DNA of 64,000 bases from Pseudogymnoascus verrucosus (lineage: Eukaryota): the NCBI GenBank assembly GCA_001662655.1, contig KV460275.1, one strand, 5' to 3'. This document shows, piece by piece, positions 1 to 64,000 of the stretch (its first letter is position 1; each line of letters starts with the position of its first letter). The notes below the pieces were generated by a model. That model searched no databases and was not told the origin of the DNA. It was given only the letters and a program-made list of their open reading frames with translations. Both the position numbers and the translations under genes were made by a program.

Positions 1-660
1 ACCGCGCCTACCGGAACCGTCCCCACCGTTCTCTTCCACGGCAAAGAGGTTGAAATACCCCTTCCCGCCGGCCTTGCGCTCAGTTCCCCCTCTCTTGACC
101 TCACGCGCTCCATGCCATCGACACAAACAAACGCAATATACGACTATCTCCCCCCACCAACAGTCGCACTCACCAAATCACCCCCCTGCGCCATCTGGCC
201 CGCCAATCCACCCCGTGCCTACCTCTATTGCGAGGGAAGCATGCTATGCCACCCTCTCGTGTCCCCTCTCTCTGGGGAATCCTGGGCAGGCGCACCGCCA
301 ATATTCGTCGTTAGCGGCGAGGAGATGCTGGCGGATGAGGGGAAGGCGTTTGTGCAGAAGGCTGCGGCGCAGGGAGTTACAGTGGTCTGGGAGCAGTATG
401 AGGCGATGCCGCATTGCTTCTCGTTGCTTTTGGAGGGCAACCCGGTGGGTGCGATGAGTTTCGATTCTTGGGCTGAATTTGTGAAGATGGCAGTGCAAAA
501 CCCGGCGGAGATTATGACGAAGGCGGATTTTATCACGGCGAAAGCTTTGGTTAGGCAGCCAGTGGATATTGGCAAATTAATGGAGATGAGTGATGAGGTT
601 ATCCTGGGGCGTATGAGGAAGTCGAGGCAGGAGATAATTGAGCGCGCTGCCACGAATTAA
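1..660 (+). CDS. Alpha/beta hydrolase fold (HSL-like esterase/lipase), 3' part; 5' end outside window
   Basis: Frame is open from base 1 to TAA at 658-660. Motifs LPAGLALSSPSLDLT, HPLVSPL, PPIFVVSGEEMLADE and YEAMPHCF (acid and His of the catalytic triad). Confidence 0.8.
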   Translation, partial: TAPTGTVPTVLFHGKEVEIPLPAGLALSSPSLDLTRSMPSTQTNAIYDYLPPPTVALTKSPPCAIWPANPPRAYLYCEGSMLCHPLVSPLSGESWAGAPPIFVVSGEEMLADEGKAFVQKAAAQGVTVVWEQYEAMPHCFSLLLEGNPVGAMSFDSWAEFVKMAVQNPAEIMTKADFITAKALVRQPVDIGKLMEMSDEVILGRMRKSRQEIIERAATN

Positions 661-1208
661 TGAAGTGGCATAGGTCTCAATTATATGTATAACTCTCTCT
701 CTACTATTTGTTGTACTTTATTATACCCATTAGCTTTGCCTAAACTTTATTATCGACGCAGATGTGTTGAGATTGACACAAGGCTTTGTGCAAGACACAT
801 CAAATGTATTGCGCATAAATGATTTACATCAAGGAGGATACAATTTGATTCTATGAAAACGTTAATAAATAAATTCTAAAAGTAATGTAGTTGGGGTTAA
901 TGGTGCCAATCTCGACCACAAGCGGATGATCAGGCACAAGTGCCATCAATGGGATATCGACAGCGCTCTCACCTCTCGCGGTTGCAGTAAGAGTGGTATC
1001 TCTGAATCAGTTCTGACACGGGGCAGTGCAACACAACTAAATATTATACAGATCTCGCCATTATCACGCAGACACTACGTTATGACATGGGGTTTGAGAA
1101 CGCATCTCCACTGCCTCGACATTGGGTATCTGCTTGTGATTTTCACATTCCTTCAAATCTAGCCTAATGCGAAGTAACGCATCGATTTCTGCAACACAAG
1201 GTAGGGTA

Positions 1209-1529
1209 TTAGCTCGCCTCAGCCACTGTCAAAGTCTTCAACTTTTGATCAACTGTTTGATCAACTGTCGAAGTCTTCTCTAACTGCTGACTCTTTTCTT
1301 TCTTTGCCTTCTTCGCCGCTTTCTTTGCAGCAGCCTTCTCGACCTCAAGACGCCTCTGCTCCTTTGCAGCGCTTCCGCCATATACCTCTTGCCACTCCTC
1401 TACCTTTGCCGTGGGGATAACCGTGAATAGCGGAAATGCGGCGTTGCGTTAAGAGTACGGAAGTGCACTGAGGATCAATTTGTTGGGCTCTCCTGGTACT
1501 GGCAGGACCGGAATGGTTCGGCTCGCCAT
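1209..1529 (-). pseudogene. MES1: Internally deleted methionyl-tRNA synthetase remnant (N-terminus joined to C-terminus)
   Basis: Minus strand from CAAAATG reads MASRTIPVLPVPGEPNKLILSALPYS*RNAAFPLFTVIPTAKVEEWQEVYGGSAAKEQRRLEVEKAAAKKAAKKAKK...EAS*. The first block resembles the MetRS start (ILP..ERNILITSALPY). The second resembles the MetRS end (LF..I...K..EW...YGG plus Lys/Ala tail). One in-frame TAA lies at the junction. Confidence 0.7.
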
Positions 1530-1845
1530 TTTGAGTTGTGTGTGGTGAAGATGTCGTGGTAAAGGCCAAAAAGGTCGACACCGAGAGCGAGAATGGTACA
1601 AAACGACGTGGGGTTGGGTGACTCAGTTGAGCCTTGAAGCGCGGGGTGGAGGGAGGGGCAGCCGCCTGCGGGGGGAGGGGGGTGACGGGGGTTAGTTTTT
1701 CCGCTCCATTTGCTGGTCATTTGCCGCCCCATTTGCACCTGCCACCACCACGACATCCTCCACATCCTCCATCCTTTCCCCGTGTCTAGGCGCGACGTGC
1801 GCGTAGCGGCAAGGGGCGGATATGGTTCGGTGTAGGATAGATCAG

Positions 1846-1888
1846 GCGTAGATCCGGCGTAGATCCGGCGTAGGTCCGACGTAGATCA
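1846..1888. repeat. 11-bp tandem repeat (GCGTAGATCCG), about 4 copies
   Basis: gcgtagatccg gcgtagatccg gcgtaggtccg acgtagatc read directly. Confidence 0.8.
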
Positions 1889-2145
1889 TCTGGCGGCAAT
1901 ACTGTAGTAGGCGCCTTTTCGGAGTTCGGGGCAGTGGGTAGTGTAGTGGTAGTGTAGTGGGGTAAGCGACTAGAGCAAGGTTGACCGACAAATGAGTTAC
2001 TAGGTACTAGTACATGCATTAACTATAAATATATTATAAAACTGCCATACTCTTAGCTACTTGCCAGAGGTCACAGGTACAAGAGCAAGCACAGGAGATC
2101 ATAGGAGACCACAAGAAAAGTTAGGGAACCCCTAACCCAGAACTT

Positions 2146-2214
2146 CCCACCCATTTCCTACCCATTTCCCACCCCTTCCTACCCTTTTCTACCCTTTCCT
2201 ACCCTTTCCTACCT
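2146..2214. repeat. Degenerate 10-bp pyrimidine-rich tandem repeat (CCTACCCTTT-like)
   Basis: About 6-7 imperfect units read directly. Confidence 0.75.
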
Positions 2215-2800
2215 TAAAACCCCCCCGTCTCAATAGCGTCGAATGGCGTCGATAGGCTCAGCCTCCACCACCAACCTCAATCTTTCCTGATCGGGCGATT
2301 ATACACGAGATTCCATACCAAAGCGTCACACACGTGTCTGAATCTGCCCGAGTCTGACTGAGTCTGCCTGAATCTACTCTGCTTTTCGACACAACGAGGC
2401 TAACTCTACGCGACAATATTGATATCCCCAAAAATTCAACCTTGTCAGTCATGTCCCCTCCGTTTCTCGGCGAGGCTGGGTAGTCTGAGTAGTCGTGCAT
2501 TGTGCATTGTGCACTGTGCACGCTGAATAAAGTCTATCCCCCCATCCCTACCACCCACAGGCAAGTTTGTCGTCTCTTTGAAATCTACTCCCTCTCTCTC
2601 TCCGTTCTCCTTCTTCCACATTCATCTTGATCCGCGCCTTCGTCTTCGTCTTCTTCTTCATCTTCACCACCTACACTTGCACCTACACCACCTACACCCA
2701 CCTTCACTTGCACCTATATCTCCAATCGTCGTCCTCGGACCCCCGTACAACCTACGAGAGCGCAGACACGCCCAGGCGCACCTCGCGCCGCAATAGACCG

Positions 2801-4072
2801 ATGCGTTCCTCAACTCTCACCCTCCTCTCCCTCCTCACCACCGCTCACTCCGCTCACCTACCACCACCTGCGCGCCTCCCCCGTCGCGTCGACCAGTCCA
2901 TCAATCCCCGTGCTGAATACATCGGCGGTTGGGCCTGGTCAACCTCCGACACCTGTACAGGCGCCTGGTCGCAGACATGCGGGACCAGCAATAACAGCTG
3001 CTGCCCCACCGGCGAGACCTGCTTCACGACCGGCTATGGCGCATACTGCTGTCCAACTGGTCTGTCTCCCCCATCACCCGTTTGCAACTCTACCTAACCA
3101 CCTTCCAGCCGCGGACTGTATCAACAAACTCCTCACCCTACCCGCCTGCGCTGACCAGTCAATGGAGATGTATCCCTGGCCCTATGCTCCGCGCTACTTC
3201 TGCTGCTCCGCTGGCCTCGTCGCCATAGTCCCCTATAGCGGCTCCGGCGGGCTCTGCCTCCCTGCAGATCAGAACATTCCCGCCTCCCTGATCCTCACAG
3301 CTGTACGTCCCCCTCTACCCTACACCAAACCCAAAAGTTCACCACTAACGCCTCGCAGTCAGCACAAGTAGGCGTAGGCATCTCGCGAACGTCTGTCCCC
3401 GTCGTCAGCGCAACAAACCCCGCCAGAACCTCGGGCACGGTGTCAGGCTACAGCCCCTCCACCCCCACCTCTGGCAGTGCGACCAGTACGAGCAGTACGA
3501 GCTGCACCTCAAGCCCCTGCCCCGGCACCACCGACACAAAATCATCTTCCGGCTCCAGCAAACCTCTCAGCAACGCGGCCATCGGCGGTATCATCGCAGC
3601 CGGCGCGGTCCTTTTCCTCATCCTCATTTACTGTGGCGCAAAACGAAAGCGAAACAAGAGCAAGATGAACGTCCCCCCAAGAATGGAGGTATACCCGCCT
3701 ATTGCCCCGCTCCCAGCGAAGCCGATGTACGTCAGCACCGGACAGCCTTACTACACCCCGCAACCCGCTCGCGGCACCGAGACATTCAACGCACCAGCTC
3801 CGCAGGGGTCGGCAAACACCCAGAGTCCTGTCCCGGCCAATGCGGTGCCTGTCAGCCCCCTCAGTTCGAGAGTAGCGTCACCACCACCAGCGTACGGAGC
3901 GACCCCTGCGGCGCAGTATGGGGAGTTGCACAGCCAGGCGGCGGGGCCAGGGGTGCAGTATGGAGAGTTACACGGTCAGGCGGTGGGACCAGGGGAGCTG
4001 GATGGGGGGAGGGCTCAAGGGTGGGCGAGGACAGACGGGAGAGAGAGCGTCACTGGGAGACAGGAGATGTGA
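2801..4072 (+). CDS. Single-pass type I membrane protein: signal peptide, Cys-rich ectodomain, Ser/Thr stalk, TM helix, Pro-rich tail with PPxY motif
   Basis: Exons about 2801-3059, 3109-3302 and 3359-4072 join in frame across GT..CTAAC..AG introns. Signal MRSSTLTLLSLLTTAHSA; CCPTGETC..YCCPT; TM AAIGGIIAAGAVLFLILIYCG followed by KRKRNK; SPPPAY. Confidence 0.75.
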
Positions 4073-4167
4073 GGTGATGATTGACTTCAGGCGGAAGAGG
4101 ACCGACGGGAGGGAGAGCGTCACGGGGAGGTAGGACATGCGAGGGCATGGTTGATTGAATTCAGGCG
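4029..4167. repeat. Imperfect ~70-bp tandem duplication spanning the stop codon
   Basis: ggacagacgggagagagagcgtcac...ttcaggcg is repeated as ggaccgacgggagggagagcgtcac...ttcaggcg. Confidence 0.7.
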
Positions 4168-4760
4168 TTTACTATGATGGTATGGTGCTCTAGAAGGTGT
4201 TATTGGAATTGGGAGGGTGTTTTGGCGGGATATATCCGATAGTTCTGGGCGTTTTTATTGCGTTTTATTCCATTCTGGCTGGCATATCTGTTAATATTCC
4301 GTTAACGCAGGGGAACAAATGTATACATCCACTATATATTTAAATTGTATATAAAATCTACATACACGTACATCTTCATTGTCCATAAAATTAAATAAAT
4401 GGTCTCGTCTTGGAATTTCTTACTGGAATTTCCATTTCCATTTCCATTGTCTCTTCGACTCGAAATCACCTCAAAAAGTACGTACCTCCATCCCGCTACG
4501 TGATTGGCCAACTCCCCTCTCCCCACGGCAACTCCCGTACCAGCTTCCCACTGCGGCAACCACGCAAAGAAAGCTACCTTGCTGTTCATCCGCATCCATA
4601 CCGTCCCTGAGGCTCAACCAACTCAAAGAGCAACAACGTCAATTGACAACCACGCACATCGCTGATTATATACCCCAAAGGCACGACAGGAGCGATTCGC
4701 AGATTACGAGCTAAGGGGGATTGTTTGTTTTTGTTTGGGTGGGCGAAGGATTGAGCAAAG

Positions 4761-7256
4761 ATGGTTGCGCCGGCGGTGCCAGAGTAGGTTCACTCCGAGT
4801 CCCGTTGTGCCTTTTGACGACAGGGGATGAGCGGTTTGAAACTGCAGCCATCAGTGTTGCATGGACATGTGCAGCTATCCAGAGCAATCATGAGGTTGAT
4901 CCAGATGGATTGACGCTGAAAGTTCACGCCGCGCGGCCATGGCTGGGTTGAACAATGCTGACGTTTCCCCCCCTTAGGTTGACGGAGGAGGTGATGCACG
5001 AGAGCGTTGAAGCGCGCACAGAAGGACTCTCATCTCTCCGCGAACTTGGACCCCCAGATCTAGTACACCTGGTCAAGCAGGCGCCACGAAACCCAGCGAG
5101 ACAGGTATGCACCCCTCCTCACCCCCCTGGACTGTGGGGGGAATTTGACTCGTGGGCTGACGAAGGGGGTAGTCGGGAATCTATCACCATGTTACGGGAG
5201 TGGATGCATCGTCATCGGCGAGTCTAGCAGCGTATATTAATACACTCACATATACGGTCTTCGATAAGGCCGTCGCGAAGATTGTAGAGGGGACTTATTG
5301 GTTCGTTCTCCCCACCCCCTCACAACCACGATGAAAGGGTCAAGACTCTAACAAATACCAGCTGCTACAATGCCTTCTCCCGCGTTGACATGCGCGTCCA
5401 GGTCACGATTCCCGGCTCCGTCGAAAGCTACTGCATCGACGAGCGTGGCGACAAGCGCGTTGCTTCTGACGAACTCTGGCTGGAGACATACCTGTGCAGC
5501 GTCCTGCGCTCATATTCATACGCTGACGATGGAAGCGGCGAGACTATTCGCAAGATCATGGGCGTGAGGCGCTTCAACCCAGTCACAAATACGGAGACGG
5601 AACATAGATTTTTGGCTGCGGCGGAGCATCTGTTTTTCAGAGGTATGTTGGGAAAGTTGTGTGGTGATAGCGACAGTGGTGTGATGATGCTGACTGGATT
5701 ATAGGATGGCAGCTTGGATCGGATTCGATGGTTCAGGTCCCCAACAATGTCGCGAACCACCTCACCGCCGGACTCCTCCGATACTTCCACACAACCGGCC
5801 GCTTCGCGTCTGGTATCAACCTCTTCGAGAAGCTGCGTGTCAAGAATGTCGAGGTCTCCTCCCTCCTCGCAAAGGTTATGATCATGGGCAACGAAGAGGT
5901 ACAAGCTGTCCGCGTTCTCCACGAAGCAGTCAAGCAATCCCCCATGGACTACGTCCTTCTCGACACCCAAGCCGACTTCCTCATGAACAAAGCCCTCAAC
6001 CCGACCACCCCCGAGCTGAAGAAGGAGCGCCTTGCTTGGGCCCTTGGTTGCGCTGACCGCAGCACTATCGCCGCCCCGAGCGAATTCGGCACCTGGGCAC
6101 GCCTTGCGCAAGTCTACGTCGCAATGGAGGATTGGGAGAACGCGCTCACGACCCTCAACTCATGCCCGATGTTCACGTACCAGGACAAGGATGCGCCGTT
6201 GATGCCAGAGCCGAAGGACGTGCACCTTCCCACACTTCCAGAGACGCGCCTCGATGAGATCGACAGCGAGCCCGACTCCAAATTCTCCGAGCAGGTCCAC
6301 CCCAGCCTGCTCGGCCTTCGCGCCGCGCAGTACAAGGGAACCTTTAAGAAGGCGTATAGCATCTTGACAGAGATGACGGCCAAGATTGGCTGGGATCAGC
6401 TGCTCAAGATCCGTAGCCAGGTGTTCGTAATGGAGGAAGAGTACCGCACCGATCGCCAGCCGGGTGAGGAGAAGCGCAACCCGAGCACGGATGTGCTGAG
6501 GGGGACGCCGGATCCACAGGCGAATGGCGCAGAGGAGGTAGAGTCTGAGGTGAACGGGTCTCCTGCTGAAGATGCCGACGAAACTGCCTCGGACGCTGGT
6601 GCTGCCCTCGAGAAGCCCGAGCAGACCGTGCACAAAGAAGAAGCTAAAGCCGGCAACGAAGACGTACACCTCCCCCACCCCGCTACCTCAAAACCCTGAC
6701 TAACATATCCTAGCCTGACACCACCGAAGAACAACTCGCGCGCTTCAACAACAAACGCCTCTGCGAGCGCTGGCTCGACAGCCTCTTCATGGTCCTCTAC
6801 GAAGACCTCCGCATCTACACCATCTGGCGCACCGAGATGGCCCAGTATCGCGCCCAGTCTCTGCAATACCAGAAGTCCGCCGAGGAATGGGAGATCCTCG
6901 GTGCCCTCGCTACCCGTCTACACCACGCCCCCGAGGCAGCCGAGGCCTACCGCGCCTGCCTTGCTATCCGATTCAGCCCCAAGGCGCTGCGCGGGATATT
7001 GGGTGGGTACGAAAAGGAGCACCGCACGAGGGATGCGGTGCAGGCGGTTATTAGACTTATTACCTGGCAGTATCGCTGGTACTCGGAGTTCTCGCCTGAG
7101 CTGCTGTGGACGGTTAGATCGCTGATTGAGGAGGATGGCGCGATGAAGGTGAGGAGTATTATTCAGGCGAGCAGTTTGCCGCAGAATGTGCTCGAGTTGA
7201 CGCATCATTATGCGGCGTTGTGTGCGGCGTTTAGAAGCAGTGGGACTGAGGGTTAG
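4761..7256 (+). CDS. BUD7: ChAPs family (Chs5p-Arf1p-binding; Bud7/Bch1/Chs6) exomer cargo adaptor, multi-exon
   Basis: Spliced product MVAPAVPE|LTEE..LRELGPPDLVHLVK..G.YHHVTGVDASSSASLAAYINTL..CYNAFSRVDMRV..LWLETYLCSVLR..ALTTLNSCPMF..NKRLCERWLDSLFMVLYEDLR..EWEILG..WQYRWYSEFSP. These are hallmark ChAPs motifs. Confidence 0.92.
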
Positions 7257-8691
7257 CGTGGGAGTGTGCGGATGTGGCGGATGACGGGAGGGGACCGCTA
7301 TTGGATGGGTAGTGTTCGAGGCGGTTCATGGGGGTAGTAGATAGATATGGTGGTAATGTGTAGGAGTGTATGTATGACTGGGAGCTTGTATGCGTGTGGT
7401 GATCGGCAATCCCTGTATGTCAGTTTGGGGTATTCACGTTTATCATGAGCATAGATCTAGCTCTCGCACTTCAGCCTATATTATAGCAACATCGTCAACT
7501 CACACTTCCAACGTATGCTCTTTAGCCAGGTCTCCCTAATATTCTCGTACATCTAGACTTGATCACACTCACCCCTTTCTCTCCGTCTTCACCAGCTGAC
7601 AACTATTTCCAGCGTGTAGCTTCTGTGCGTACTCCCACGCATCACCAGCAACAGGCAACCCCTCCATGAGTCCCTTGGCGAAAGAATTTCATCATGGAGG
7701 CAATGAAGTTGATACCTGGCGCCGTAAATAGATAGACGTCATGTTATGTCAGCTACATTAATGCCAAGCCGTCGAGGAGGAGAGGCAGATGGCGGGGAAG
7801 GTGGGGAGGGAGCGATGGGGGTAGCGCTAATAGTCGGATCGGTTTAGCGCGTGTAATCAAGCTGCGCGCTAGCCAAGCGATCGCCCGTTAGGACCCAAAT
7901 AGAGTTTACCGCATCGATCGTTAGGGACGACGCCGAAGCTAGTCTATATTAGGACCAGGGTCACCCGCAACGTTACTTCTGGGCAAGCCTGGGCAGAGTC
8001 GACGTGATGGCAGCTATGAGAACGTACGTAGGATTCGGTAGTTGGCCTGTGACATATTAATCATGGTATGCATCGTGATATTGGATATCCATACTCCAAC
8101 ATGCACCCCATGCCATACTAAAGCATAAACACTCACATGCATCTACATGCTACAGCATACACACTAGGCACTGCCGGTAATGTCTCAGACACCTCACGGG
8201 GACACATGCTAACGCTGTATTCAGGAGCAAACACACCAGAATGCCGCTTTCGGTCCTTGATATACCGGCTCAAAGCCGATGATTGGCCCCGGCTTACCCT
8301 CTCCCTCGGCGTCATGCCACCGATCAGACACCCGGCATGCGAATCAGCTTTCCGATATCACATTTGTGTCCTCGTGCCTGACCCTGTTCGCATCATTCCG
8401 CTCCCCTATTGCAGGTTCCACGGGGCTGATTAACCCGAACCAGAGGGACTTGGGGACACTTGGGGACCGGGTGAGGCGGCGCAGGGATGGAGCCTCACTT
8501 CTCTCCTTGTTGCATTTCTTGACTTCGTCATGGAGGGGCACGAACGATGGTGAGGGGTTGTCAGAAGACAATGAGAGGAATGACGTTATTGCGGTGGTAT
8601 GAGATAGGTGAGGGCCTCGGCGCGTTGAACGCGCGGGGCCTTTTTTATTCATACCGAGCTTTTCCTCGAAGTACGTCTATCTCCAAACAAT

Positions 8692-10837
8692 ATGAGGTTT
8701 TCAGGCCTGCTTCAGGGAGCTCTATCTGCTATTCTATTCTCAGGATGCGTCTCCGCGGTCAAGTTCCAGGAGTACATCCTTGCCCCAAGTGACCGCAACG
8801 TGCAATGCAGAGACCTTCTTAACACCACTAACAAGGTCGAGAACCCCGGTGCTCTCTGTACCGCTTCTAAAAACAGCGATGGCACCACTTTTACCGGCGA
8901 CTCGGCCATCACCATCGATTTTGGCAAAAATGTCGCCGGCACTGTTCAGTTTAACGTCAAAGCCGTCTCAGGCGACGCTGAGTTTATTGGCTTCACCTTC
9001 ACCGAGAGCAACATGTGGATCAGCACCACCCTCAGCGACTCCGCCAACGCTGCCACTTTTGACAGCCCGCTCTGGTTCCCTGTTGGTGCCGCCGGCGTCT
9101 ATGCAGCCGACAAGACGCATCAGCGCGGCGGCTTTCGCTACATGAGTCTTTGGCACAACTCCACGGGGAAGATGGCCATTGACTCGCTGTCAGTGAACTT
9201 CACGGCGTCTCCAGAGATGGCGAACGCACAGGACTATGCAGGGTACTTTAATAGTGATAGCGAGAAGTTGAATCGTGTGTGGTATGCGGGCGCGTACACT
9301 AACCAGCTATGCACCTCGGATCCGGCATATGGAAATTCGCAGAATGTGCCAGGTGTGGGTTGGTACTTGAATGGCAGGCTGTCAGGTTAGTTGGCTCCTT
9401 TATGAGTGAATTCTTCATATTCTAGCAGCGCGTGGGGATATTGGTATATGGGAGTTGGACGAATGGCTAATGCATAATAGAGGGCACATCGGTTCTCATG
9501 GATGGAGCAAAACGGGATCGCCTTGTCTGGCCTGGTGACATTGCAATTTCTGGTCCTTCGATGTTCGTGTCAACCAACAGCCTTGATGGGATTAAAAATG
9601 GTCTATCGGCTTTATTTTCAATGCAGGAAGCGAGTGGGCGATTACCATACAATGGAATTGGCTATTTCCTCAAGGGCTACTTCGATTACAGCTTTACATA
9701 CCATCTCTACACACTTCTTGACCTATACGATTACTACACGTATTCGGGCGACCTAGCGTACCTGGAAAAGTACTGGCCTCAGTATAAGCTGGGTCTTGCC
9801 AATACGGTCGCACTGATTGATAGCACCGGAATGGCCAATGTTGACAGCCCCAACGATTGGCTCCGGTCCGGCATGGGCGGTCACAACGGAGAGGTTAGTT
9901 TTCCAGCTCTGCCAAAACCCCACTTACAGAACTAACACCCACCTGGTAGGCAAATTCAATCTTTTATCACACCCTGGAAAAATCCATCACTCTTGCCAAC
10001 GTACTCAATGACACGGCTTTAATCCCCACTTGGACCGCCGCCATGTCCAGCATCCGCACCGCCCTGAACGCCAACCTCTGGGACCCATCCCAAAACCTCT
10101 TCTTCGACAATGCTGAGGACAAGTCAGCCACCGCAGTCCATCCGCAAGACGGAAATTCGTGGGCCATCATCGCTGGCCTTGTCACCCCTGACCGGGCATC
10201 CGCAATTTCTAAAGCCCTCGCAGACCGTTGGGTTCGTCCGTTTGGTGCCCCTGCGCCAGAGGCAGGTAAGGCCATCTCACCATTTGCATCCGGATTCGAG
10301 GTACAAGCCCATTACCTTGCTGGCGCAGCGCATCGTGCCATCGACCTTATGGAATTCATGTGGGCAGATTTCATGCTCGACGACCCACGCATGACAAACT
10401 CCTCCCTCATCGAAGGGTACTCTTCCGATGGCTCTCTTCACTACCCCCCTTACGATAACGATGCGCGCGTCAGCCATGCACATGGATGGGCCACCGGTCC
10501 TACATCCGCGCTGTCGTTTTTCGGCGCGGGAATTCAACTTACCAGCGCGATGGGCCGAACGTGGGAGATTCATCCGAGGTTGGGGGGGCTAAATAGAATC
10601 AGCGCGGGGTATGAGACGGGACTTGGGGAGTTTGAGGCCCAGTGGGAGGCGTCTGGAGTGGTGGTAGTGGGGAGTTTCACGACTCCTCAAGGGACGAGTG
10701 GTAGATTGGTGTTGCCGAGAGGAGGGGGATATACGGTTACGGGATCGAATGGCGTGGTGGTGCCGACTGAGAAAGGGGGTGATACCTTTGTGTACGCGGA
10801 TTTGCCGGGGGGCACCTATGAGATTGCTTTGGCCTGA
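8692..10837 (+). CDS. Secreted GH78-type alpha-L-rhamnosidase-like glycoside hydrolase (3 exons)
   Basis: Signal peptide; IDFGKNVAG, RGGFRY, LNRVWYAGAYT, DGAKRDRLVWPGD, HPQDGNSWA, SHAHGWATGPT. Introns at about 9386-9480 and 9893-9949. Confidence 0.88.
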
Positions 10838-11052
10838 GTTCTGCGGTGGCAAAGCATTAGGCAAAGCATTAGGCTGATGATATAGAAATGAAGCTGTTGT
10901 TTATAATCTCGTGGGCTACAGCGTGATAGCGGGGAAAGTTATAAGGAAACAGGCCATTCTTTTGAAATATGTCCGTAATTATTTATTGTGCGGAGTTTCT
11001 ACTATTTATACAGCACAAGTTTTGCGCATACTCACGACATATATTCTTCCAA

Positions 11053-12321
11053 TCACGCTACCCACTCATACTCAGGAAGCCCAAACTTGTCAGAACTGGC
11101 GAAGGCACTCGCAAAGTACTTCTGCGCAAACTCCAATATCCTAGTCCAAGCAACGAAAGCAAAAATTCGGTTCCGCACCCACAGCCCCCATGCCGTCTGA
11201 GGTGCAAGAATTGTACGTATTAGCGGCGGCTCCCTTTGCAGTTTCGCGATCATAGGACGCATTTGCTCCTCGTATCCCTTAATTCCTGCTTCAAGGTTGC
11301 CGGCATGCTTATTTATCTCGCCTGCTAGCAAGTACGCGCCTGTGATGGCGAGGGTCGTTCCAGCGCCCGTGAAACCCGCTGCATAACCTGCGTCGCCGAC
11401 AAGGACAAAACGGCCGTTACACAGACTTGGGGTCTTGACCTGAACGATCTCGTTGGCATAGAAGTCTGTGGAATTAAGCATGCACTTCATGATTTCTTCG
11501 GTCTTCCAGCCAGCACCTTCGTAATGACTGGCGACAAACTGTTTAAGCCCATCATCGCCCCTTTTCATCGCATCGCAGAAGGATACCGAGGCGGAATGGT
11601 CGCCTGGGGGGCTAAGTCCCATCAGCACCACTTTCGTGATGCCCGAAGGATCTGAGCCTGCAGCTATGAAACGGCCACCAACAGCGCTGTATGCATGTCC
11701 CATTGCATTGCCTGCAAATAGATCCTCGTTTATCGAAAAGAACGCGGCCCAGCAGTTCGACGGGTACACATAATCCCTAGAGCCGCGGCCGAGACCCATA
11801 GCTCGAGTCCGCGAGGTAGCCCCATCGCAGGCAACGACGAGGTCATATTCCGCTGTAGCCAGCCCATTCGCAATTTCAACTATGATTGGACCGTTGACCT
11901 TTCCATCGATCTGCTGTCGCATCGACATCACTTGCTCACCAAAGACGTACTTGATACTCTTATTGTCCTTCGTCAGATCAAACAGGATTTGCGACAGGTC
12001 TCCCCGCAAGATCTCATATTCCGACACGAGAGACTGCTGCTCGGGGTTTCCAGTTGGTTTTATACACGCATATGTGCTGCCATCTGCAAGGACAAAGTTT
12101 ATTCCTTCCATCTGTGATGTCTTGGCTCGCACGGCGGTCTCCATCGGCATCTTGCGAATGACAGTTACGCCGGAAGTGCGGATGTCGACGTTCTGGCCGT
12201 TGGAGCGCAGGGAAGGGAAGCGTTCGATGACGGTTATGTCTGCGCCAGCTTTGGAAAGCCAGTAGGCAGCCGTGGGGCCAGCGATTGATGCGCCGACAAT
12301 GAGGACTTTGAGGTTGGGCAT
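11053..12321 (-). CDS. FAD-dependent monooxygenase (FAD_binding_3, group A flavoprotein)
   Basis: Intronless 422 aa ORF with VLIVGASIAGP (Rossmann), DLVVACDG and FVLVGDAGY motifs. Confidence 0.9.
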   Translation of the reverse strand: MPNLKVLIVGASIAGPTAAYWLSKAGADITVIERFPSLRSNGQNVDIRTSGVTVIRKMPMETAVRAKTSQMEGINFVLADGSTYACIKPTGNPEQQSLVSEYEILRGDLSQILFDLTKDNKSIKYVFGEQVMSMRQQIDGKVNGPIIVEIANGLATAEYDLVVACDGATSRTRAMGLGRGSRDYVYPSNCWAAFFSINEDLFAGNAMGHAYSAVGGRFIAAGSDPSGITKVVLMGLSPPGDHSASVSFCDAMKRGDDGLKQFVASHYEGAGWKTEEIMKCMLNSTDFYANEIVQVKTPSLCNGRFVLVGDAGYAAGFTGAGTTLAITGAYLLAGEINKHAGNLEAGIKGYEEQMRPMIAKLQREPPLIRTILAPQTAWGLWVRNRIFAFVAWTRILEFAQKYFASAFASSDKFGLPEYEWVA

Positions 12322-12727
12322 TGTATTTGGCAGTTGGTTTACGAATTATGAGATCAAATCATCATGGAATATTCGTACACGTTGGGATTAAGAATATATA
12401 TTGTTAAATTTATGGAAATAAATTATCTAATAAGAAACAGAACATAAAAAACAGCAAAGAATCTAGCTACTCCATACATCTAATATAAAATATAAGTATA
12501 GTGCTCGAGTAAAGTAATGCCACCTTTGGCTTGGGATGTGGATGGTACAAGTGAGGCTTGGTAAAGGCTCGGGGATTTTGAAGCTCGGGCTCCGAGCTCC
12601 GAGTCCAAGAATCCCACCAATCGGAGTTGACTTCGTCACTTTTGTCCGACGACTTCTCTTCGTTCAATTATGATACTGAGAAAAGTATTGCAATATTGGC
12701 AGTCAAAGTCATAGTCATTCCCTCACC

Positions 12728-15118
12728 ATGAACGCCGCCGCAGCATCATTGAGGATACCAATGACCAAAGGTAACTTTGCTTGTGTCCGATGCTCCGAGC
12801 GGAAGGTCGGGTGCGATAGAAAGAATCCGTGTGGTGCCTGCGTCAGACACAATGTGCCATGTATTGTCCGTCCACCCAAGCCGCCTCGAAGGAAACAAGG
12901 ACCCTCAAAGGAAAAGCTAGTACTCGAACGGTTAAAGCGCTATGAAGCGTTGCTTCAAGAGAAAGGCATCGATCCCCACCAAGTCGCTGGTGGTTCGGAG
13001 CCCGAGACCCCTTCCGAAAGTAACAGTCTAACGGAGTCTGAGACGGTGTGGAGGTTGCCAATGCAGGCGACCATTTTTAAACCCAGGCTAGTACATAGAC
13101 AGAGTGGCACAGAGCTTGTGGACAAGTAAGCAATCCTGTCGATCATGGATAATGGTGCTAAATATCTCACAGCAACTTGTGGTCGAGGGTGGCAGAAGAG
13201 GTGCGTCATTCACTCATATGGATACTACAAGCTAGATAATGAGCTGACCCGTTAGATCCACGATGATGAAGCCACTCTGGGAGACGACTCGGAGAACGAT
13301 GGAAGTGATGGCGAAGCGTCTGATGATGACTTTTCCTTTGTTCTAGGCTCGAAGAGCCCCATTACTACACCCCCCTCGCACCCACCTGCTGAAATAATTC
13401 GTCAATTATGGCAGACTTTCATTGAAAATGTCAACCCTCTCATGAAAGTAGTGCACATACCAAGTTTACAGATTGCGATGGATAAAGCAATCAGCAATAT
13501 CGAGAATATTCCCAGAGGCTTCGAAGCGCTCATGTTCGCCATTTACCATATAGCCATTATTTCGCTAACGGATGACGAGTGCAAAGAAGTTACGGGAGAG
13601 ACTCGAGCGATACTGCTGCGCCGTTACCTGGCCGCCACAAAAGCTGCATTGTCGCGGGCAAGGTTTATGAGCACGTCCAGCATTGTTGTTTTGCAGGCAC
13701 TGGCAATTCATCTTATTTCAATCCGCGATATCTACGAACCACGTGCTGTGTGGAACCTCACTGGGGTTGCCATACGCATTGCAGAAGGTATGGGCATGCG
13801 CATTGATGGTAAATTGTTGGGCTTATCACCCTTTGAAACCGAGATTCGTCGACGTCTCTGGTGGCAGCTCAAGTTGCACGACTCCCGGGCAGCAGAACTT
13901 TGCGGCCAGGCCAAGTTTCAAGATTTTGCACTCAACAATACTTCCCCAAAGAAACCCGCCAACGTCAATGACGCCGATCTCTATCCGTCAATGGTGCAAG
14001 CTCCCGAAGAATCAATTAGGCCTACAGAGATGCTATGGTGTATGTTTAGGACTGAGCTAGCTGGTTTCGATTCTGCTCAGATAGCCCGAATGCCTAAACT
14101 AGACCAGGCTATGTTCACAAACCACGAATATGCTGCCATGGATGGTGTGAAAGTAAAGGAGAATTCTATGGAAGGGCTGATAGATGATCTTGAGACTAAG
14201 TACCTCCGATTCTGCGATCCTTCTCAGCCACTACAGCTCATGGTTCTGTTTGGCGCTCGGTGCGCAACGAACATTATCCGATTCATGACCTACCACCCGC
14301 GGAAATGGGTCAACAACCAAGACCAGGTCCCAGCATCTGAACAAAAGCTGGTCTGGGATATCGTTCTTCAGCTCCTAGAGCAGTACAACCAGATGCAGTC
14401 AAATCCACAACTTCGCCGCTTTGCTTGGAATGTCCCATACTTCATCCAATGGCACGCTGTTATCCATGTCCTTGACTCTCTCCGAGCAAAACCCCTCCAT
14501 GTAGACGCTTGGAAAGCTTGGGGGCTCGTTAATACCCTGTACGAAACAAATTTGGAAATGTGTCTTAGCACCAAGAAAGCGATGTTCGTGGCAATCGGTA
14601 GTCTCTGTCTAAAAGCATTCGATGCCCGCGAGGCCGCCATGGCGAAGGACAATAAGAGCGTCTCTAATACACCTAAATACATCATCAGGCTCCGTGAGCA
14701 ACGAGAAGAGGCCAGGGCACGGCGAGAAGCAGCAGTCTTAAGAAACAAACAGCGAGAGGCTCAGAACGGCGAAAAGCAATCAACGCCAATGGATGCTGGC
14801 ACAACATGGCAGGATGTGAATCATAGCCCAGAAAATGCCCGGGTTGAAGCACAGGCACAGCAAAATCCAACGGCAACGCAGGCAGCGAACACCGTGCAAA
14901 GTGGCGCTCGCACAGGAGATGATGCATTCTGGCTTAATGATGCTGCGAATGGCGACATCTGCGCCTGTGGATCAGCCGACCCGATGAATCTAGATTCAAA
15001 TAATATTTTGGCCCAAGACTACTGGTTTGATACTCCCAGCGGCGAGGTCATCGACTGGGCAAAGTGGGATACCTGGCTTGGCAATAATGATCCTGTACGT
15101 CCGAGTTTTGCCTCATGA
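12728..15118 (+). CDS. Zn(II)2Cys6 transcription factor with fungal-specific TF domain
   Basis: CVRCSERKVGCDRKNPCGACVRHNVPC; downstream LWQTFIENVNPLMKVVHIP and FETEIRRRLWWQL. Two short introns at about 13126-13172 and 13201-13256. Start could be 12761. Confidence 0.92.
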
Positions 15119-15897
15119 CCTAGGCGACGATTTGCTTGGATGGTAGAATGTTGGTACAAAGTCACGGTTTATCCCACTCTAGAGGCGTCTTGAGATGTCT
15201 AGACCATGGGGTGAGACTTGTCGGTGTCATATGTCCGACGTCCGGCAGTAGAAGGCCAGGCGCATTATGAGTCGGGTATGTAATAGTAGTAGCTATAGTA
15301 AGAATAGCCCATCTTCGGCACACGATAATTATCACATTCATAAGCCACGTGAACCGTTCGCAAGTTGATTACTAGTCACACTGATTTAGGGCTGCCAGAC
15401 GTTGTATAACCCCGGATTACAGCCGATAACCAGCCTCGTGCCGAAGCTGTGTAACTGCTACGGTGTGATCCAATGATATCAACTCTCACTTGTCCTTTCC
15501 TTCCCGAGTTAACGGGAGTGGAACCTTCGTTTCATGCACGCACGCTTATCTGAGGCTCCACAAGATGTGTATTCTGCACTGGGTGGGTGAGTTGTTTATT
15601 ATCCGTTCGAAGGCGGATAGGGATATAATATCAATGACATTTCTGTTGTGGTACCGTAGGGGGTGCACAACCAACCCACGTACTTGCAAAGGGTCTAGAA
15701 GCCAATAGACCGAGTTACATTCAAATTATGCATTATGAGATTGGACAGTGCGATACTAAGAACGCCCAATTTAATCGCTCTCTTACTATATATTCATAAG
15801 TTCGTTTAGATCCATATTTACATTCGGTATTTCCAAAGGTCAACCATCCAAAATTCATCAGCTAGAGACAAGTGGAAACTTCTGCCGCAAACGTAAC

Positions 15898-17121
15898 TTA
15901 TGACACTCCGGCCGCAGCAACCAGAAGATCCAACGCTGAGCTCTGAGAGTTTACATCAGCCTGGATATATGGTCCGGACCAGACTGGGCCAAGGAAGTTT
16001 CCTTGTTGATCTTTCTCCCACACCGTGTCGGCGTTCAACTGTAAGAAGGCCTTGAACTGCGCCTTGGTAGCATCCGAGAGCCCGTTGGCGCGGTTGTACA
16101 TGAACTGGACGTTGCGGGCAAGTACGCCTTTAAATTGGCCGCCATCGCCCCCGCAGGTCCCGCATGCATCAGTTAAGATGCCATCCGCGTTTGTTAGTTT
16201 CGTGATTGCTGCTGTGGCGATGTTGACTGCAAGGGTGGTGTATTTAGCATCGCCGGTCGACCAAGTGAGCTCGGTAAGGCCACCAAGAATGACACCCTGG
16301 TTGTAGGACCAGGTCGTGGCGCCGTTGTTTTTACAATCTGCAGTTAGACCATCATTGATGAGGAACTCGCTGTTGATCATGCCCGATTTGAAAAACCATT
16401 CATAAGCCTTGATCGCCTCGTTGAAGTAGTAACCTCCTGAGGGCGAGCTGGGCTTGCGGTTTGCAAGTTTGGAGGCAGCGGTGAGGTAGAGCTCATTCTC
16501 GATCGCATTGACAGCCGGGTCACCCTTTTTCCAACTAATATTTGCGTTAGACAAATATGGGACACTGGAGGAAAGGGAAATAACTCACTATAGACCGCCG
16601 CAAGCAGGTTGGCCCCAAGCCTTCTTAGCATCTTCAAAGATCGAGGATGCCATGTCAAGATACTTCTGCTCCTTCGTCACATCGAAGACTTGAATCCAAG
16701 CAAGACACCACCACAGCTCATCATCATAGTAGTCGTTGATGAATCCGGTGAAGGCACCCCACGACGGAGCATTTGCCAACGTCTTTGGGAAGACATCGGC
16801 TGTGTAGCCGCTGACCTGATCGGGGGAAAATGCTTGAAAGTCGGCAAGCATGGTAATGACATTGGCGCTGTTCCACCAGTGGTTATCCCAGAGACCATTG
16901 TCTCCATACCACTGATGTAAAGCTATAATGCCCGCAACCGCCTCATTGGCATAGGTTAACCGTGTAGCTCTCCCCTCGAGCGTCAAGCCTCTTCGCTGGT
17001 ACTTGGAAGTTCCATGAATTGGGTCTGGCTTTGGGACGGGATAACTGATCGGGTTTGGTAGGGCTATCGCAGAATTACTGACGACGAGAGCCAGGAGCGC
17101 GGTTTGGAGCAAGTTGACCAT
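15898..17121 (-). CDS. Secreted GH76 alpha-1,6-mannanase-like protein (2 exons)
   Basis: Signal MVNLLQTALLALVVSNSAIA; WWNSAN, YYDDELWW (catalytic DD), CGGL|..W, NAIENELY, LINDGL, WSYNQGVILGGL, QFKGV. Intron at about 16535-16589. Confidence 0.9.
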
Positions 17122-18894
17122 TGTGATGAGCTGTATGAACACCCCAAAAATATCTTACATTTCGAGGGGAACGCATTTGTCCCTCCCTTTATACAAGTCT
17201 ATAATACCATTGTTAGCTTTGCGATCCTTCGGTGGGATTGTGGGGCAGGAAGCTGATCCTTGCCAACAGTGTCATAATAGCGCTGTTCACCCCCTCGAAG
17301 ACAATCGACCGAAGGATCATGCGGTACAAAACACACCTGACCCATCCATGATGTGTCTTAAGAGATTGATTCCGGACTTTAAATTTGGCTCAAGTGATCC
17401 CTGAAAAGATTGGGGACGCACAGCCCAGCCAGCCGCCAATGGCACCTGCTAGGCAAGGGCCGAGGCATCTTATATGGATAGCTTACCTACTCATGTGAGG
17501 GAATTAGAGTTCTATCATGCACTCTTAAAGGCCTTGCTTCGGGGAAAGCGACTGCGCTCTTTCTCCCGTTATCCGCAAGTATGTATCGATGGAGGTCTAT
17601 GGATCGTAATTGTGTTTTAATGGCCTTTGTTGCGCTTTTCCGTTCAACACAACAAATACCTGATGTGGATTCCTATACCGCACTATATGTGATCCTACAG
17701 AGGCTTGTAAATCAGCGCTAGCATGTTTCGGCCACAGCCGCAGTGGAAAATGCCTATTTCTGGTATTGGGCTCACTTTGCACCAGCCGAGCCAATTATAA
17801 CTCTCGAGATCGCCACATTTTACTCTATATTTGGTATCCTTGCATACACTGTTTCAAATTGCAGTTTGCCGCTGCAACATGCGGTGGAATATTAAAATGT
17901 TTAATTCAGTTCTTATTGCAACCAAGCTACTTCATAAACTATATGCCATTGTATGTCCTGGGAATGAGCGCGGGATTGCGATGGCGAGTCCACGGGATTT
18001 GAGACCAGCAGCGATAAAACTGAGAGCGCTCGCACATAAGCGCTAGCCAAGCGCGTAGGATCATGTGCAATGGACGAAGACCGTAATGAAGCCGAAGATG
18101 CAAATAAGCGTCAACAAGGGTAGAGGTTATATATTTGGGGCCCATATATTTGAGGGAACGTTGTATTTGACAGCGGTGGGCTGCAGTTTAACCTTCGAAA
18201 CTCCACGCCCACCCCACTCATGTCCTAGCTCAAAATCAACTATTCTGATGGCTACACGGGGGTCAAAGCTGCACCGCGACTGGAACTTCTTTATTTGGCT
18301 CCCTGTCAGGTTTGACAATAGCGTTTATATGATAAAGACTCTCCCTACGAAGGTTGACGAGATAAAATCATTTCGGCACGAAGTGATGTTAGGACACTTG
18401 CAAAGAATTTTAGGCTCATACCAAATAATCTGTAAATATTCATGTAGTAATAATTTCATTATCCTAGGCATTGAAACCTTAATGTGGCTTCGAGTGAAGC
18501 AAGAATAACTTCCATATATCATATCACGTGACATTGATATATCAAACCGTGATGCATGTACACTTGATTACGCCGTGCATAATGCCATCCACCATCATTC
18601 CCATCTACTATGAATTCATAAAGATGGTATTCTAGAGCACAAAGCGCCACATGAGAAGGCCTACCTGACAGTAAAACCCAAGGGTCGAAACTAAACTACC
18701 GCCACGCTAAAAGTGGTCGCGTGCGCGGGCCGAGACACGGGGAGAAGAGGGGTACAAAAGGGTCTGCTCCAATTTTTTTTTGGCCCATTTGATTTTGCTT
18801 ACAGTGCTCTATTAGTCGACGCCATAGGGTTTTTGCATATAGATTATATTTATCCATCGTCGGGTCTTCATCGTTTTTATATTTTACACTTAAT

Positions 18895-20164
18895 ATGTCT
18901 CTTCGGGCCAGCGAGGATGCACCACACGGCGGGCATGAGACTGACCCGGCCCCGGCTCCACATGCAACATGGAAATCGACGTGGAATAATAACAAGGGAC
19001 TGATCTTTATCATTCTTGCTCAAGCTATTGCATCATCTATGGATGCGATAGTTCGCTTCCTTCAGCAGGGCGAGCATAAGATGCACCCTTTCCAGGTGCG
19101 TAGCTTGCCACTCAGCGGTGAACTGCCGTAGTCGCTGATTGGATAACTAGATCATCTTCGCGCGAATGGGCATGACGTTCGTTCTAAGCTCGCTGTACAT
19201 GTGGTGGACGAAGGTGCCAGATTTCCCACTTGGGAGGGCTGATGTCCGAGGCTGGCTTGTCGTCCGCGCGCTGTTTGGTTTTTTTGGATTGTTCTGTTTG
19301 TACTGTGAGGCCCACTTACCACAGGACTTACCCCGGATTCGGGCCATTTGAGGGTTGCGATACTGACAACATATAGATTCCGTGCACTATCTGCCCCTCG
19401 CTGAAGCAACCGTCTTCCGCTTCCTCGTTCCCATCGTCACTGCATGGGCCTGCTCCATCTTCCTCGGCGAGATCTTCAGTAGCCGCGACCTTCTTGCTGG
19501 CGTAGTGGCTCTGGTCGGGGTCATCTTCATCGCCCACCCCTCCAGCCTCTTTGGGCCCGCCGCCAATGATAACATTCCCCGCCCCAGCGACATCGATCAC
19601 GTCTCCCCCGCTCAGCGCCTCCTCGCCATCACCGCCTCCCTTCTTGGTGTTCTCGGCGCCTCAGGGGCTTACACCATGATCCGCGTCATCGGCACTCGCG
19701 CCCATGCCCTGATATCCGTCAATTACTTTGCCGTCCTCGGCACGTTTGGTTCTGCCGCCGCTCTCCTTGCCGTGCCAGGGATGTCCTTTACGATGCCACG
19801 CGGGACTCGCGAATGGGTCCTCATGGTGCTGCTGGGTGTGCTTGGCTTCGCCCTACAGTTCTTGTTGACCGCGGGGCTGCAGCTCGATCGCAGCAGTAAG
19901 GCGACGAGTATGTTGTATACGCAAGTGCTGTTTGCGTTATCTTTCGACTTTGCGATCTGGGGCGTCTTGCCGGGCGGGTGGAGCTTGTTCGGTGGGGCGA
20001 TCGTGATTGCGAGTACTCTGTGGTCCGCACTGTCGAAGCCGACTAAGCATGCGGCAACACCGGCGAAAACAGTGGTGGTCGATGAGGAGAGCGCACTCCT
20101 TGGGGCCCAGCGAGGAGAAGATGCAGATCAGACACCACAGAGGAAAGCAAGTGTCAGTGCCTGA
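18895..20164 (+). CDS. EamA/DMT superfamily membrane transporter (3 exons)
   Basis: Many hydrophobic segments; MHPFQ|IIFARM, LVVRALFGFFGLFCLY, YLPLAEATVFRFLVP, QFLLTAGLQ, ATSMLYTQVLFA. Confidence 0.88.
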
Positions 20165-21196
20165 GAACGGACTTGATGCGAAAGATATTTGAAAGACTGT
20201 GTAGAGTGGAATCTCGGAGTATCAGGGAGCTTGGGCTATTGTTGTCTCGGCGCGTTCCGTGTTTTGATTTTGATTCGTTATGATACCATGGAGAGCATCA
20301 CGTGATAAAGGCATATGGCCCACGCCTCATGAGCATGGAGGAGAGAGGGTTTTAAGTTTACAGATTAGAGATGAGTATTAAATAGAGGATTTAATGTGTT
20401 TATCATAGCAACACTGTCGACCAGCTTAGTCTTATCAATAAACGTAATCACGTGTTTATATTCTCAAGTCAGCTTGTCACGTTGTCAGCTTGGACCGTTG
20501 CGATAAGGATATTTTGTGATGTGGGACAGGACAGGGGTCGGGAGATCGGCACGGTTGGCAGGGACATTGACAGGTGCTGCCAATCCGAGGGAATCGCTGA
20601 AAAGGTCGACAGTCAACAACACGGAGCAGATAGTCATACAATACAGTGGGTGGTGAGCGGTTCCCATACATGCGATTCTTCATTATGTATGGCTATAGTC
20701 AGCGACAAGCACGAGCTATGCAGCGCGACCGTGGGATAGGAAGAGGCGTGACTTGACGGTTCAGACGGTTTAGTTTAGACAGGGCGTGAGTTAGACAGCA
20801 CAGTACGACGGTCTCACCCTCTCACCACCTCTCTCTCAGCTCTCAGTTGGTGGAGGACGTGAGTGAGTGAGTACGTAAGCGTAAGTACATGAGACTTGAG
20901 CATGGTCTGTCTGCAGCGGTACCTTGCATGTGCCAAGACGCGGAGAGAGCTCCTCTTAGAAGTTCTCGAGTCAAGGTATAGGAGGACGTGGTTGGTTGGG
21001 GATTGGTTGGGGGTTGATTGGGCTCATCTCGGGTGTTTATAGTAGAGTATAGTTGTTGTCAGACTTATATGACTTGTTGAGTCTGCGTATTATTGTATAC
21101 GAATGCTTTCGTAGTCAATTGGATATTCCATAGAACATATTCAATAGGACAACACGTGCAACACCACTACAGCTGAGCTATGTATGCTGGGCATAT

Positions 21197-21260
21197 TACT
21201 ATAGTAACAAATACTATAGTAACAAATACTATAGTAACAAATACTATGGTAACAAATACT
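21197..21260. repeat. 15-bp tandem repeat (TACTATAGTAACAAA) x4
   Basis: Read directly; one variant unit with TATGG. Confidence 0.85.
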
Positions 21261-22130
21261 ACCAAACCCAGACAATCAGACACAATTGAGACAACGTCAC
21301 AGATAACACAGACAGAACAGGACAGCGCACACAACACACACGCCAAACCCTATCAGCCACTAGTGTTCCCTAGAGTTGCCTAGTTTATTCGCTAGTGCCA
21401 TGTCCAGAGTAACTTGCCCCTCGGTTGTCACAGAGATACGAGCACTAGTCTCAACTAGTCTCATCTAGTCTGCATACTAGCCCAAGTCGACTAGCGTAGT
21501 GTCTCTGAATCTCCGTCCCCCTCTCCTCCCAGCCAATCACCGCCCCGCAATATCCGGAGCGTCCCTGAATTACTTGGAAAGTGCATTTAGGGAGCACTAG
21601 TTGAGCATTAATGATTGGTCAACCTGGCCTTACCTTCCCTGTTGCGCGTGGAACCAGACTTTCTCGCTGTGTCTTGCTGTGTGTTGCTGTCCGTCGCCGA
21701 CATTTCCGTTTCTCCCCCTCCGTTCGTTCCTTCCCCATCAACACAACACCATGCAGTACATGGCAGCACTCTATTTTACTGATTATCCACCGTGCCTTCC
21801 CTGTTAAAACCTGCCACTGCGTCACTCCCTCACCCACCCGCCTCCCATTTCCTACTAGCGTCTTTCCCGCCCGAACAGCTTCCTTTCTTCCTCTTTCGCT
21901 CTTTCTTCCCTTCCTTCCTCTCCTCTCCTCTCTTCTTCCCTTCTTCTCTCTTCTCGCTTCCTCTCTCTCTCTCACCATCTTCCACATCACATCACTTCAC
22001 ATTGTAGTCCCTTGATCATCTTAATTGAAACCAAGCGTATCAATCTGAGAGTATCAATTCTGCTTTCGAGCCAATCTCAATTCAGCTCTACACAATCCCA
22101 TCATCCTGCACAACCCTCCCCCGCGCAAAC

Positions 22131-22925
22131 ATGCTCACCACCTCAATCTTCGCTGTCGCCCTCGCGGCTGGCTCCGCCATCGCCCAGACCACCACCACAG
22201 GCTCCACGGGCACCACCGCCCTCAACTTCACCTACATTGACATCGCTAACGTCGATCCCCAGGAGGCTGGTGAGTTTCCGTGATCCACGCCCGCATCCCC
22301 TCCAATTGATTGACTGACGCTCTCCCGCAGCTTCCTGGTGCATTGGTGAGCGCACGGGCTGCCAGACCCTTTGCGATGGCAACGCCCCAACGAACGACTG
22401 TGATGCCGTACGTCCCTGCCACTCCCCATGTGGCTCCCTCCCCGACGCCCATGACATCCAGCTAACCCGCCACAGCAAAAATTGACCTACAAGTGTCTCT
22501 GCGAGGACGGCTCCACCCCCGATCTCGCCAAGTACAAGAACACCCTGCCCGACTTCGTCTGCCAGGCCAACTTTGCCGGCTGCATCAAGGCCCACCCCAA
22601 CGACGCCGTCGGACAGGGCAACTGCAAGACGGAGATCCAGGACACCTGCGGCACCCTCAACATCACCGACTACAAGTCGGGCTCCGGTTCCGGCAGCAGC
22701 AGCGGTTCCAGCAGCGCGTCCGAGACGAGCTCCCCCTCCTCCACCGGTGGCTCCAGCGGTGCCGGTGGCGCCAGCGAGACCACGGGTGGGTCGACCCCAT
22801 CCAGCACCTCGGGCTCTGGCGCAGCTGCGTCCACCAGCAAGGCTGCCGCTGTGGCAAATGGTATGGACATCAGCGCCGGTGTCCTCGCCGCTGGTCTCTT
22901 CGGTGTCTTCGGCTACATCTTGTAA
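22131..22925 (+). CDS. Small secreted Cys-containing, Ser/Gly-rich, probably GPI-anchored cell-surface protein (3 exons)
   Basis: Signal MLTTSIFAVALAAGSAIAQ; WC...CQTLC..NDC..LTYKCLC..LPDFVC...CI...C...CG; Ser/Gly linker; hydrophobic C-terminus GVLAAGLFGVFGYIL. Introns at about 22270-22330 and 22408-22476. Confidence 0.82.
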
Positions 22926-24508
22926 GCGTTGACGCGCACACATCTCTGCTCGAGCGAGCAATGCTACTCTTCTACGAAACATCCGATCCCCTGCGCACCC
23001 GCCCTTATGTCCTGGCTCATGATCCCTGAGCGATGCCGTACTGTTTGCATTGCGATAGCATGGTGTTCTGGTGCGCTTCTTCTTTGATCGTTGGACTGTT
23101 TTTCTGCTGGTTCGGGGCTTTATTTTTACGAGGTACTTTGCGTGCTGCGCGTGGCACGATCTAATTATGTGGGGAGAGTCTTGATGGCTGGATGGATATG
23201 GCTTGACGACCGTATGTGGAGGGGAGTGGGCTGTGCATTTCTGCGCGGTGAGTGCGAGTGTACTGATTGCGTGGCGTGCCGGTTTTATATCTGCGGTTGA
23301 GCGAATGGACGGGGGTGATGTTATTGCTTTGACTGTTATGAGGGAGAAAAGGATGGAGAGTGTATACAGTTAGTACTCGCTGGTGGTAGACGACGAATTC
23401 TTCACTGGCTTAATTATGATATATTGTCTTTGGCTCGTGATATAGGATCGTGATGTAGCCATCTCGACGACAGCCCCGCCGACGATCTCTCTGGAGATGA
23501 GCCTAATCTACGGCACGACGGATCTGATGCCACCTTTCCGCAGGATCCCCTGCCATCCACATCCCTATTCTGTCGTTCCTCTTCTCCTTCAGGTGTATGT
23601 GATCCTCGATATATATTGCCGTACGTATTGCCGAAGACGCCTTGCCTCCCTGGATACGTGATGCCTATCGCGGCGAACAGCTGCATTCCCTGATCTCTGT
23701 GGATGCTGGCATAACTCACGACTCCATGGATCCACCGACATCAGTCTCATTCTTCAGCCCCAAGGGCCCGATGCTACCCTTTCCGTGGAAACTCTTGGGG
23801 TCGTGATTTCTCTTCGGAGTGTCTCTTTCCTTGAGATAGAAGTCATTCTCGGTATGTATTGCCGTAAAAAATGCCGAGCGAACGCTTGTCTCTTTAGATG
23901 CCGGGTAAACATATGCATATATCTGCCACCAGATCTGCCAAGCGAAAACACCCTGTTCGGGATTAGCGCCTACCCCAGGTTATCTACATGAGAACGCGTC
24001 GGCTGTTTCGCCGAAAGCCCTGTCGAATCAGCCCGCGGCCATACTGCGGGTTGTATGATATACAGAGTATGTCGATGCAGATCTACCGGCATTGCTAAGG
24101 GTCTGGGATTGAGCATCGAGTGGGGTGTGGAGTGAAGCAGCGGCACCATATTGCCTCTTGTGACGAAAAAAAATCACGAGAGGCAAAATGGTGCTGCTGA
24201 CATGGCTGATCGCTCCACTCCACCTGGCATGTCAACTTCCCCATACATATCCCGACACGCACTCTCCTGTGCAACCGTTCAGGAACTTGCGGTTCCCAAT
24301 CCGCTATATTGGGATCTGCCTCGTCATGCGCCGGTAGAATAGAGTGCGGGGGCACATGAAGGGAAGCGTCTTTTTTTCTATCTAGAATCTCGGGCCTTCT
24401 CTGTCTGTCTCGGGGGCACGTCATAATATAAGTTGCCGCCATCCCCATTCTTGTCGTCTTAATTCTTCATTCCCCTCTCCTCATCACCGGGCACAACAGC
24501 AACAGACA

Positions 24509-25827
24509 ATGCGTTCCAACTCCCTCCTACCCCTCGGGCTCGCCCCCGCCAACGCCCTCGGCGCCATCCTGTACGCCACCCACTACAGCGGCACGCTCTC
24601 GGTGCTTTCCCTGTCTGGCAGCTCTCTGACCGTCGTATCGAGCGAGAAGAACTGCGGCCCTTCCCCTAGCTGGGTCACTTTCGATTCGGTGAACCAGGTC
24701 CTCTACTGCGTCAACGAGCTGAACTCAGGCGGCTCGGTCAACGCCTTCAACGCAGATGCGGAAGGCGCACTGACGGCCATCGCAAGCGCGAAGCTTCTCG
24801 GGAACCCGGTGCATAGCGCCCTCTATGGAGGCGAGGATGGGATTTCCTTCCAGGCATTTGCGCATTAGTATGTCCCCGTGAATATCCCACGTCAACCAAA
24901 TACTGACCCTTTTCACCTAGCTCAGGCTCCCTAATCTCAACCATTGCCCTCCCCATTACCAACGACTCCAAAACCCTCCAAACATTCTCCTACACCATGG
25001 ACGGTCCCGGCCCCGACCCCAGCCGCCAAGAAGCTCCGCACCCGCACATGGCGGCGGTTGACCCCACTGGCGGATTCATCATCGTTCCTGACCTGGGGGC
25101 GGATATCCTGCGCGTCTACTCCGTTGATAAGCCCACCGGCTTCCTCACGTCTTGCGCCAACGTCACCGCGGCCCCTGGTAGCGGGCCGAGACATGCTGCG
25201 TTCTGGGAAGGCGCAGGCGGGACCATGATGTACCTGGCAAATGAACTGGGCAATGACGTGACCGTATACTCGGTCGCGTACCCGACGAAAGAGGGGCAGT
25301 GTCTGAGTCTATTTTCGATCCAGACGGATACGCCTTATCCGGCTGATCAGGCTGTGAAGAACGGCCAGAAGATTGGGGAAGTTCGCGTGTCGGTGAGTTG
25401 AGCTCCTGTCTGGCGTGGCTTTCACATTACATTTCTGTGTTTTCAATGCAGGTCGCATCTATGGCGACAGTTTATCAATGCATCCACTAGCTAACCTACA
25501 CAACAGGGCAACTACGTTACTGTCTCCAACCGCGCCGATCAATCCTTTGGTACCAACAACGACTCCATCGCTGTCTTCCCCATCGACGCCTCTGGCGCGA
25601 TCTCCACACCGGTCATGTCCCCGACCTACGGCTCTTATCCGCGCACCATGCAGATTAACGCAGCGGGTGACCTCGTCGCGATCGGGAACCAGAACTCCGG
25701 CACGGTGGTCGTGGTGAGCAGGAATCCCGCGACGGGCGCGTTAGGCAATGAAGTTGCGAGCGTGAGTGTCGGACCGCAGGGTTTTAATGGAAATGGCGGG
25801 TTGAGTAGCGTAGTATGGGCAGAGTAG
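24509..25827 (+). CDS. Secreted lactonase, 7-bladed beta-propeller (6-phosphogluconolactonase / carboxymuconate cyclase family), 3 exons
   Basis: PSWVTFD, RQEAPHPH, DPTGGFIIVPDLGADILRVY, GSGPRH, YLANELGN, VSNR, YPRTMQIN..GDLVAIGNQNSG. Confidence 0.88.
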
Positions 25828-26159
25828 GATACAACGTATAATACATACATATAGCTATATATTTACTACATATTCCTCTACTCCTAACAGCACATACGTT
25901 AGTATTTGTAAGGCGTTTTAGTATATTAGGTCTAGGAACCTGAGAAACCTACCGCGACAGTGGGCACTGACGTCCCAGCGGCAGGGGGGGAGGGGGATCC
26001 GTTGCAGGTCTAATTCTTTATTGAGAACCGCATTTATATCCATTGATTTTGTGATTAAGTAGACTATAGCCAACGAAGCCGAAAGGGTATTAAATCGGCG
26101 ACCTATTAGAGGGTGCGTAAAGCAGCCCCTGTGCCCTGCCAAATTCGGCAGCTCCAACC

Positions 26160-26460
26160 GTAGGAAGTGGCTTTATTCTATAAAGGCAGCTAAATTGTCT
26201 AGTATAATTAGCTGGCCCCTTTATAGAAGAGAATAACTTGATTTTGATTGCAATTAGGGATAGACTAGTATAGGAATTTTTTACACTTATATTAGCTAAG
26301 AGATTTACATCATTTAATAGACGAGTCCCTTCTATTAAATGAATTACATAGAACTACAATGTAAGATACAATGTATAGCTATAGTAAAAGCTTTATTAAA
26401 GAGTAGCAGTAAATAGATGTAAGTTACTTAAGTCAGCACACTTTGCTTCCTCGAACCTAA
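26160..26460. repeat. Short AT/TpA-rich patch, possible RIP-degraded repeat remnant at the left edge of the GAG cluster
   Basis: Dense TA/TAG/CTA with few CA/TG, resembling the 48.6-64 kb region. No family recognisable. Confidence 0.4.
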
Positions 26461-26487
26461 AGCGAAGCGAAAAGTTAGTCCTGACGA

Positions 26488-27924
26488 TTAATTAGGTCCA
26501 TCATGTTCCATAGCTCTTGTCAGTGCGATGCAGTTACAAATGTCGCGGCAGCATGTTTGGATGTCCTTTTCAGCCTTCCAGTTCAGTTCGGTCTCAGCTC
26601 TTGTTGGCATTGCAACACAGATTCCGACATCACCCTTACGGCGATCGGTCGCGTTCAGTTGGATCTTGGTCGACGACGCAGATTCCATTGCCTTTACAAT
26701 CTCAAAGACTGAATTCCCGCTGCCACTGCCAATATTGTATGTCCTGAATCGTATCTGACAACATCGGTCAGCTGCAGCTGCAAGTGCAGCGACGTGTCCT
26801 CGAGCAAGGTCGGTGACATGGATATAGTCGCGGACTGCAGATCCGTCGGACGTGGGGTAATCAGTTCCATACACGTCCAGGACTGGGGATAATCCAGTGA
26901 CTACGTTTACCACGACTGGCATCAAGTTGGTTGGGATGCCCCGTGGATTCTCTCGAAGCAACCCTGACTCGTCACATCCTACTGGGTTGAAGTATCGCAG
27001 AGCGAGGATTGTCCATTCTGGGTCGGCAAATGCGAGATCAGCTAGAATAGCTTCGCACATCCACTTGGTCCTCCCATAAGGATTGGTAAGTCCTGTACAG
27101 CCTGGTAGTACAGTCTTGTATTGTCCGTCGTGGTCCACGAATCCTTCCGACTGGTGGACGCAGTACTCTTCTTTCAAGGGGACCCCGTCATTTGCGATAG
27201 ACCCATAGACAGTCGCCGACGAGGAAAATATGAACTTTTTGATATTATAGCTGTCCAATATAGCGCAGAATTTAATCAATCCAGCCACATTGTTGTTGTA
27301 GTACTTTAGTGGTTCTTGGATGCTCTCCTGCACCGATTTGAACGCGGCAAAATGTATGACCCCATCGATTCTCGAAATTTTCTGGGACGTAGTTGACGGA
27401 CGAGGGGAGTCATTTGTATCGTCAACAACGTAATCATCTAGGATCTCTCTTGTGGAACTTTCATCTCGGTAGTCCGCGTCGTAGAGCCTCATCTGGGGCA
27501 TAGCCTGACATTCTGTTTCGCTGTATTTCCTGGCAAGTTCCTCAATACGGCTGAAGACGCTTCTGTATGAGTTGCTGAGGTTGTCGATAATAATAATGTT
27601 GTATCCAGCCTTCATTAATTCCAAGCTCGTATGTGATCCTATGTACCCAAGTCCACCGACAATGACAATGAATCTGTCGTTCGACGGTGACGAGTTGACG
27701 AAGGGATTGTTTTCGAAGAGATCTGACTGTGATGTCAACGGCGTGCTGTGATCTGATGTGGAATCTGAAGACCCAGAGTTGTAATTCGAGGGACTCGTCA
27801 ATCGCTCGGATGTACTTTGTTCAGGTGGAGAATTTGCTGTAAAGTTGACTGGGGAGGGACATCTTAACGGCGTTCGTATCCCACACATTCTTGGCTCTAT
27901 TAGAGAGTTTGATCCTATATCCAT
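26488..27924 (-). CDS. uge3: UDP-glucose/UDP-GlcNAc 4-epimerase, GAG-cluster type
   Basis: GGLGYIGSHT, VIHFAAFKSV, FSSSATVYG, NPYGRTK (YxxxK), LRYFNP, RDYIHVTDLA; Ser-rich N-terminal extension; cluster context. Confidence 0.92.
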   Translation of the reverse strand: MDIGSNSLIEPRMCGIRTPLRCPSPVNFTANSPPEQSTSERLTSPSNYNSGSSDSTSDHSTPLTSQSDLFENNPFVNSSPSNDRFIVIVGGLGYIGSHTSLELMKAGYNIIIIDNLSNSYRSVFSRIEELARKYSETECQAMPQMRLYDADYRDESSTREILDDYVVDDTNDSPRPSTTSQKISRIDGVIHFAAFKSVQESIQEPLKYYNNNVAGLIKFCAILDSYNIKKFIFSSSATVYGSIANDGVPLKEEYCVHQSEGFVDHDGQYKTVLPGCTGLTNPYGRTKWMCEAILADLAFADPEWTILALRYFNPVGCDESGLLRENPRGIPTNLMPVVVNVVTGLSPVLDVYGTDYPTSDGSAVRDYIHVTDLARGHVAALAAAADRCCQIRFRTYNIGSGSGNSVFEIVKAMESASSTKIQLNATDRRKGDVGICVAMPTRAETELNWKAEKDIQTCCRDICNCIALTRAMEHDGPN

Positions 27925-28264
27925 CTGGTAAAAGAGATATCACGAGGAAGAAAAAAATAAGTAGTGCCCGAGATCTCCGGTCTCTTCAGCTGATATACAT
28001 TTGATAAATAGCCTCAATGGTTCTTTTGCTGAGAAAACCAGCTCTAACGACGTCAGATATTGGCCAGATGCTTGTGAAGCTTTCTGGATATCAAATATGT
28101 CTATCAAATGACGGGCCAAAGGTATTCAATGATGTGCAAGGAACTTCCCATCTTACTACTTCTAGTTCCATTTTTCGTTGCGTCGCTCTAGTTTCGTAAG
28201 GGCTGTGTTTTTATCCCATTCCGCGCTTTCAAACCCCGCATATCTTCCCGTTGGTAGTCCTGGT

Positions 28265-28392
28265 AGGAAGTATCGCAACATCTTCAATCGATCGAGATTG
28301 CTTATTATTAGAAATTAGTTACCAAGGGAGGAAGTATCGCAACATCTTTAACCGATCGGGATCGTTTATTATCAGAAATCAGGTAACAAGGG
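28265..28392. repeat. Two 64-bp imperfect direct repeats upstream of uge3
   Basis: AGGAAGTATCGCAACATCTT...CAAGGG starts at 28265 and 28329. Confidence 0.85.
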
Positions 28393-28619
28393 AGTGATGT
28401 AAGAGAAGCCAGTAACTGCTTAGCTAGAGATTCGCTACATCGCCGGTCGCGTTGTCATTGCGCCTCGTGTAGGACGATCCGTCAGAAAATAGTTCCGTTT
28501 CGTGCTTGTTTAAGGACAAGTGGTTTGACAGTTTTAGTAACAGACGCGGGATCTGCTGGTCACATTAGCGCCAAGTAAGCCGTAAGCCGTAAGCGTCCTG
28601 TCGATCTGCCGAACCATCG

Positions 28620-28678
28620 AAGCTGTTTTCTGGGTCCAAAACGTACTCTTAGCACGTTTTGGACCCAGAAAACAGCTT
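28620..28678. repeat. Perfect 25-bp inverted repeat with 9-nt spacer
   Basis: AAGCTGTTTTCTGGGTCCAAAACGT actcttagc ACGTTTTGGACCCAGAAAACAGCTT. Confidence 0.95.
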
Positions 28679-29006
28679 GAGCCATCCGTTCTAGATTCTC
28701 ATACTAAAATTATCATCTAATCCTATGGAAGACCTCGGCCTTCCGAACTAATCCCTTTATCAATAAAAAAAGCGCATATTATTCGATGAGACGCCATTGC
28801 AATACAGCAATACTTGCGGAAACTTCCGACACAGCCCTAAGGGACGAGGAGCGGGCTATCGCTTAAAGAAGGTGGCACATGCGTGGTGGTGGTATTTGGA
28901 GGTGTTAGCAGTGATGGCAGAATAATATATTTAATCTTAGCCCTGGGGAATTCTTGTGCTTGCTCGCTCCTCAAACGACCTATGGACCTGTGCATCTCAC
29001 CTCGCC

Positions 29007-29756
29007 ATGGCGTTCTCGTTTCCAACTAAAGCCCGCATGCTTAACCATGTCAAAGATTACAATGAGTGCAACTTTGACGATGAGGACAACTACTTCCTAA
29101 CATACGTTCCACTCTCCTGCTTCCCTACACCTCCAACCTCATGCCACACCTCTAGCCCTAAGGAACCAGCTTTAGATTTTAACACAACCAACTCCTTCGA
29201 CACAAATCTACAAGGTACGAACTACACCCTATACCTCCCTTACCCATTAGCTAACCTAAATCCACTAGGCTCTGCCACCTACCTCTCTTATCTCATCCCC
29301 TGTACAGCGTCTCTCCTCTTAACCTCCCCATCTCTTGTCCAATCTCTCCTATCTCGAGCGAACGTCAATCTAAACACAGTTGCTCTTGCAGCTTGCATCC
29401 TTGACAGCCTTACCTCTCGCTTCGCGGCCTCCTGGCGCCACTCACTCCCTCTCACCTCTCTTAGCCTCAAGACTCAGCATATCAACTACGTGCGCCCTGA
29501 AGTGATTATCCTTGGGGCCCTTCTAGTAGCTAGCAAATTTCTTGACGACTCTACTACACACATCAGCAGTTACCAGCATGATATCGCTAATGGGCGCTGG
29601 ACATGCGAGCAGATCAAAGCCACAGAGAGGTGTATACTAGAGAATCTGGAGTGGAGAATTATGCCGCTGTGGCGGGAGGACCTAATTGAGGATGCGAAGG
29701 AAGATATGAGGAAGGTGGGGATGGTGGTACAGAGGAGGAGGCAGAGTGCTGCGTAG
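29007..29756 (+). CDS. Cyclin-fold (Pcl/Clg1-like) protein
   Basis: YVPLSCFPTPP, LLSRANVNLNTVALAACILDSL, VIILGALLVASKFLDD and WTCEQIKATERCILENLEWRI match cyclin-box helices. Probable 54-nt in-frame intron at 29215-29268 (GTACGA..CTAAC..TAG). Confidence 0.75.
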   Translation: MAFSFPTKARMLNHVKDYNECNFDDEDNYFLTYVPLSCFPTPPTSCHTSSPKEPALDFNTTNSFDTNLQGTNYTLYLPYPLANLNPLGSATYLSYLIPCTASLLLTSPSLVQSLLSRANVNLNTVALAACILDSLTSRFAASWRHSLPLTSLSLKTQHINYVRPEVIILGALLVASKFLDDSTTHISSYQHDIANGRWTCEQIKATERCILENLEWRIMPLWREDLIEDAKEDMRKVGMVVQRRRQSAA

Positions 29757-30800
29757 ACACAGGATACGACGACAACAGAGAGGGATCATTGATGGCGCGA
29801 TGCGAACGGCATAGCGGCAGTATATCGGCTTCGGACCTTCCTAGAAAGAGTCTGCATCGGCGATGATCTAATTACGAATAATCAAGCGAGGGGTCGGCGG
29901 GAAAAGTGATCAAATCTTCTGGTCATATTAAGGGCAAATGGTCAATCGGTACATTGTGTAGAAGTCTAAGGATATTATTCATATGACATTTATCTAACCC
30001 CTGTACAATTGATTGGCTATCAAATATTGAAATTCAGGATTGGCTGCCTTACCCGTCGTCAGCGCCAAGCGCTGATCGAGTTTACTAGTCTAATTATACT
30101 TTACTTCGCAGCAAGAATACCCCGCATTTCTTTGCTAGCGTGAATTGACCTGTACTTCCGCGTTTACCATAGTCTGTCTAGCTACCAGGGAATGGGGATT
30201 ATGGGCTAGTGCAGGGTGCCCGTAGGATGGGTGACATACTGAAGATAGCTATCACAATCCTTGCGGCCCTACATATTACGATGGACGAATTACATTTTTA
30301 CTCATGGCCACTAAGTTAGTGCTGTAGGATCACTAAAACGATAGGGGGCATAGATCGGTCTGGAATCAGCTGGTAGCGCGGCTAATGTTCATAGAGGGCC
30401 AACCCCCCAACCGTGGCAATACTACGAATTGCTTTTACTGGCAGATATTAATATCACACAACATCCCTCGGATCATTCCAGACCCCACTGCTTTGCGAAC
30501 CGAAACACGGCCCTGACGTCTGGACCTCCACGCCGATCAATAATGACCTTGTCGATCTGGTTTGCATCTAATTAGACCTACGGATTAGGGTGATTAGAGG
30601 CTTATGCGGGTTTGCTTACTAGCGGCTTGAACCCACGTATTAATCGAATGGTAACCAATGATCTTTCCGTCCTACATTTTTAGTTAAATAACTATTTTCA
30701 TCGTGGCGCTCTAGTCTCATGAAAGTACTTTTAAACCGCTCTGCACCTTTAAATTCTGATTCCTCTACATCCTCAGTGCACAATTCTCTTCTGATGGGCA

Positions 30801-31888
30801 ATGAAGTTCCAATACACATCCCGACAAAAAATCATCTACAGCACGATATTTGTTACCCTGCTCCTCGGAATCATCATCCCACTTGCTGTCATGCTCGGAC
30901 TCCGAAGATACAGCACGCCAAAGTCCGCGATAATTGTCCCACTGTACATATATCCAGCTCCTGGCGCCTGGGATCCGTTGCTTGAAGCGTACGTCCACTC
31001 TCTACCCAAGGTTCACTCTCCATCCATAAGACCAGAGCTAATGTTTCTAGAATTTCAATCAATCCAAGCCTCAATTTCATCGTGGTGGTGAACCCACACA
31101 GCGGGCCAGGTGCCGCAGCTGTACCAGACGCAAATTATACACGGGAGATTCCACGCTTAAACTCCCACACCAACGTCCAGACTGTTGGTTACGTTCCTAC
31201 AGCATACACGAAGAGAGACCTTACGTTGGTAAAGCATGATATCCGCACTTATTCAGAGTGGAGATCCAATTCCACAGTCCCAGGACTAGGCGTTCAAGGC
31301 ATATTTTTTGATGAGACACCCTCGCAGTACGATGATACTAGCGCCTACTTCTTGCTCGAGGCCCAAAAAGAGGCTAGACAAGTTCTTGGTTTTACTTCCC
31401 GTTGTTTGGTATGTTCTTGCTTCCGTCCCTTAGTACTATTCTAAATATGCATGTATGACGTTGTAATACATAACCTTCACTTCTTTGGAAATCTTGCCTT
31501 CCGTTACCGCGTCTATTACTATTATCGACTAACCAATCCCCGCGCATAGCTGATCAATAATCCTGGCACCATCCCGGACACCCGGTTCCTAGATGGGCCC
31601 AACATGACAGTGGTCTTTGAGGGCACCTACGACACATACCAAATGCATGGCTTCAGTCACAAGATCGAAATGCTGGGCCGCTTGCAGGGTATCAAAGCCT
31701 CGCGACAGGACTTCGGTTGCATCATGCATTCGCTCCCTAAAGACGTAGCAGGTAGCGAGGCCTCTGTGAAGAAGGTAGTGCGGGAGCTGAGAAATATCGC
31801 CGGGGCCGTCTTCCTGACAGATCTTGGGGAAAATTACTACAGCACATTTGGTACTTGCTGGAAACAATTTGTAGAGTTAGCCAAGTGA
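30801..31888 (+). CDS. sph3: Spherulin-4 / GH135 alpha-1,4-N-acetylgalactosaminidase (3 exons)
   Basis: N-terminal TM, then IIVPLYIYP..W.PL, FIVVVNPHSGPG, VGYV, GIFFDETP, NNPGTIPD, VVFEG. Introns at about 30989-31050 and 31409-31549. Confidence 0.92.
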
Positions 31889-33443
31889 TTAATTGGGCTG
31901 TGATCTGATTAGGAAGATTCAAGCAGCAGAGTACTCCAAGATGGATGACGTGCTGAAGCGAGCTATCCTAATGTCATACAGTTCCACGTAGTACAGAGTA
32001 TGCTTCATATTGATATCTCTCGTTGCTCGTGCCATCCGAACTATGGTTTTCTTTTTTCCCGCGATATATAACACAAGCTCTAAACGAGAGCGTCTAGACT
32101 CAAACAAAACATAGAAAGAGAGAGTACTTGGAGTGCAAGTAGCTCTCAAATGTGAAACATATACTTCCCAATGTGAAGCTTATGTTGCTGGCGCCACGTA
32201 CGAACGCAGACCAGCACAAGCCAAACGTTGGATTATAGGACGGGATGGGGCAGTCAGATGCTACATTAGAATTGTCGCATCGGGACGGGGAAAGGAGCTA
32301 CATCAGTGGCGTTATGAGTTAGGAGAGCGCGTATTAGAGGTAATCGTGGCAATAGGTAAGGGTAGCATAAGTTACAGAATAAAATTAGACGCTTTAAAGA
32401 ACAGTCTAGACTAGCAAAGTTCGAGAGCCACTCTCATTAAAAGAACAGTCTAGATAGGGATCTAAGATTGTCTCACACAAGTATGGCAGATGCTAACTAG
32501 CTACGCCAGTATTAAGATTTGATGATCTATGTAATGTCAACTCTAGGGGACTGCAACAAGTGGCTTCCAATTCCTCCTCATTAAGCTATAGATGAAAACT
32601 ACTCGCCTCCTTAGATATAGCACACTGTCACATGATCATTTTACGTAGTAATGTCTCAAAATAGCTCCTTTCCCAAATCGTGCACTCATCGATCGTTGAT
32701 GTAACCCTAATACACTACGGCAGTTACTGAAACTCTCTAGCATAGCCTTCCCGCTCTACTAAGCACAGCCAAGCGCCATTCTCGTATACTAGCGCGAACC
32801 ATGCAATTTGTTTTGTCATTTCTCAGTCAACCTCGTATCCACAAACGGGGACCAGATCCTTCGTTTCGTGATTGCAGAACTAGGTTGGCGGTGAACCTTT
32901 GTGCACTATACTTTCTTTCAATCTACATGCCAAGGCGAACGGGCTCCTCGAGGCCATTGCTATTATGCCAAACTTAATATTATCTCGATGCACGCTGTCA
33001 TTGTCGTATGACCATCTCTTTGATGTGTAGTAACTCTAGTAGCGTAGAGAAACACACCTCTCATTGGGGTCAAGGGGAAGCTCTGGCAAGTAGTTTGTGT
33101 ACCATTTAGAACGAAACTCGAATTTGCTGTCTTTTCCTCTATTGCATCATTTTCATCGAGACCAAGGGAAGACGCAGGGAAGACGCACGTTATAGGACGC
33201 AGAAGTACACATCAATTTACATTCCATGCCCCCTTTTATCTCCTTAGGCAGAGCTTCTCTATTCTGTAAAGATCAAAATGCATATTTTAGAATTTTACAC
33301 TTCTTTCTCTCATTATGAAGCATATCAATTGTCAAAGATCAAAATCCCTGTAGTTCATTAAATTCCCGACACAATTTCTTCCCACTTACAACCCTGTATG
33401 AAGTTATTAATTTCAAGTACTGTAAAAATATCAGAAACGCCAG

Positions 33444-34481
33444 CTAACAAGCATCAACCCACTCCCCTAAGTCCATCTCTTTAAGAATGGTCGAAAACCC
33501 TTGGGAGTCCTTATTGAGACAAATTTCAGTTTTAGTCTTACTACTCACAGTCGGAGCAGAAGAGGGGTACTCAATGCCAAAAACCGGTTTCTCATCATCG
33601 ATGAAAGGCTGGAACTGCGCACATTCGTCATACTGCACACACTGCTCATTGACCTCCCACTGCAGCTTGCCCACAACCTGGCTTACGATGGCACCTGCGT
33701 TCTTCAACCCGATGCTCAAGCCCCGGGAATGTGCAGCGTCTGCCAGGAATGAAACGTAAGAAATTGAAGTCTCAGTGCTAAGTCCAAGCCCGTTCTTGTT
33801 GTCATACCCATCAACATTGTCCGGGTCGACGCCATCGCAACCCTTTGTTTTAGCCAGATCTAACCTAGCAAGCATGATCGAGCGTACATTGGTACTAGAC
33901 GTGTTAAGCCAGTACTCACCAGGCCATTGATCGAGTTCGAAGCCCATTTCGGATTTTGAAAATTCCCCGGAATCCGGCCGGCCAGGCTCGTAAGAACCGG
34001 CGCTGAAGTAGCATATGACTTTCTTGTTTGCGCCATGCAGCGCTGCAAATGTAGAGGTGGGGTTGGCGAAGAGGTCGATGTCAAAGATCGACGTGTTGCT
34101 CCAGGTGCGACCGAGGGCGTTAAGAATGCTCGGTGACAGGGCGTCTAGTAGGATGATCTGCCAGGTGCTTCCCACCGCTGGCTGCCAAATGGTAGCGTTT
34201 CCTGTGCCCACTCCGCCACCGTCCAAGGGCGTGGTGGTGGGTGTAGGGGTTGCTGTCTGATTGGCATCTCCTGAGTTGTCGGATGAATTAAGACCTAAAC
34301 CGAGTCCAAGGCCCAATCCGAGCCCTAGAACAAGCAGGAAGAGGGCGAAGAATAACAGGTAAAGATTGCGTCGGAACCAAGGCTGCGGGTTTTTGATCTT
34401 GGTGGGATAATTTACAGACATGCCTGTGTACTGTGCGAGTCGTGTGCTGGGGTGGTGAGAAGGGAAGACGGGATAGCTCAT
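33444..34481 (-). CDS. ega3: GH114 endo-alpha-1,4-galactosaminidase, membrane anchored
   Basis: TM with LGLGLGLG; WQPAVGSTWQI, DIDLF, ICYFSAGSYE, GCDGVDPDNVDGY, LSIGLKNA, VNEQC, KPVFGIEY. Start could be 34422. Confidence 0.93.
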   Translation of the reverse strand: MSYPVFPSHHPSTRLAQYTGMSVNYPTKIKNPQPWFRRNLYLLFFALFLLVLGLGLGLGLGLGLNSSDNSGDANQTATPTPTTTPLDGGGVGTGNATIWQPAVGSTWQIILLDALSPSILNALGRTWSNTSIFDIDLFANPTSTFAALHGANKKVICYFSAGSYEPGRPDSGEFSKSEMGFELDQWPGEYWLNTSSTNVRSIMLARLDLAKTKGCDGVDPDNVDGYDNKNGLGLSTETSISYVSFLADAAHSRGLSIGLKNAGAIVSQVVGKLQWEVNEQCVQYDECAQFQPFIDDEKPVFGIEYPSSAPTVSSKTKTEICLNKDSQGFSTILKEMDLGEWVDAC

Positions 34482-35381
34482 AAATCACTTGTCCACGAAC
34501 AAGCTGAAATGGAGTGGCCTAGGCGGAGAGGTGGCATTTAGGACGAAGTTTCTGTGTATTAAAGCCCAGTTCATATGATTGAATACGGATGGCGGGATGG
34601 GTGCACTGTAACGAGTTTGAGGATGACAGAGTGGCGAATTTAATAGGATCTGAAATCCGGAATGTTCCAAAGTTTAACATGCGTTGATACTACTGAAGAT
34701 AACCCTAAGAAAAAATCTAATAGTGCCATGAAGTCATGGATCCGAATAAATGCACGAATTTTTCGTATTCGCAAAGCCGGCGGACTAACACAGAAAGACG
34801 TAATTGGCGAACGAATCACGGATGAAGTTATTTTGGTTTTCTAAAGGCAGTACAATAGCTAAAAAATATTACGACACTCAAATTCACTGCCGAATGAGAG
34901 CAGGGATTGCTTTAGGAAAAAACATGCGATTACAAAGCAGCTCCCAATAGCCTGGCGCCACTGTCTTAGTCGTAGGCCAACCGGGGAGCTGGATAATCCC
35001 TGGCAGAAAACCTGTCATTTTGGGCGTAAAAGCCCACCATATCCCACGGGAATGTCCGTTTCCCCCAACATATATCGAGGAATTTGTATAATAGTAGTTT
35101 TGCGAGATGTTATCTCGTAGAATGTTTCTCGATTATGTTTTATCACAGAGAATTATTTGTTTTAGAAGTTTTAGACATGTACCTGTGATTATCACTAGAC
35201 TAGACTGAGATACTAAACTAGACTTTCATAGCACACTCGTAACAACCAACGCAACCAACAGCCACAATTATGTTACTTTGTGCAATTTACTACCCTCAAC
35301 CCATACACTACTTATTTAGAATGAAATTTGACCTTGTTGAATGGTAGCCCTTGTCTTTTGAGATTTCGACACCATCTGCGC

Positions 35382-37913
35382 TTACAATGGAATAGGCGTA
35401 GAGAGCGTAAATGTGACCGGAGAACCTCCCATCGTCACCCAAATCGTCAGGGGGTCTGAGCCAATTTGCTCGGTCGTATGGCCAGATGTGCTAGTAACTG
35501 AATTTGGTACCGTCACAGGGATGGGCTTAGCGCATGTGTTGCCGTTGGTAGTGACTGTGATAGCAGTGACAGTGTTTGCCGTGGGGTTGATGGTATATCT
35601 CAATTGAGGATTGCAAGCATCACGGGTCATGCGATCCATGAAAGTTGCAGCGAGCTAGGAACGTTGACATATTAATATAGCGCCTCCAAAATAGAACAAA
35701 GAGTAACAACTTACGGTGTCATGCTTCAGGGTGATGATTGGCCATGTGACACTAGGGAAAGTCAATACGAGTCGTGATGTATAGAAGCAGTCGGAAACTT
35801 ACAGTCTGATCATTTCACCTAGGACCGTCTCTACCCAAGCCTGGAGGAGAGAATATTGGCCAGATACGCCGTTGATCGTCACGGTGGCTTGTTTCGCTCT
35901 CAGATTGGCTTGATGGAACATGAACGGATCGTGATGGAGGCCGAGCAGATTGCGGGTATTGGTATTCTTCTCCAAAGCAAGGAGCGCGTTAAAATCACCG
36001 GATCCAGCCGAAGTGGCAATCCATTCTGCAACTGTGCAACTGGGAGTATCACACTGGGACGGTTAACAAAAGGGTCAGTTATTTTATAGAGTTGACTTGC
36101 ATTGTAGTAGATATTTGTAGCCCATCGAGGCATGACAGTTATCCCATCATATCCGTTGCCCGAGACTGTAGTAATTAGAGGATAGTATTCATTGTTCTTT
36201 ACTTCGTTAGCCTTTAGTAGATTAGGAATCGTTGGCGGCATGATCTTACCTGGTTCCTCAATACTGGGCGAGTGTTGTCTCCAACGACATTAACGATACC
36301 GTTCGTTTTAAATGCCCTGAGTGCATCGCCATTGTGCAACCCTGTAATTGCAGGAGGGATGAGACCATTCTGGCTGAACCTTGCAGCATTTCCCGACAGG
36401 CCGACTTGAGAGAGCCAGGCTTGGTTCCAAGTGATTTCTTGGTTGACGTCGAAATATGTAGCATTGTTGATTGCTTCGTGAGTAAAAGTGTGGGAAATGT
36501 GGTAGAAGGTATCTCTGTTAGAAGTACTTGCAAACCACGTTTTAAGGGTATCACCATTAGTGCATGTCGTGGTGTACGGGTATTTCAATGGCGTGCTTGG
36601 CCACAGGTTCGTGCCGGTGCCGAGCGGCTTTTGGAACTCAAGAGCAGTATCAATCTGGTCGTTGTACTCAATAGGACCAATGCCACAATTTCTACCGTTG
36701 CCATCAGAGGTCTAAGAAATGTTAGTGAAGCCTAGAAAGCCTTTTAAGAAATCGATACCTCAATATTTCCGTTTCCGTTATGCCCAATCTCGGGCGCATA
36801 GCTGCTTCCAGCAGGGAGTTTAGCATTGATGGTTGGAACCCAGGACTTGTGCGTATTAAGATCACTCGTGGAAATACGGAAGGTGTTGCCGGCAGGACTG
36901 TAGATATCAGAGGTAAGGAACATGTCATCAATCTGGGTGTTGAAATTGATGCGGCGGTACCCAGCATAGAGACCTCGAGTAGCCCAGTGAATCCAGGCAT
37001 GTTGGTAAAGATTTGATCCCGCGTTCCAATCCGTAGCAAATGGAATGAAAAATACCATTTGCTTCCTTCCATCAATATTGTTAATGACAGCAGCGGTGGA
37101 TGTTGCCGCGAAGCCACTAGCAGGAGCGAACTGAAGGAATGGCTTGGCGATGGTCGAATTGACGATGCTGGCGGGATAGTGCCACATTCCTATTGTAGAA
37201 ATAGCTGCTCCAGTCTTAAGGCCAGCAGTAGGAAAGTCTGAAGTGTCTGTCAATGAGACCAATTGTTCAACCCCAGAGCCACAGCATCCGCCAAGAGCAA
37301 CGGTGCCAGAACCCGCGCCGGGGTAGACATCGATTCGAACCATGCGTACACCAAACGCCAACTGATATCCATACAGGGTGGCCCATTGGGCAGCAGTTAG
37401 TGCGCTCTGGAAGCCTGTTGCGCCATAATCGTAGCTGACTTCGCCAAGGACAACGATGGCTCCGAAGTTTCCAACGGTTAAAGATGAGTTGAGGCTCGGA
37501 AGAGCAACGCCTGCTTGGGGGACGGTAAGAATTTGGTAAGGGATACCATAGCCTCTGAGTCCAGAATATCCAGAGTATGCCGAAAGCGTGTCTCTTGCAA
37601 TGACGAGAACGGTGCTGCTCACTGAAGTTCCAACTGCACGGGGAAGGGTTTCAAGGCGGGGGCGGTTTTTGGCTGGAGCAACATCGACAGCACCAGAAGT
37701 ATTGACATGAATGGTTTGTCCGTTGACTTCCACAGTTGCCAGTGGGAGCACAGGTGGTCTCTTGTGGGCGTTCTGTGATGCAACGTGGGTGTTCTCATTG
37801 CTCTGATGGTGGTGATGTTTCTTGGCCGCCCTTATAGGATGAGGCTCAGCAACTGATGCTGCAACAATGGAAATGCTGCAAAGCGCTAGCGTAACGAAAC
37901 TGAGGAGCTTCAT
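35382..37913 (-). CDS. agd3: GAG deacetylase (CE18), secreted, multi-exon
   Basis: Signal peptide; TQIDDMFL, EIGHNGNGNIE, LEFQKPLGTG, HISHTFTHE, IPPAITGLHNGDAL, PRWATNIYYN, LHHDPFMFHQANLR, EQIGSDPLTIWV. Confidence 0.92.
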
Positions 37914-38551
37914 AGTTCCTGCAATGAAAAGTGATTAAATGATGTGAGATAAGATGAAGAATAGAGATTCAGGTAGAGGTATACATATGCAGAAAAGCTC
38001 CGAATAACCATCCTTTTAAACCGCAGGACCAAAAGCGAACCTTGGGGTATCAGCACATGGTGCCATAACCCAAGGTGAATTTTCAGTCTAGGGTCTAGGC
38101 AATTCCGAAATGTCAGCTGTGACAAGGGCGGGTGGAGTTTCGTCATAACTCAAATATTCATGCGTGGCTGCTTATTGTATGTGTAGTCCCCCCTACCTAA
38201 AGCTAGAGTCCTCGTATTGTGAGATATGACGAGCGCGGACAAGAAGCATTTGGGACTAGTCTGAGGTGGCACAGCGTGGGAGCTTGTTAGGAAGAGCATG
38301 GTATCTCGTATGAAGCGGGAAAGGTGGAGTCTAGAGGAGGCTTGCCGTAGGTCGTCTGAAAGCGGTTCGAGATAGCGGCTGGGCTTTAGGAGCGGCTGTG
38401 GGAATTGATGTGCAGAGGCAACGTGAAGTGTTGATGGTAGTGATGATGTTGGGCTTAACCCGATATACACCATTATCCAATCAATGTATTTAGGCTAAAC
38501 CCTAGGGGGGTCTAATGCTGTGGTACAAGTGGTACCCCATATTTTAGCGAG

Positions 38552-38687
38552 TTTCTGGGGTAACAAGCGGGATCGCCCGATCATTTTCACTAGACCAGGA
38601 TTTCGCCATTTGACGTCTAATTTCTGGGGTAACAAGCGGGATCGCCGATCATTTTCACTAGACCAGGATATCGCCATTTGACGTCTA
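38552..38687. repeat. Two ~69-bp near-identical direct repeats in the agd3/gtb3 divergent promoter
   Basis: TTTCTGGGGTAACAAGCGGGATCGCC..GACGTCTA starts at 38552 and 38621. Confidence 0.9.
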
Positions 38688-39261
38688 TTTTTAGTATACC
38701 CACGGCATAATTCAAAGAAGTTGATAGATGCATATTTGAGCCTTGGTTCTAAAGGACACCAACTAAGAGTGCGCCGAGTGACTTTCATACGTTGTACAGG
38801 GATACATGTTCTCTTCCTCTCTAATCCGAGACCTCTTTCTTTGGTCCATCCATAGAATTTCATGTCTAATATCAACTGCCAAGCCTTTGCTGTCTATCTC
38901 AGTATTAGCAACCCAGCCGCCAATCTAGTCATGTAGTGATAAACGATGATCATCAGATTGTTTTAGCGTTCAGCTCACGGAGCACTGACGAGATCTTAAC
39001 TTGTCTCGGCAGTCCATTTTTTTAAGATTGACCAGTAATGTGAGCGGAGTTGAGCTTAAAGGCTATTGACCATGGCGTAGCTAATCCTGACTTTCCACTA
39101 TCATTCATTTTCTTTCTCTCCCTCCTCTGATAATTATACTCTGATATCTCAATACCAACTCCATCACTTTCTGTTGTCTTTGAGTGATAATTTCTATACC
39201 ATTTTTGTTGTTCATATCTCGTATCTAATCACATGCGAACGTCCCCCGGCTGGCTTTAAAG

Positions 39262-42200
39262 ATGGTTTACAAGTTTGATATCCATGTTGTTCACCTCTCA
39301 GAACTAAAAAAGCACTGGTGGCAACTGGTACATGACCATCCTGTTCGCAAGCGAAGGTTGACACTGACAATCGTAGGCTATCCTGAGTCTTGGTCTCACG
39401 GCAGCATTCATTGGTATTCTGTATATTGGGACCAAGTTGATCCTCAAGGTCCGACGTCTTCTGAGATTGAAGGTAAATTTTCTTCTTCGACGTAGTAATC
39501 TCAATGCCGAGAGATTGATTTACTGACTTCTACAGAGTTTGAAAGACACTTCGACACAACTTGCATTGAATGTTCGGACCTACTTTCAAACACTCAATAC
39601 GGTTCCAATTGCTCCATGTGTGTCCGAAAGGAGCAAGGTCCACAATCCAACATCATTTCGAATATATCTTGGAGCGCTCGATGACCTGGCATCTGGCAGT
39701 CAATCGAGAATACTTTCGGACTGGGATCTAGTTATACTTGATCCGTTGCAACCTGGTGTCAAAAATGCGATAACTTCGACGCCTCGCAGCAGGCGGATAG
39801 CGCTCTTTATTCTTGGCAGGCTCGATATTGAGGCTCTGCTAGGCACAGCGCAGCATGACTCTGATATTGAAGACTTCACGATATATGCGTTGGACTGTAT
39901 CCTTGGTCTCGTCTCCACATATTTCCCTGTCCCGAACGAGAGAAACCATGGCTTTACTGGCATTGTTCTCGCGGGCTGGGAGAATTTATTTTCAGTCGCC
40001 ACACTCCACGAACTCAGTAAGGAACTTTCCAAGAGAGCACTAGATGTATATCTAGAGACAAAGCCGCCTCACTTCCTTAATGAAGTCAATGCTGTTGTCC
40101 ATAACTCAATCGCTGGCTTAGTCATCCGAAATGGTCTTCTTTGGCCCAATGGTGAAAGAAGAGACTGTTTTAATATGGATGAAATGCGCCCAACCATCAA
40201 AGCTTTCATGTCTCAGGAAATTGTTCGAGAATTTACAACAATGATGTGGGAAGAGCTTGACAATAATGCGGTTGTATCAATTTCTGTCCTAAAGAGAACC
40301 TATTCCTGGTCTAGATTTCACAATACTCTGGCATGGATTGCTCCCAGCTATGCACTTTTAGACGCAGAAGCCATAGTTACACAACTAGAGCCTCTGAGTG
40401 CTTTCGATTGGCTGAAGGAGAGTAGCGTCACCGAGCTTCATGACCTCTGGAAAAACAATCAAACTGTAAGAATAGCGATGCAACAACTTTGTCAAGTTTG
40501 CTTCATACTGATTTTGCTCTAGGTATCCAGCGCAAGTTCCCATAGACTAGTGTTTGGTCCTATCAACACTCTCCTTCCAACTTTGCGCACTATGTGGAAG
40601 GACAACACTTGCAACTTTTGTGAAAGCTCCGAGGCTACCTATGATCCAGAATCGGAATCACATGAGCCGGAATGGACTGGATTAGATTGCTTCAAGAAAA
40701 CTGATACCCTTTCTGTATCAGAGACTGGGTTCAATTATGATGGCATGGGATGCTTTCCCATTGGCATAAATGTCACACTGGAAGATTTTGTTCAGGTTGT
40801 CCATTCTCAAAGACGACTACGAAAGCTTGGGTTACTTGATGAGATTGCCCCTAATATCCTCAAAGAATTCGGTATCCTTCTCGGAGATTTTGTCCGATCA
40901 AAACTTGTAGGGCAGTCCATAATTACTTCCCAAATCCGAGATACGATCCTACAACTATCGAGAAATTTGACGGAAACGCTGGACCGCGGAATAAACAATG
41001 TCCGTGTTTACCAAGGTCTAGACACAGGTTTCCATTCCGCTGGTGCTAAGCGATTCTGGGGGGTTTACTATATTCGTGAGTCGCATGGTACGGAGATCTA
41101 TATCTCGTCAAAGTCAGAGGACGTGATTGGTACAATACTTCATACATACCTGTCAAGTCGATACTGTCCTCGTCGTCAGCGCTTCGAAGCTGAGTTTGCT
41201 CTTGCAGATTGGTCAGGTACTCTAGCTCCAAGCCGACGAAGCACAAAGCAAGTCCAACAAGACATTCGATCATTAACACCTTCCGAAAGCCTGATTCTGC
41301 TACAAAAGCTTGCCCTTTACGACTTATCACTGAATAGTTCTCTGGTGATAGGAGTACAAGACGAAGTGGAAGCGCAGCTCATCAAGCAACCCTCAAAAAC
41401 CCAGCTAAAGAGCATCGGCACAGTCGACTATCTCAACGGATCTGTTGATGCAAAGGGCCTTATTTTTTCTCGGATAGCTAGTCATTGCCAGCATGGTCTG
41501 CGACACCCAAGTCAACCTGCTAGCCTGCAACTATTTTCCGATGTAGAAGAAGCAATTCAGCAGATCCTCAGAGACAGAAGAATATCGGACCTTGAATCCA
41601 TACTTATGACCCTACGGCAATCAATGAAATACTCGTGCGCTGATACTGTGACGGATATTCTGGCACTAGCCGTATTCTGTGTCATGCGAAAGTTGGCCTT
41701 TGAGGAGGTGTACATTGAGGTGACTGACAGAAACCCTCTTTTCAACGATCAATCAGATCAAGGAGCCGCGTTTGCGGAACTATTTGCCCTAGGTTCGCGT
41801 TGCGAGGTGTATTTCGATATGTCCCCGAGCGCATTTGGAAAGCTTCTTCTGTTGAAATTTCGAGAGCAATACAACAATCCCCTACGCCAACCACCTCTCT
41901 TTAAAGAAACATCTATGGCACTGCAAACAGCATACTCTGAGCCGCAAATGGATATCGCGCCAATCTCTACGTCCATGAAAATGCCGTCCTATCAGCGTTT
42001 TACGTTTATGGGTGTCTTTGCTATCCCTGCTCTAATAGATGTGCTCCTTTTGACAACTACGAAACATGGTCTCTTTCTTAGTGGTAAAATGAGTGAAGCC
42101 GAGCAAAAATACGCTACCATTGCATTTATGCTGTCGTTACCTCTTTCTGGAGCTATTGGGACTTGGATTGCTTGTGGTGGAACCTATTACCTTGCGTCCA

Positions 42201-45200
42201 TGGCATTTTCAGCAATGAATTATCTTGTGGTCACACGCCTTTTAGGAGGCTTGGTATTCCTGGTCTCCGCCGCCACAATTGGCTTCGTTGCAGTCAGCTG
42301 CGTCACTGGCGTCCAACCTGCCTTGATTTTCTTCCTCTACCTTATCGCTTTGACAGCGTATCTATCATTATTAGCTGCTCTTGCTAATTACAATCTTAAT
42401 GGCTCGTCATTTCAATCCGTAAGTTCAAAAAAGGGTTCCTGCTTCTAACATCACTAACGGCTTGTCAAATTTTAGGGTCGTAAAATTATCCTGTTGTGCA
42501 TTCCAGTTATGTTCCTCTCTCCTGTTATGACAATATTAATTCCAGGATATGACTCTGAAGTTTACCTAGCTGTGCTTTACGTTTTCATTACAATGTTACT
42601 GCTAGGAACTCGACATATTGGATCCCTCTGGACTACGTGGTTTCAAAAAATTGAAATAATCGACGACAAAGCGCTAAAAGACTGGTATCTTGAACGAAAG
42701 ATAATGAGTGAGGATAGAACTCCTCAGATACTCTCAGAACATGCCCTCTTAAAACAGGCCCAGCAAGATATGCTGCGTGAAGTTATGGAGGCTCTCCCTA
42801 GCCTTTTCAACTTTAGAACTACGAAAGATCCCATGGTCCTGAAGCTTGCAGAATGCTATGAGGCAACGTCATTCATGATGGTGGGTCTCTAAATTTCTTC
42901 GTGGACATTCGAGATAACAGATGGCAGGACTGGTACTCTCTTTCTACGGGCCTGCCCACGCCAATTCCATTCAGTTCAACATGGAATATTCAATCCAAGG
43001 TCGCCCTGAAACAACTCGTGGAATCGCAGCGAGGTATCCGATTTCATAATTGCTTCCTCCACTGGCGTCAGGCAGGAGATGAGGTAATGAAGCACCAGTG
43101 ACCCAACGCAATCATTAAAATGCTTACACCTCTAGATCGGCTGTACAGTTCTATACTTTATCGTTGCGCTGCTAGATAAATGGATTGCGCTCCTTGGCGG
43201 AAAACAGTCCATCAGCGGTCAGAAGGGTGGTATACTCCTTGGCTTGACATCAAATAATCCCGAGTTTGGTCATGCCGTTGGATTTGGCCTCGCCTACTAC
43301 CTTATCGGAGCCGTCCTCCTAGATTATAATGCTCAAAAGCTCCACGAACTCGCAACCAAATGCAAACAAGAGATTGTCGCAAACGACGATTGCCTTTTGC
43401 ATGCGACCAGAGAAGTGGCTCGCGAGCGCAGTGCTCTTTATTGGAAGACTTTGCGACTATATTTGCTCCTCGACGTTTGGAGCTTGGCCATCACATCAGC
43501 GATGATGTTGTTGTTTAGTTATACCAAGGATGCCATTATTTTGTTTCTTGCTTATGTTTTCAGCTATACCGGTAAGTGGTTTTTGAATACTAGAGAAGCT
43601 AAAGCTAATGTTTTTAAAGGACTGTTGTGGTACCAGGTTAGTGAAACAAAAACAAAAAAATGAATGGTACTAACCTCTTATGAAAGTATACGAAAACATT
43701 TACAGGCCCTCACGCACTAAAACCTCTCTTAATTAGCGCATCCTTGGGTCTAATAGTAGGCTTCGTCTTAAGATCCATTTTTCCAAATTTCATATACAGC
43801 GACGTGGTTGCACTTGGATTTGCAACATGGTTAGTTGCTATTCTATGTCTATGGGCTGTCAGAATTGTTGGAAGGTCCTTGGATGAGCCTATAAGACTGC
43901 CTAATACTGGTTACCATGTCCTGTACAACCCAGGCCCAGATGCATCTTGGTCGCAAAGCGAGCTCCGGCTGAATTATGATTTACTCCGGTCTCTTCCCGA
44001 CGATAAGCATCCTCTTCTTGATCCTAAGTCATATCAAGGACAGCAGATCCAGTTGATACTGTCATCAGCTTCTCGGGAGAAGCTCTCTGATCTTGCTGGA
44101 CTTGCATTCCCTTCTGCTGGGAAGCTTTTTGAAAACAGTCTTAGGGCCTTCCAAGACCAAAAAGTTGTTGTCGAGCTTGTTTCTATGAAGTACCTTAATG
44201 AAGAAGGACACTCCACCAGAGCTATAAGCTATGCCACTGACGACCTTATGCGCGTTCTTGTTGACTGCGACCCTGTGGCTCTCTCCTCAAAGCAACAACT
44301 ATCACAGCACTGCCTCTACAAGTAAGCTAATATAGCATCCGTTATGCCGCATTCAATGCTAACAGAGTTTGATAGTGTTGCGGAGATAATTTTACACTCT
44401 GTCGCTGAGAGCTTCCTCGATTACAGTCACAGCCATGCCTGCCTATCAGAAAACCTCTTGAAGAGCACAGTTGACCCCGAAATGCGGATGCCGCATATTT
44501 TTAGGTGTCAAGCAGAGTGTTGTTCCAATGTTAACGATGAGACGTTTGCACTGGGTACTTATTACAAGCAAGAGATGTTACAAAACCTGTGTCTAGGATT
44601 CGCCCCCGATCTCACATGGGACAGTCTACCGGAACAGATCAGGAATCATCTCATTCAGCGCTGCATTGGGCAAACAAGCTCCCTAACAGAGGCCAGCAAG
44701 AAATGCGTCCAGTCACTTTTAAACGAGGGCGATTTCAACACCCACCTTGCACGCTGTGATTACGGTGCCAATATGTCGGCGCTGTTCTACGGTGACACCA
44801 AGATATCCCCAACCAGAGCTATAATGAGTTCAACTTCCTCATTAGCGCATGAGGAAGTGAAGAAATACTTGCCCACTCCGTTGTCTCGGTCAATGATGTC
44901 CATGCCACGCCGGACTGCTAGTTATATTTGGCACAAGATTGGAACAATGGCAAAATTCTTTGCCGTCGCATTTGTCGCAGATGCCGAATACCAACGCGAA
45001 CTCAATTGCAGTTTGGATAAAAATCCCAAGGTTGTAGTCGAAATAGTAAGGGTAATCCTTAATGGGATTTGGGTGGCTGCAAAAGCCACACAGAGCCTCT
45101 TGCTTCCTTTTTTTCTTGTAAGCTGAATATCTTCAACTGTCAGATTGCTTGGTGTATAAATCTGACCATTAAACAGTTCCACAACCGGAAGAATGTTGCC

Positions 45201-48200
45201 ACCCTATGGAAGAGCATTCAAGGGAGGAAGATCAGTTTCAAACGGAAGCATATCGACATCTATGTTTCGGATGGTCAATACACTGCATTTATTCATCACA
45301 ATCGTGACGGCTCGTTTAATCTCTACCAATATCGAGGTGAGCATAGCAGCGAACCCAAGTCTCAAGACAAGTTATCTTACGTCAACACCTATTCCGAGAA
45401 AACTTTACTCTTGCGGCGAGAAGAACTCCGCGGCGGGGAGACTGTCAATATTGCAGACTATGACTACTGCAATCTGGGTGAAGGAGGTAGGACGAGACTT
45501 TCTCGATCCACAGGCCCATCTGCCCTGCCCATCACTCGGAGGGTTATTGCTGGTCAGGATCAATTCCAGCTCATGCATTATAATCGAAAGGGATTAATCG
45601 AGTCCGGTTCATATATCAAGGATGGCAATCTTGTTCGGTTTCAGTACCACTACGGCAAGGTCGCGAAACTTGACGGCGAGTTGTTGAGAGCAGAATTCGT
45701 CCTCCCTCATATGAGCTGCACCGTATCTTGGTGCGCCACATCTCCTCACCACTCAGATAAGCTTGATAAATGGGTAATGTCAAAGTTTTATTTATAGGAA
45801 TTTATTTCTGACTCGTTCTAGATATCGAGTTCGGAAGTGACCGAGTCCACCTTTGTTCTCGGCACAGATGTCTGGGAGAGCAAATACACCTACGACCACA
45901 AATGTCACCCAACTATCGCGACCACCTTGAACGGAGAACCTGAGGACACCCCACCGCTGATCAAGTACGACTACTTGGATATCCTCAAGAAGCCCAAAAA
46001 TATCTCCTTCCTCGACGATAACCCTCTATACTCCTTCACTACTGTCCGCCCCAATCCAGTTGCTCGATGGTTGGGACTTTGTACTCGGCAGTATCCCTTC
46101 TGGACATCTCAATCCAGGTATTTGCTTTGGAAAGCATGGAAGAATGATCATGATTATGATGGAGTTGTGGTAAGATGGATGGACGAGCAATTGTTGCGCC
46201 GTGATAATGTTCTGAAGCCATACTGGAGAAGGAGGGATTGGGGTAATCTATCGTCGGCAGAAAGATACCTACAGCAGAATGGTGACGCTGTAATGGCAAA
46301 AATTGACCTAGACATGACGATATCTAGCTGGACCCCGCTCGCTATTACGATGAACGATCTTCTGACCTTTGGACCTGGAGGCGACGCCTCTGCTCGCACG
46401 AGGTCTAAACTTGTCTGCCAGGAAGATGAAGATGATGGTGCTTTACACGTCATTGCTGTTGACACCGGGACATGGCCCAATGAGGTAAGGCTAATATTCT
46501 CCTGTAGGGGATTGATACTGATATGAAAAGGGTGGAGGAGTGTCTGCCTGTCGCCGCGACCTCATTAACAACCTTACGAGTATCAAATGGCACATGGTTG
46601 CAGAATCTGCTAATGATTTCGGTCTTCCCAAGCACCAAATTGAGAGGAATGTACATTCATTAAAGGTAATAGCGCTATGGGGCCTCGATTTGATGAACCC
46701 CACTCACGGTCTGTTCCAAAATCGCTTGGATTCCGAGATCGAGCATATCTCACGCTGCGAAGATCTCGAGGATGTCAAGAACGGCTTCATTCCTATTCTA
46801 GCAGCTCTAGTATATGGCGCCAGGTCTCTCAACTTTGAAGAAAGCGGCATCAAGCAGCTAACGCGTGCGCTCTTAAGTCTCAACGCCTACTTTGGAGAGG
46901 GCAGGCATCATTGGGGCATTGTCTGGAACAGCAAGTTTGTCAAAAATGCATGGAGGCGACTCTGGCTTTCTAAACACTCTGATAATGCCCGTCCGTGCTC
47001 TGCCTGGCTTGCTACCGAGTTACCAACACTGGCACAGTTGGACCAGGGCCTCGAGCTATGGTCCCGGTATCTCTTCATCTTCTCCATTCCAGTTCCGGAG
47101 AAGATGCCAGACGTGTTCCAGGCCTCGCACCACAGCGTCAGCGCCTCATATGGCATCGTCTGCAAGGTTAAGCGACAGTGCATCTTACAGATTTGGGACC
47201 ATGCCATTAGCTGGCGGGAAACCAACCTGTATCTATCTTCAGCTCTGTGTCCACTAGCGCCTTTTGTGAGGAACTCGCTATTGGGCCTTTTGCGTATGAC
47301 CTCTGTGCTTACTCTACACCATGCGGATACAATCTTGCCGTGCGCGGACATCTTCAATCCTAGCTGGGAAGTTGAAATCGGGACATGCGAAGGAAGAATT
47401 GAACATCGCAATGCTTTCAGAAGGAAGGTCGACCCAGTGGTTAATGGCATTACGGATACGCGGCGGTTCATCCCTGTAGAAATCAAGACCAAGACTCCAA
47501 CAATCACCATGCTGTCTCATGTCTGGTATGCCAAAGATATCAAGACTGCAATACTTGCTGCAGACATCATCGTCAATGAATGGGGTTTCAAGGATTATCA
47601 GCTCGATGTATATGGGGCTCTCGATAAGGCACCCGCATATAGCACTAATTGCCTAGAGATGATCTCTACCAAGTCACTACGGCGGAATGTTGCTTTGCGA
47701 GGGGAAGCAGATCCGATTGCTGTTCTCGAGCAGACTGTAAGTTTTTCTTGTTTCCCTTTTAAGAATTATCTAACTCCTCCCGAGTGGCTCTTCCTCAACT
47801 CGTCTGTTTCCGAAGGTTTGCCCCTCGCCCTTGGCGAAGCGGCACTCACGGGCGCACCCATTGTCTGTACGGATGTCGGCGCTTCCCGTCGTGTCCTAAC
47901 AGATCCGCAAACCAACGAGTGTTACAGCGCCATCGTAGCACCAAACGATGCACGCGCCTTGGCAATAGCGCAGATCCACTTACTCGCCATGATGGGTGAA
48001 TGGCATTCCCACTCGGACAAACCAGAGACACAACGTTCATATACAAGTTCTCATTCGTCACTACCGGACAGCAGCTTAGGATTTGACACTTCAAGTTCGA
48101 GCAGGCTTAATAATTCCACTACTTCACTTGTCGAAAAAGCCTTGACTTCGCTTCCGGAAAACCCTACGAGGGAAGATGTGGAAATCATAACAAGACGCAT

Positions 48201-48603
48201 GTATGAACAAACACCTGCTCGCAAAAGGCTTGGAATGCGTGGTAGGGACATTGTGCAAAAAAGCTTTTGCGGGGAGCGGTACCTCCGAGAGCATGAACAA
48301 ATGCTTTGGATCGGCAAAGGAATGAAGGATATGCGCCAGCTAGAGGTTGTTGCAGAGTCACCTATAGAGAGTGCTGACATGGGCTATCGGTTCAGGGCAA
48401 CAAATACTACGATGGATGCTATTTCGCGCACGAGCCAGACGCAGTCTTCAACTCCACTAAGCTCAAGGCTAACATCGTCTAGAAGCACAGGCATAACACA
48501 ACTAACTTCGGGTAGCACGGATATAACGAGTGTGTTAACAGATAGTGTACAGACTATAGTAAAGTTGCCTACAAAAACGGTACTAGGATGTTCCCATTTA
48601 TAA
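39262..48603 (+). CDS. gtb3: Very large multi-pass membrane GT4 glycosyltransferase (GAG synthase), many exons
   Basis: Consecutive ORFs join across GT-AG introns from MVYKFDI..WWQL|AILSLGL (TM). Motifs EEVYIEVTDRNPLFNDQSDQGA, TM bundles, DTGTWPNE|GGVSACRRDL, IWDHAISWRE, VDPVVNGI, KDIKTAI and FLNSSVSEGLPLALGEA (GT4 EX7E). Start codon is inferred. Confidence 0.9.
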
Positions 48604-49344
48604 TAGTTGTAAATAGTCTAAATATTTTATCTAATTTAAATAATTTAAATAAAGTAAAAATTAACTAAGTTATAGTAGAGAAAGAATAATATAGTATTAT
48701 TAATTAAGGTAGGAGAGCTATTCTAATATTATATGATATAGTTCTTAATATACTCTATTTAAAAATTAAGCTCCTTTATAGTTTAAGGAGTCTTTAAAGT
48801 CTAATTATTACTCTTAACTATAGAAGAAGTTAAAGTTCTTAAGTATAGATTTAAGTAAGAGAGGACATTCTATAGCTTATATAAAACTAGTCTTATAGCT
48901 TAGAATCTACTCTTAATATTCTACTTTATAAATATAGCTTTAAATACTTCTTTAAATATAAAGGGAAACTTAAGCTACCCCTAGCATTTATAGTAAGTTA
49001 ACTATAATAACTACTTCCCCCCTACTAAATATAGGCTTAGTATATATATATATAGGCTAGTTAACTATAATAACTTAACTATAATAACTACCCCTAGCCC
49101 CCCCCCTTATAGGATCTATCCTTAATAAGGCCCTCTAGAGCTACTCTAACTAATAGTAGTAGAGATAGCCTTTAGTAGGGGTAGTAAGTAAGGCCTTTAC
49201 CTACCTCTTAAAGTAGGGTATACTTCTATATATACTCTATAGCTACTACCTATAGCCCTAACTAGAAGTCTAGGTCCTATACTTATAGTAGTACCTATAT
49301 AGCCTATATAGGGCCTAGCTTAAGTATCTAAGGGAGCTCTTTAA

Positions 49345-49873
49345 TGTAACGCTAGGTCTTAAACTATAAGACTTATAGAGGTTTCGTTGCGTTAGTTTAC
49401 TTAATAGAGGAGGTAGGGGATTAGACACAAAGGCTTTTATAAAACACATTATAGTATATAACAAATACTATATTAAGTTAAGCATAAAGCTCCTATCTAA
49501 GAAATAACTATCTACTTATATAGTAGCGTCGTGCTAAAGGGAATAGTTGGAATAGTAGACTCTCTAACTATTCTTACTATTCCTACTAATCTAATTACGT
49601 GTGCGTCCTATAAGAGGTGCTACACTTATTATAGGTACTGATTCCTATAGGTACCCTTCTAAGGAGGCACCTTGCTCTACATAGGTGCCTTTCCTAATAG
49701 GCACCTTTCTTTTGCTAGGTACCTTCTAAGAAAGGTACCTTTTTCTAAAGGTGCCCTTATTAACTAAGCTACTTACAATCTCTACGTCCATTTCCTGCTG
49801 CTAATTAGCTGCAAGCTATTTTACCTTATTATTCTATCTTATAGCATATAGGTTGCATGTTTTAGCTATAACA
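49345..49873 (-). repeat. 3' LTR of family A element
   Basis: TGTAACGCTAGG...GCTATAACA; direct repeat of 55981-56509. Confidence 0.93.
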
Positions 49874-49986
49874 CTAGGTCCCCTCCCTTAAGGCCTAGTC
49901 CTATAGGCCATTGCTAACTAAGAATCCTCTAGCCTACTTAAGTATAGTAGGTCCCCTATATTTGTAGGGTAGGCAAGGCTACGACT

Positions 49987-50541
49987 ATGTCTTCCTCTAA
50001 ACACTTAAAAATCAAAGAACGTAAACTGCTCGCTAACTGCATAACCTACAAAGGGGTTAAAATGCCTTCCTATTCCTACTATAAGAAACGAGGTCTCTAC
50101 TGCCTTGCTTCTACATCCTCAAAACGATGTAATAAATGTGTTCGTTTAAATTCTTACAACTGTGACGTCTCTAGCCCTTCTACTAGCAACTAGCAGTTAC
50201 TATAGAAAGAAGAGGACTGTCTTTAACTTAAAACTTACATAACCTATGAGGCTGTAGTAACTACTATAGCCTGTCTTAACTGCCTTAAGCAGTAGTAGGA
50301 TCTCCTTAAGACCTAAGGTACTAAGATGCTTTGCTGCAGTCTAAAGACCCTTAACAAACTAGAGGAGGTAGAAGAACGTAAGCGGCAAGAAGCTAAAGCC
50401 TACAGTCACCTTGCTAGTCCTTCTATAACTAACCCTAGGAGCGCTATCCCTAAGCACAACTACCTATTAGCCCTTTCCCCTAGGTTCTTTAATCGTTAGG
50501 GCGTTAGTAGTAGAACTCTGCTAGTAACTCTAGGCAGCTAA
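49987..50541 (+). pseudogene. Antisense accessory ORF of the Gypsy element: Zn2Cys6-like motif plus coiled coil, RIP-damaged (184 codons)
   Basis: Single frame ATG 49987 to TAA 50541; internal stops are TAG/TAA. YSYYKKRGLYCLASTSSKRCNKCVRLNSYNC becomes C-x2-C-x6-C-x8-C-x2-C-x7-C if two TAT codons revert to TGT. Followed by E/K/R-rich helix. Confidence 0.7.
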
Positions 50542-53500
50542 GGTTTCTCCTTAACTCCTATAAGTTGTCTGTAGGTTCATAACCTTTCCATTTTATTAGA
50601 AACTCTTCTTAGTGTCTTACTAACCTTCTGTCTAGAATCGCCTTAACCTTATATTTAATGATCTCATTCTTAGGTTAGAGTTTAGTGTCTATTGCAATTA
50701 GGGCGTCCCCTCTTGCTAGTTCTAATAATAAGACATAAAACACTAGGTAGAGTCTAGAGTTCTTAGGTAGCTGTAGCTTGTAATTAACTAAGCTAACCTT
50801 TTCTAATATCTTAAATAGTCCTAATTTCTTAAAGTCCAACTTCGTACTTAGTCGTTTCGTTTTAATGTGCTTCTAGAGTAGGTATACTTTATCTCCCTCC
50901 TTAAAGGCAGGTTCTATACTATACTTCCTATTTACATATATAGTAGATCGTTCATTTAAGAACTAGATGTCTGTTGTAAGTTGTTTCTAGAAGGAAAGTA
51001 TCTTCAATACTTCTAACGTTCCTTCCTTAGAGTAAAATTTATCTAGTCTTAGCGTCTTATATGCCTCTAGTTACTATCTGTTATTAGTAAAGAAGGGTAA
51101 GACTTTCGTTACCTCTAACAGTAATGAATTATATGCAAACTCTACTAAATGTAGGTACTAAACCTAGTTGTCCTGTTTAGTATTAACATAGCTTTGTAAA
51201 TACGTCTCTAACGTCTAGTTAGTTCGTTCTGTTTGCCTATCTATCTATAGATGAAAAGCTGTAGACAGCTTATAGTTTGTTCTAAGCTACGCCATAACTG
51301 TTTGCTAGAATTTAGATGTAAAGAGCTTGTCTCGATCTGAAATTATCTCGTCTAGTAGTCTATGTACTACAACAATGACTTTTAGGAAGATATAAGCTAA
51401 TGCCTTTATGTCTAATGCTTCTATAAACAGCGTAAAGTAGGCTTCCTTTATAAGTTAGCAGTTAGAGACTATAATAGCGTCTATAACAAATCCTATCATT
51501 AGTTCCTTTAATGGCAGCAACTTAACAATGAAGTTAATTGCTATTAAGGACTATGCTTGTCCTAGTGTTAGTAGTGACTTTAAAAGTCTATATAGTGCGT
51601 GTCTATTTGCTTTTAACTTCTAATAAATGTTACATCCTAACATAATTGTTTCTACCTACTTCCTTAAACCTAGGAAGTAGTAGTGTTATACAATTCGTTT
51701 AAAGGTTTATGTTACTCCCTAATAACTATGTGCTAGTAACGAGTGTTGTTCTTACACTAGTAGGCGTCTCATTTAACTTAGGACATACACTAACCCTTTA
51801 AATTAGATCAACCCTTGTTTGTTAATAGAGAAGTTTCCTTCAACCTTATTTAAGGTTTGCTTTGCTATTTTGTCTGTTATATAAGCATTCTTAAGTCTCT
51901 GCTTAAGTTCTATGTCTTCTACAATGGCAATTATAGCTAGTAGTTCGTTGTATTACATTCCTATATCTATTTTCTTTAATATTGCTCTAGGTCTTTCTTC
52001 CTTTAGGCCAATGTAGTTAGTCCTTCTACTAAGAGCATCTGCTCTTACATTCTTAGAGCCCTTATAATAGGTTATTGTAAAGTTGTAGGCTACGAGGGTT
52101 TCTGCCTAGTAGACTTGTCTATAGTTTAAAACCTTAGTTGTAGTGAAGTATATAAGGTTCTTATAATCTGTCTACACTTACACTATGTAAGTAGATCCCT
52201 TAAGATATACACGCTACTACTTAAAGGCAACAACAATAGCTAGTAACTCCTTGTTATAGATGTTATAGTTAAGCTCTATAAGTAATAGTTTCCTAGAGTA
52301 GTATGCAATTAGTTTAAACTTACTATTCTTGCCTAGCTGATTTAGACATACTCTAATTGCAAAATCAGAAGCGTCTGTCTTAAGGACGATCTTCTTTATA
52401 GGGTTAAATGTTATAAGGATAGGTGCCTCTATAAACTTTGTCTTAAGTTCCTAAAAGGCAGCCTCTACTTTGTCTGTCTATTTAAACACGAGATCCTTCC
52501 TAGTAAGCTCTATAAGTAGTTAAGCTACCTTAGAATATCCTATAATAAACTAACAGTAGAAGTTAGCAAAGCCTAAGAAGGCTTATACTTCCTTAACTAT
52601 AGTTAGTGTTAGCTATCCTAACACTACTATAACCTTTACTTAGTCTATCTTAATACTGTGCGTTCTAATAATATAGCCTAAGAATTCAACTTAGTTCTTA
52701 TAGAACTTACATTTCTCTAGCTTTAATAGTAGGTTGTATTCCTTTAGCTTCTAGAGGACAAGCTTAACATACTAAGCATATTTGTCCTTGTTTGCTAAAT
52801 ATACTAGTATATCGTCTAAGTAAACAATGGTAAATATGTCTAGATATTTATATAAAGCGTTATTCATTAAGCGTTATATAGATATAGGGGCGTTAGTTAG
52901 CCTAAAGGGCATAACTTAATATTTAAATAGGCTATAGTAGGTATAGAATGCTGTTTTCCATTCCTTGCTATTAGCTATCTAGATTAGGTTGTATACGCTA
53001 CGTAGATCTAGCTTAGTAAAGATCTTAGCTCCTTAGAACCTATTGTGTAACTCATTAATTAATAGTAAGGCGTATTAATCCTTTATCGTTATGTTGTTTA
53101 ATACTTAGTAGTCCACATAGGGTTGTTTGCTCCTATCCTTCTTAGGAACCTATAACATTAGGCTTCCTATAGGAGATTTAGACAGTCTAATAAATCCTTT
53201 CTTAAGGTTATTGTTAATATATTCTTTTAGCAGTTTTAACTCATCTACTAACATCTAGTATATTAGTCTAAACGGTGGACTCTTTCCTTCTTCTAAGGGT
53301 ATTACATAATCCTATAGTTAGTGCTTAGGAAGCGCCTTGTTCTTAGGGCCTTCCTAGAATAGCTACTTGTATTCCTTATACTCTACTAGTATATTCATTA
53401 GTAAGGGTGCCTAGGCTAGGTCACTAGGCTCTATAGAGGTTGCACACACCTTACGTTAGCCTTAGGAGGGTTCCTCCTATTATAGTGTGTCCGTTTGTTG

Positions 53501-55980
53501 TTTATACATATACTAGCTCATTACAACTTTCTTGTTCTACTAGTCAATTTAGGGGTTGTGTTTCTTAAGCTATAGCATACTAAAGATACATGCATAATTG
53601 TCTATATGTATAATGTTAAATTAGATCGTTTCCTTGTGTCTACGTAGCATAACCATCTCTAATAGGACTGTTTTATAGGTTACCATTCCTTTATTAGTTA
53701 AGATAGGCTCTCTATCTATAACCATTAATAGGTAAGGGTTGGCTTTTAATTGCATCTTAAAACCTTGCGTATCTACTACTTTCTTTGTTATAAAGTTGCC
53801 TATTGCTCTAGAGTTAATTATTACTTAGAGATGTCGCTTTTATACCTTAGCAACTACATATAGCTACATGCTACCTTCTATAGCACATAGCTGTTTCATA
53901 CTAGGCCTCTTCTCGTTGCTTGCTAGTAGCCTACTATTAAGGACTCCTAGTTTTTTAACTTATTAGAGGGAGAATAGTATTTGTCGTCCTCTATTAGCAG
54001 TCCTAATAAGGGCAGTCCTTCCTATCTTACTGCCTCTCTTAGTAGGTATAGGTATTTCTTATATACCTATTTACTCTTTATAGGTAATTCTCCTTTAGAC
54101 TAACTGCATCTAAGGGCATAAACCTATTCTATGTCTTAAAAGTGTATCTTAGGTAAAGATTAAGGGAATAGCTAATGCTAGTGTTTCTTCTTCTAGTAGA
54201 GTTTGTAGTTGTCTTTACTATAGTACTCCTAGTAGACATATGCATACTAGGGATAATTAGTCTCTATTGTATCTGCCCTTGCTAATTCCCGTTGTCCCTT
54301 TACCTATTTGCTGTCTTCCCTTAGAGGTATAGTAAACGTCTCTAATTGTTCTATAGCTCTCTATTCTATTTAGGTAGTAGGTCTTATGTTTTCCTATTAA
54401 ATCATGTTTCTAGCTTTCTCGTTGTACTTCTTTAGGGCCCTCTTTCTATCCTAGTAGTAAAGTTTAACGCTTTTTACACTCTTTAGCATAGCTATATACT
54501 TAACATCTGTTTATAGTCTTCCTACTTTTAGAACTAGGTAGTCTTCTATCTCTAATGTCGTTCTAAGCTGTCTAAGCTCATTAGTTAGTATGTTGTAGTA
54601 TCTCTAGAGGTTGTCCCTATAGTTGTCTACCTTGCATTCTAACAGGAGTCCCTATAACAGGTCCCTATAGATGCCCTTAAGTATAGGGATTCTCCTTAGA
54701 GCGCTAGGCTTGTCTTGTTTGTCCTTAATCTTTAAGTAGGCGTGTTTTGCTATACGTTATACTATGCTCTTATACTACAGACTCATTAGTTCTATAGGTG
54801 CAAGCTCTTTAAAGGTTCCTTGTTCTAAGACAGTAAGAGATTCTGCCTCTAATTCCTTATCTAAGCTTTTATCTTCTAGGGTGCTATCACCATTAATTCC
54901 CTAGTCCTATTTGTTTATAAATGTGGCGTTTAACTGCATTCCTAAGGCGTTATAGCCTCCTTAGCCTTGCTAGGTAGCGTTAAGTTGTTTGCTGAATTTA
55001 TGTCTACTGTTCCCCTTCTTTAGCTGTCTATAGTCTTAGGCTATATAACCTAGCTTGTTATAGTTAAAGCAAAGTTGTTCCTTAACTTACTTATCCTTTT
55101 TTAGGTTACAGGGTTGTCTAGGTTTAAATGTAGCATTGAGTTCTATTAGGTCTAACTAACAGTTGTCTTATAGGTGTTGTTCCTATTGTCTACCTTCGTT
55201 CCCTTAGTAGGGATAACTTTTCTTAGGTTTGTTATAGGTCCATCGTTCTTTCTAGAATTTGTATAGCCAATTGTTAATTTAGACTATATGCTTAATTAGC
55301 GTCACTATGTCTGTTAGTTGTTGTTCTAAGTAGGTAAGTTCTATATGTACATAGCTCTTTAGCCTATGTTAGTAGTAGCTAATAAGTGCACTAGCGTCCT
55401 ATCCTATCTAATTACTATATCTCTAGAATTCTATAGAGTACATAAGGGCGCTACCTATCTACTTAAGCGCAAACAGGTAGTCTACTATAGTCTTAATCTC
55501 ATTAATATCTTTAAACATATGTTAGATCTCCTTATAGAATCCTTTCTAGCTGCTAAACATAGTTTAGGTAGCCGCTATGCTTCTATTAGTACTTTTATGT
55601 TAGAAGTAGTCCTTAAGGAAGGGTTCAATCCATTAAAGGGCCTCTCCTTATAGGTAGGACGAAGTCTATAGAGCATAGCTTTCTCTAGTAGGAAACTTGT
55701 TGTTGTTAAAATGCTAGTATAGTTTAACCTATAGTAGGAATACTTTAAGTTCCTTTTAATTGCTAGAATAGGTGTTAGGGAGCTTAATACACAAGGCCTC
55801 CCTAAGTTCTAATGTTGTAGGCGCGTTAGGCATCTCTTCGTTCTTAGTAGTAGGTCCCTAAGACAACTATAGGGTAGGTGTGTTAGGTTGTCTAACAACA
55901 CTTCCTCTTAGGCTTAGAACATTTAGAGCTATAGTTGCTTTAGTATATAAGCTAGTACCTTATAGAAGTGGTGCTTAAAG

Positions 55981-56509
55981 TGTAACGCTAGGTCTTAAAC
56001 TATAAGACTTATAGAGGTTTCGTTACATTAGTTTACTTAATAGAGGAGGTAGGGGATTAGACACAAAGGCTTTTATAAAACACGTTATAGTATATAACAA
56101 ATACTATATTAAGTTGAGTACAAAGCTCCTATCTAAGAAATAACTATCTACTTATATAGTAGCGTTGTACTAAAGGGAATAGTTAGAATAGTAGACTCTC
56201 TAACTATTCTTACTATTCCTACTAATCTAATTATGTATGCGTCCTATAAGAGGTGCCATACTTATTATAGGTACTAATTCCCATAGGTGCCCTTCTAAGG
56301 AGGCACCTTACTCTATATAGGTGCCTTTCCTAATAGGCACCTTTCTTTTGCTAGGTACCTTCTAAGAAAGGTACCTTTTTCTAAAGGTGCCCTTATTAAC
56401 TAAGCTACCTACAATCTCTACGTCCATTTCCTACTGCTAATTAGCTATAAGCTATTTTACCTTATTATTCTATCTTATAGTATATAGGTTGCATGTTTTA
56501 GCTATAACA
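55981..56509 (-). repeat. 5' LTR of family A element
   Basis: Same 529-bp sequence; TATATAA on the minus strand at 56152-56158; eight AGGYRCC motifs at 56251-56391. Confidence 0.93.
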
Positions 56510-56904
56510 TTTAGCAGCTATAGGCTTAGTGCTCCCTAGGACATACTAGCCCCTAAGTAGACTAGGGCTAGTCCTATAGTAGCTATTAGTAGCCTCTAGG
56601 TTATAGATAGCTAGTAGTACCTTACCTATATAGAAGGGCTTATAAGAAACCTTAAGATAATAAAGGTATATATATTAAAGGTATACTAGTAAAAGCCTAG
56701 CCTATATAAGAGGGGCCCTCTATAGTAGGGTTATAAGTATTATAGCTCTTAGAGGAACTATAGACTATATAGGGTTCTAATGTTAGAACATAGTATCTAC
56801 TATTAGAAACTAGATAGTATCTAACCTTATTAGGTTAAACAACTAAGCTAAGCACTAGAGCATTAGTAGTACTAGACCTAATTAGGTCTAGGGACTAAGG
56901 TAGG

Positions 56905-57439
56905 TGTAATGCTAAGTCTTAAACTATAAGACTTATAGAGGTTTTATTACATTAGTTTACTTAATAGAGGAGGTAGGGGATTAGACATAAAGGCTTTTAT
57001 AAAACACGTTATAGTATATAACAAATACTATATTAAGTTGAGCATAAAGCTCCTATCTAAGAACTAACTATTTACTTATATAGTAGCGTTATACTAAAGG
57101 GAATAGTTAGAATAGTAAACTCCTTTACTATTCTTACTATTCCTACTATTCTATTATATAGGGTTCTTATAAGGAGGTGCCTATAAATAGTCTAGTACCT
57201 ACTATGTCTAGTACCTAGTAATAGTTAGGTACCTAGGAAGAGTTAGGTGCCTACTCTATCTAGTACCTAGTAATTCTTAGGTGCCTAGGAATTCTCTAGT
57301 ACCTATAGAAGTAGGTGCCTAAGAAAACTCTATTACCTAATGTTAACCTTACCTTAAGGGCAGCTAACTCACAAACATGTTTATTACTACTATACTTAGG
57401 GTGTTAGTAATAGCACTACTAAAAACCCTAGCTATAACA
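56905..57439 (-). mobile_element. Solo LTR, family A variant with a different U3 half
   Basis: TGTAATGCTAAGTC...GCTATAACA. Roughly the first 250 bp match the family A LTR and the remainder differs. Flanks GTAGG/CTAGG. Confidence 0.8.
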
Positions 57440-58589
57440 CTAGGTATATAACCTAGGAGTATAAGAGCTAAGTAGCTCCTATATCCTATAGTCTTAAGAG
57501 TAGGAGATGTTATAGGATTAGTTAGCCCTAGGGACCTCTAGTCCTTAGAACTAATTACATTATAAGACCTATGTAATAGATAATAATAATATGTTAGATC
57601 TTTAATATCCTTTAGCCTAATGCTACTATATAAGTAGATAGTTAGTTCTTAGATAGGAGCTTTATACTTAACTTAATATAGTATTTGTTATATACTATAG
57701 TATGTTTTATAAAAGTCTTTATATCTAATCCTCTACCTCCTTTATTAAGTAAACTAATATAATAAAACCTCTATAAGTCTTATAGTTTAAGACCTAGTAT
57801 TATACTTTAAGCACTACTTCTATAAGGTACTAGCTTATATATAAAGTAACATGTCTTCTATTAGAAAGAGTAAGTCCCTAGAGCCTACTACCCCCCTAAC
57901 CCTAGTAGCTATAGTAATAGCTATAGTTATAAATAAATAAGTTATTAAGGTTTAGATGCCTAAGCCCTATAGTAGAGAACAACATAAGCTTAAGATTTTC
58001 TCCTTAAGTGTAACTTATACATTAGGTTTAATACTTATATGTTAGCTAGTAAAGCTAACTAGGTCTTATAGGCTATTACACTCCTTAAGGGAGTAGCCTT
58101 TAACTAGATTAAGTTCTTTATTAACAACTACTTAGAGAAGAAGGGACCTAAGGGACAACTCTATACTAATATAGTAGTTACTACTAGAGAAATCTTTAGA
58201 ACTTAAAAGGGATTTAAGATCTAGATTACTAAGGTGTTTAGTAACTTAAATACTAAGAGAATAGTAGAACAACACCTACTAAAGATCTAACATATAGGAT
58301 TAGTTATGTCCTATACTACTAAGTTCTAGTAGTATATAGAATAAACTAATTAGAATAATAATACATTATAAGTAAGGTACTATAATAGCTTAAAGGACTC
58401 TATTAAGGATAAGATTACTTATAGCGTCTATCTAGATAATTTAGAGAAGTTAATCCTTACTACTACATTAATTAACAATTACTACTATAAGCACTAACTT
58501 AAGAAGGGAGGGTAGAAACCTACTTAGTATTATAATAAGTTTCTATAACCTCTATACTAACACATTAATTAATAGAGTAATCTAGGTTA

Positions 58590-60878
58590 TAGTGTTTTAA
58601 ATGTAGATTATAAGGATATAGGTTCACTTAAGAACGCTCCTAGGAGAAGTCTTATAGAAGAGTTCTCCTAGAAGTAATAAGCTTCTAGAAGAGTTCTCCT
58701 AGAAGAGTTAGTCTACTAGAAGAACCCTCCTAGAAGAGGAACTCTCCTAGAAGAGAATTTATATAATTAGATATATTAGATATAACGTAGGTAGACATAA
58801 CCCTGCGTACAATAGGACCCTACACACTTTTTGCAAATTCCCTACCCTCTTACTTTAGAATGCGTTTTATCTACCTTCTACTATGTTAGTTATTACTAAA
58901 GAAGCAAAAATCATTCTAGCTATTAAGGCTATTTAAACGTCTAGAAAGCTAAGCTGTTAAGCTGCTACAAAGCTTTATAAAGTTCCTAAATCGTTACTTA
59001 GGCTTAGAATGAACAGCTACCTTCCCCTCCCTAAGCAACAGCTAGCAAATATCAAATTGTCTAAGTTAGAGGAGGAAGTGATTGTTTAGAATATACTTAA
59101 GCTAGATTCTAGAGGGTTTACACCCTAGCTAGCTAGTGTAGAAGATATAGCTAATTTTATTCTTAAATCGCGTAGGGGGACGTGTGTTAGAGGCTGCTAG
59201 GCACAGTGGTTTATATAACGACAACTAGCCCTTAAGATGCGTTTTAATCGCGTTTATGATTTCTAAAGGGCCTTATGCAAAGATCTTAAGCTAATTAGCG
59301 TGTGGTTTTAACTAGTAGAAAATATAAGGGCAAAATACAGGGTTTTAGACTGCGACTTCTATAACTTTAACGAAACTAGCTTTATAATAGGTGTGATTTG
59401 CCCTATAATGGTTGTAACCTATATAGATCAACGTAGTAGAGGCAAGGCAGTTTAGCTAGGGAATTAGGAATAGGCTATAGCAATTGCTTATATTAATAGT
59501 AAAGGCTAGAGTGTTCCTCTATTTCTAGTGGTTTAGGGCAAGAACCACCTTTTAAATTAGTATATAGACAGTAGCCTCCTACCTAACTAGGTTATTAAAC
59601 TAACAAGTAATAGATAGACAAATAATGAGACAGGTCTAGAATAGCTAAAACACTTTAATAAACACACTGCTACTTATGTAAGGGGTCTATATTGAATACT
59701 AGTCTTAGATAGGCATAAGAGTTACAAATTAGCTAAGTTCTAAGAGTACTATAAGTTACACAACATTATAACTCTTAGACTGCCTTCTTACTTGTCTCAT
59801 TTAACCTAGCCACTTAATGTTAGGTGCTTTAGTGTGTTAAAGCAGGCGTATAGTTAGTAGATTAAGACGTTTATTAAAGCTTATATTAACTATATTATAA
59901 AGGTAGAGTTCTTTCTAGCCTTTATAGCAGCATATAAGGAGTTAATGACAGCCTAAAACTGTTAGGCTAGATTCTATAGAGCTGGCTTAGTGCCTTTTAA
60001 CCTATAAGCAGTGCTTTTAAAGCTTAACATAAAGTTATGAACTCTAACTCCCTCTAGACCTTCTACTGCTAACACTACCCCTTAGGTCTCCTAGACCCCT
60101 TCTAACCTAACTAAGGCTCTTTTATAAACAACACTTGTTTAAAATCAGATTACCCGTTACTAAGGGAGCTTACCAACTCTACTTTTTAAGATAGTTGTTG
60201 CGCTAGCAAAGGGTATAGAGCAACTAGCCTATAAGAACACCCTTCTATCTACTAAGGTATATACCCTTTAAGTAGCTAATAAAGCCCTTAGTAAACGCTA
60301 TAGGGCTAAAAAGGCTTGTGTCTATAAAGGGGGTGCACTTATAGTAGAGGATGCATAGGATATTATTATATAGGAGGATGTAGATAAGCAGATACAACGC
60401 AACGTATGTGTAGTAGGGGGTAGTTATAGGGAGGGGCAATAGTCTAGGCAGCGCTATAAGATCTGTAGAAAAGCTAGTCATAACGTACGAACTTGTTAAG
60501 AAGCTATAGATATATCTAGTTCATTTAATTCCTTTTAGTTATAGTTAATTTAATGTGTTGTAGTTAATTTATTAATATTTAAAGTTTAATGCTAAGGAAA
60601 AGTGCATAGGGTCCTGTTGTGCGTAGGGTCATGTCCACCTACGTTATAGATATATTATTATATCTATTAATATCCCTATATCTATTAGGTATAATGCTAC
60701 TATATAAGTAGATAGTTAGTTCTTAAATAGGAGCTTTATGCTTAACTTAATATAGTATTTGTTATATACTATAATGTGTTTTATAAAAGCCTTTGTGTCT
60801 AATCCCCTACCTCCTCTATTAAGTAAACTAATGTAACAAAACCTCTATAAGTCTTATAGTTTAAGACCTAGCATTATA
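58590..60878 (+). mobile_element. Solo LTR (third U3 variant) inserted in gag and split by the pogo element
   Basis: R/U5 homology at 60690-60878 ending GACCTAGCATTATA. The U3-like part at 58590-58784 has repeated AGAAGAGTTCTCCT units. Left end approximate. Confidence 0.6.
58785..60644 (+). mobile_element. pogo/Fot1 (Tc1-mariner) DNA transposon, 1860 bp, RIP-inactivated
   Basis: ~46-bp TIRs beginning ACGTAGGT, with TA on both flanks. Transposase frame 58883-60538 has HTH, YNF(D)ET(G)F, VLD(G)H(E)S(H), HLT(Q)PL(D)V and a C-terminal Cys/His knuckle. Confidence 0.93.
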
Positions 60879-61582
60879 CTTAGGTTTAGAAGAGACCTAA
60901 GTAAAGGAGCTATTAGACTTAACTAATAGAGCTTAATGCTACCTTTAAATAAGGTAACTAACCCTATAATCCTAATAAAGAGTAATAGCTTAAGGAATAA
61001 CTCTACTTTAATTATAATAAGCCTAGCTATATAGCTAGGAATTATAAGTAGCTAAAGAAAGGGAATAGAGGGTAGAAATATAGTAAGTAAATTAATGCTA
61101 CTTAGCAAGGGTAACTAGCTACTATGTCTAAAGGAAAAGAGGTCTAGGAAGTTACTACCTAGAACCTTAAGGATTTAATATGTTAAATAGAGAAGATAAG
61201 AGCAACGATTTATTAGTAGTTAAAGAGGTCTTTACTAGTTCCTAGGAACGTAGAATAAGTGCCTTTAAAGAAAGTATATAAAAGACCCTCTTTAAGGAAT
61301 AAGTAGTAGGAGTAGTAGAAGTCTATAAGGAGATAGTACTTTAAAACGTTACTAATAAAGGAATTCCTATACCTAGGCTACTAGTAATGTAGTAGGGTAC
61401 TATATAAGACTAGAAGGTTATAGTCTATAAAATGAAATGCTAACCTAGATACCTTACTTAGTAGGAACTATATAGAGTAAACTATATAGAATTAGAAGCT
61501 ATAGAATAGCTAAAGTATAAACTTTATAAGTATAATGTCTAGGATGCTATTACTAAAGGAAAAATCATTAATATATATCATC

Positions 61583-62874
61583 TATAAGGACATAGGGCAC
61601 TGTATTATAAGAAGTTACATATAGGAGTGTAAGTTAGATATAAGTTAGTACTATCCTATAGGTCTACTATAAAGGATATAAAAAAGATGAAGGTGTAACC
61701 CTATATGGCTATTCCCTTAAAATACCTAAAACTGCTCTAACTTAGCTAGCTCCCTATTTGCCTAAGGCTTCCTTACGTTATGTGCCTAAGGCTGTTAGTT
61801 ACAACTAACCTATAACAGCCCTAAGTCTTAATGGCACTACATAACGGCTATAACTACCCTAAGTAAGGAGGCATCCTTATACTACCCCCTACCTTAAGAA
61901 GGTGCTTTGTCCTTAAAGTATGTAAGCCTATACTATATATAAGTTGTTGTATAGGTTGTGTAGTGTAGAGGAGGAATTAAGACTAAGGAGCAACTATAAT
62001 AAGCCTTCGTGTAGGTTACTAGGTAAGGTATAGGCATAAAGACTAGAATGCCCTTTGTTTGTTAAGAAGGCTAATGGTAGGCAGCTGTATAGGCAGTAGA
62101 AGTAGTCTAAATCTGTTTACATAAGGTTGCGTCTTTGTTATGTATATAGCAGTTAGTAGGCAAGGGTCTATATTAGTATCGAATAGAGTTTGCATAGTAT
62201 ATGTGTTATCCTAGAATTTTAATGTAAAGGGGAAATTTAGCGCTAACCTAATTTAGACAGCTTTGTTATAAGCTAGAATATGAATTTAAGCTTTGCCTAC
62301 AACTTGTTGTTTTCTTTACAACGACGCTAAACCCCCCCCCTCCTAAGACTAGTAAGTAGCCCCTCTAATAGTATAGCTAGATACTAATAGGTTGTTTTTA
62401 GATATAAAAACACATCTAACGGTTTAGTAGGTGCTAGGACTATGCTAGCGTAGTAGTGATAACTTAGGCTAGGCTAATAGGAAATTGTAGATTTCTAATT
62501 TAAAGATACTAGTTCCCCCTCCTCCTAGCGCCCTTACTATGGCTTTCTACTAGTAGTATATACACTATGTGTACACTAAAGGGTGTAAGAAGGACAGAGA
62601 TCCTACTGTCTTATGTATGTAGAGCTTAAAAAGCTCTAAGTGTAAGCGCTATGTAGCCTAACACATAACGTATGTTCTAGTAGGTTCTTGTTTAGCTTTT
62701 AGTTTTATAGTTTGTCTGTCTGCCTATTGCTAACCTCTAGAGATAGATCTCCTAGTTTACTAGCCTAGAGTACTAGAAGCTCCTAGCTGCTAAGGCAGCA
62801 ACCCCTCCTGTCCCTACTGTCATTAAGGCTGCTATAGTAGAGATTAGGTGTGTAGTTACATTAGCTACTACTAA
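61583..62874 (-). mobile_element. LTR retrotransposon family B, copy 1: 299-bp 3' LTR (61583-61881), PPT and 3' internal region; heavily RIP-mutated
   Basis: TATAAGGA...TCCTTATA (RIP form of TGTAAGGA..TCCTTACA), followed by CTACCCCCTACCTT (PPT on minus strand). Colinear with copy 2. Confidence 0.8.
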
Positions 62875-64000
62875 TGTAAGGACATAGGGCACCGTATTAT
62901 GAGAAGTTGTATATGGGAGTGCAAGTTAGATAGAAGTCGGTGCAATCCTATAGGTCTACTATAAAGGATATAAAAAAGATGAAGGTGTAACCCTGTATGG
63001 CTGTTCCCTTAAAATACCCGAAACTGCTCTAACTCAGCTAGCTCCCTGTTTGCCTAAGGCTTCCTTACGTTATGTGCCTAAGGCTGTTAGTCGCAACTGA
63101 CCCGTAACGGCCCCGAGTCTCGATGGCGCCACGTAACGGCCGTAACTACCCTAAGTAAGGAGGCATCCTTACACTACCCCCTACCTTAAGAAGGTGCTTT
63201 GTCCTCAAAGCACGCAAGCCGAGTAGCTGCCGCGACGAGCCCTTAGTCGGGTTAGTAGGTGAGGTGCGGGCGCTAAGACTAGAATGCCCTTTGTTTGTCT
63301 AGAAGGCTGATGGTAGGCGGCCGTATAGGCACTAGAAGTGGTCTGAATCCGTTTGCGCAAAGTTGCATCTTTGTTGTGTGCGTGGCGATTAGTAGGCGAG
63401 GGTCCGTATTAGTATCGAATAGAGTCCGCGCGGTATGTGTGTCGTCGTAGAATTTCAATGTAAAGGGGAAATTCAGCGCTAACCCAATTTAGACGGCTTT
63501 GTTATAAGCTAGAATATGAATTCGAGCTTCGCCTACAACTTGTTGTTTTCTTCACAACAACGACGCTAACCCCCCCTCCTAAGACTAGTAAGTGGCCCTT
63601 CCAATGGTACAGCTAGATGCTAATAGGTTGTTTTTAGATACAAAAACACAACTAACGATTTAGTAGGTGACGGAACCGCGCTGGCGCGGTGGTGATAACT
63701 TAGGTTGGGCTGACGGGAAATCGTAGATTTCTAATTTAAAGATGCTAGTTCCCCCTCCTCCCGGCGCCCTCACTGTGGCTTTCTGCCAGTAGTGTATGCG
63801 CTGCGTGCGCGCTAAAGGGTGCAAGAAGGACGGAGATCCCGCCGTCTCGTGTGTGTAGAGCTTAGAAAGCTCTAAGTGTGAGCGCTACGTGGCCTAACAC
63901 GCAACGTGTGTTCTAGTAGGTTCTCGTTTAGCTTTCGGTTTTGTGGTTTGTCTGTCTGCCCGTCGCTGACCTCTAGAGATAGATCTCCTAGTTTACTAGC
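62875..64000 (-). mobile_element. LTR retrotransposon family B, copy 2: 299-bp 3' LTR (62875-63173), PPT and 3' internal region; runs off the window
   Basis: TGTAAGGA...TCCTTACA with 8-bp terminal inverted repeat and adjacent PPT. Less mutated than copy 1. Confidence 0.85.
63742..64000 (+). pseudogene. Antisense, intron-containing Cys-rich ORF inside family B element (second copy from 62506)
   Basis: MLVPPPPGALTVAFCQ*CMRCVRAKGCKKDGDPAVSCV*SLESSKCERYVA*HATCVL, then donor GTAGGT (63916), branch GCTGAC (63965) and AG (63976 or 63982). Confidence 0.6.

What the first reader, a model, noticed from the sequence alone, without database searches (positions are those of the whole stretch)
49987..50541. 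Gypsy retrotransposon encodes its own antisense Zn2Cys6-like protein
Seen: between the chromodomain end of pol and the PPT/3' LTR there is a 184-codon frame on the strand opposite gag-pol. Its 3' end overlaps the chromodomain tail. Reverting two TAT codons to TGT (the RIP G>A change) gives C-x2-C-x6-C-x8-C-x2-C-x7-C, followed by a charged coiled-coil-like helix. Established: this spacing fits the Gal4-type binuclear zinc cluster consensus, and standard Ty3/Gypsy elements need only gag and pol. Inference: this is an element-encoded DNA-binding accessory factor (transactivator, copy-number repressor or anti-silencing factor) driven by an antisense promoter in the 3' LTR. The eight AGGYRCC repeats in U3 are candidate binding sites.
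Basis: partly seen in the sequence, partly recalled or inferred. Interest (0 to 1): 0.75.

Follow-up and report, generated by a model that had tools for sequence, protein, structure and literature searches.

The report
Retrotransposon's own zinc-cluster regulator gene
This is a mutation-killed copy of a real extra gene that a large group of fungal jumping genes carries backwards; it encodes a small Gal4-like protein whose variants travel with matching repeats beside the element's own promoter, which suggests that the element makes its own switch.

Summary
The frame is real, but this copy is dead: 184 codons, seven internal stops, Tyr at two of the six Cys positions (RIP). Natural open relatives show a gene. 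It lies antisense to pol and overlaps the chromodomain tail in 29 of 35 metagenome loci, with the same phase in all 16 measured. It is under strong purifying selection (53 synonymous, 5 non-synonymous changes in the window's subfamily) and belongs to a large ascomycete family. The Zn2Cys6 assignment is likely, but every profile and fold score is weak. The layout is published (brtn of Botrytis Boty, function unknown), and this scan met the gene before on other DNA. New here: four protein subtypes in this genome each stay with their own short inverted array just upstream of the LTR TATA box (9 of 9 haplotypes), while the 325-405 bases between array and gene reassort. Best reading: a self-encoded, subtype-specific activator of the element's LTR (about 50%). 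Binding and expression are untested.

The parts
49987..50541 (+). Antisense accessory gene (subtype A), intronless, 184 codons, dead by RIP (7 internal stops)
   Evidence: open relatives L077/P0010, P0027
50071..50163 (+). Six-cysteine cluster, codons 29-59 (two positions read Tyr in this copy)
   Evidence: weak Zn_clus, PUT3, HAP1, GAL4 matches of relatives
50182..50376 (+). Long predicted helix (coiled-coil-like) ending in the conserved M-x-R-R-G-L...L-D-E-L motif; coordinates by offset from P0010
   Evidence: AlphaFold2 helices 79-130 and 135-156 of P0010; conservation
50429..50541 (.). 113-nt overlap: acidic/aromatic tail of the antisense protein on +, chromodomain end and basic tail of Pol on -
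50432..53959 (-). pol (PR-RT-RH-IN-SH3-chromodomain), RIP-broken; chromodomain about 50504-50653
   Evidence: tblastn with L079 Pol, 64% over residues 3-1158; Pfam on intact relatives
54973..55422 (-). matched part of gag, RIP-broken
49345..49873 (-). 3' LTR, 529 bp
   Evidence: 95.7% identical to the 5' LTR
55981..56509 (-). 5' LTR, 529 bp
49538..49583 (.). TATA-proximal inverted array of U3 (two GGAATAG, two CTATTCY): proposed cognate sites of subtype A
49515..49523 (-). TATA-like box of the LTR
   Evidence: position conserved across families
49595..49601 (.). E-box position (CACGTG in unmutated relatives), boundary between proximal and distal U3
49615..49755 (.).
49478..49489 (-). Stretch about 30 nt downstream of TATA, complementary to the PBS in unmutated relatives (probable transcript start, self-priming)
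   Evidence: Tf1/Sushi self-priming in PMC6317226 passages
55970..55980 (-). PBS
49874..49986 (+). 113-nt leader between LTR and ATG, holding the PPT on the - strand (49874-49891)
49340..49344 (.). 5-bp target-site duplication, left copy (right copy 56510-56514, one mismatch)

Best explanation
A clade of ascomycete chromodomain Ty3/Gypsy elements carries a third, antisense gene for a protein of about 185 residues: basic N-terminal helix, Zn2Cys6-like cluster, long coiled-coil-like helix, conserved MLRRGL motif, acidic/aromatic tail (shown: gene, position, selection; likely: zinc cluster). The window holds a RIP-killed copy (shown). Most likely mechanism (inferred): the gene is read from an antisense promoter in the 3' LTR; the protein oligomerises, binds the head-to-head array of short GGA-type sites just upstream of the LTR TATA box, next to a host bHLH E-box, and turns on the element's genomic RNA, a positive feedback specific to each subtype. 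An element whose array does not fit its protein is not activated and dies out, which is why array and gene stay matched while the DNA between them and pol reassort.
For: Position: 29 of 35 metagenome loci, 23 of 27 families at 70% identity; 28 of 28 own-genome integrase copies of this family, 0 of 9 regions of a distant Gypsy family. Selection outside the overlap: 53/5, 19/1, 5/0, 4/0 synonymous/non-synonymous changes in four close pairs; purine at -3 of the ATG in 16 of 16 (four starts picked by eye). Zinc cluster: five Cys invariant and one at 90% or more in 18 full-length homologues; best PDB sequence hit PUT3, E 0.017; all top Foldseek rows are Zn2Cys6 proteins. N-terminal domain basic in 102 of 107; tail acidic in 74 of 76 parsed. 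Coupling: proximal array class equals protein subtype in 9 of 9 haplotypes (exact label test 2/5040); rank correlation 0.49, p 0.0026, against 0.13 (p 0.28) for the distal array and -0.19 for the leader, both of which lie closer to the gene. Out of sample: D-like proteins (79-81% identical) keep GATATC-type arrays and a B-like protein (64%) keeps CTATCC arrays, with all intervening DNA different. A repressor would gain by escaping its own sites, so strict matching fits a positive factor (inference).
Against: No binding, expression or activation was measured. Pfam Zn_clus stays under its cut-off for the window's subfamily (15 bits against 21); Foldseek E-values are 0.76 or worse and the wide structural search gave nothing at Z 5. 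The Lys four residues after Cys2, which reads DNA in Gal4 (recalled), is Lys in only 4 of 107. The nine haplotypes are related, classes were assigned by me, and the margin is narrow in one case (same-subtype minimum 0.87, different-subtype maximum 0.86). Deeply different proteins share GATC-type arrays (L080, L082, L086, L088, L091, L096), so no residue code emerged; 4 of 20 parsed proximal regions show no significant repeat. The arrays also fold as hairpins. The acidic tail lies mostly inside the overlap with Pol and may be shaped by it.
Confidence: 0.5

Rival explanations
1. Same protein and same cognate array, but it works as an anti-silencing factor (VANC-like): it keeps methylation or heterochromatin off its own LTRs and does not recruit the transcription machinery directly.
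For: Subtype-specific short motifs in tandem that turn over fast are what VANC targets look like (PMC5735166 abstract); the hosts silence repeats by RIP; protein subtypes are 50-59% identical while integrases are nearly the same.
Against: The array is short and fixed just upstream of TATA, not spread over the element; the architecture resembles Gal4-type activators; the own-genome copies were not protected from RIP (29 of 30 listed matches hold stops or are truncated).
Confidence: 0.15
2. The coupling of array and gene is historical: subtypes diverged as blocks and the middle segment was later spread by gene conversion; the protein does something else (partner of Gag, integrase or a host factor).
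For: Conversion tracts leave both flanks in place without selection; two earlier scan notes put similar covariation down to linkage; the most conserved residues outside the cysteines are in the MLRRGL helix, which could be a protein-binding surface.
Against: Tracts would have to end each time at the 8-bp E-box although far longer shared stretches flank the array (R/U5 0.92-0.97, leader 0.86-1.00); breaks between gene and pol are common (L130 and L115 share pol, 1.00, with different genes) yet no mismatched array was seen; the motif is kept in another sample.
Confidence: 0.13
3. The proximal array acts as an RNA hairpin in the 3' copy of U3 (or in the antisense leader), and the protein is an RNA-binding accessory factor, Tat- or Rev-like, for export, packaging or 3' end formation.
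For: Five own-genome arrays fold as hairpins of -14 to -31 kcal/mol (no shuffle control); the canonical DNA-reading Lys is missing.
Against: Unit numbers differ between the two arms and spacers diverge while the motifs stay; the array is upstream of TATA, outside the 5' end of the sense RNA; inverted protein sites give hairpins as a by-product.
Confidence: 0.12
4. The protein binds the array as a repressor that limits copy number.
For: The array abuts TATA, so a bound oligomer could block it; self-limitation helps elements in RIP-active hosts (inference).
Against: Mismatched, unrepressed recombinants should arise and spread; 0 of 9 haplotypes are mismatched. Acidic tail.
Confidence: 0.08
5. 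The frame is a shadow of a sense-strand gene or a passively carried host gene fragment.
For: The in-register sense frame also shows low pN/pS (0.04-0.12 in close pairs).
Against: The three sense-strand frames are open in only 2, 3 and 0 of 16 natural copies (copies were chosen for an open antisense frame); antisense pN/pS is lower still; cysteines, start context and overlap phase are conserved across families about 40-60% identical.
Confidence: 0.02

Closest known systems
[quoted passage not shown] 2011, PMID 21802103; title only, via PMC8365987, PMC4227169, PMC7264820)
   Same: Antisense gene between pol and the 3' LTR of a chromodomain Gypsy element. A S. sclerotiorum protein (P0238) and a Stromatinia protein (P0138) belong to this family. 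A Monilinia transcript resembles both truncated Pol and BRTN (PMC5987419 passage). Boty consensus sequences differ only at their terminal regions (bioRxiv 2022.03.07.483234 passage).
   Different: Homology to BRTN itself could not be tested: no sequence was available and the paper is not held. The 2020 review gives no function for such genes and names no zinc cluster for brtn in the two of three parts read. Zinc cluster, selection, breadth and array coupling were not found in print in 9 searches.
Gal4-type Zn2Cys6 transcription factors (Put3, Hap1, Gal4, Leu3, Ppr1, Pho7; Pfam PF00172)
   Same: Six-Cys spacing, two short helices, basic N-terminal region, following long helix; they are the top sequence and Foldseek rows.
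   Different: About 185 residues with no middle homology region; extra N-terminal helix; Gly/Asn/Asp instead of Lys at Cys2+4; candidate sites have a GGA core, not CGG triplets; encoded by a retrotransposon.
Plant antisense aORFs (maize Grande gene23, RIRE2, Retand, PvRetro13) and retroviral accessory regulators (Tat, Tas, HBZ; the last two recalled)
   Same: [quoted passage not shown]
   Different: No sequence relation tested; those lie in long 3' regions, this one overlaps pol; here the domain and candidate targets can be named.
VANC proteins of Arabidopsis VANDAL DNA transposons (PMC5735166, abstract)
   Same: Element-encoded factor whose relatives pair with element-specific, fast-changing tandem motifs.
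   Different: DNA transposon, unrelated protein, binding and demethylation shown by experiment; here only covariation.

Membership tests
Zn2Cys6 binuclear cluster (PF00172) | C-x2-C-x6-C-x5-12-C-x2-C-x6-8-C | tested here: met
   L021, L077 and 121 of 150 listed representatives match a six-Cys pattern; the window copy itself lacks two Cys
Zn2Cys6 binuclear cluster (PF00172) | Pfam score above the curated cut-off | tested here: inconclusive
   15 bits against 21 for L021; 8 of 18 members at E <= 0.1, best 2.1e-4; public automatic names call several members Zn(2)-C6 proteins
Zn2Cys6 binuclear cluster (PF00172) | Fold of the cluster | tested here: inconclusive
   All top Foldseek rows are Zn2Cys6 (rmsd 1.7-3.1 A over about 30 residues in the best local rows) but E >= 0.76; LAC9 cluster 33 residues at 1.9 A, Z 2.2, rank 16
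Zn2Cys6 binuclear cluster (PF00172) | Lys at Cys2+4 that reads CGG (recalled from Gal4) | tested here: not met
   Gly 53, Asn 12, Asp 10, His 9, Lys 4 of 107
Zn2Cys6 binuclear cluster (PF00172) | Binds two Zn ions and sequence-specific DNA; dimerises | not testable with these tools
   No binding assay; the complex predictor was not available
Chromodomain Ty3/Gypsy elements (Tf1/Sushi-related chromoviruses) | LTR-gag-PR-RT-RH-IN-chromodomain-PPT-LTR with 5-bp TSD | tested here: met
Chromodomain Ty3/Gypsy elements (Tf1/Sushi-related chromoviruses) | Self-priming: PBS complementary to the transcript start | tested here: met
   8-nt complementarity, PBS motif found in 11 of 34 loci examined, most others lack that region; feature from PMC6317226 passages; transcript start inferred
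Pyret/Boty clade | RT phylogeny with named elements | not tested
   No sequences of named elements were at hand
brtn family | Antisense gene between pol and 3' LTR | tested here: met
brtn family | Sequence homology to BRTN | not testable with these tools
   Paper not held; figure file unreadable; Sclerotinia member found is indirect
VANC-like anti-silencing factors | Binding to own repeats and loss of silencing marks in trans | not testable with these tools
   Only covariation was measured

The most novel reading that the evidence does not exclude
A widespread clade of fungal LTR retrotransposons encodes its own sequence-specific transcription switch, a miniature Zn2Cys6 protein, and gene plus cognate U3 sites form a diversifying lock-and-key pair that is swapped between elements independently of gag-pol: a complex-retrovirus or VANC-like regulatory circuit in a Gypsy element, and a first function for the antisense extra genes of LTR retrotransposons.
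Probability: 0.5. Interest if true: 0.82.

Novelty: new variant of a known kind. Interest (0 to 1): 0.62.

Why it matters
What the antisense extra genes of LTR retrotransposons do is an open question (PMC7264820). Here one such gene has a recognisable domain, strong selection, hundreds of relatives across Leotiomycetes and Sordariomycetes, and four natural protein subtypes each matched to its own short array. That turns the question into a 4 x 4 binding and reporter experiment. If it holds, Gypsy elements thought to need only gag and pol carry a self-made, subtype-specific regulator; solo LTRs could put host genes under its control; the pairs would be compact orthogonal switches for fungal genetics; and many 'hypothetical Zn(2)-C6 proteins' in fungal annotations are transposon genes.

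Tried and rejected
Expression: no RNA holder listed; four runs laid were contigs of relatives with small shares, and only two short pieces touched the gene: no evidence either way. No relative in viral contigs. ESM Atlas: only unnamed Ascomycota clusters, scores 0.94-0.96. Wide structural search: nothing at Z 5. First Mantel test (rho 0.37) used a truncated gene for L128 and lacked L138; redone. Of 30 own-genome copies, 21 gave a full U3 parse, one more (L138) was parsed by hand, and one copy per haplotype was used; 2 had no start anchor, the rest had gaps or contig ends. No residue-to-motif code was found by eye across distant families. Gene tree against integrase tree: no significant agreement (rho 0.13, p 0.18, 13 elements). 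Rejected: AGGYRCC repeats as cognate sites; CGG triplets hidden by RIP in those repeats (unmutated L079 has GGYRCC); a sense-strand env-like third ORF. L107 shows no pol match in 236 nt and L106 has RT directly downstream. Literature: 9 searches found no paper naming a zinc cluster in such a gene; subscription papers, among them Zhao 2011, and Figure S1 of PMC8365987 could not be seen and may bear on novelty.

Full report
1. The observation. The window holds a complete LTR element on the minus strand: LTRs at 49345-49873 and 55981-56509, 95.7% identical, a 5-bp target duplication with one mismatch, PBS, PPT, gag and pol ending in a chromodomain. It is heavily RIP-mutated (TpA/ApT 2.0 and substrate index 0.56, against 0.73 and 1.34 in the neighbouring gene). 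This copy cannot make the protein. AGGYRCC occurs 7 times exactly in the 3' LTR and 8 times in the 5' LTR.

2. It is a gene. Fifteen own-genome copies align over the whole frame without a gap, and L021 has all six cysteines. L051 has an open 183-codon frame that overlaps an integrase-SH3-chromodomain frame by 113 nt (its third Cys position reads Tyr). Open members of the window's own subfamily are in public data (P0010 = L077, P0027); 104 of the 139 differences between L077 and the window are G-to-A or C-to-T. Outside the overlap with pol, close pairs of open copies differ by 53 synonymous and 5 non-synonymous changes (L077-L079, 143 codons, pN/pS 0.03; the integrase end gives 0.09), 19 and 1 (L088-L092), 5 and 0, 4 and 0. 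The sense-strand frames over the same DNA are open in 2, 3 and 0 of 16 copies (these copies were chosen for an open antisense frame). The ATG has a purine at -3 in 16 of 16 (four starts were picked by eye).

3. It belongs to the element. Of 35 metagenome loci found with patterns from the protein alone, 29 have the SH3/chromodomain end of pol on the opposite strand directly downstream; 4 end within 50 nt of the match, one has RT there, one has no match in 236 nt. They form 27 families at 70% identity, 23 with the arrangement. The overlap is 89-200 nt, in the same phase in 16 of 16 measured. In the own genome 28 of 28 integrase copies of this family carry the gene and 0 of 9 regions of a distant Gypsy family do (RIP lowers sensitivity there). 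A profile finds 107, 745 and 1,759 clusters at E 1e-30, 1e-10 and 1e-3; 121 of the 150 listed match a six-Cys pattern (the weak tail was not inspected). Named members come from Pseudogymnoascus, Sclerotinia, Stromatinia, Rutstroemia, Acephala, Fusarium, Annulohypoxylon, Monosporascus, Gaeumannomyces and Cytospora; their DNA context was not seen.

4. The protein. In 18 full-length homologues five cysteines are invariant and the sixth nearly so (the 108-row alignment A3 was mostly filtered for the motif, so it does not test this). AlphaFold2 gives a basic N-terminal helix, two short helices in the cluster, a 52-residue helix, a second helix and a loose tail (pLDDT 86). The best PDB sequence hit is PUT3 (E 0.017; 0.039). 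All top Foldseek rows are Zn2Cys6 proteins, but at E 0.76 or worse, and the wide search gave nothing at Z 5. Pfam Zn_clus is below its cut-off for this subfamily and hits 8 of 18 members at E 0.1. The domain is only about 30 residues, so weak scores are expected, and I rate the assignment about 0.9. The Lys that reads CGG in Gal4 (recalled) is kept in 4 of 107, so a different site is expected. The N-terminal domain is net positive in 102 of 107; the tail is net negative in 74 of 76 parsed and rich in aromatic residues, like an activation domain, but it lies mostly in the overlap with Pol.

5. The LTR. Across distant families the LTR keeps a fixed order: a stretch complementary to the PBS (self-priming as in Tf1/Sushi elements, PMC6317226 passages), a TATA box about 30 nt upstream, a short head-to-head array of GGA-type motifs, a CACGTG box, then a variable distal part. 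In 16 of 20 parsed metagenome loci the array's top 5-mer is repeated beyond shuffles at p 0.05 or less. The own genome has four protein subtypes, 50-59% identical. Each has its own proximal motif: A (the window) GGAATAG, B GGATAG, C GGAACTG, D GATATC/GATAAC. With one copy per haplotype and transitions ignored, the 7 same-subtype pairs have proximal identity 0.87-0.98 and the 29 other pairs at most 0.86; the distal array averages 0.70 within subtypes and reaches 0.97 between them; rank correlations with the gene are 0.49 (p 0.0026), 0.13 (p 0.28) and -0.19 for array, distal part and leader. The exact label test gives 2 of 5,040 for the proximal array and 0.89 for the distal. Pol reassorts too: L130 and L115 share pol but not the gene, and gene and integrase trees disagree. 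Linkage alone predicts the opposite, since leader and distal array lie between the gene and the proximal array. In another sample D-like and B-like proteins keep D- and B-type motifs, and the long distal arrays are missing altogether. Limits: nine related haplotypes, classes assigned by me, one narrow margin, gene conversion not excluded, GATC-type arrays shared by very different proteins, and arrays that also fold as hairpins.

6. Mechanism. Shown: gene, position, selection, array-gene coupling. Inferred: antisense transcription from the 3' LTR, zinc binding, oligomerisation, binding to the proximal array, activation. Strict matching favours a positive factor, because an element that escaped its own repressor would not be purged. 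I give about 0.5 to a cognate activator, 0.15 to anti-silencing through the same sites, 0.13 to historical coupling with another function, 0.12 to RNA-hairpin binding, 0.08 to a repressor, 0.02 to a shadow frame. No expression evidence was obtained, and the complex predictor was not available.

7. What is known. An antisense gene in this position, brtn, was reported for Boty-like elements of Botrytis and Sclerotinia (Zhao et al. 2011; I saw only its title in reference lists and passages citing it). The review PMC7264820 (two of three parts read) says the function of such genes is unknown. A Sclerotinia protein is in this family, so brtn is probably a member, but this is not tested by sequence. 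Other papers seen as passages only: PMC3248453, PMC6416283, PMC3441728, PMC8773270, PMC6317226, bioRxiv 2022.03.07.483234; PMC5735166 as abstract; two of three supplements of PMC8365987 searched. Nine searches found no paper naming a zinc cluster or cognate sites for such a gene. This scan noted the same kind of gene on other DNA at least ten times, often with introns; two notes raised covariation with U3 repeats, and one ascribed it to linkage. The present genome adds the test that separates the two: the DNA in between reassorts.

8. Verdict. A dead copy of a real, widespread, selected accessory gene; layout known, domain and probable target not found in print. New variant of a known kind, interest 0.62; 0.82 if the lock-and-key switch is confirmed.

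Noticed in passing
window 56905-57439: Related LTR next to the element, with an A-type proximal array but a different distal array of 52-bp tandem units; the same distal type occurs with subtypes A (L138) and C (L128).
   Followed up: partly
window 57609-60882: Pieces of a same-family element in the opposite orientation (LTR fragments 57609-57841 and 60689-60882, gag-like 57997-58521) interrupted by a 1.87-kb element with 51-bp inverted ends at 58781-60648; looks like a Fot1/pogo-type DNA transposon (label recalled). The same end sits in the TATA box of L138.
   Followed up: no
window 40523-48603: Very large multi-exon host gene ending just before the AT-rich block; its last frame looks like a family 4 glycosyltransferase (label recalled, not searched; frames).
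   Followed up: no
window 61585-63869: Tandem duplication of about 1.25 kb in which one copy is far more RIP-mutated than the other (families D2-D4).
   Followed up: no
L096:188-841 and 6466-7116: Two neighbouring elements with nearly identical integrase ends carry deeply different antisense genes, so the gene is a swappable cassette; an assembly join cannot be excluded.
   Followed up: partly
window 49595-49601 and most related LTRs: A CACGTG E-box follows the proximal array across distant families. A reference title seen reports that Tye7 (a bHLH factor, recalled) regulates Ty1 sense and antisense transcription.
   Followed up: no
L083:5560-5700 and L086:130-270: The whole proximal array is itself duplicated in tandem in some LTRs.
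   Followed up: no
L077:173-211: One leader type has an upstream in-frame ATG that adds 13 residues (P0010, P0015, P0011).
   Followed up: no
L051:2080-2140 (laid runs): Contigs of other organisms share R/U5 and TATA and then run on into other proximal motifs (GTTATCC/GGATATC, GGACTC/GAGTCC, CTATCC; loose ends).
   Followed up: no
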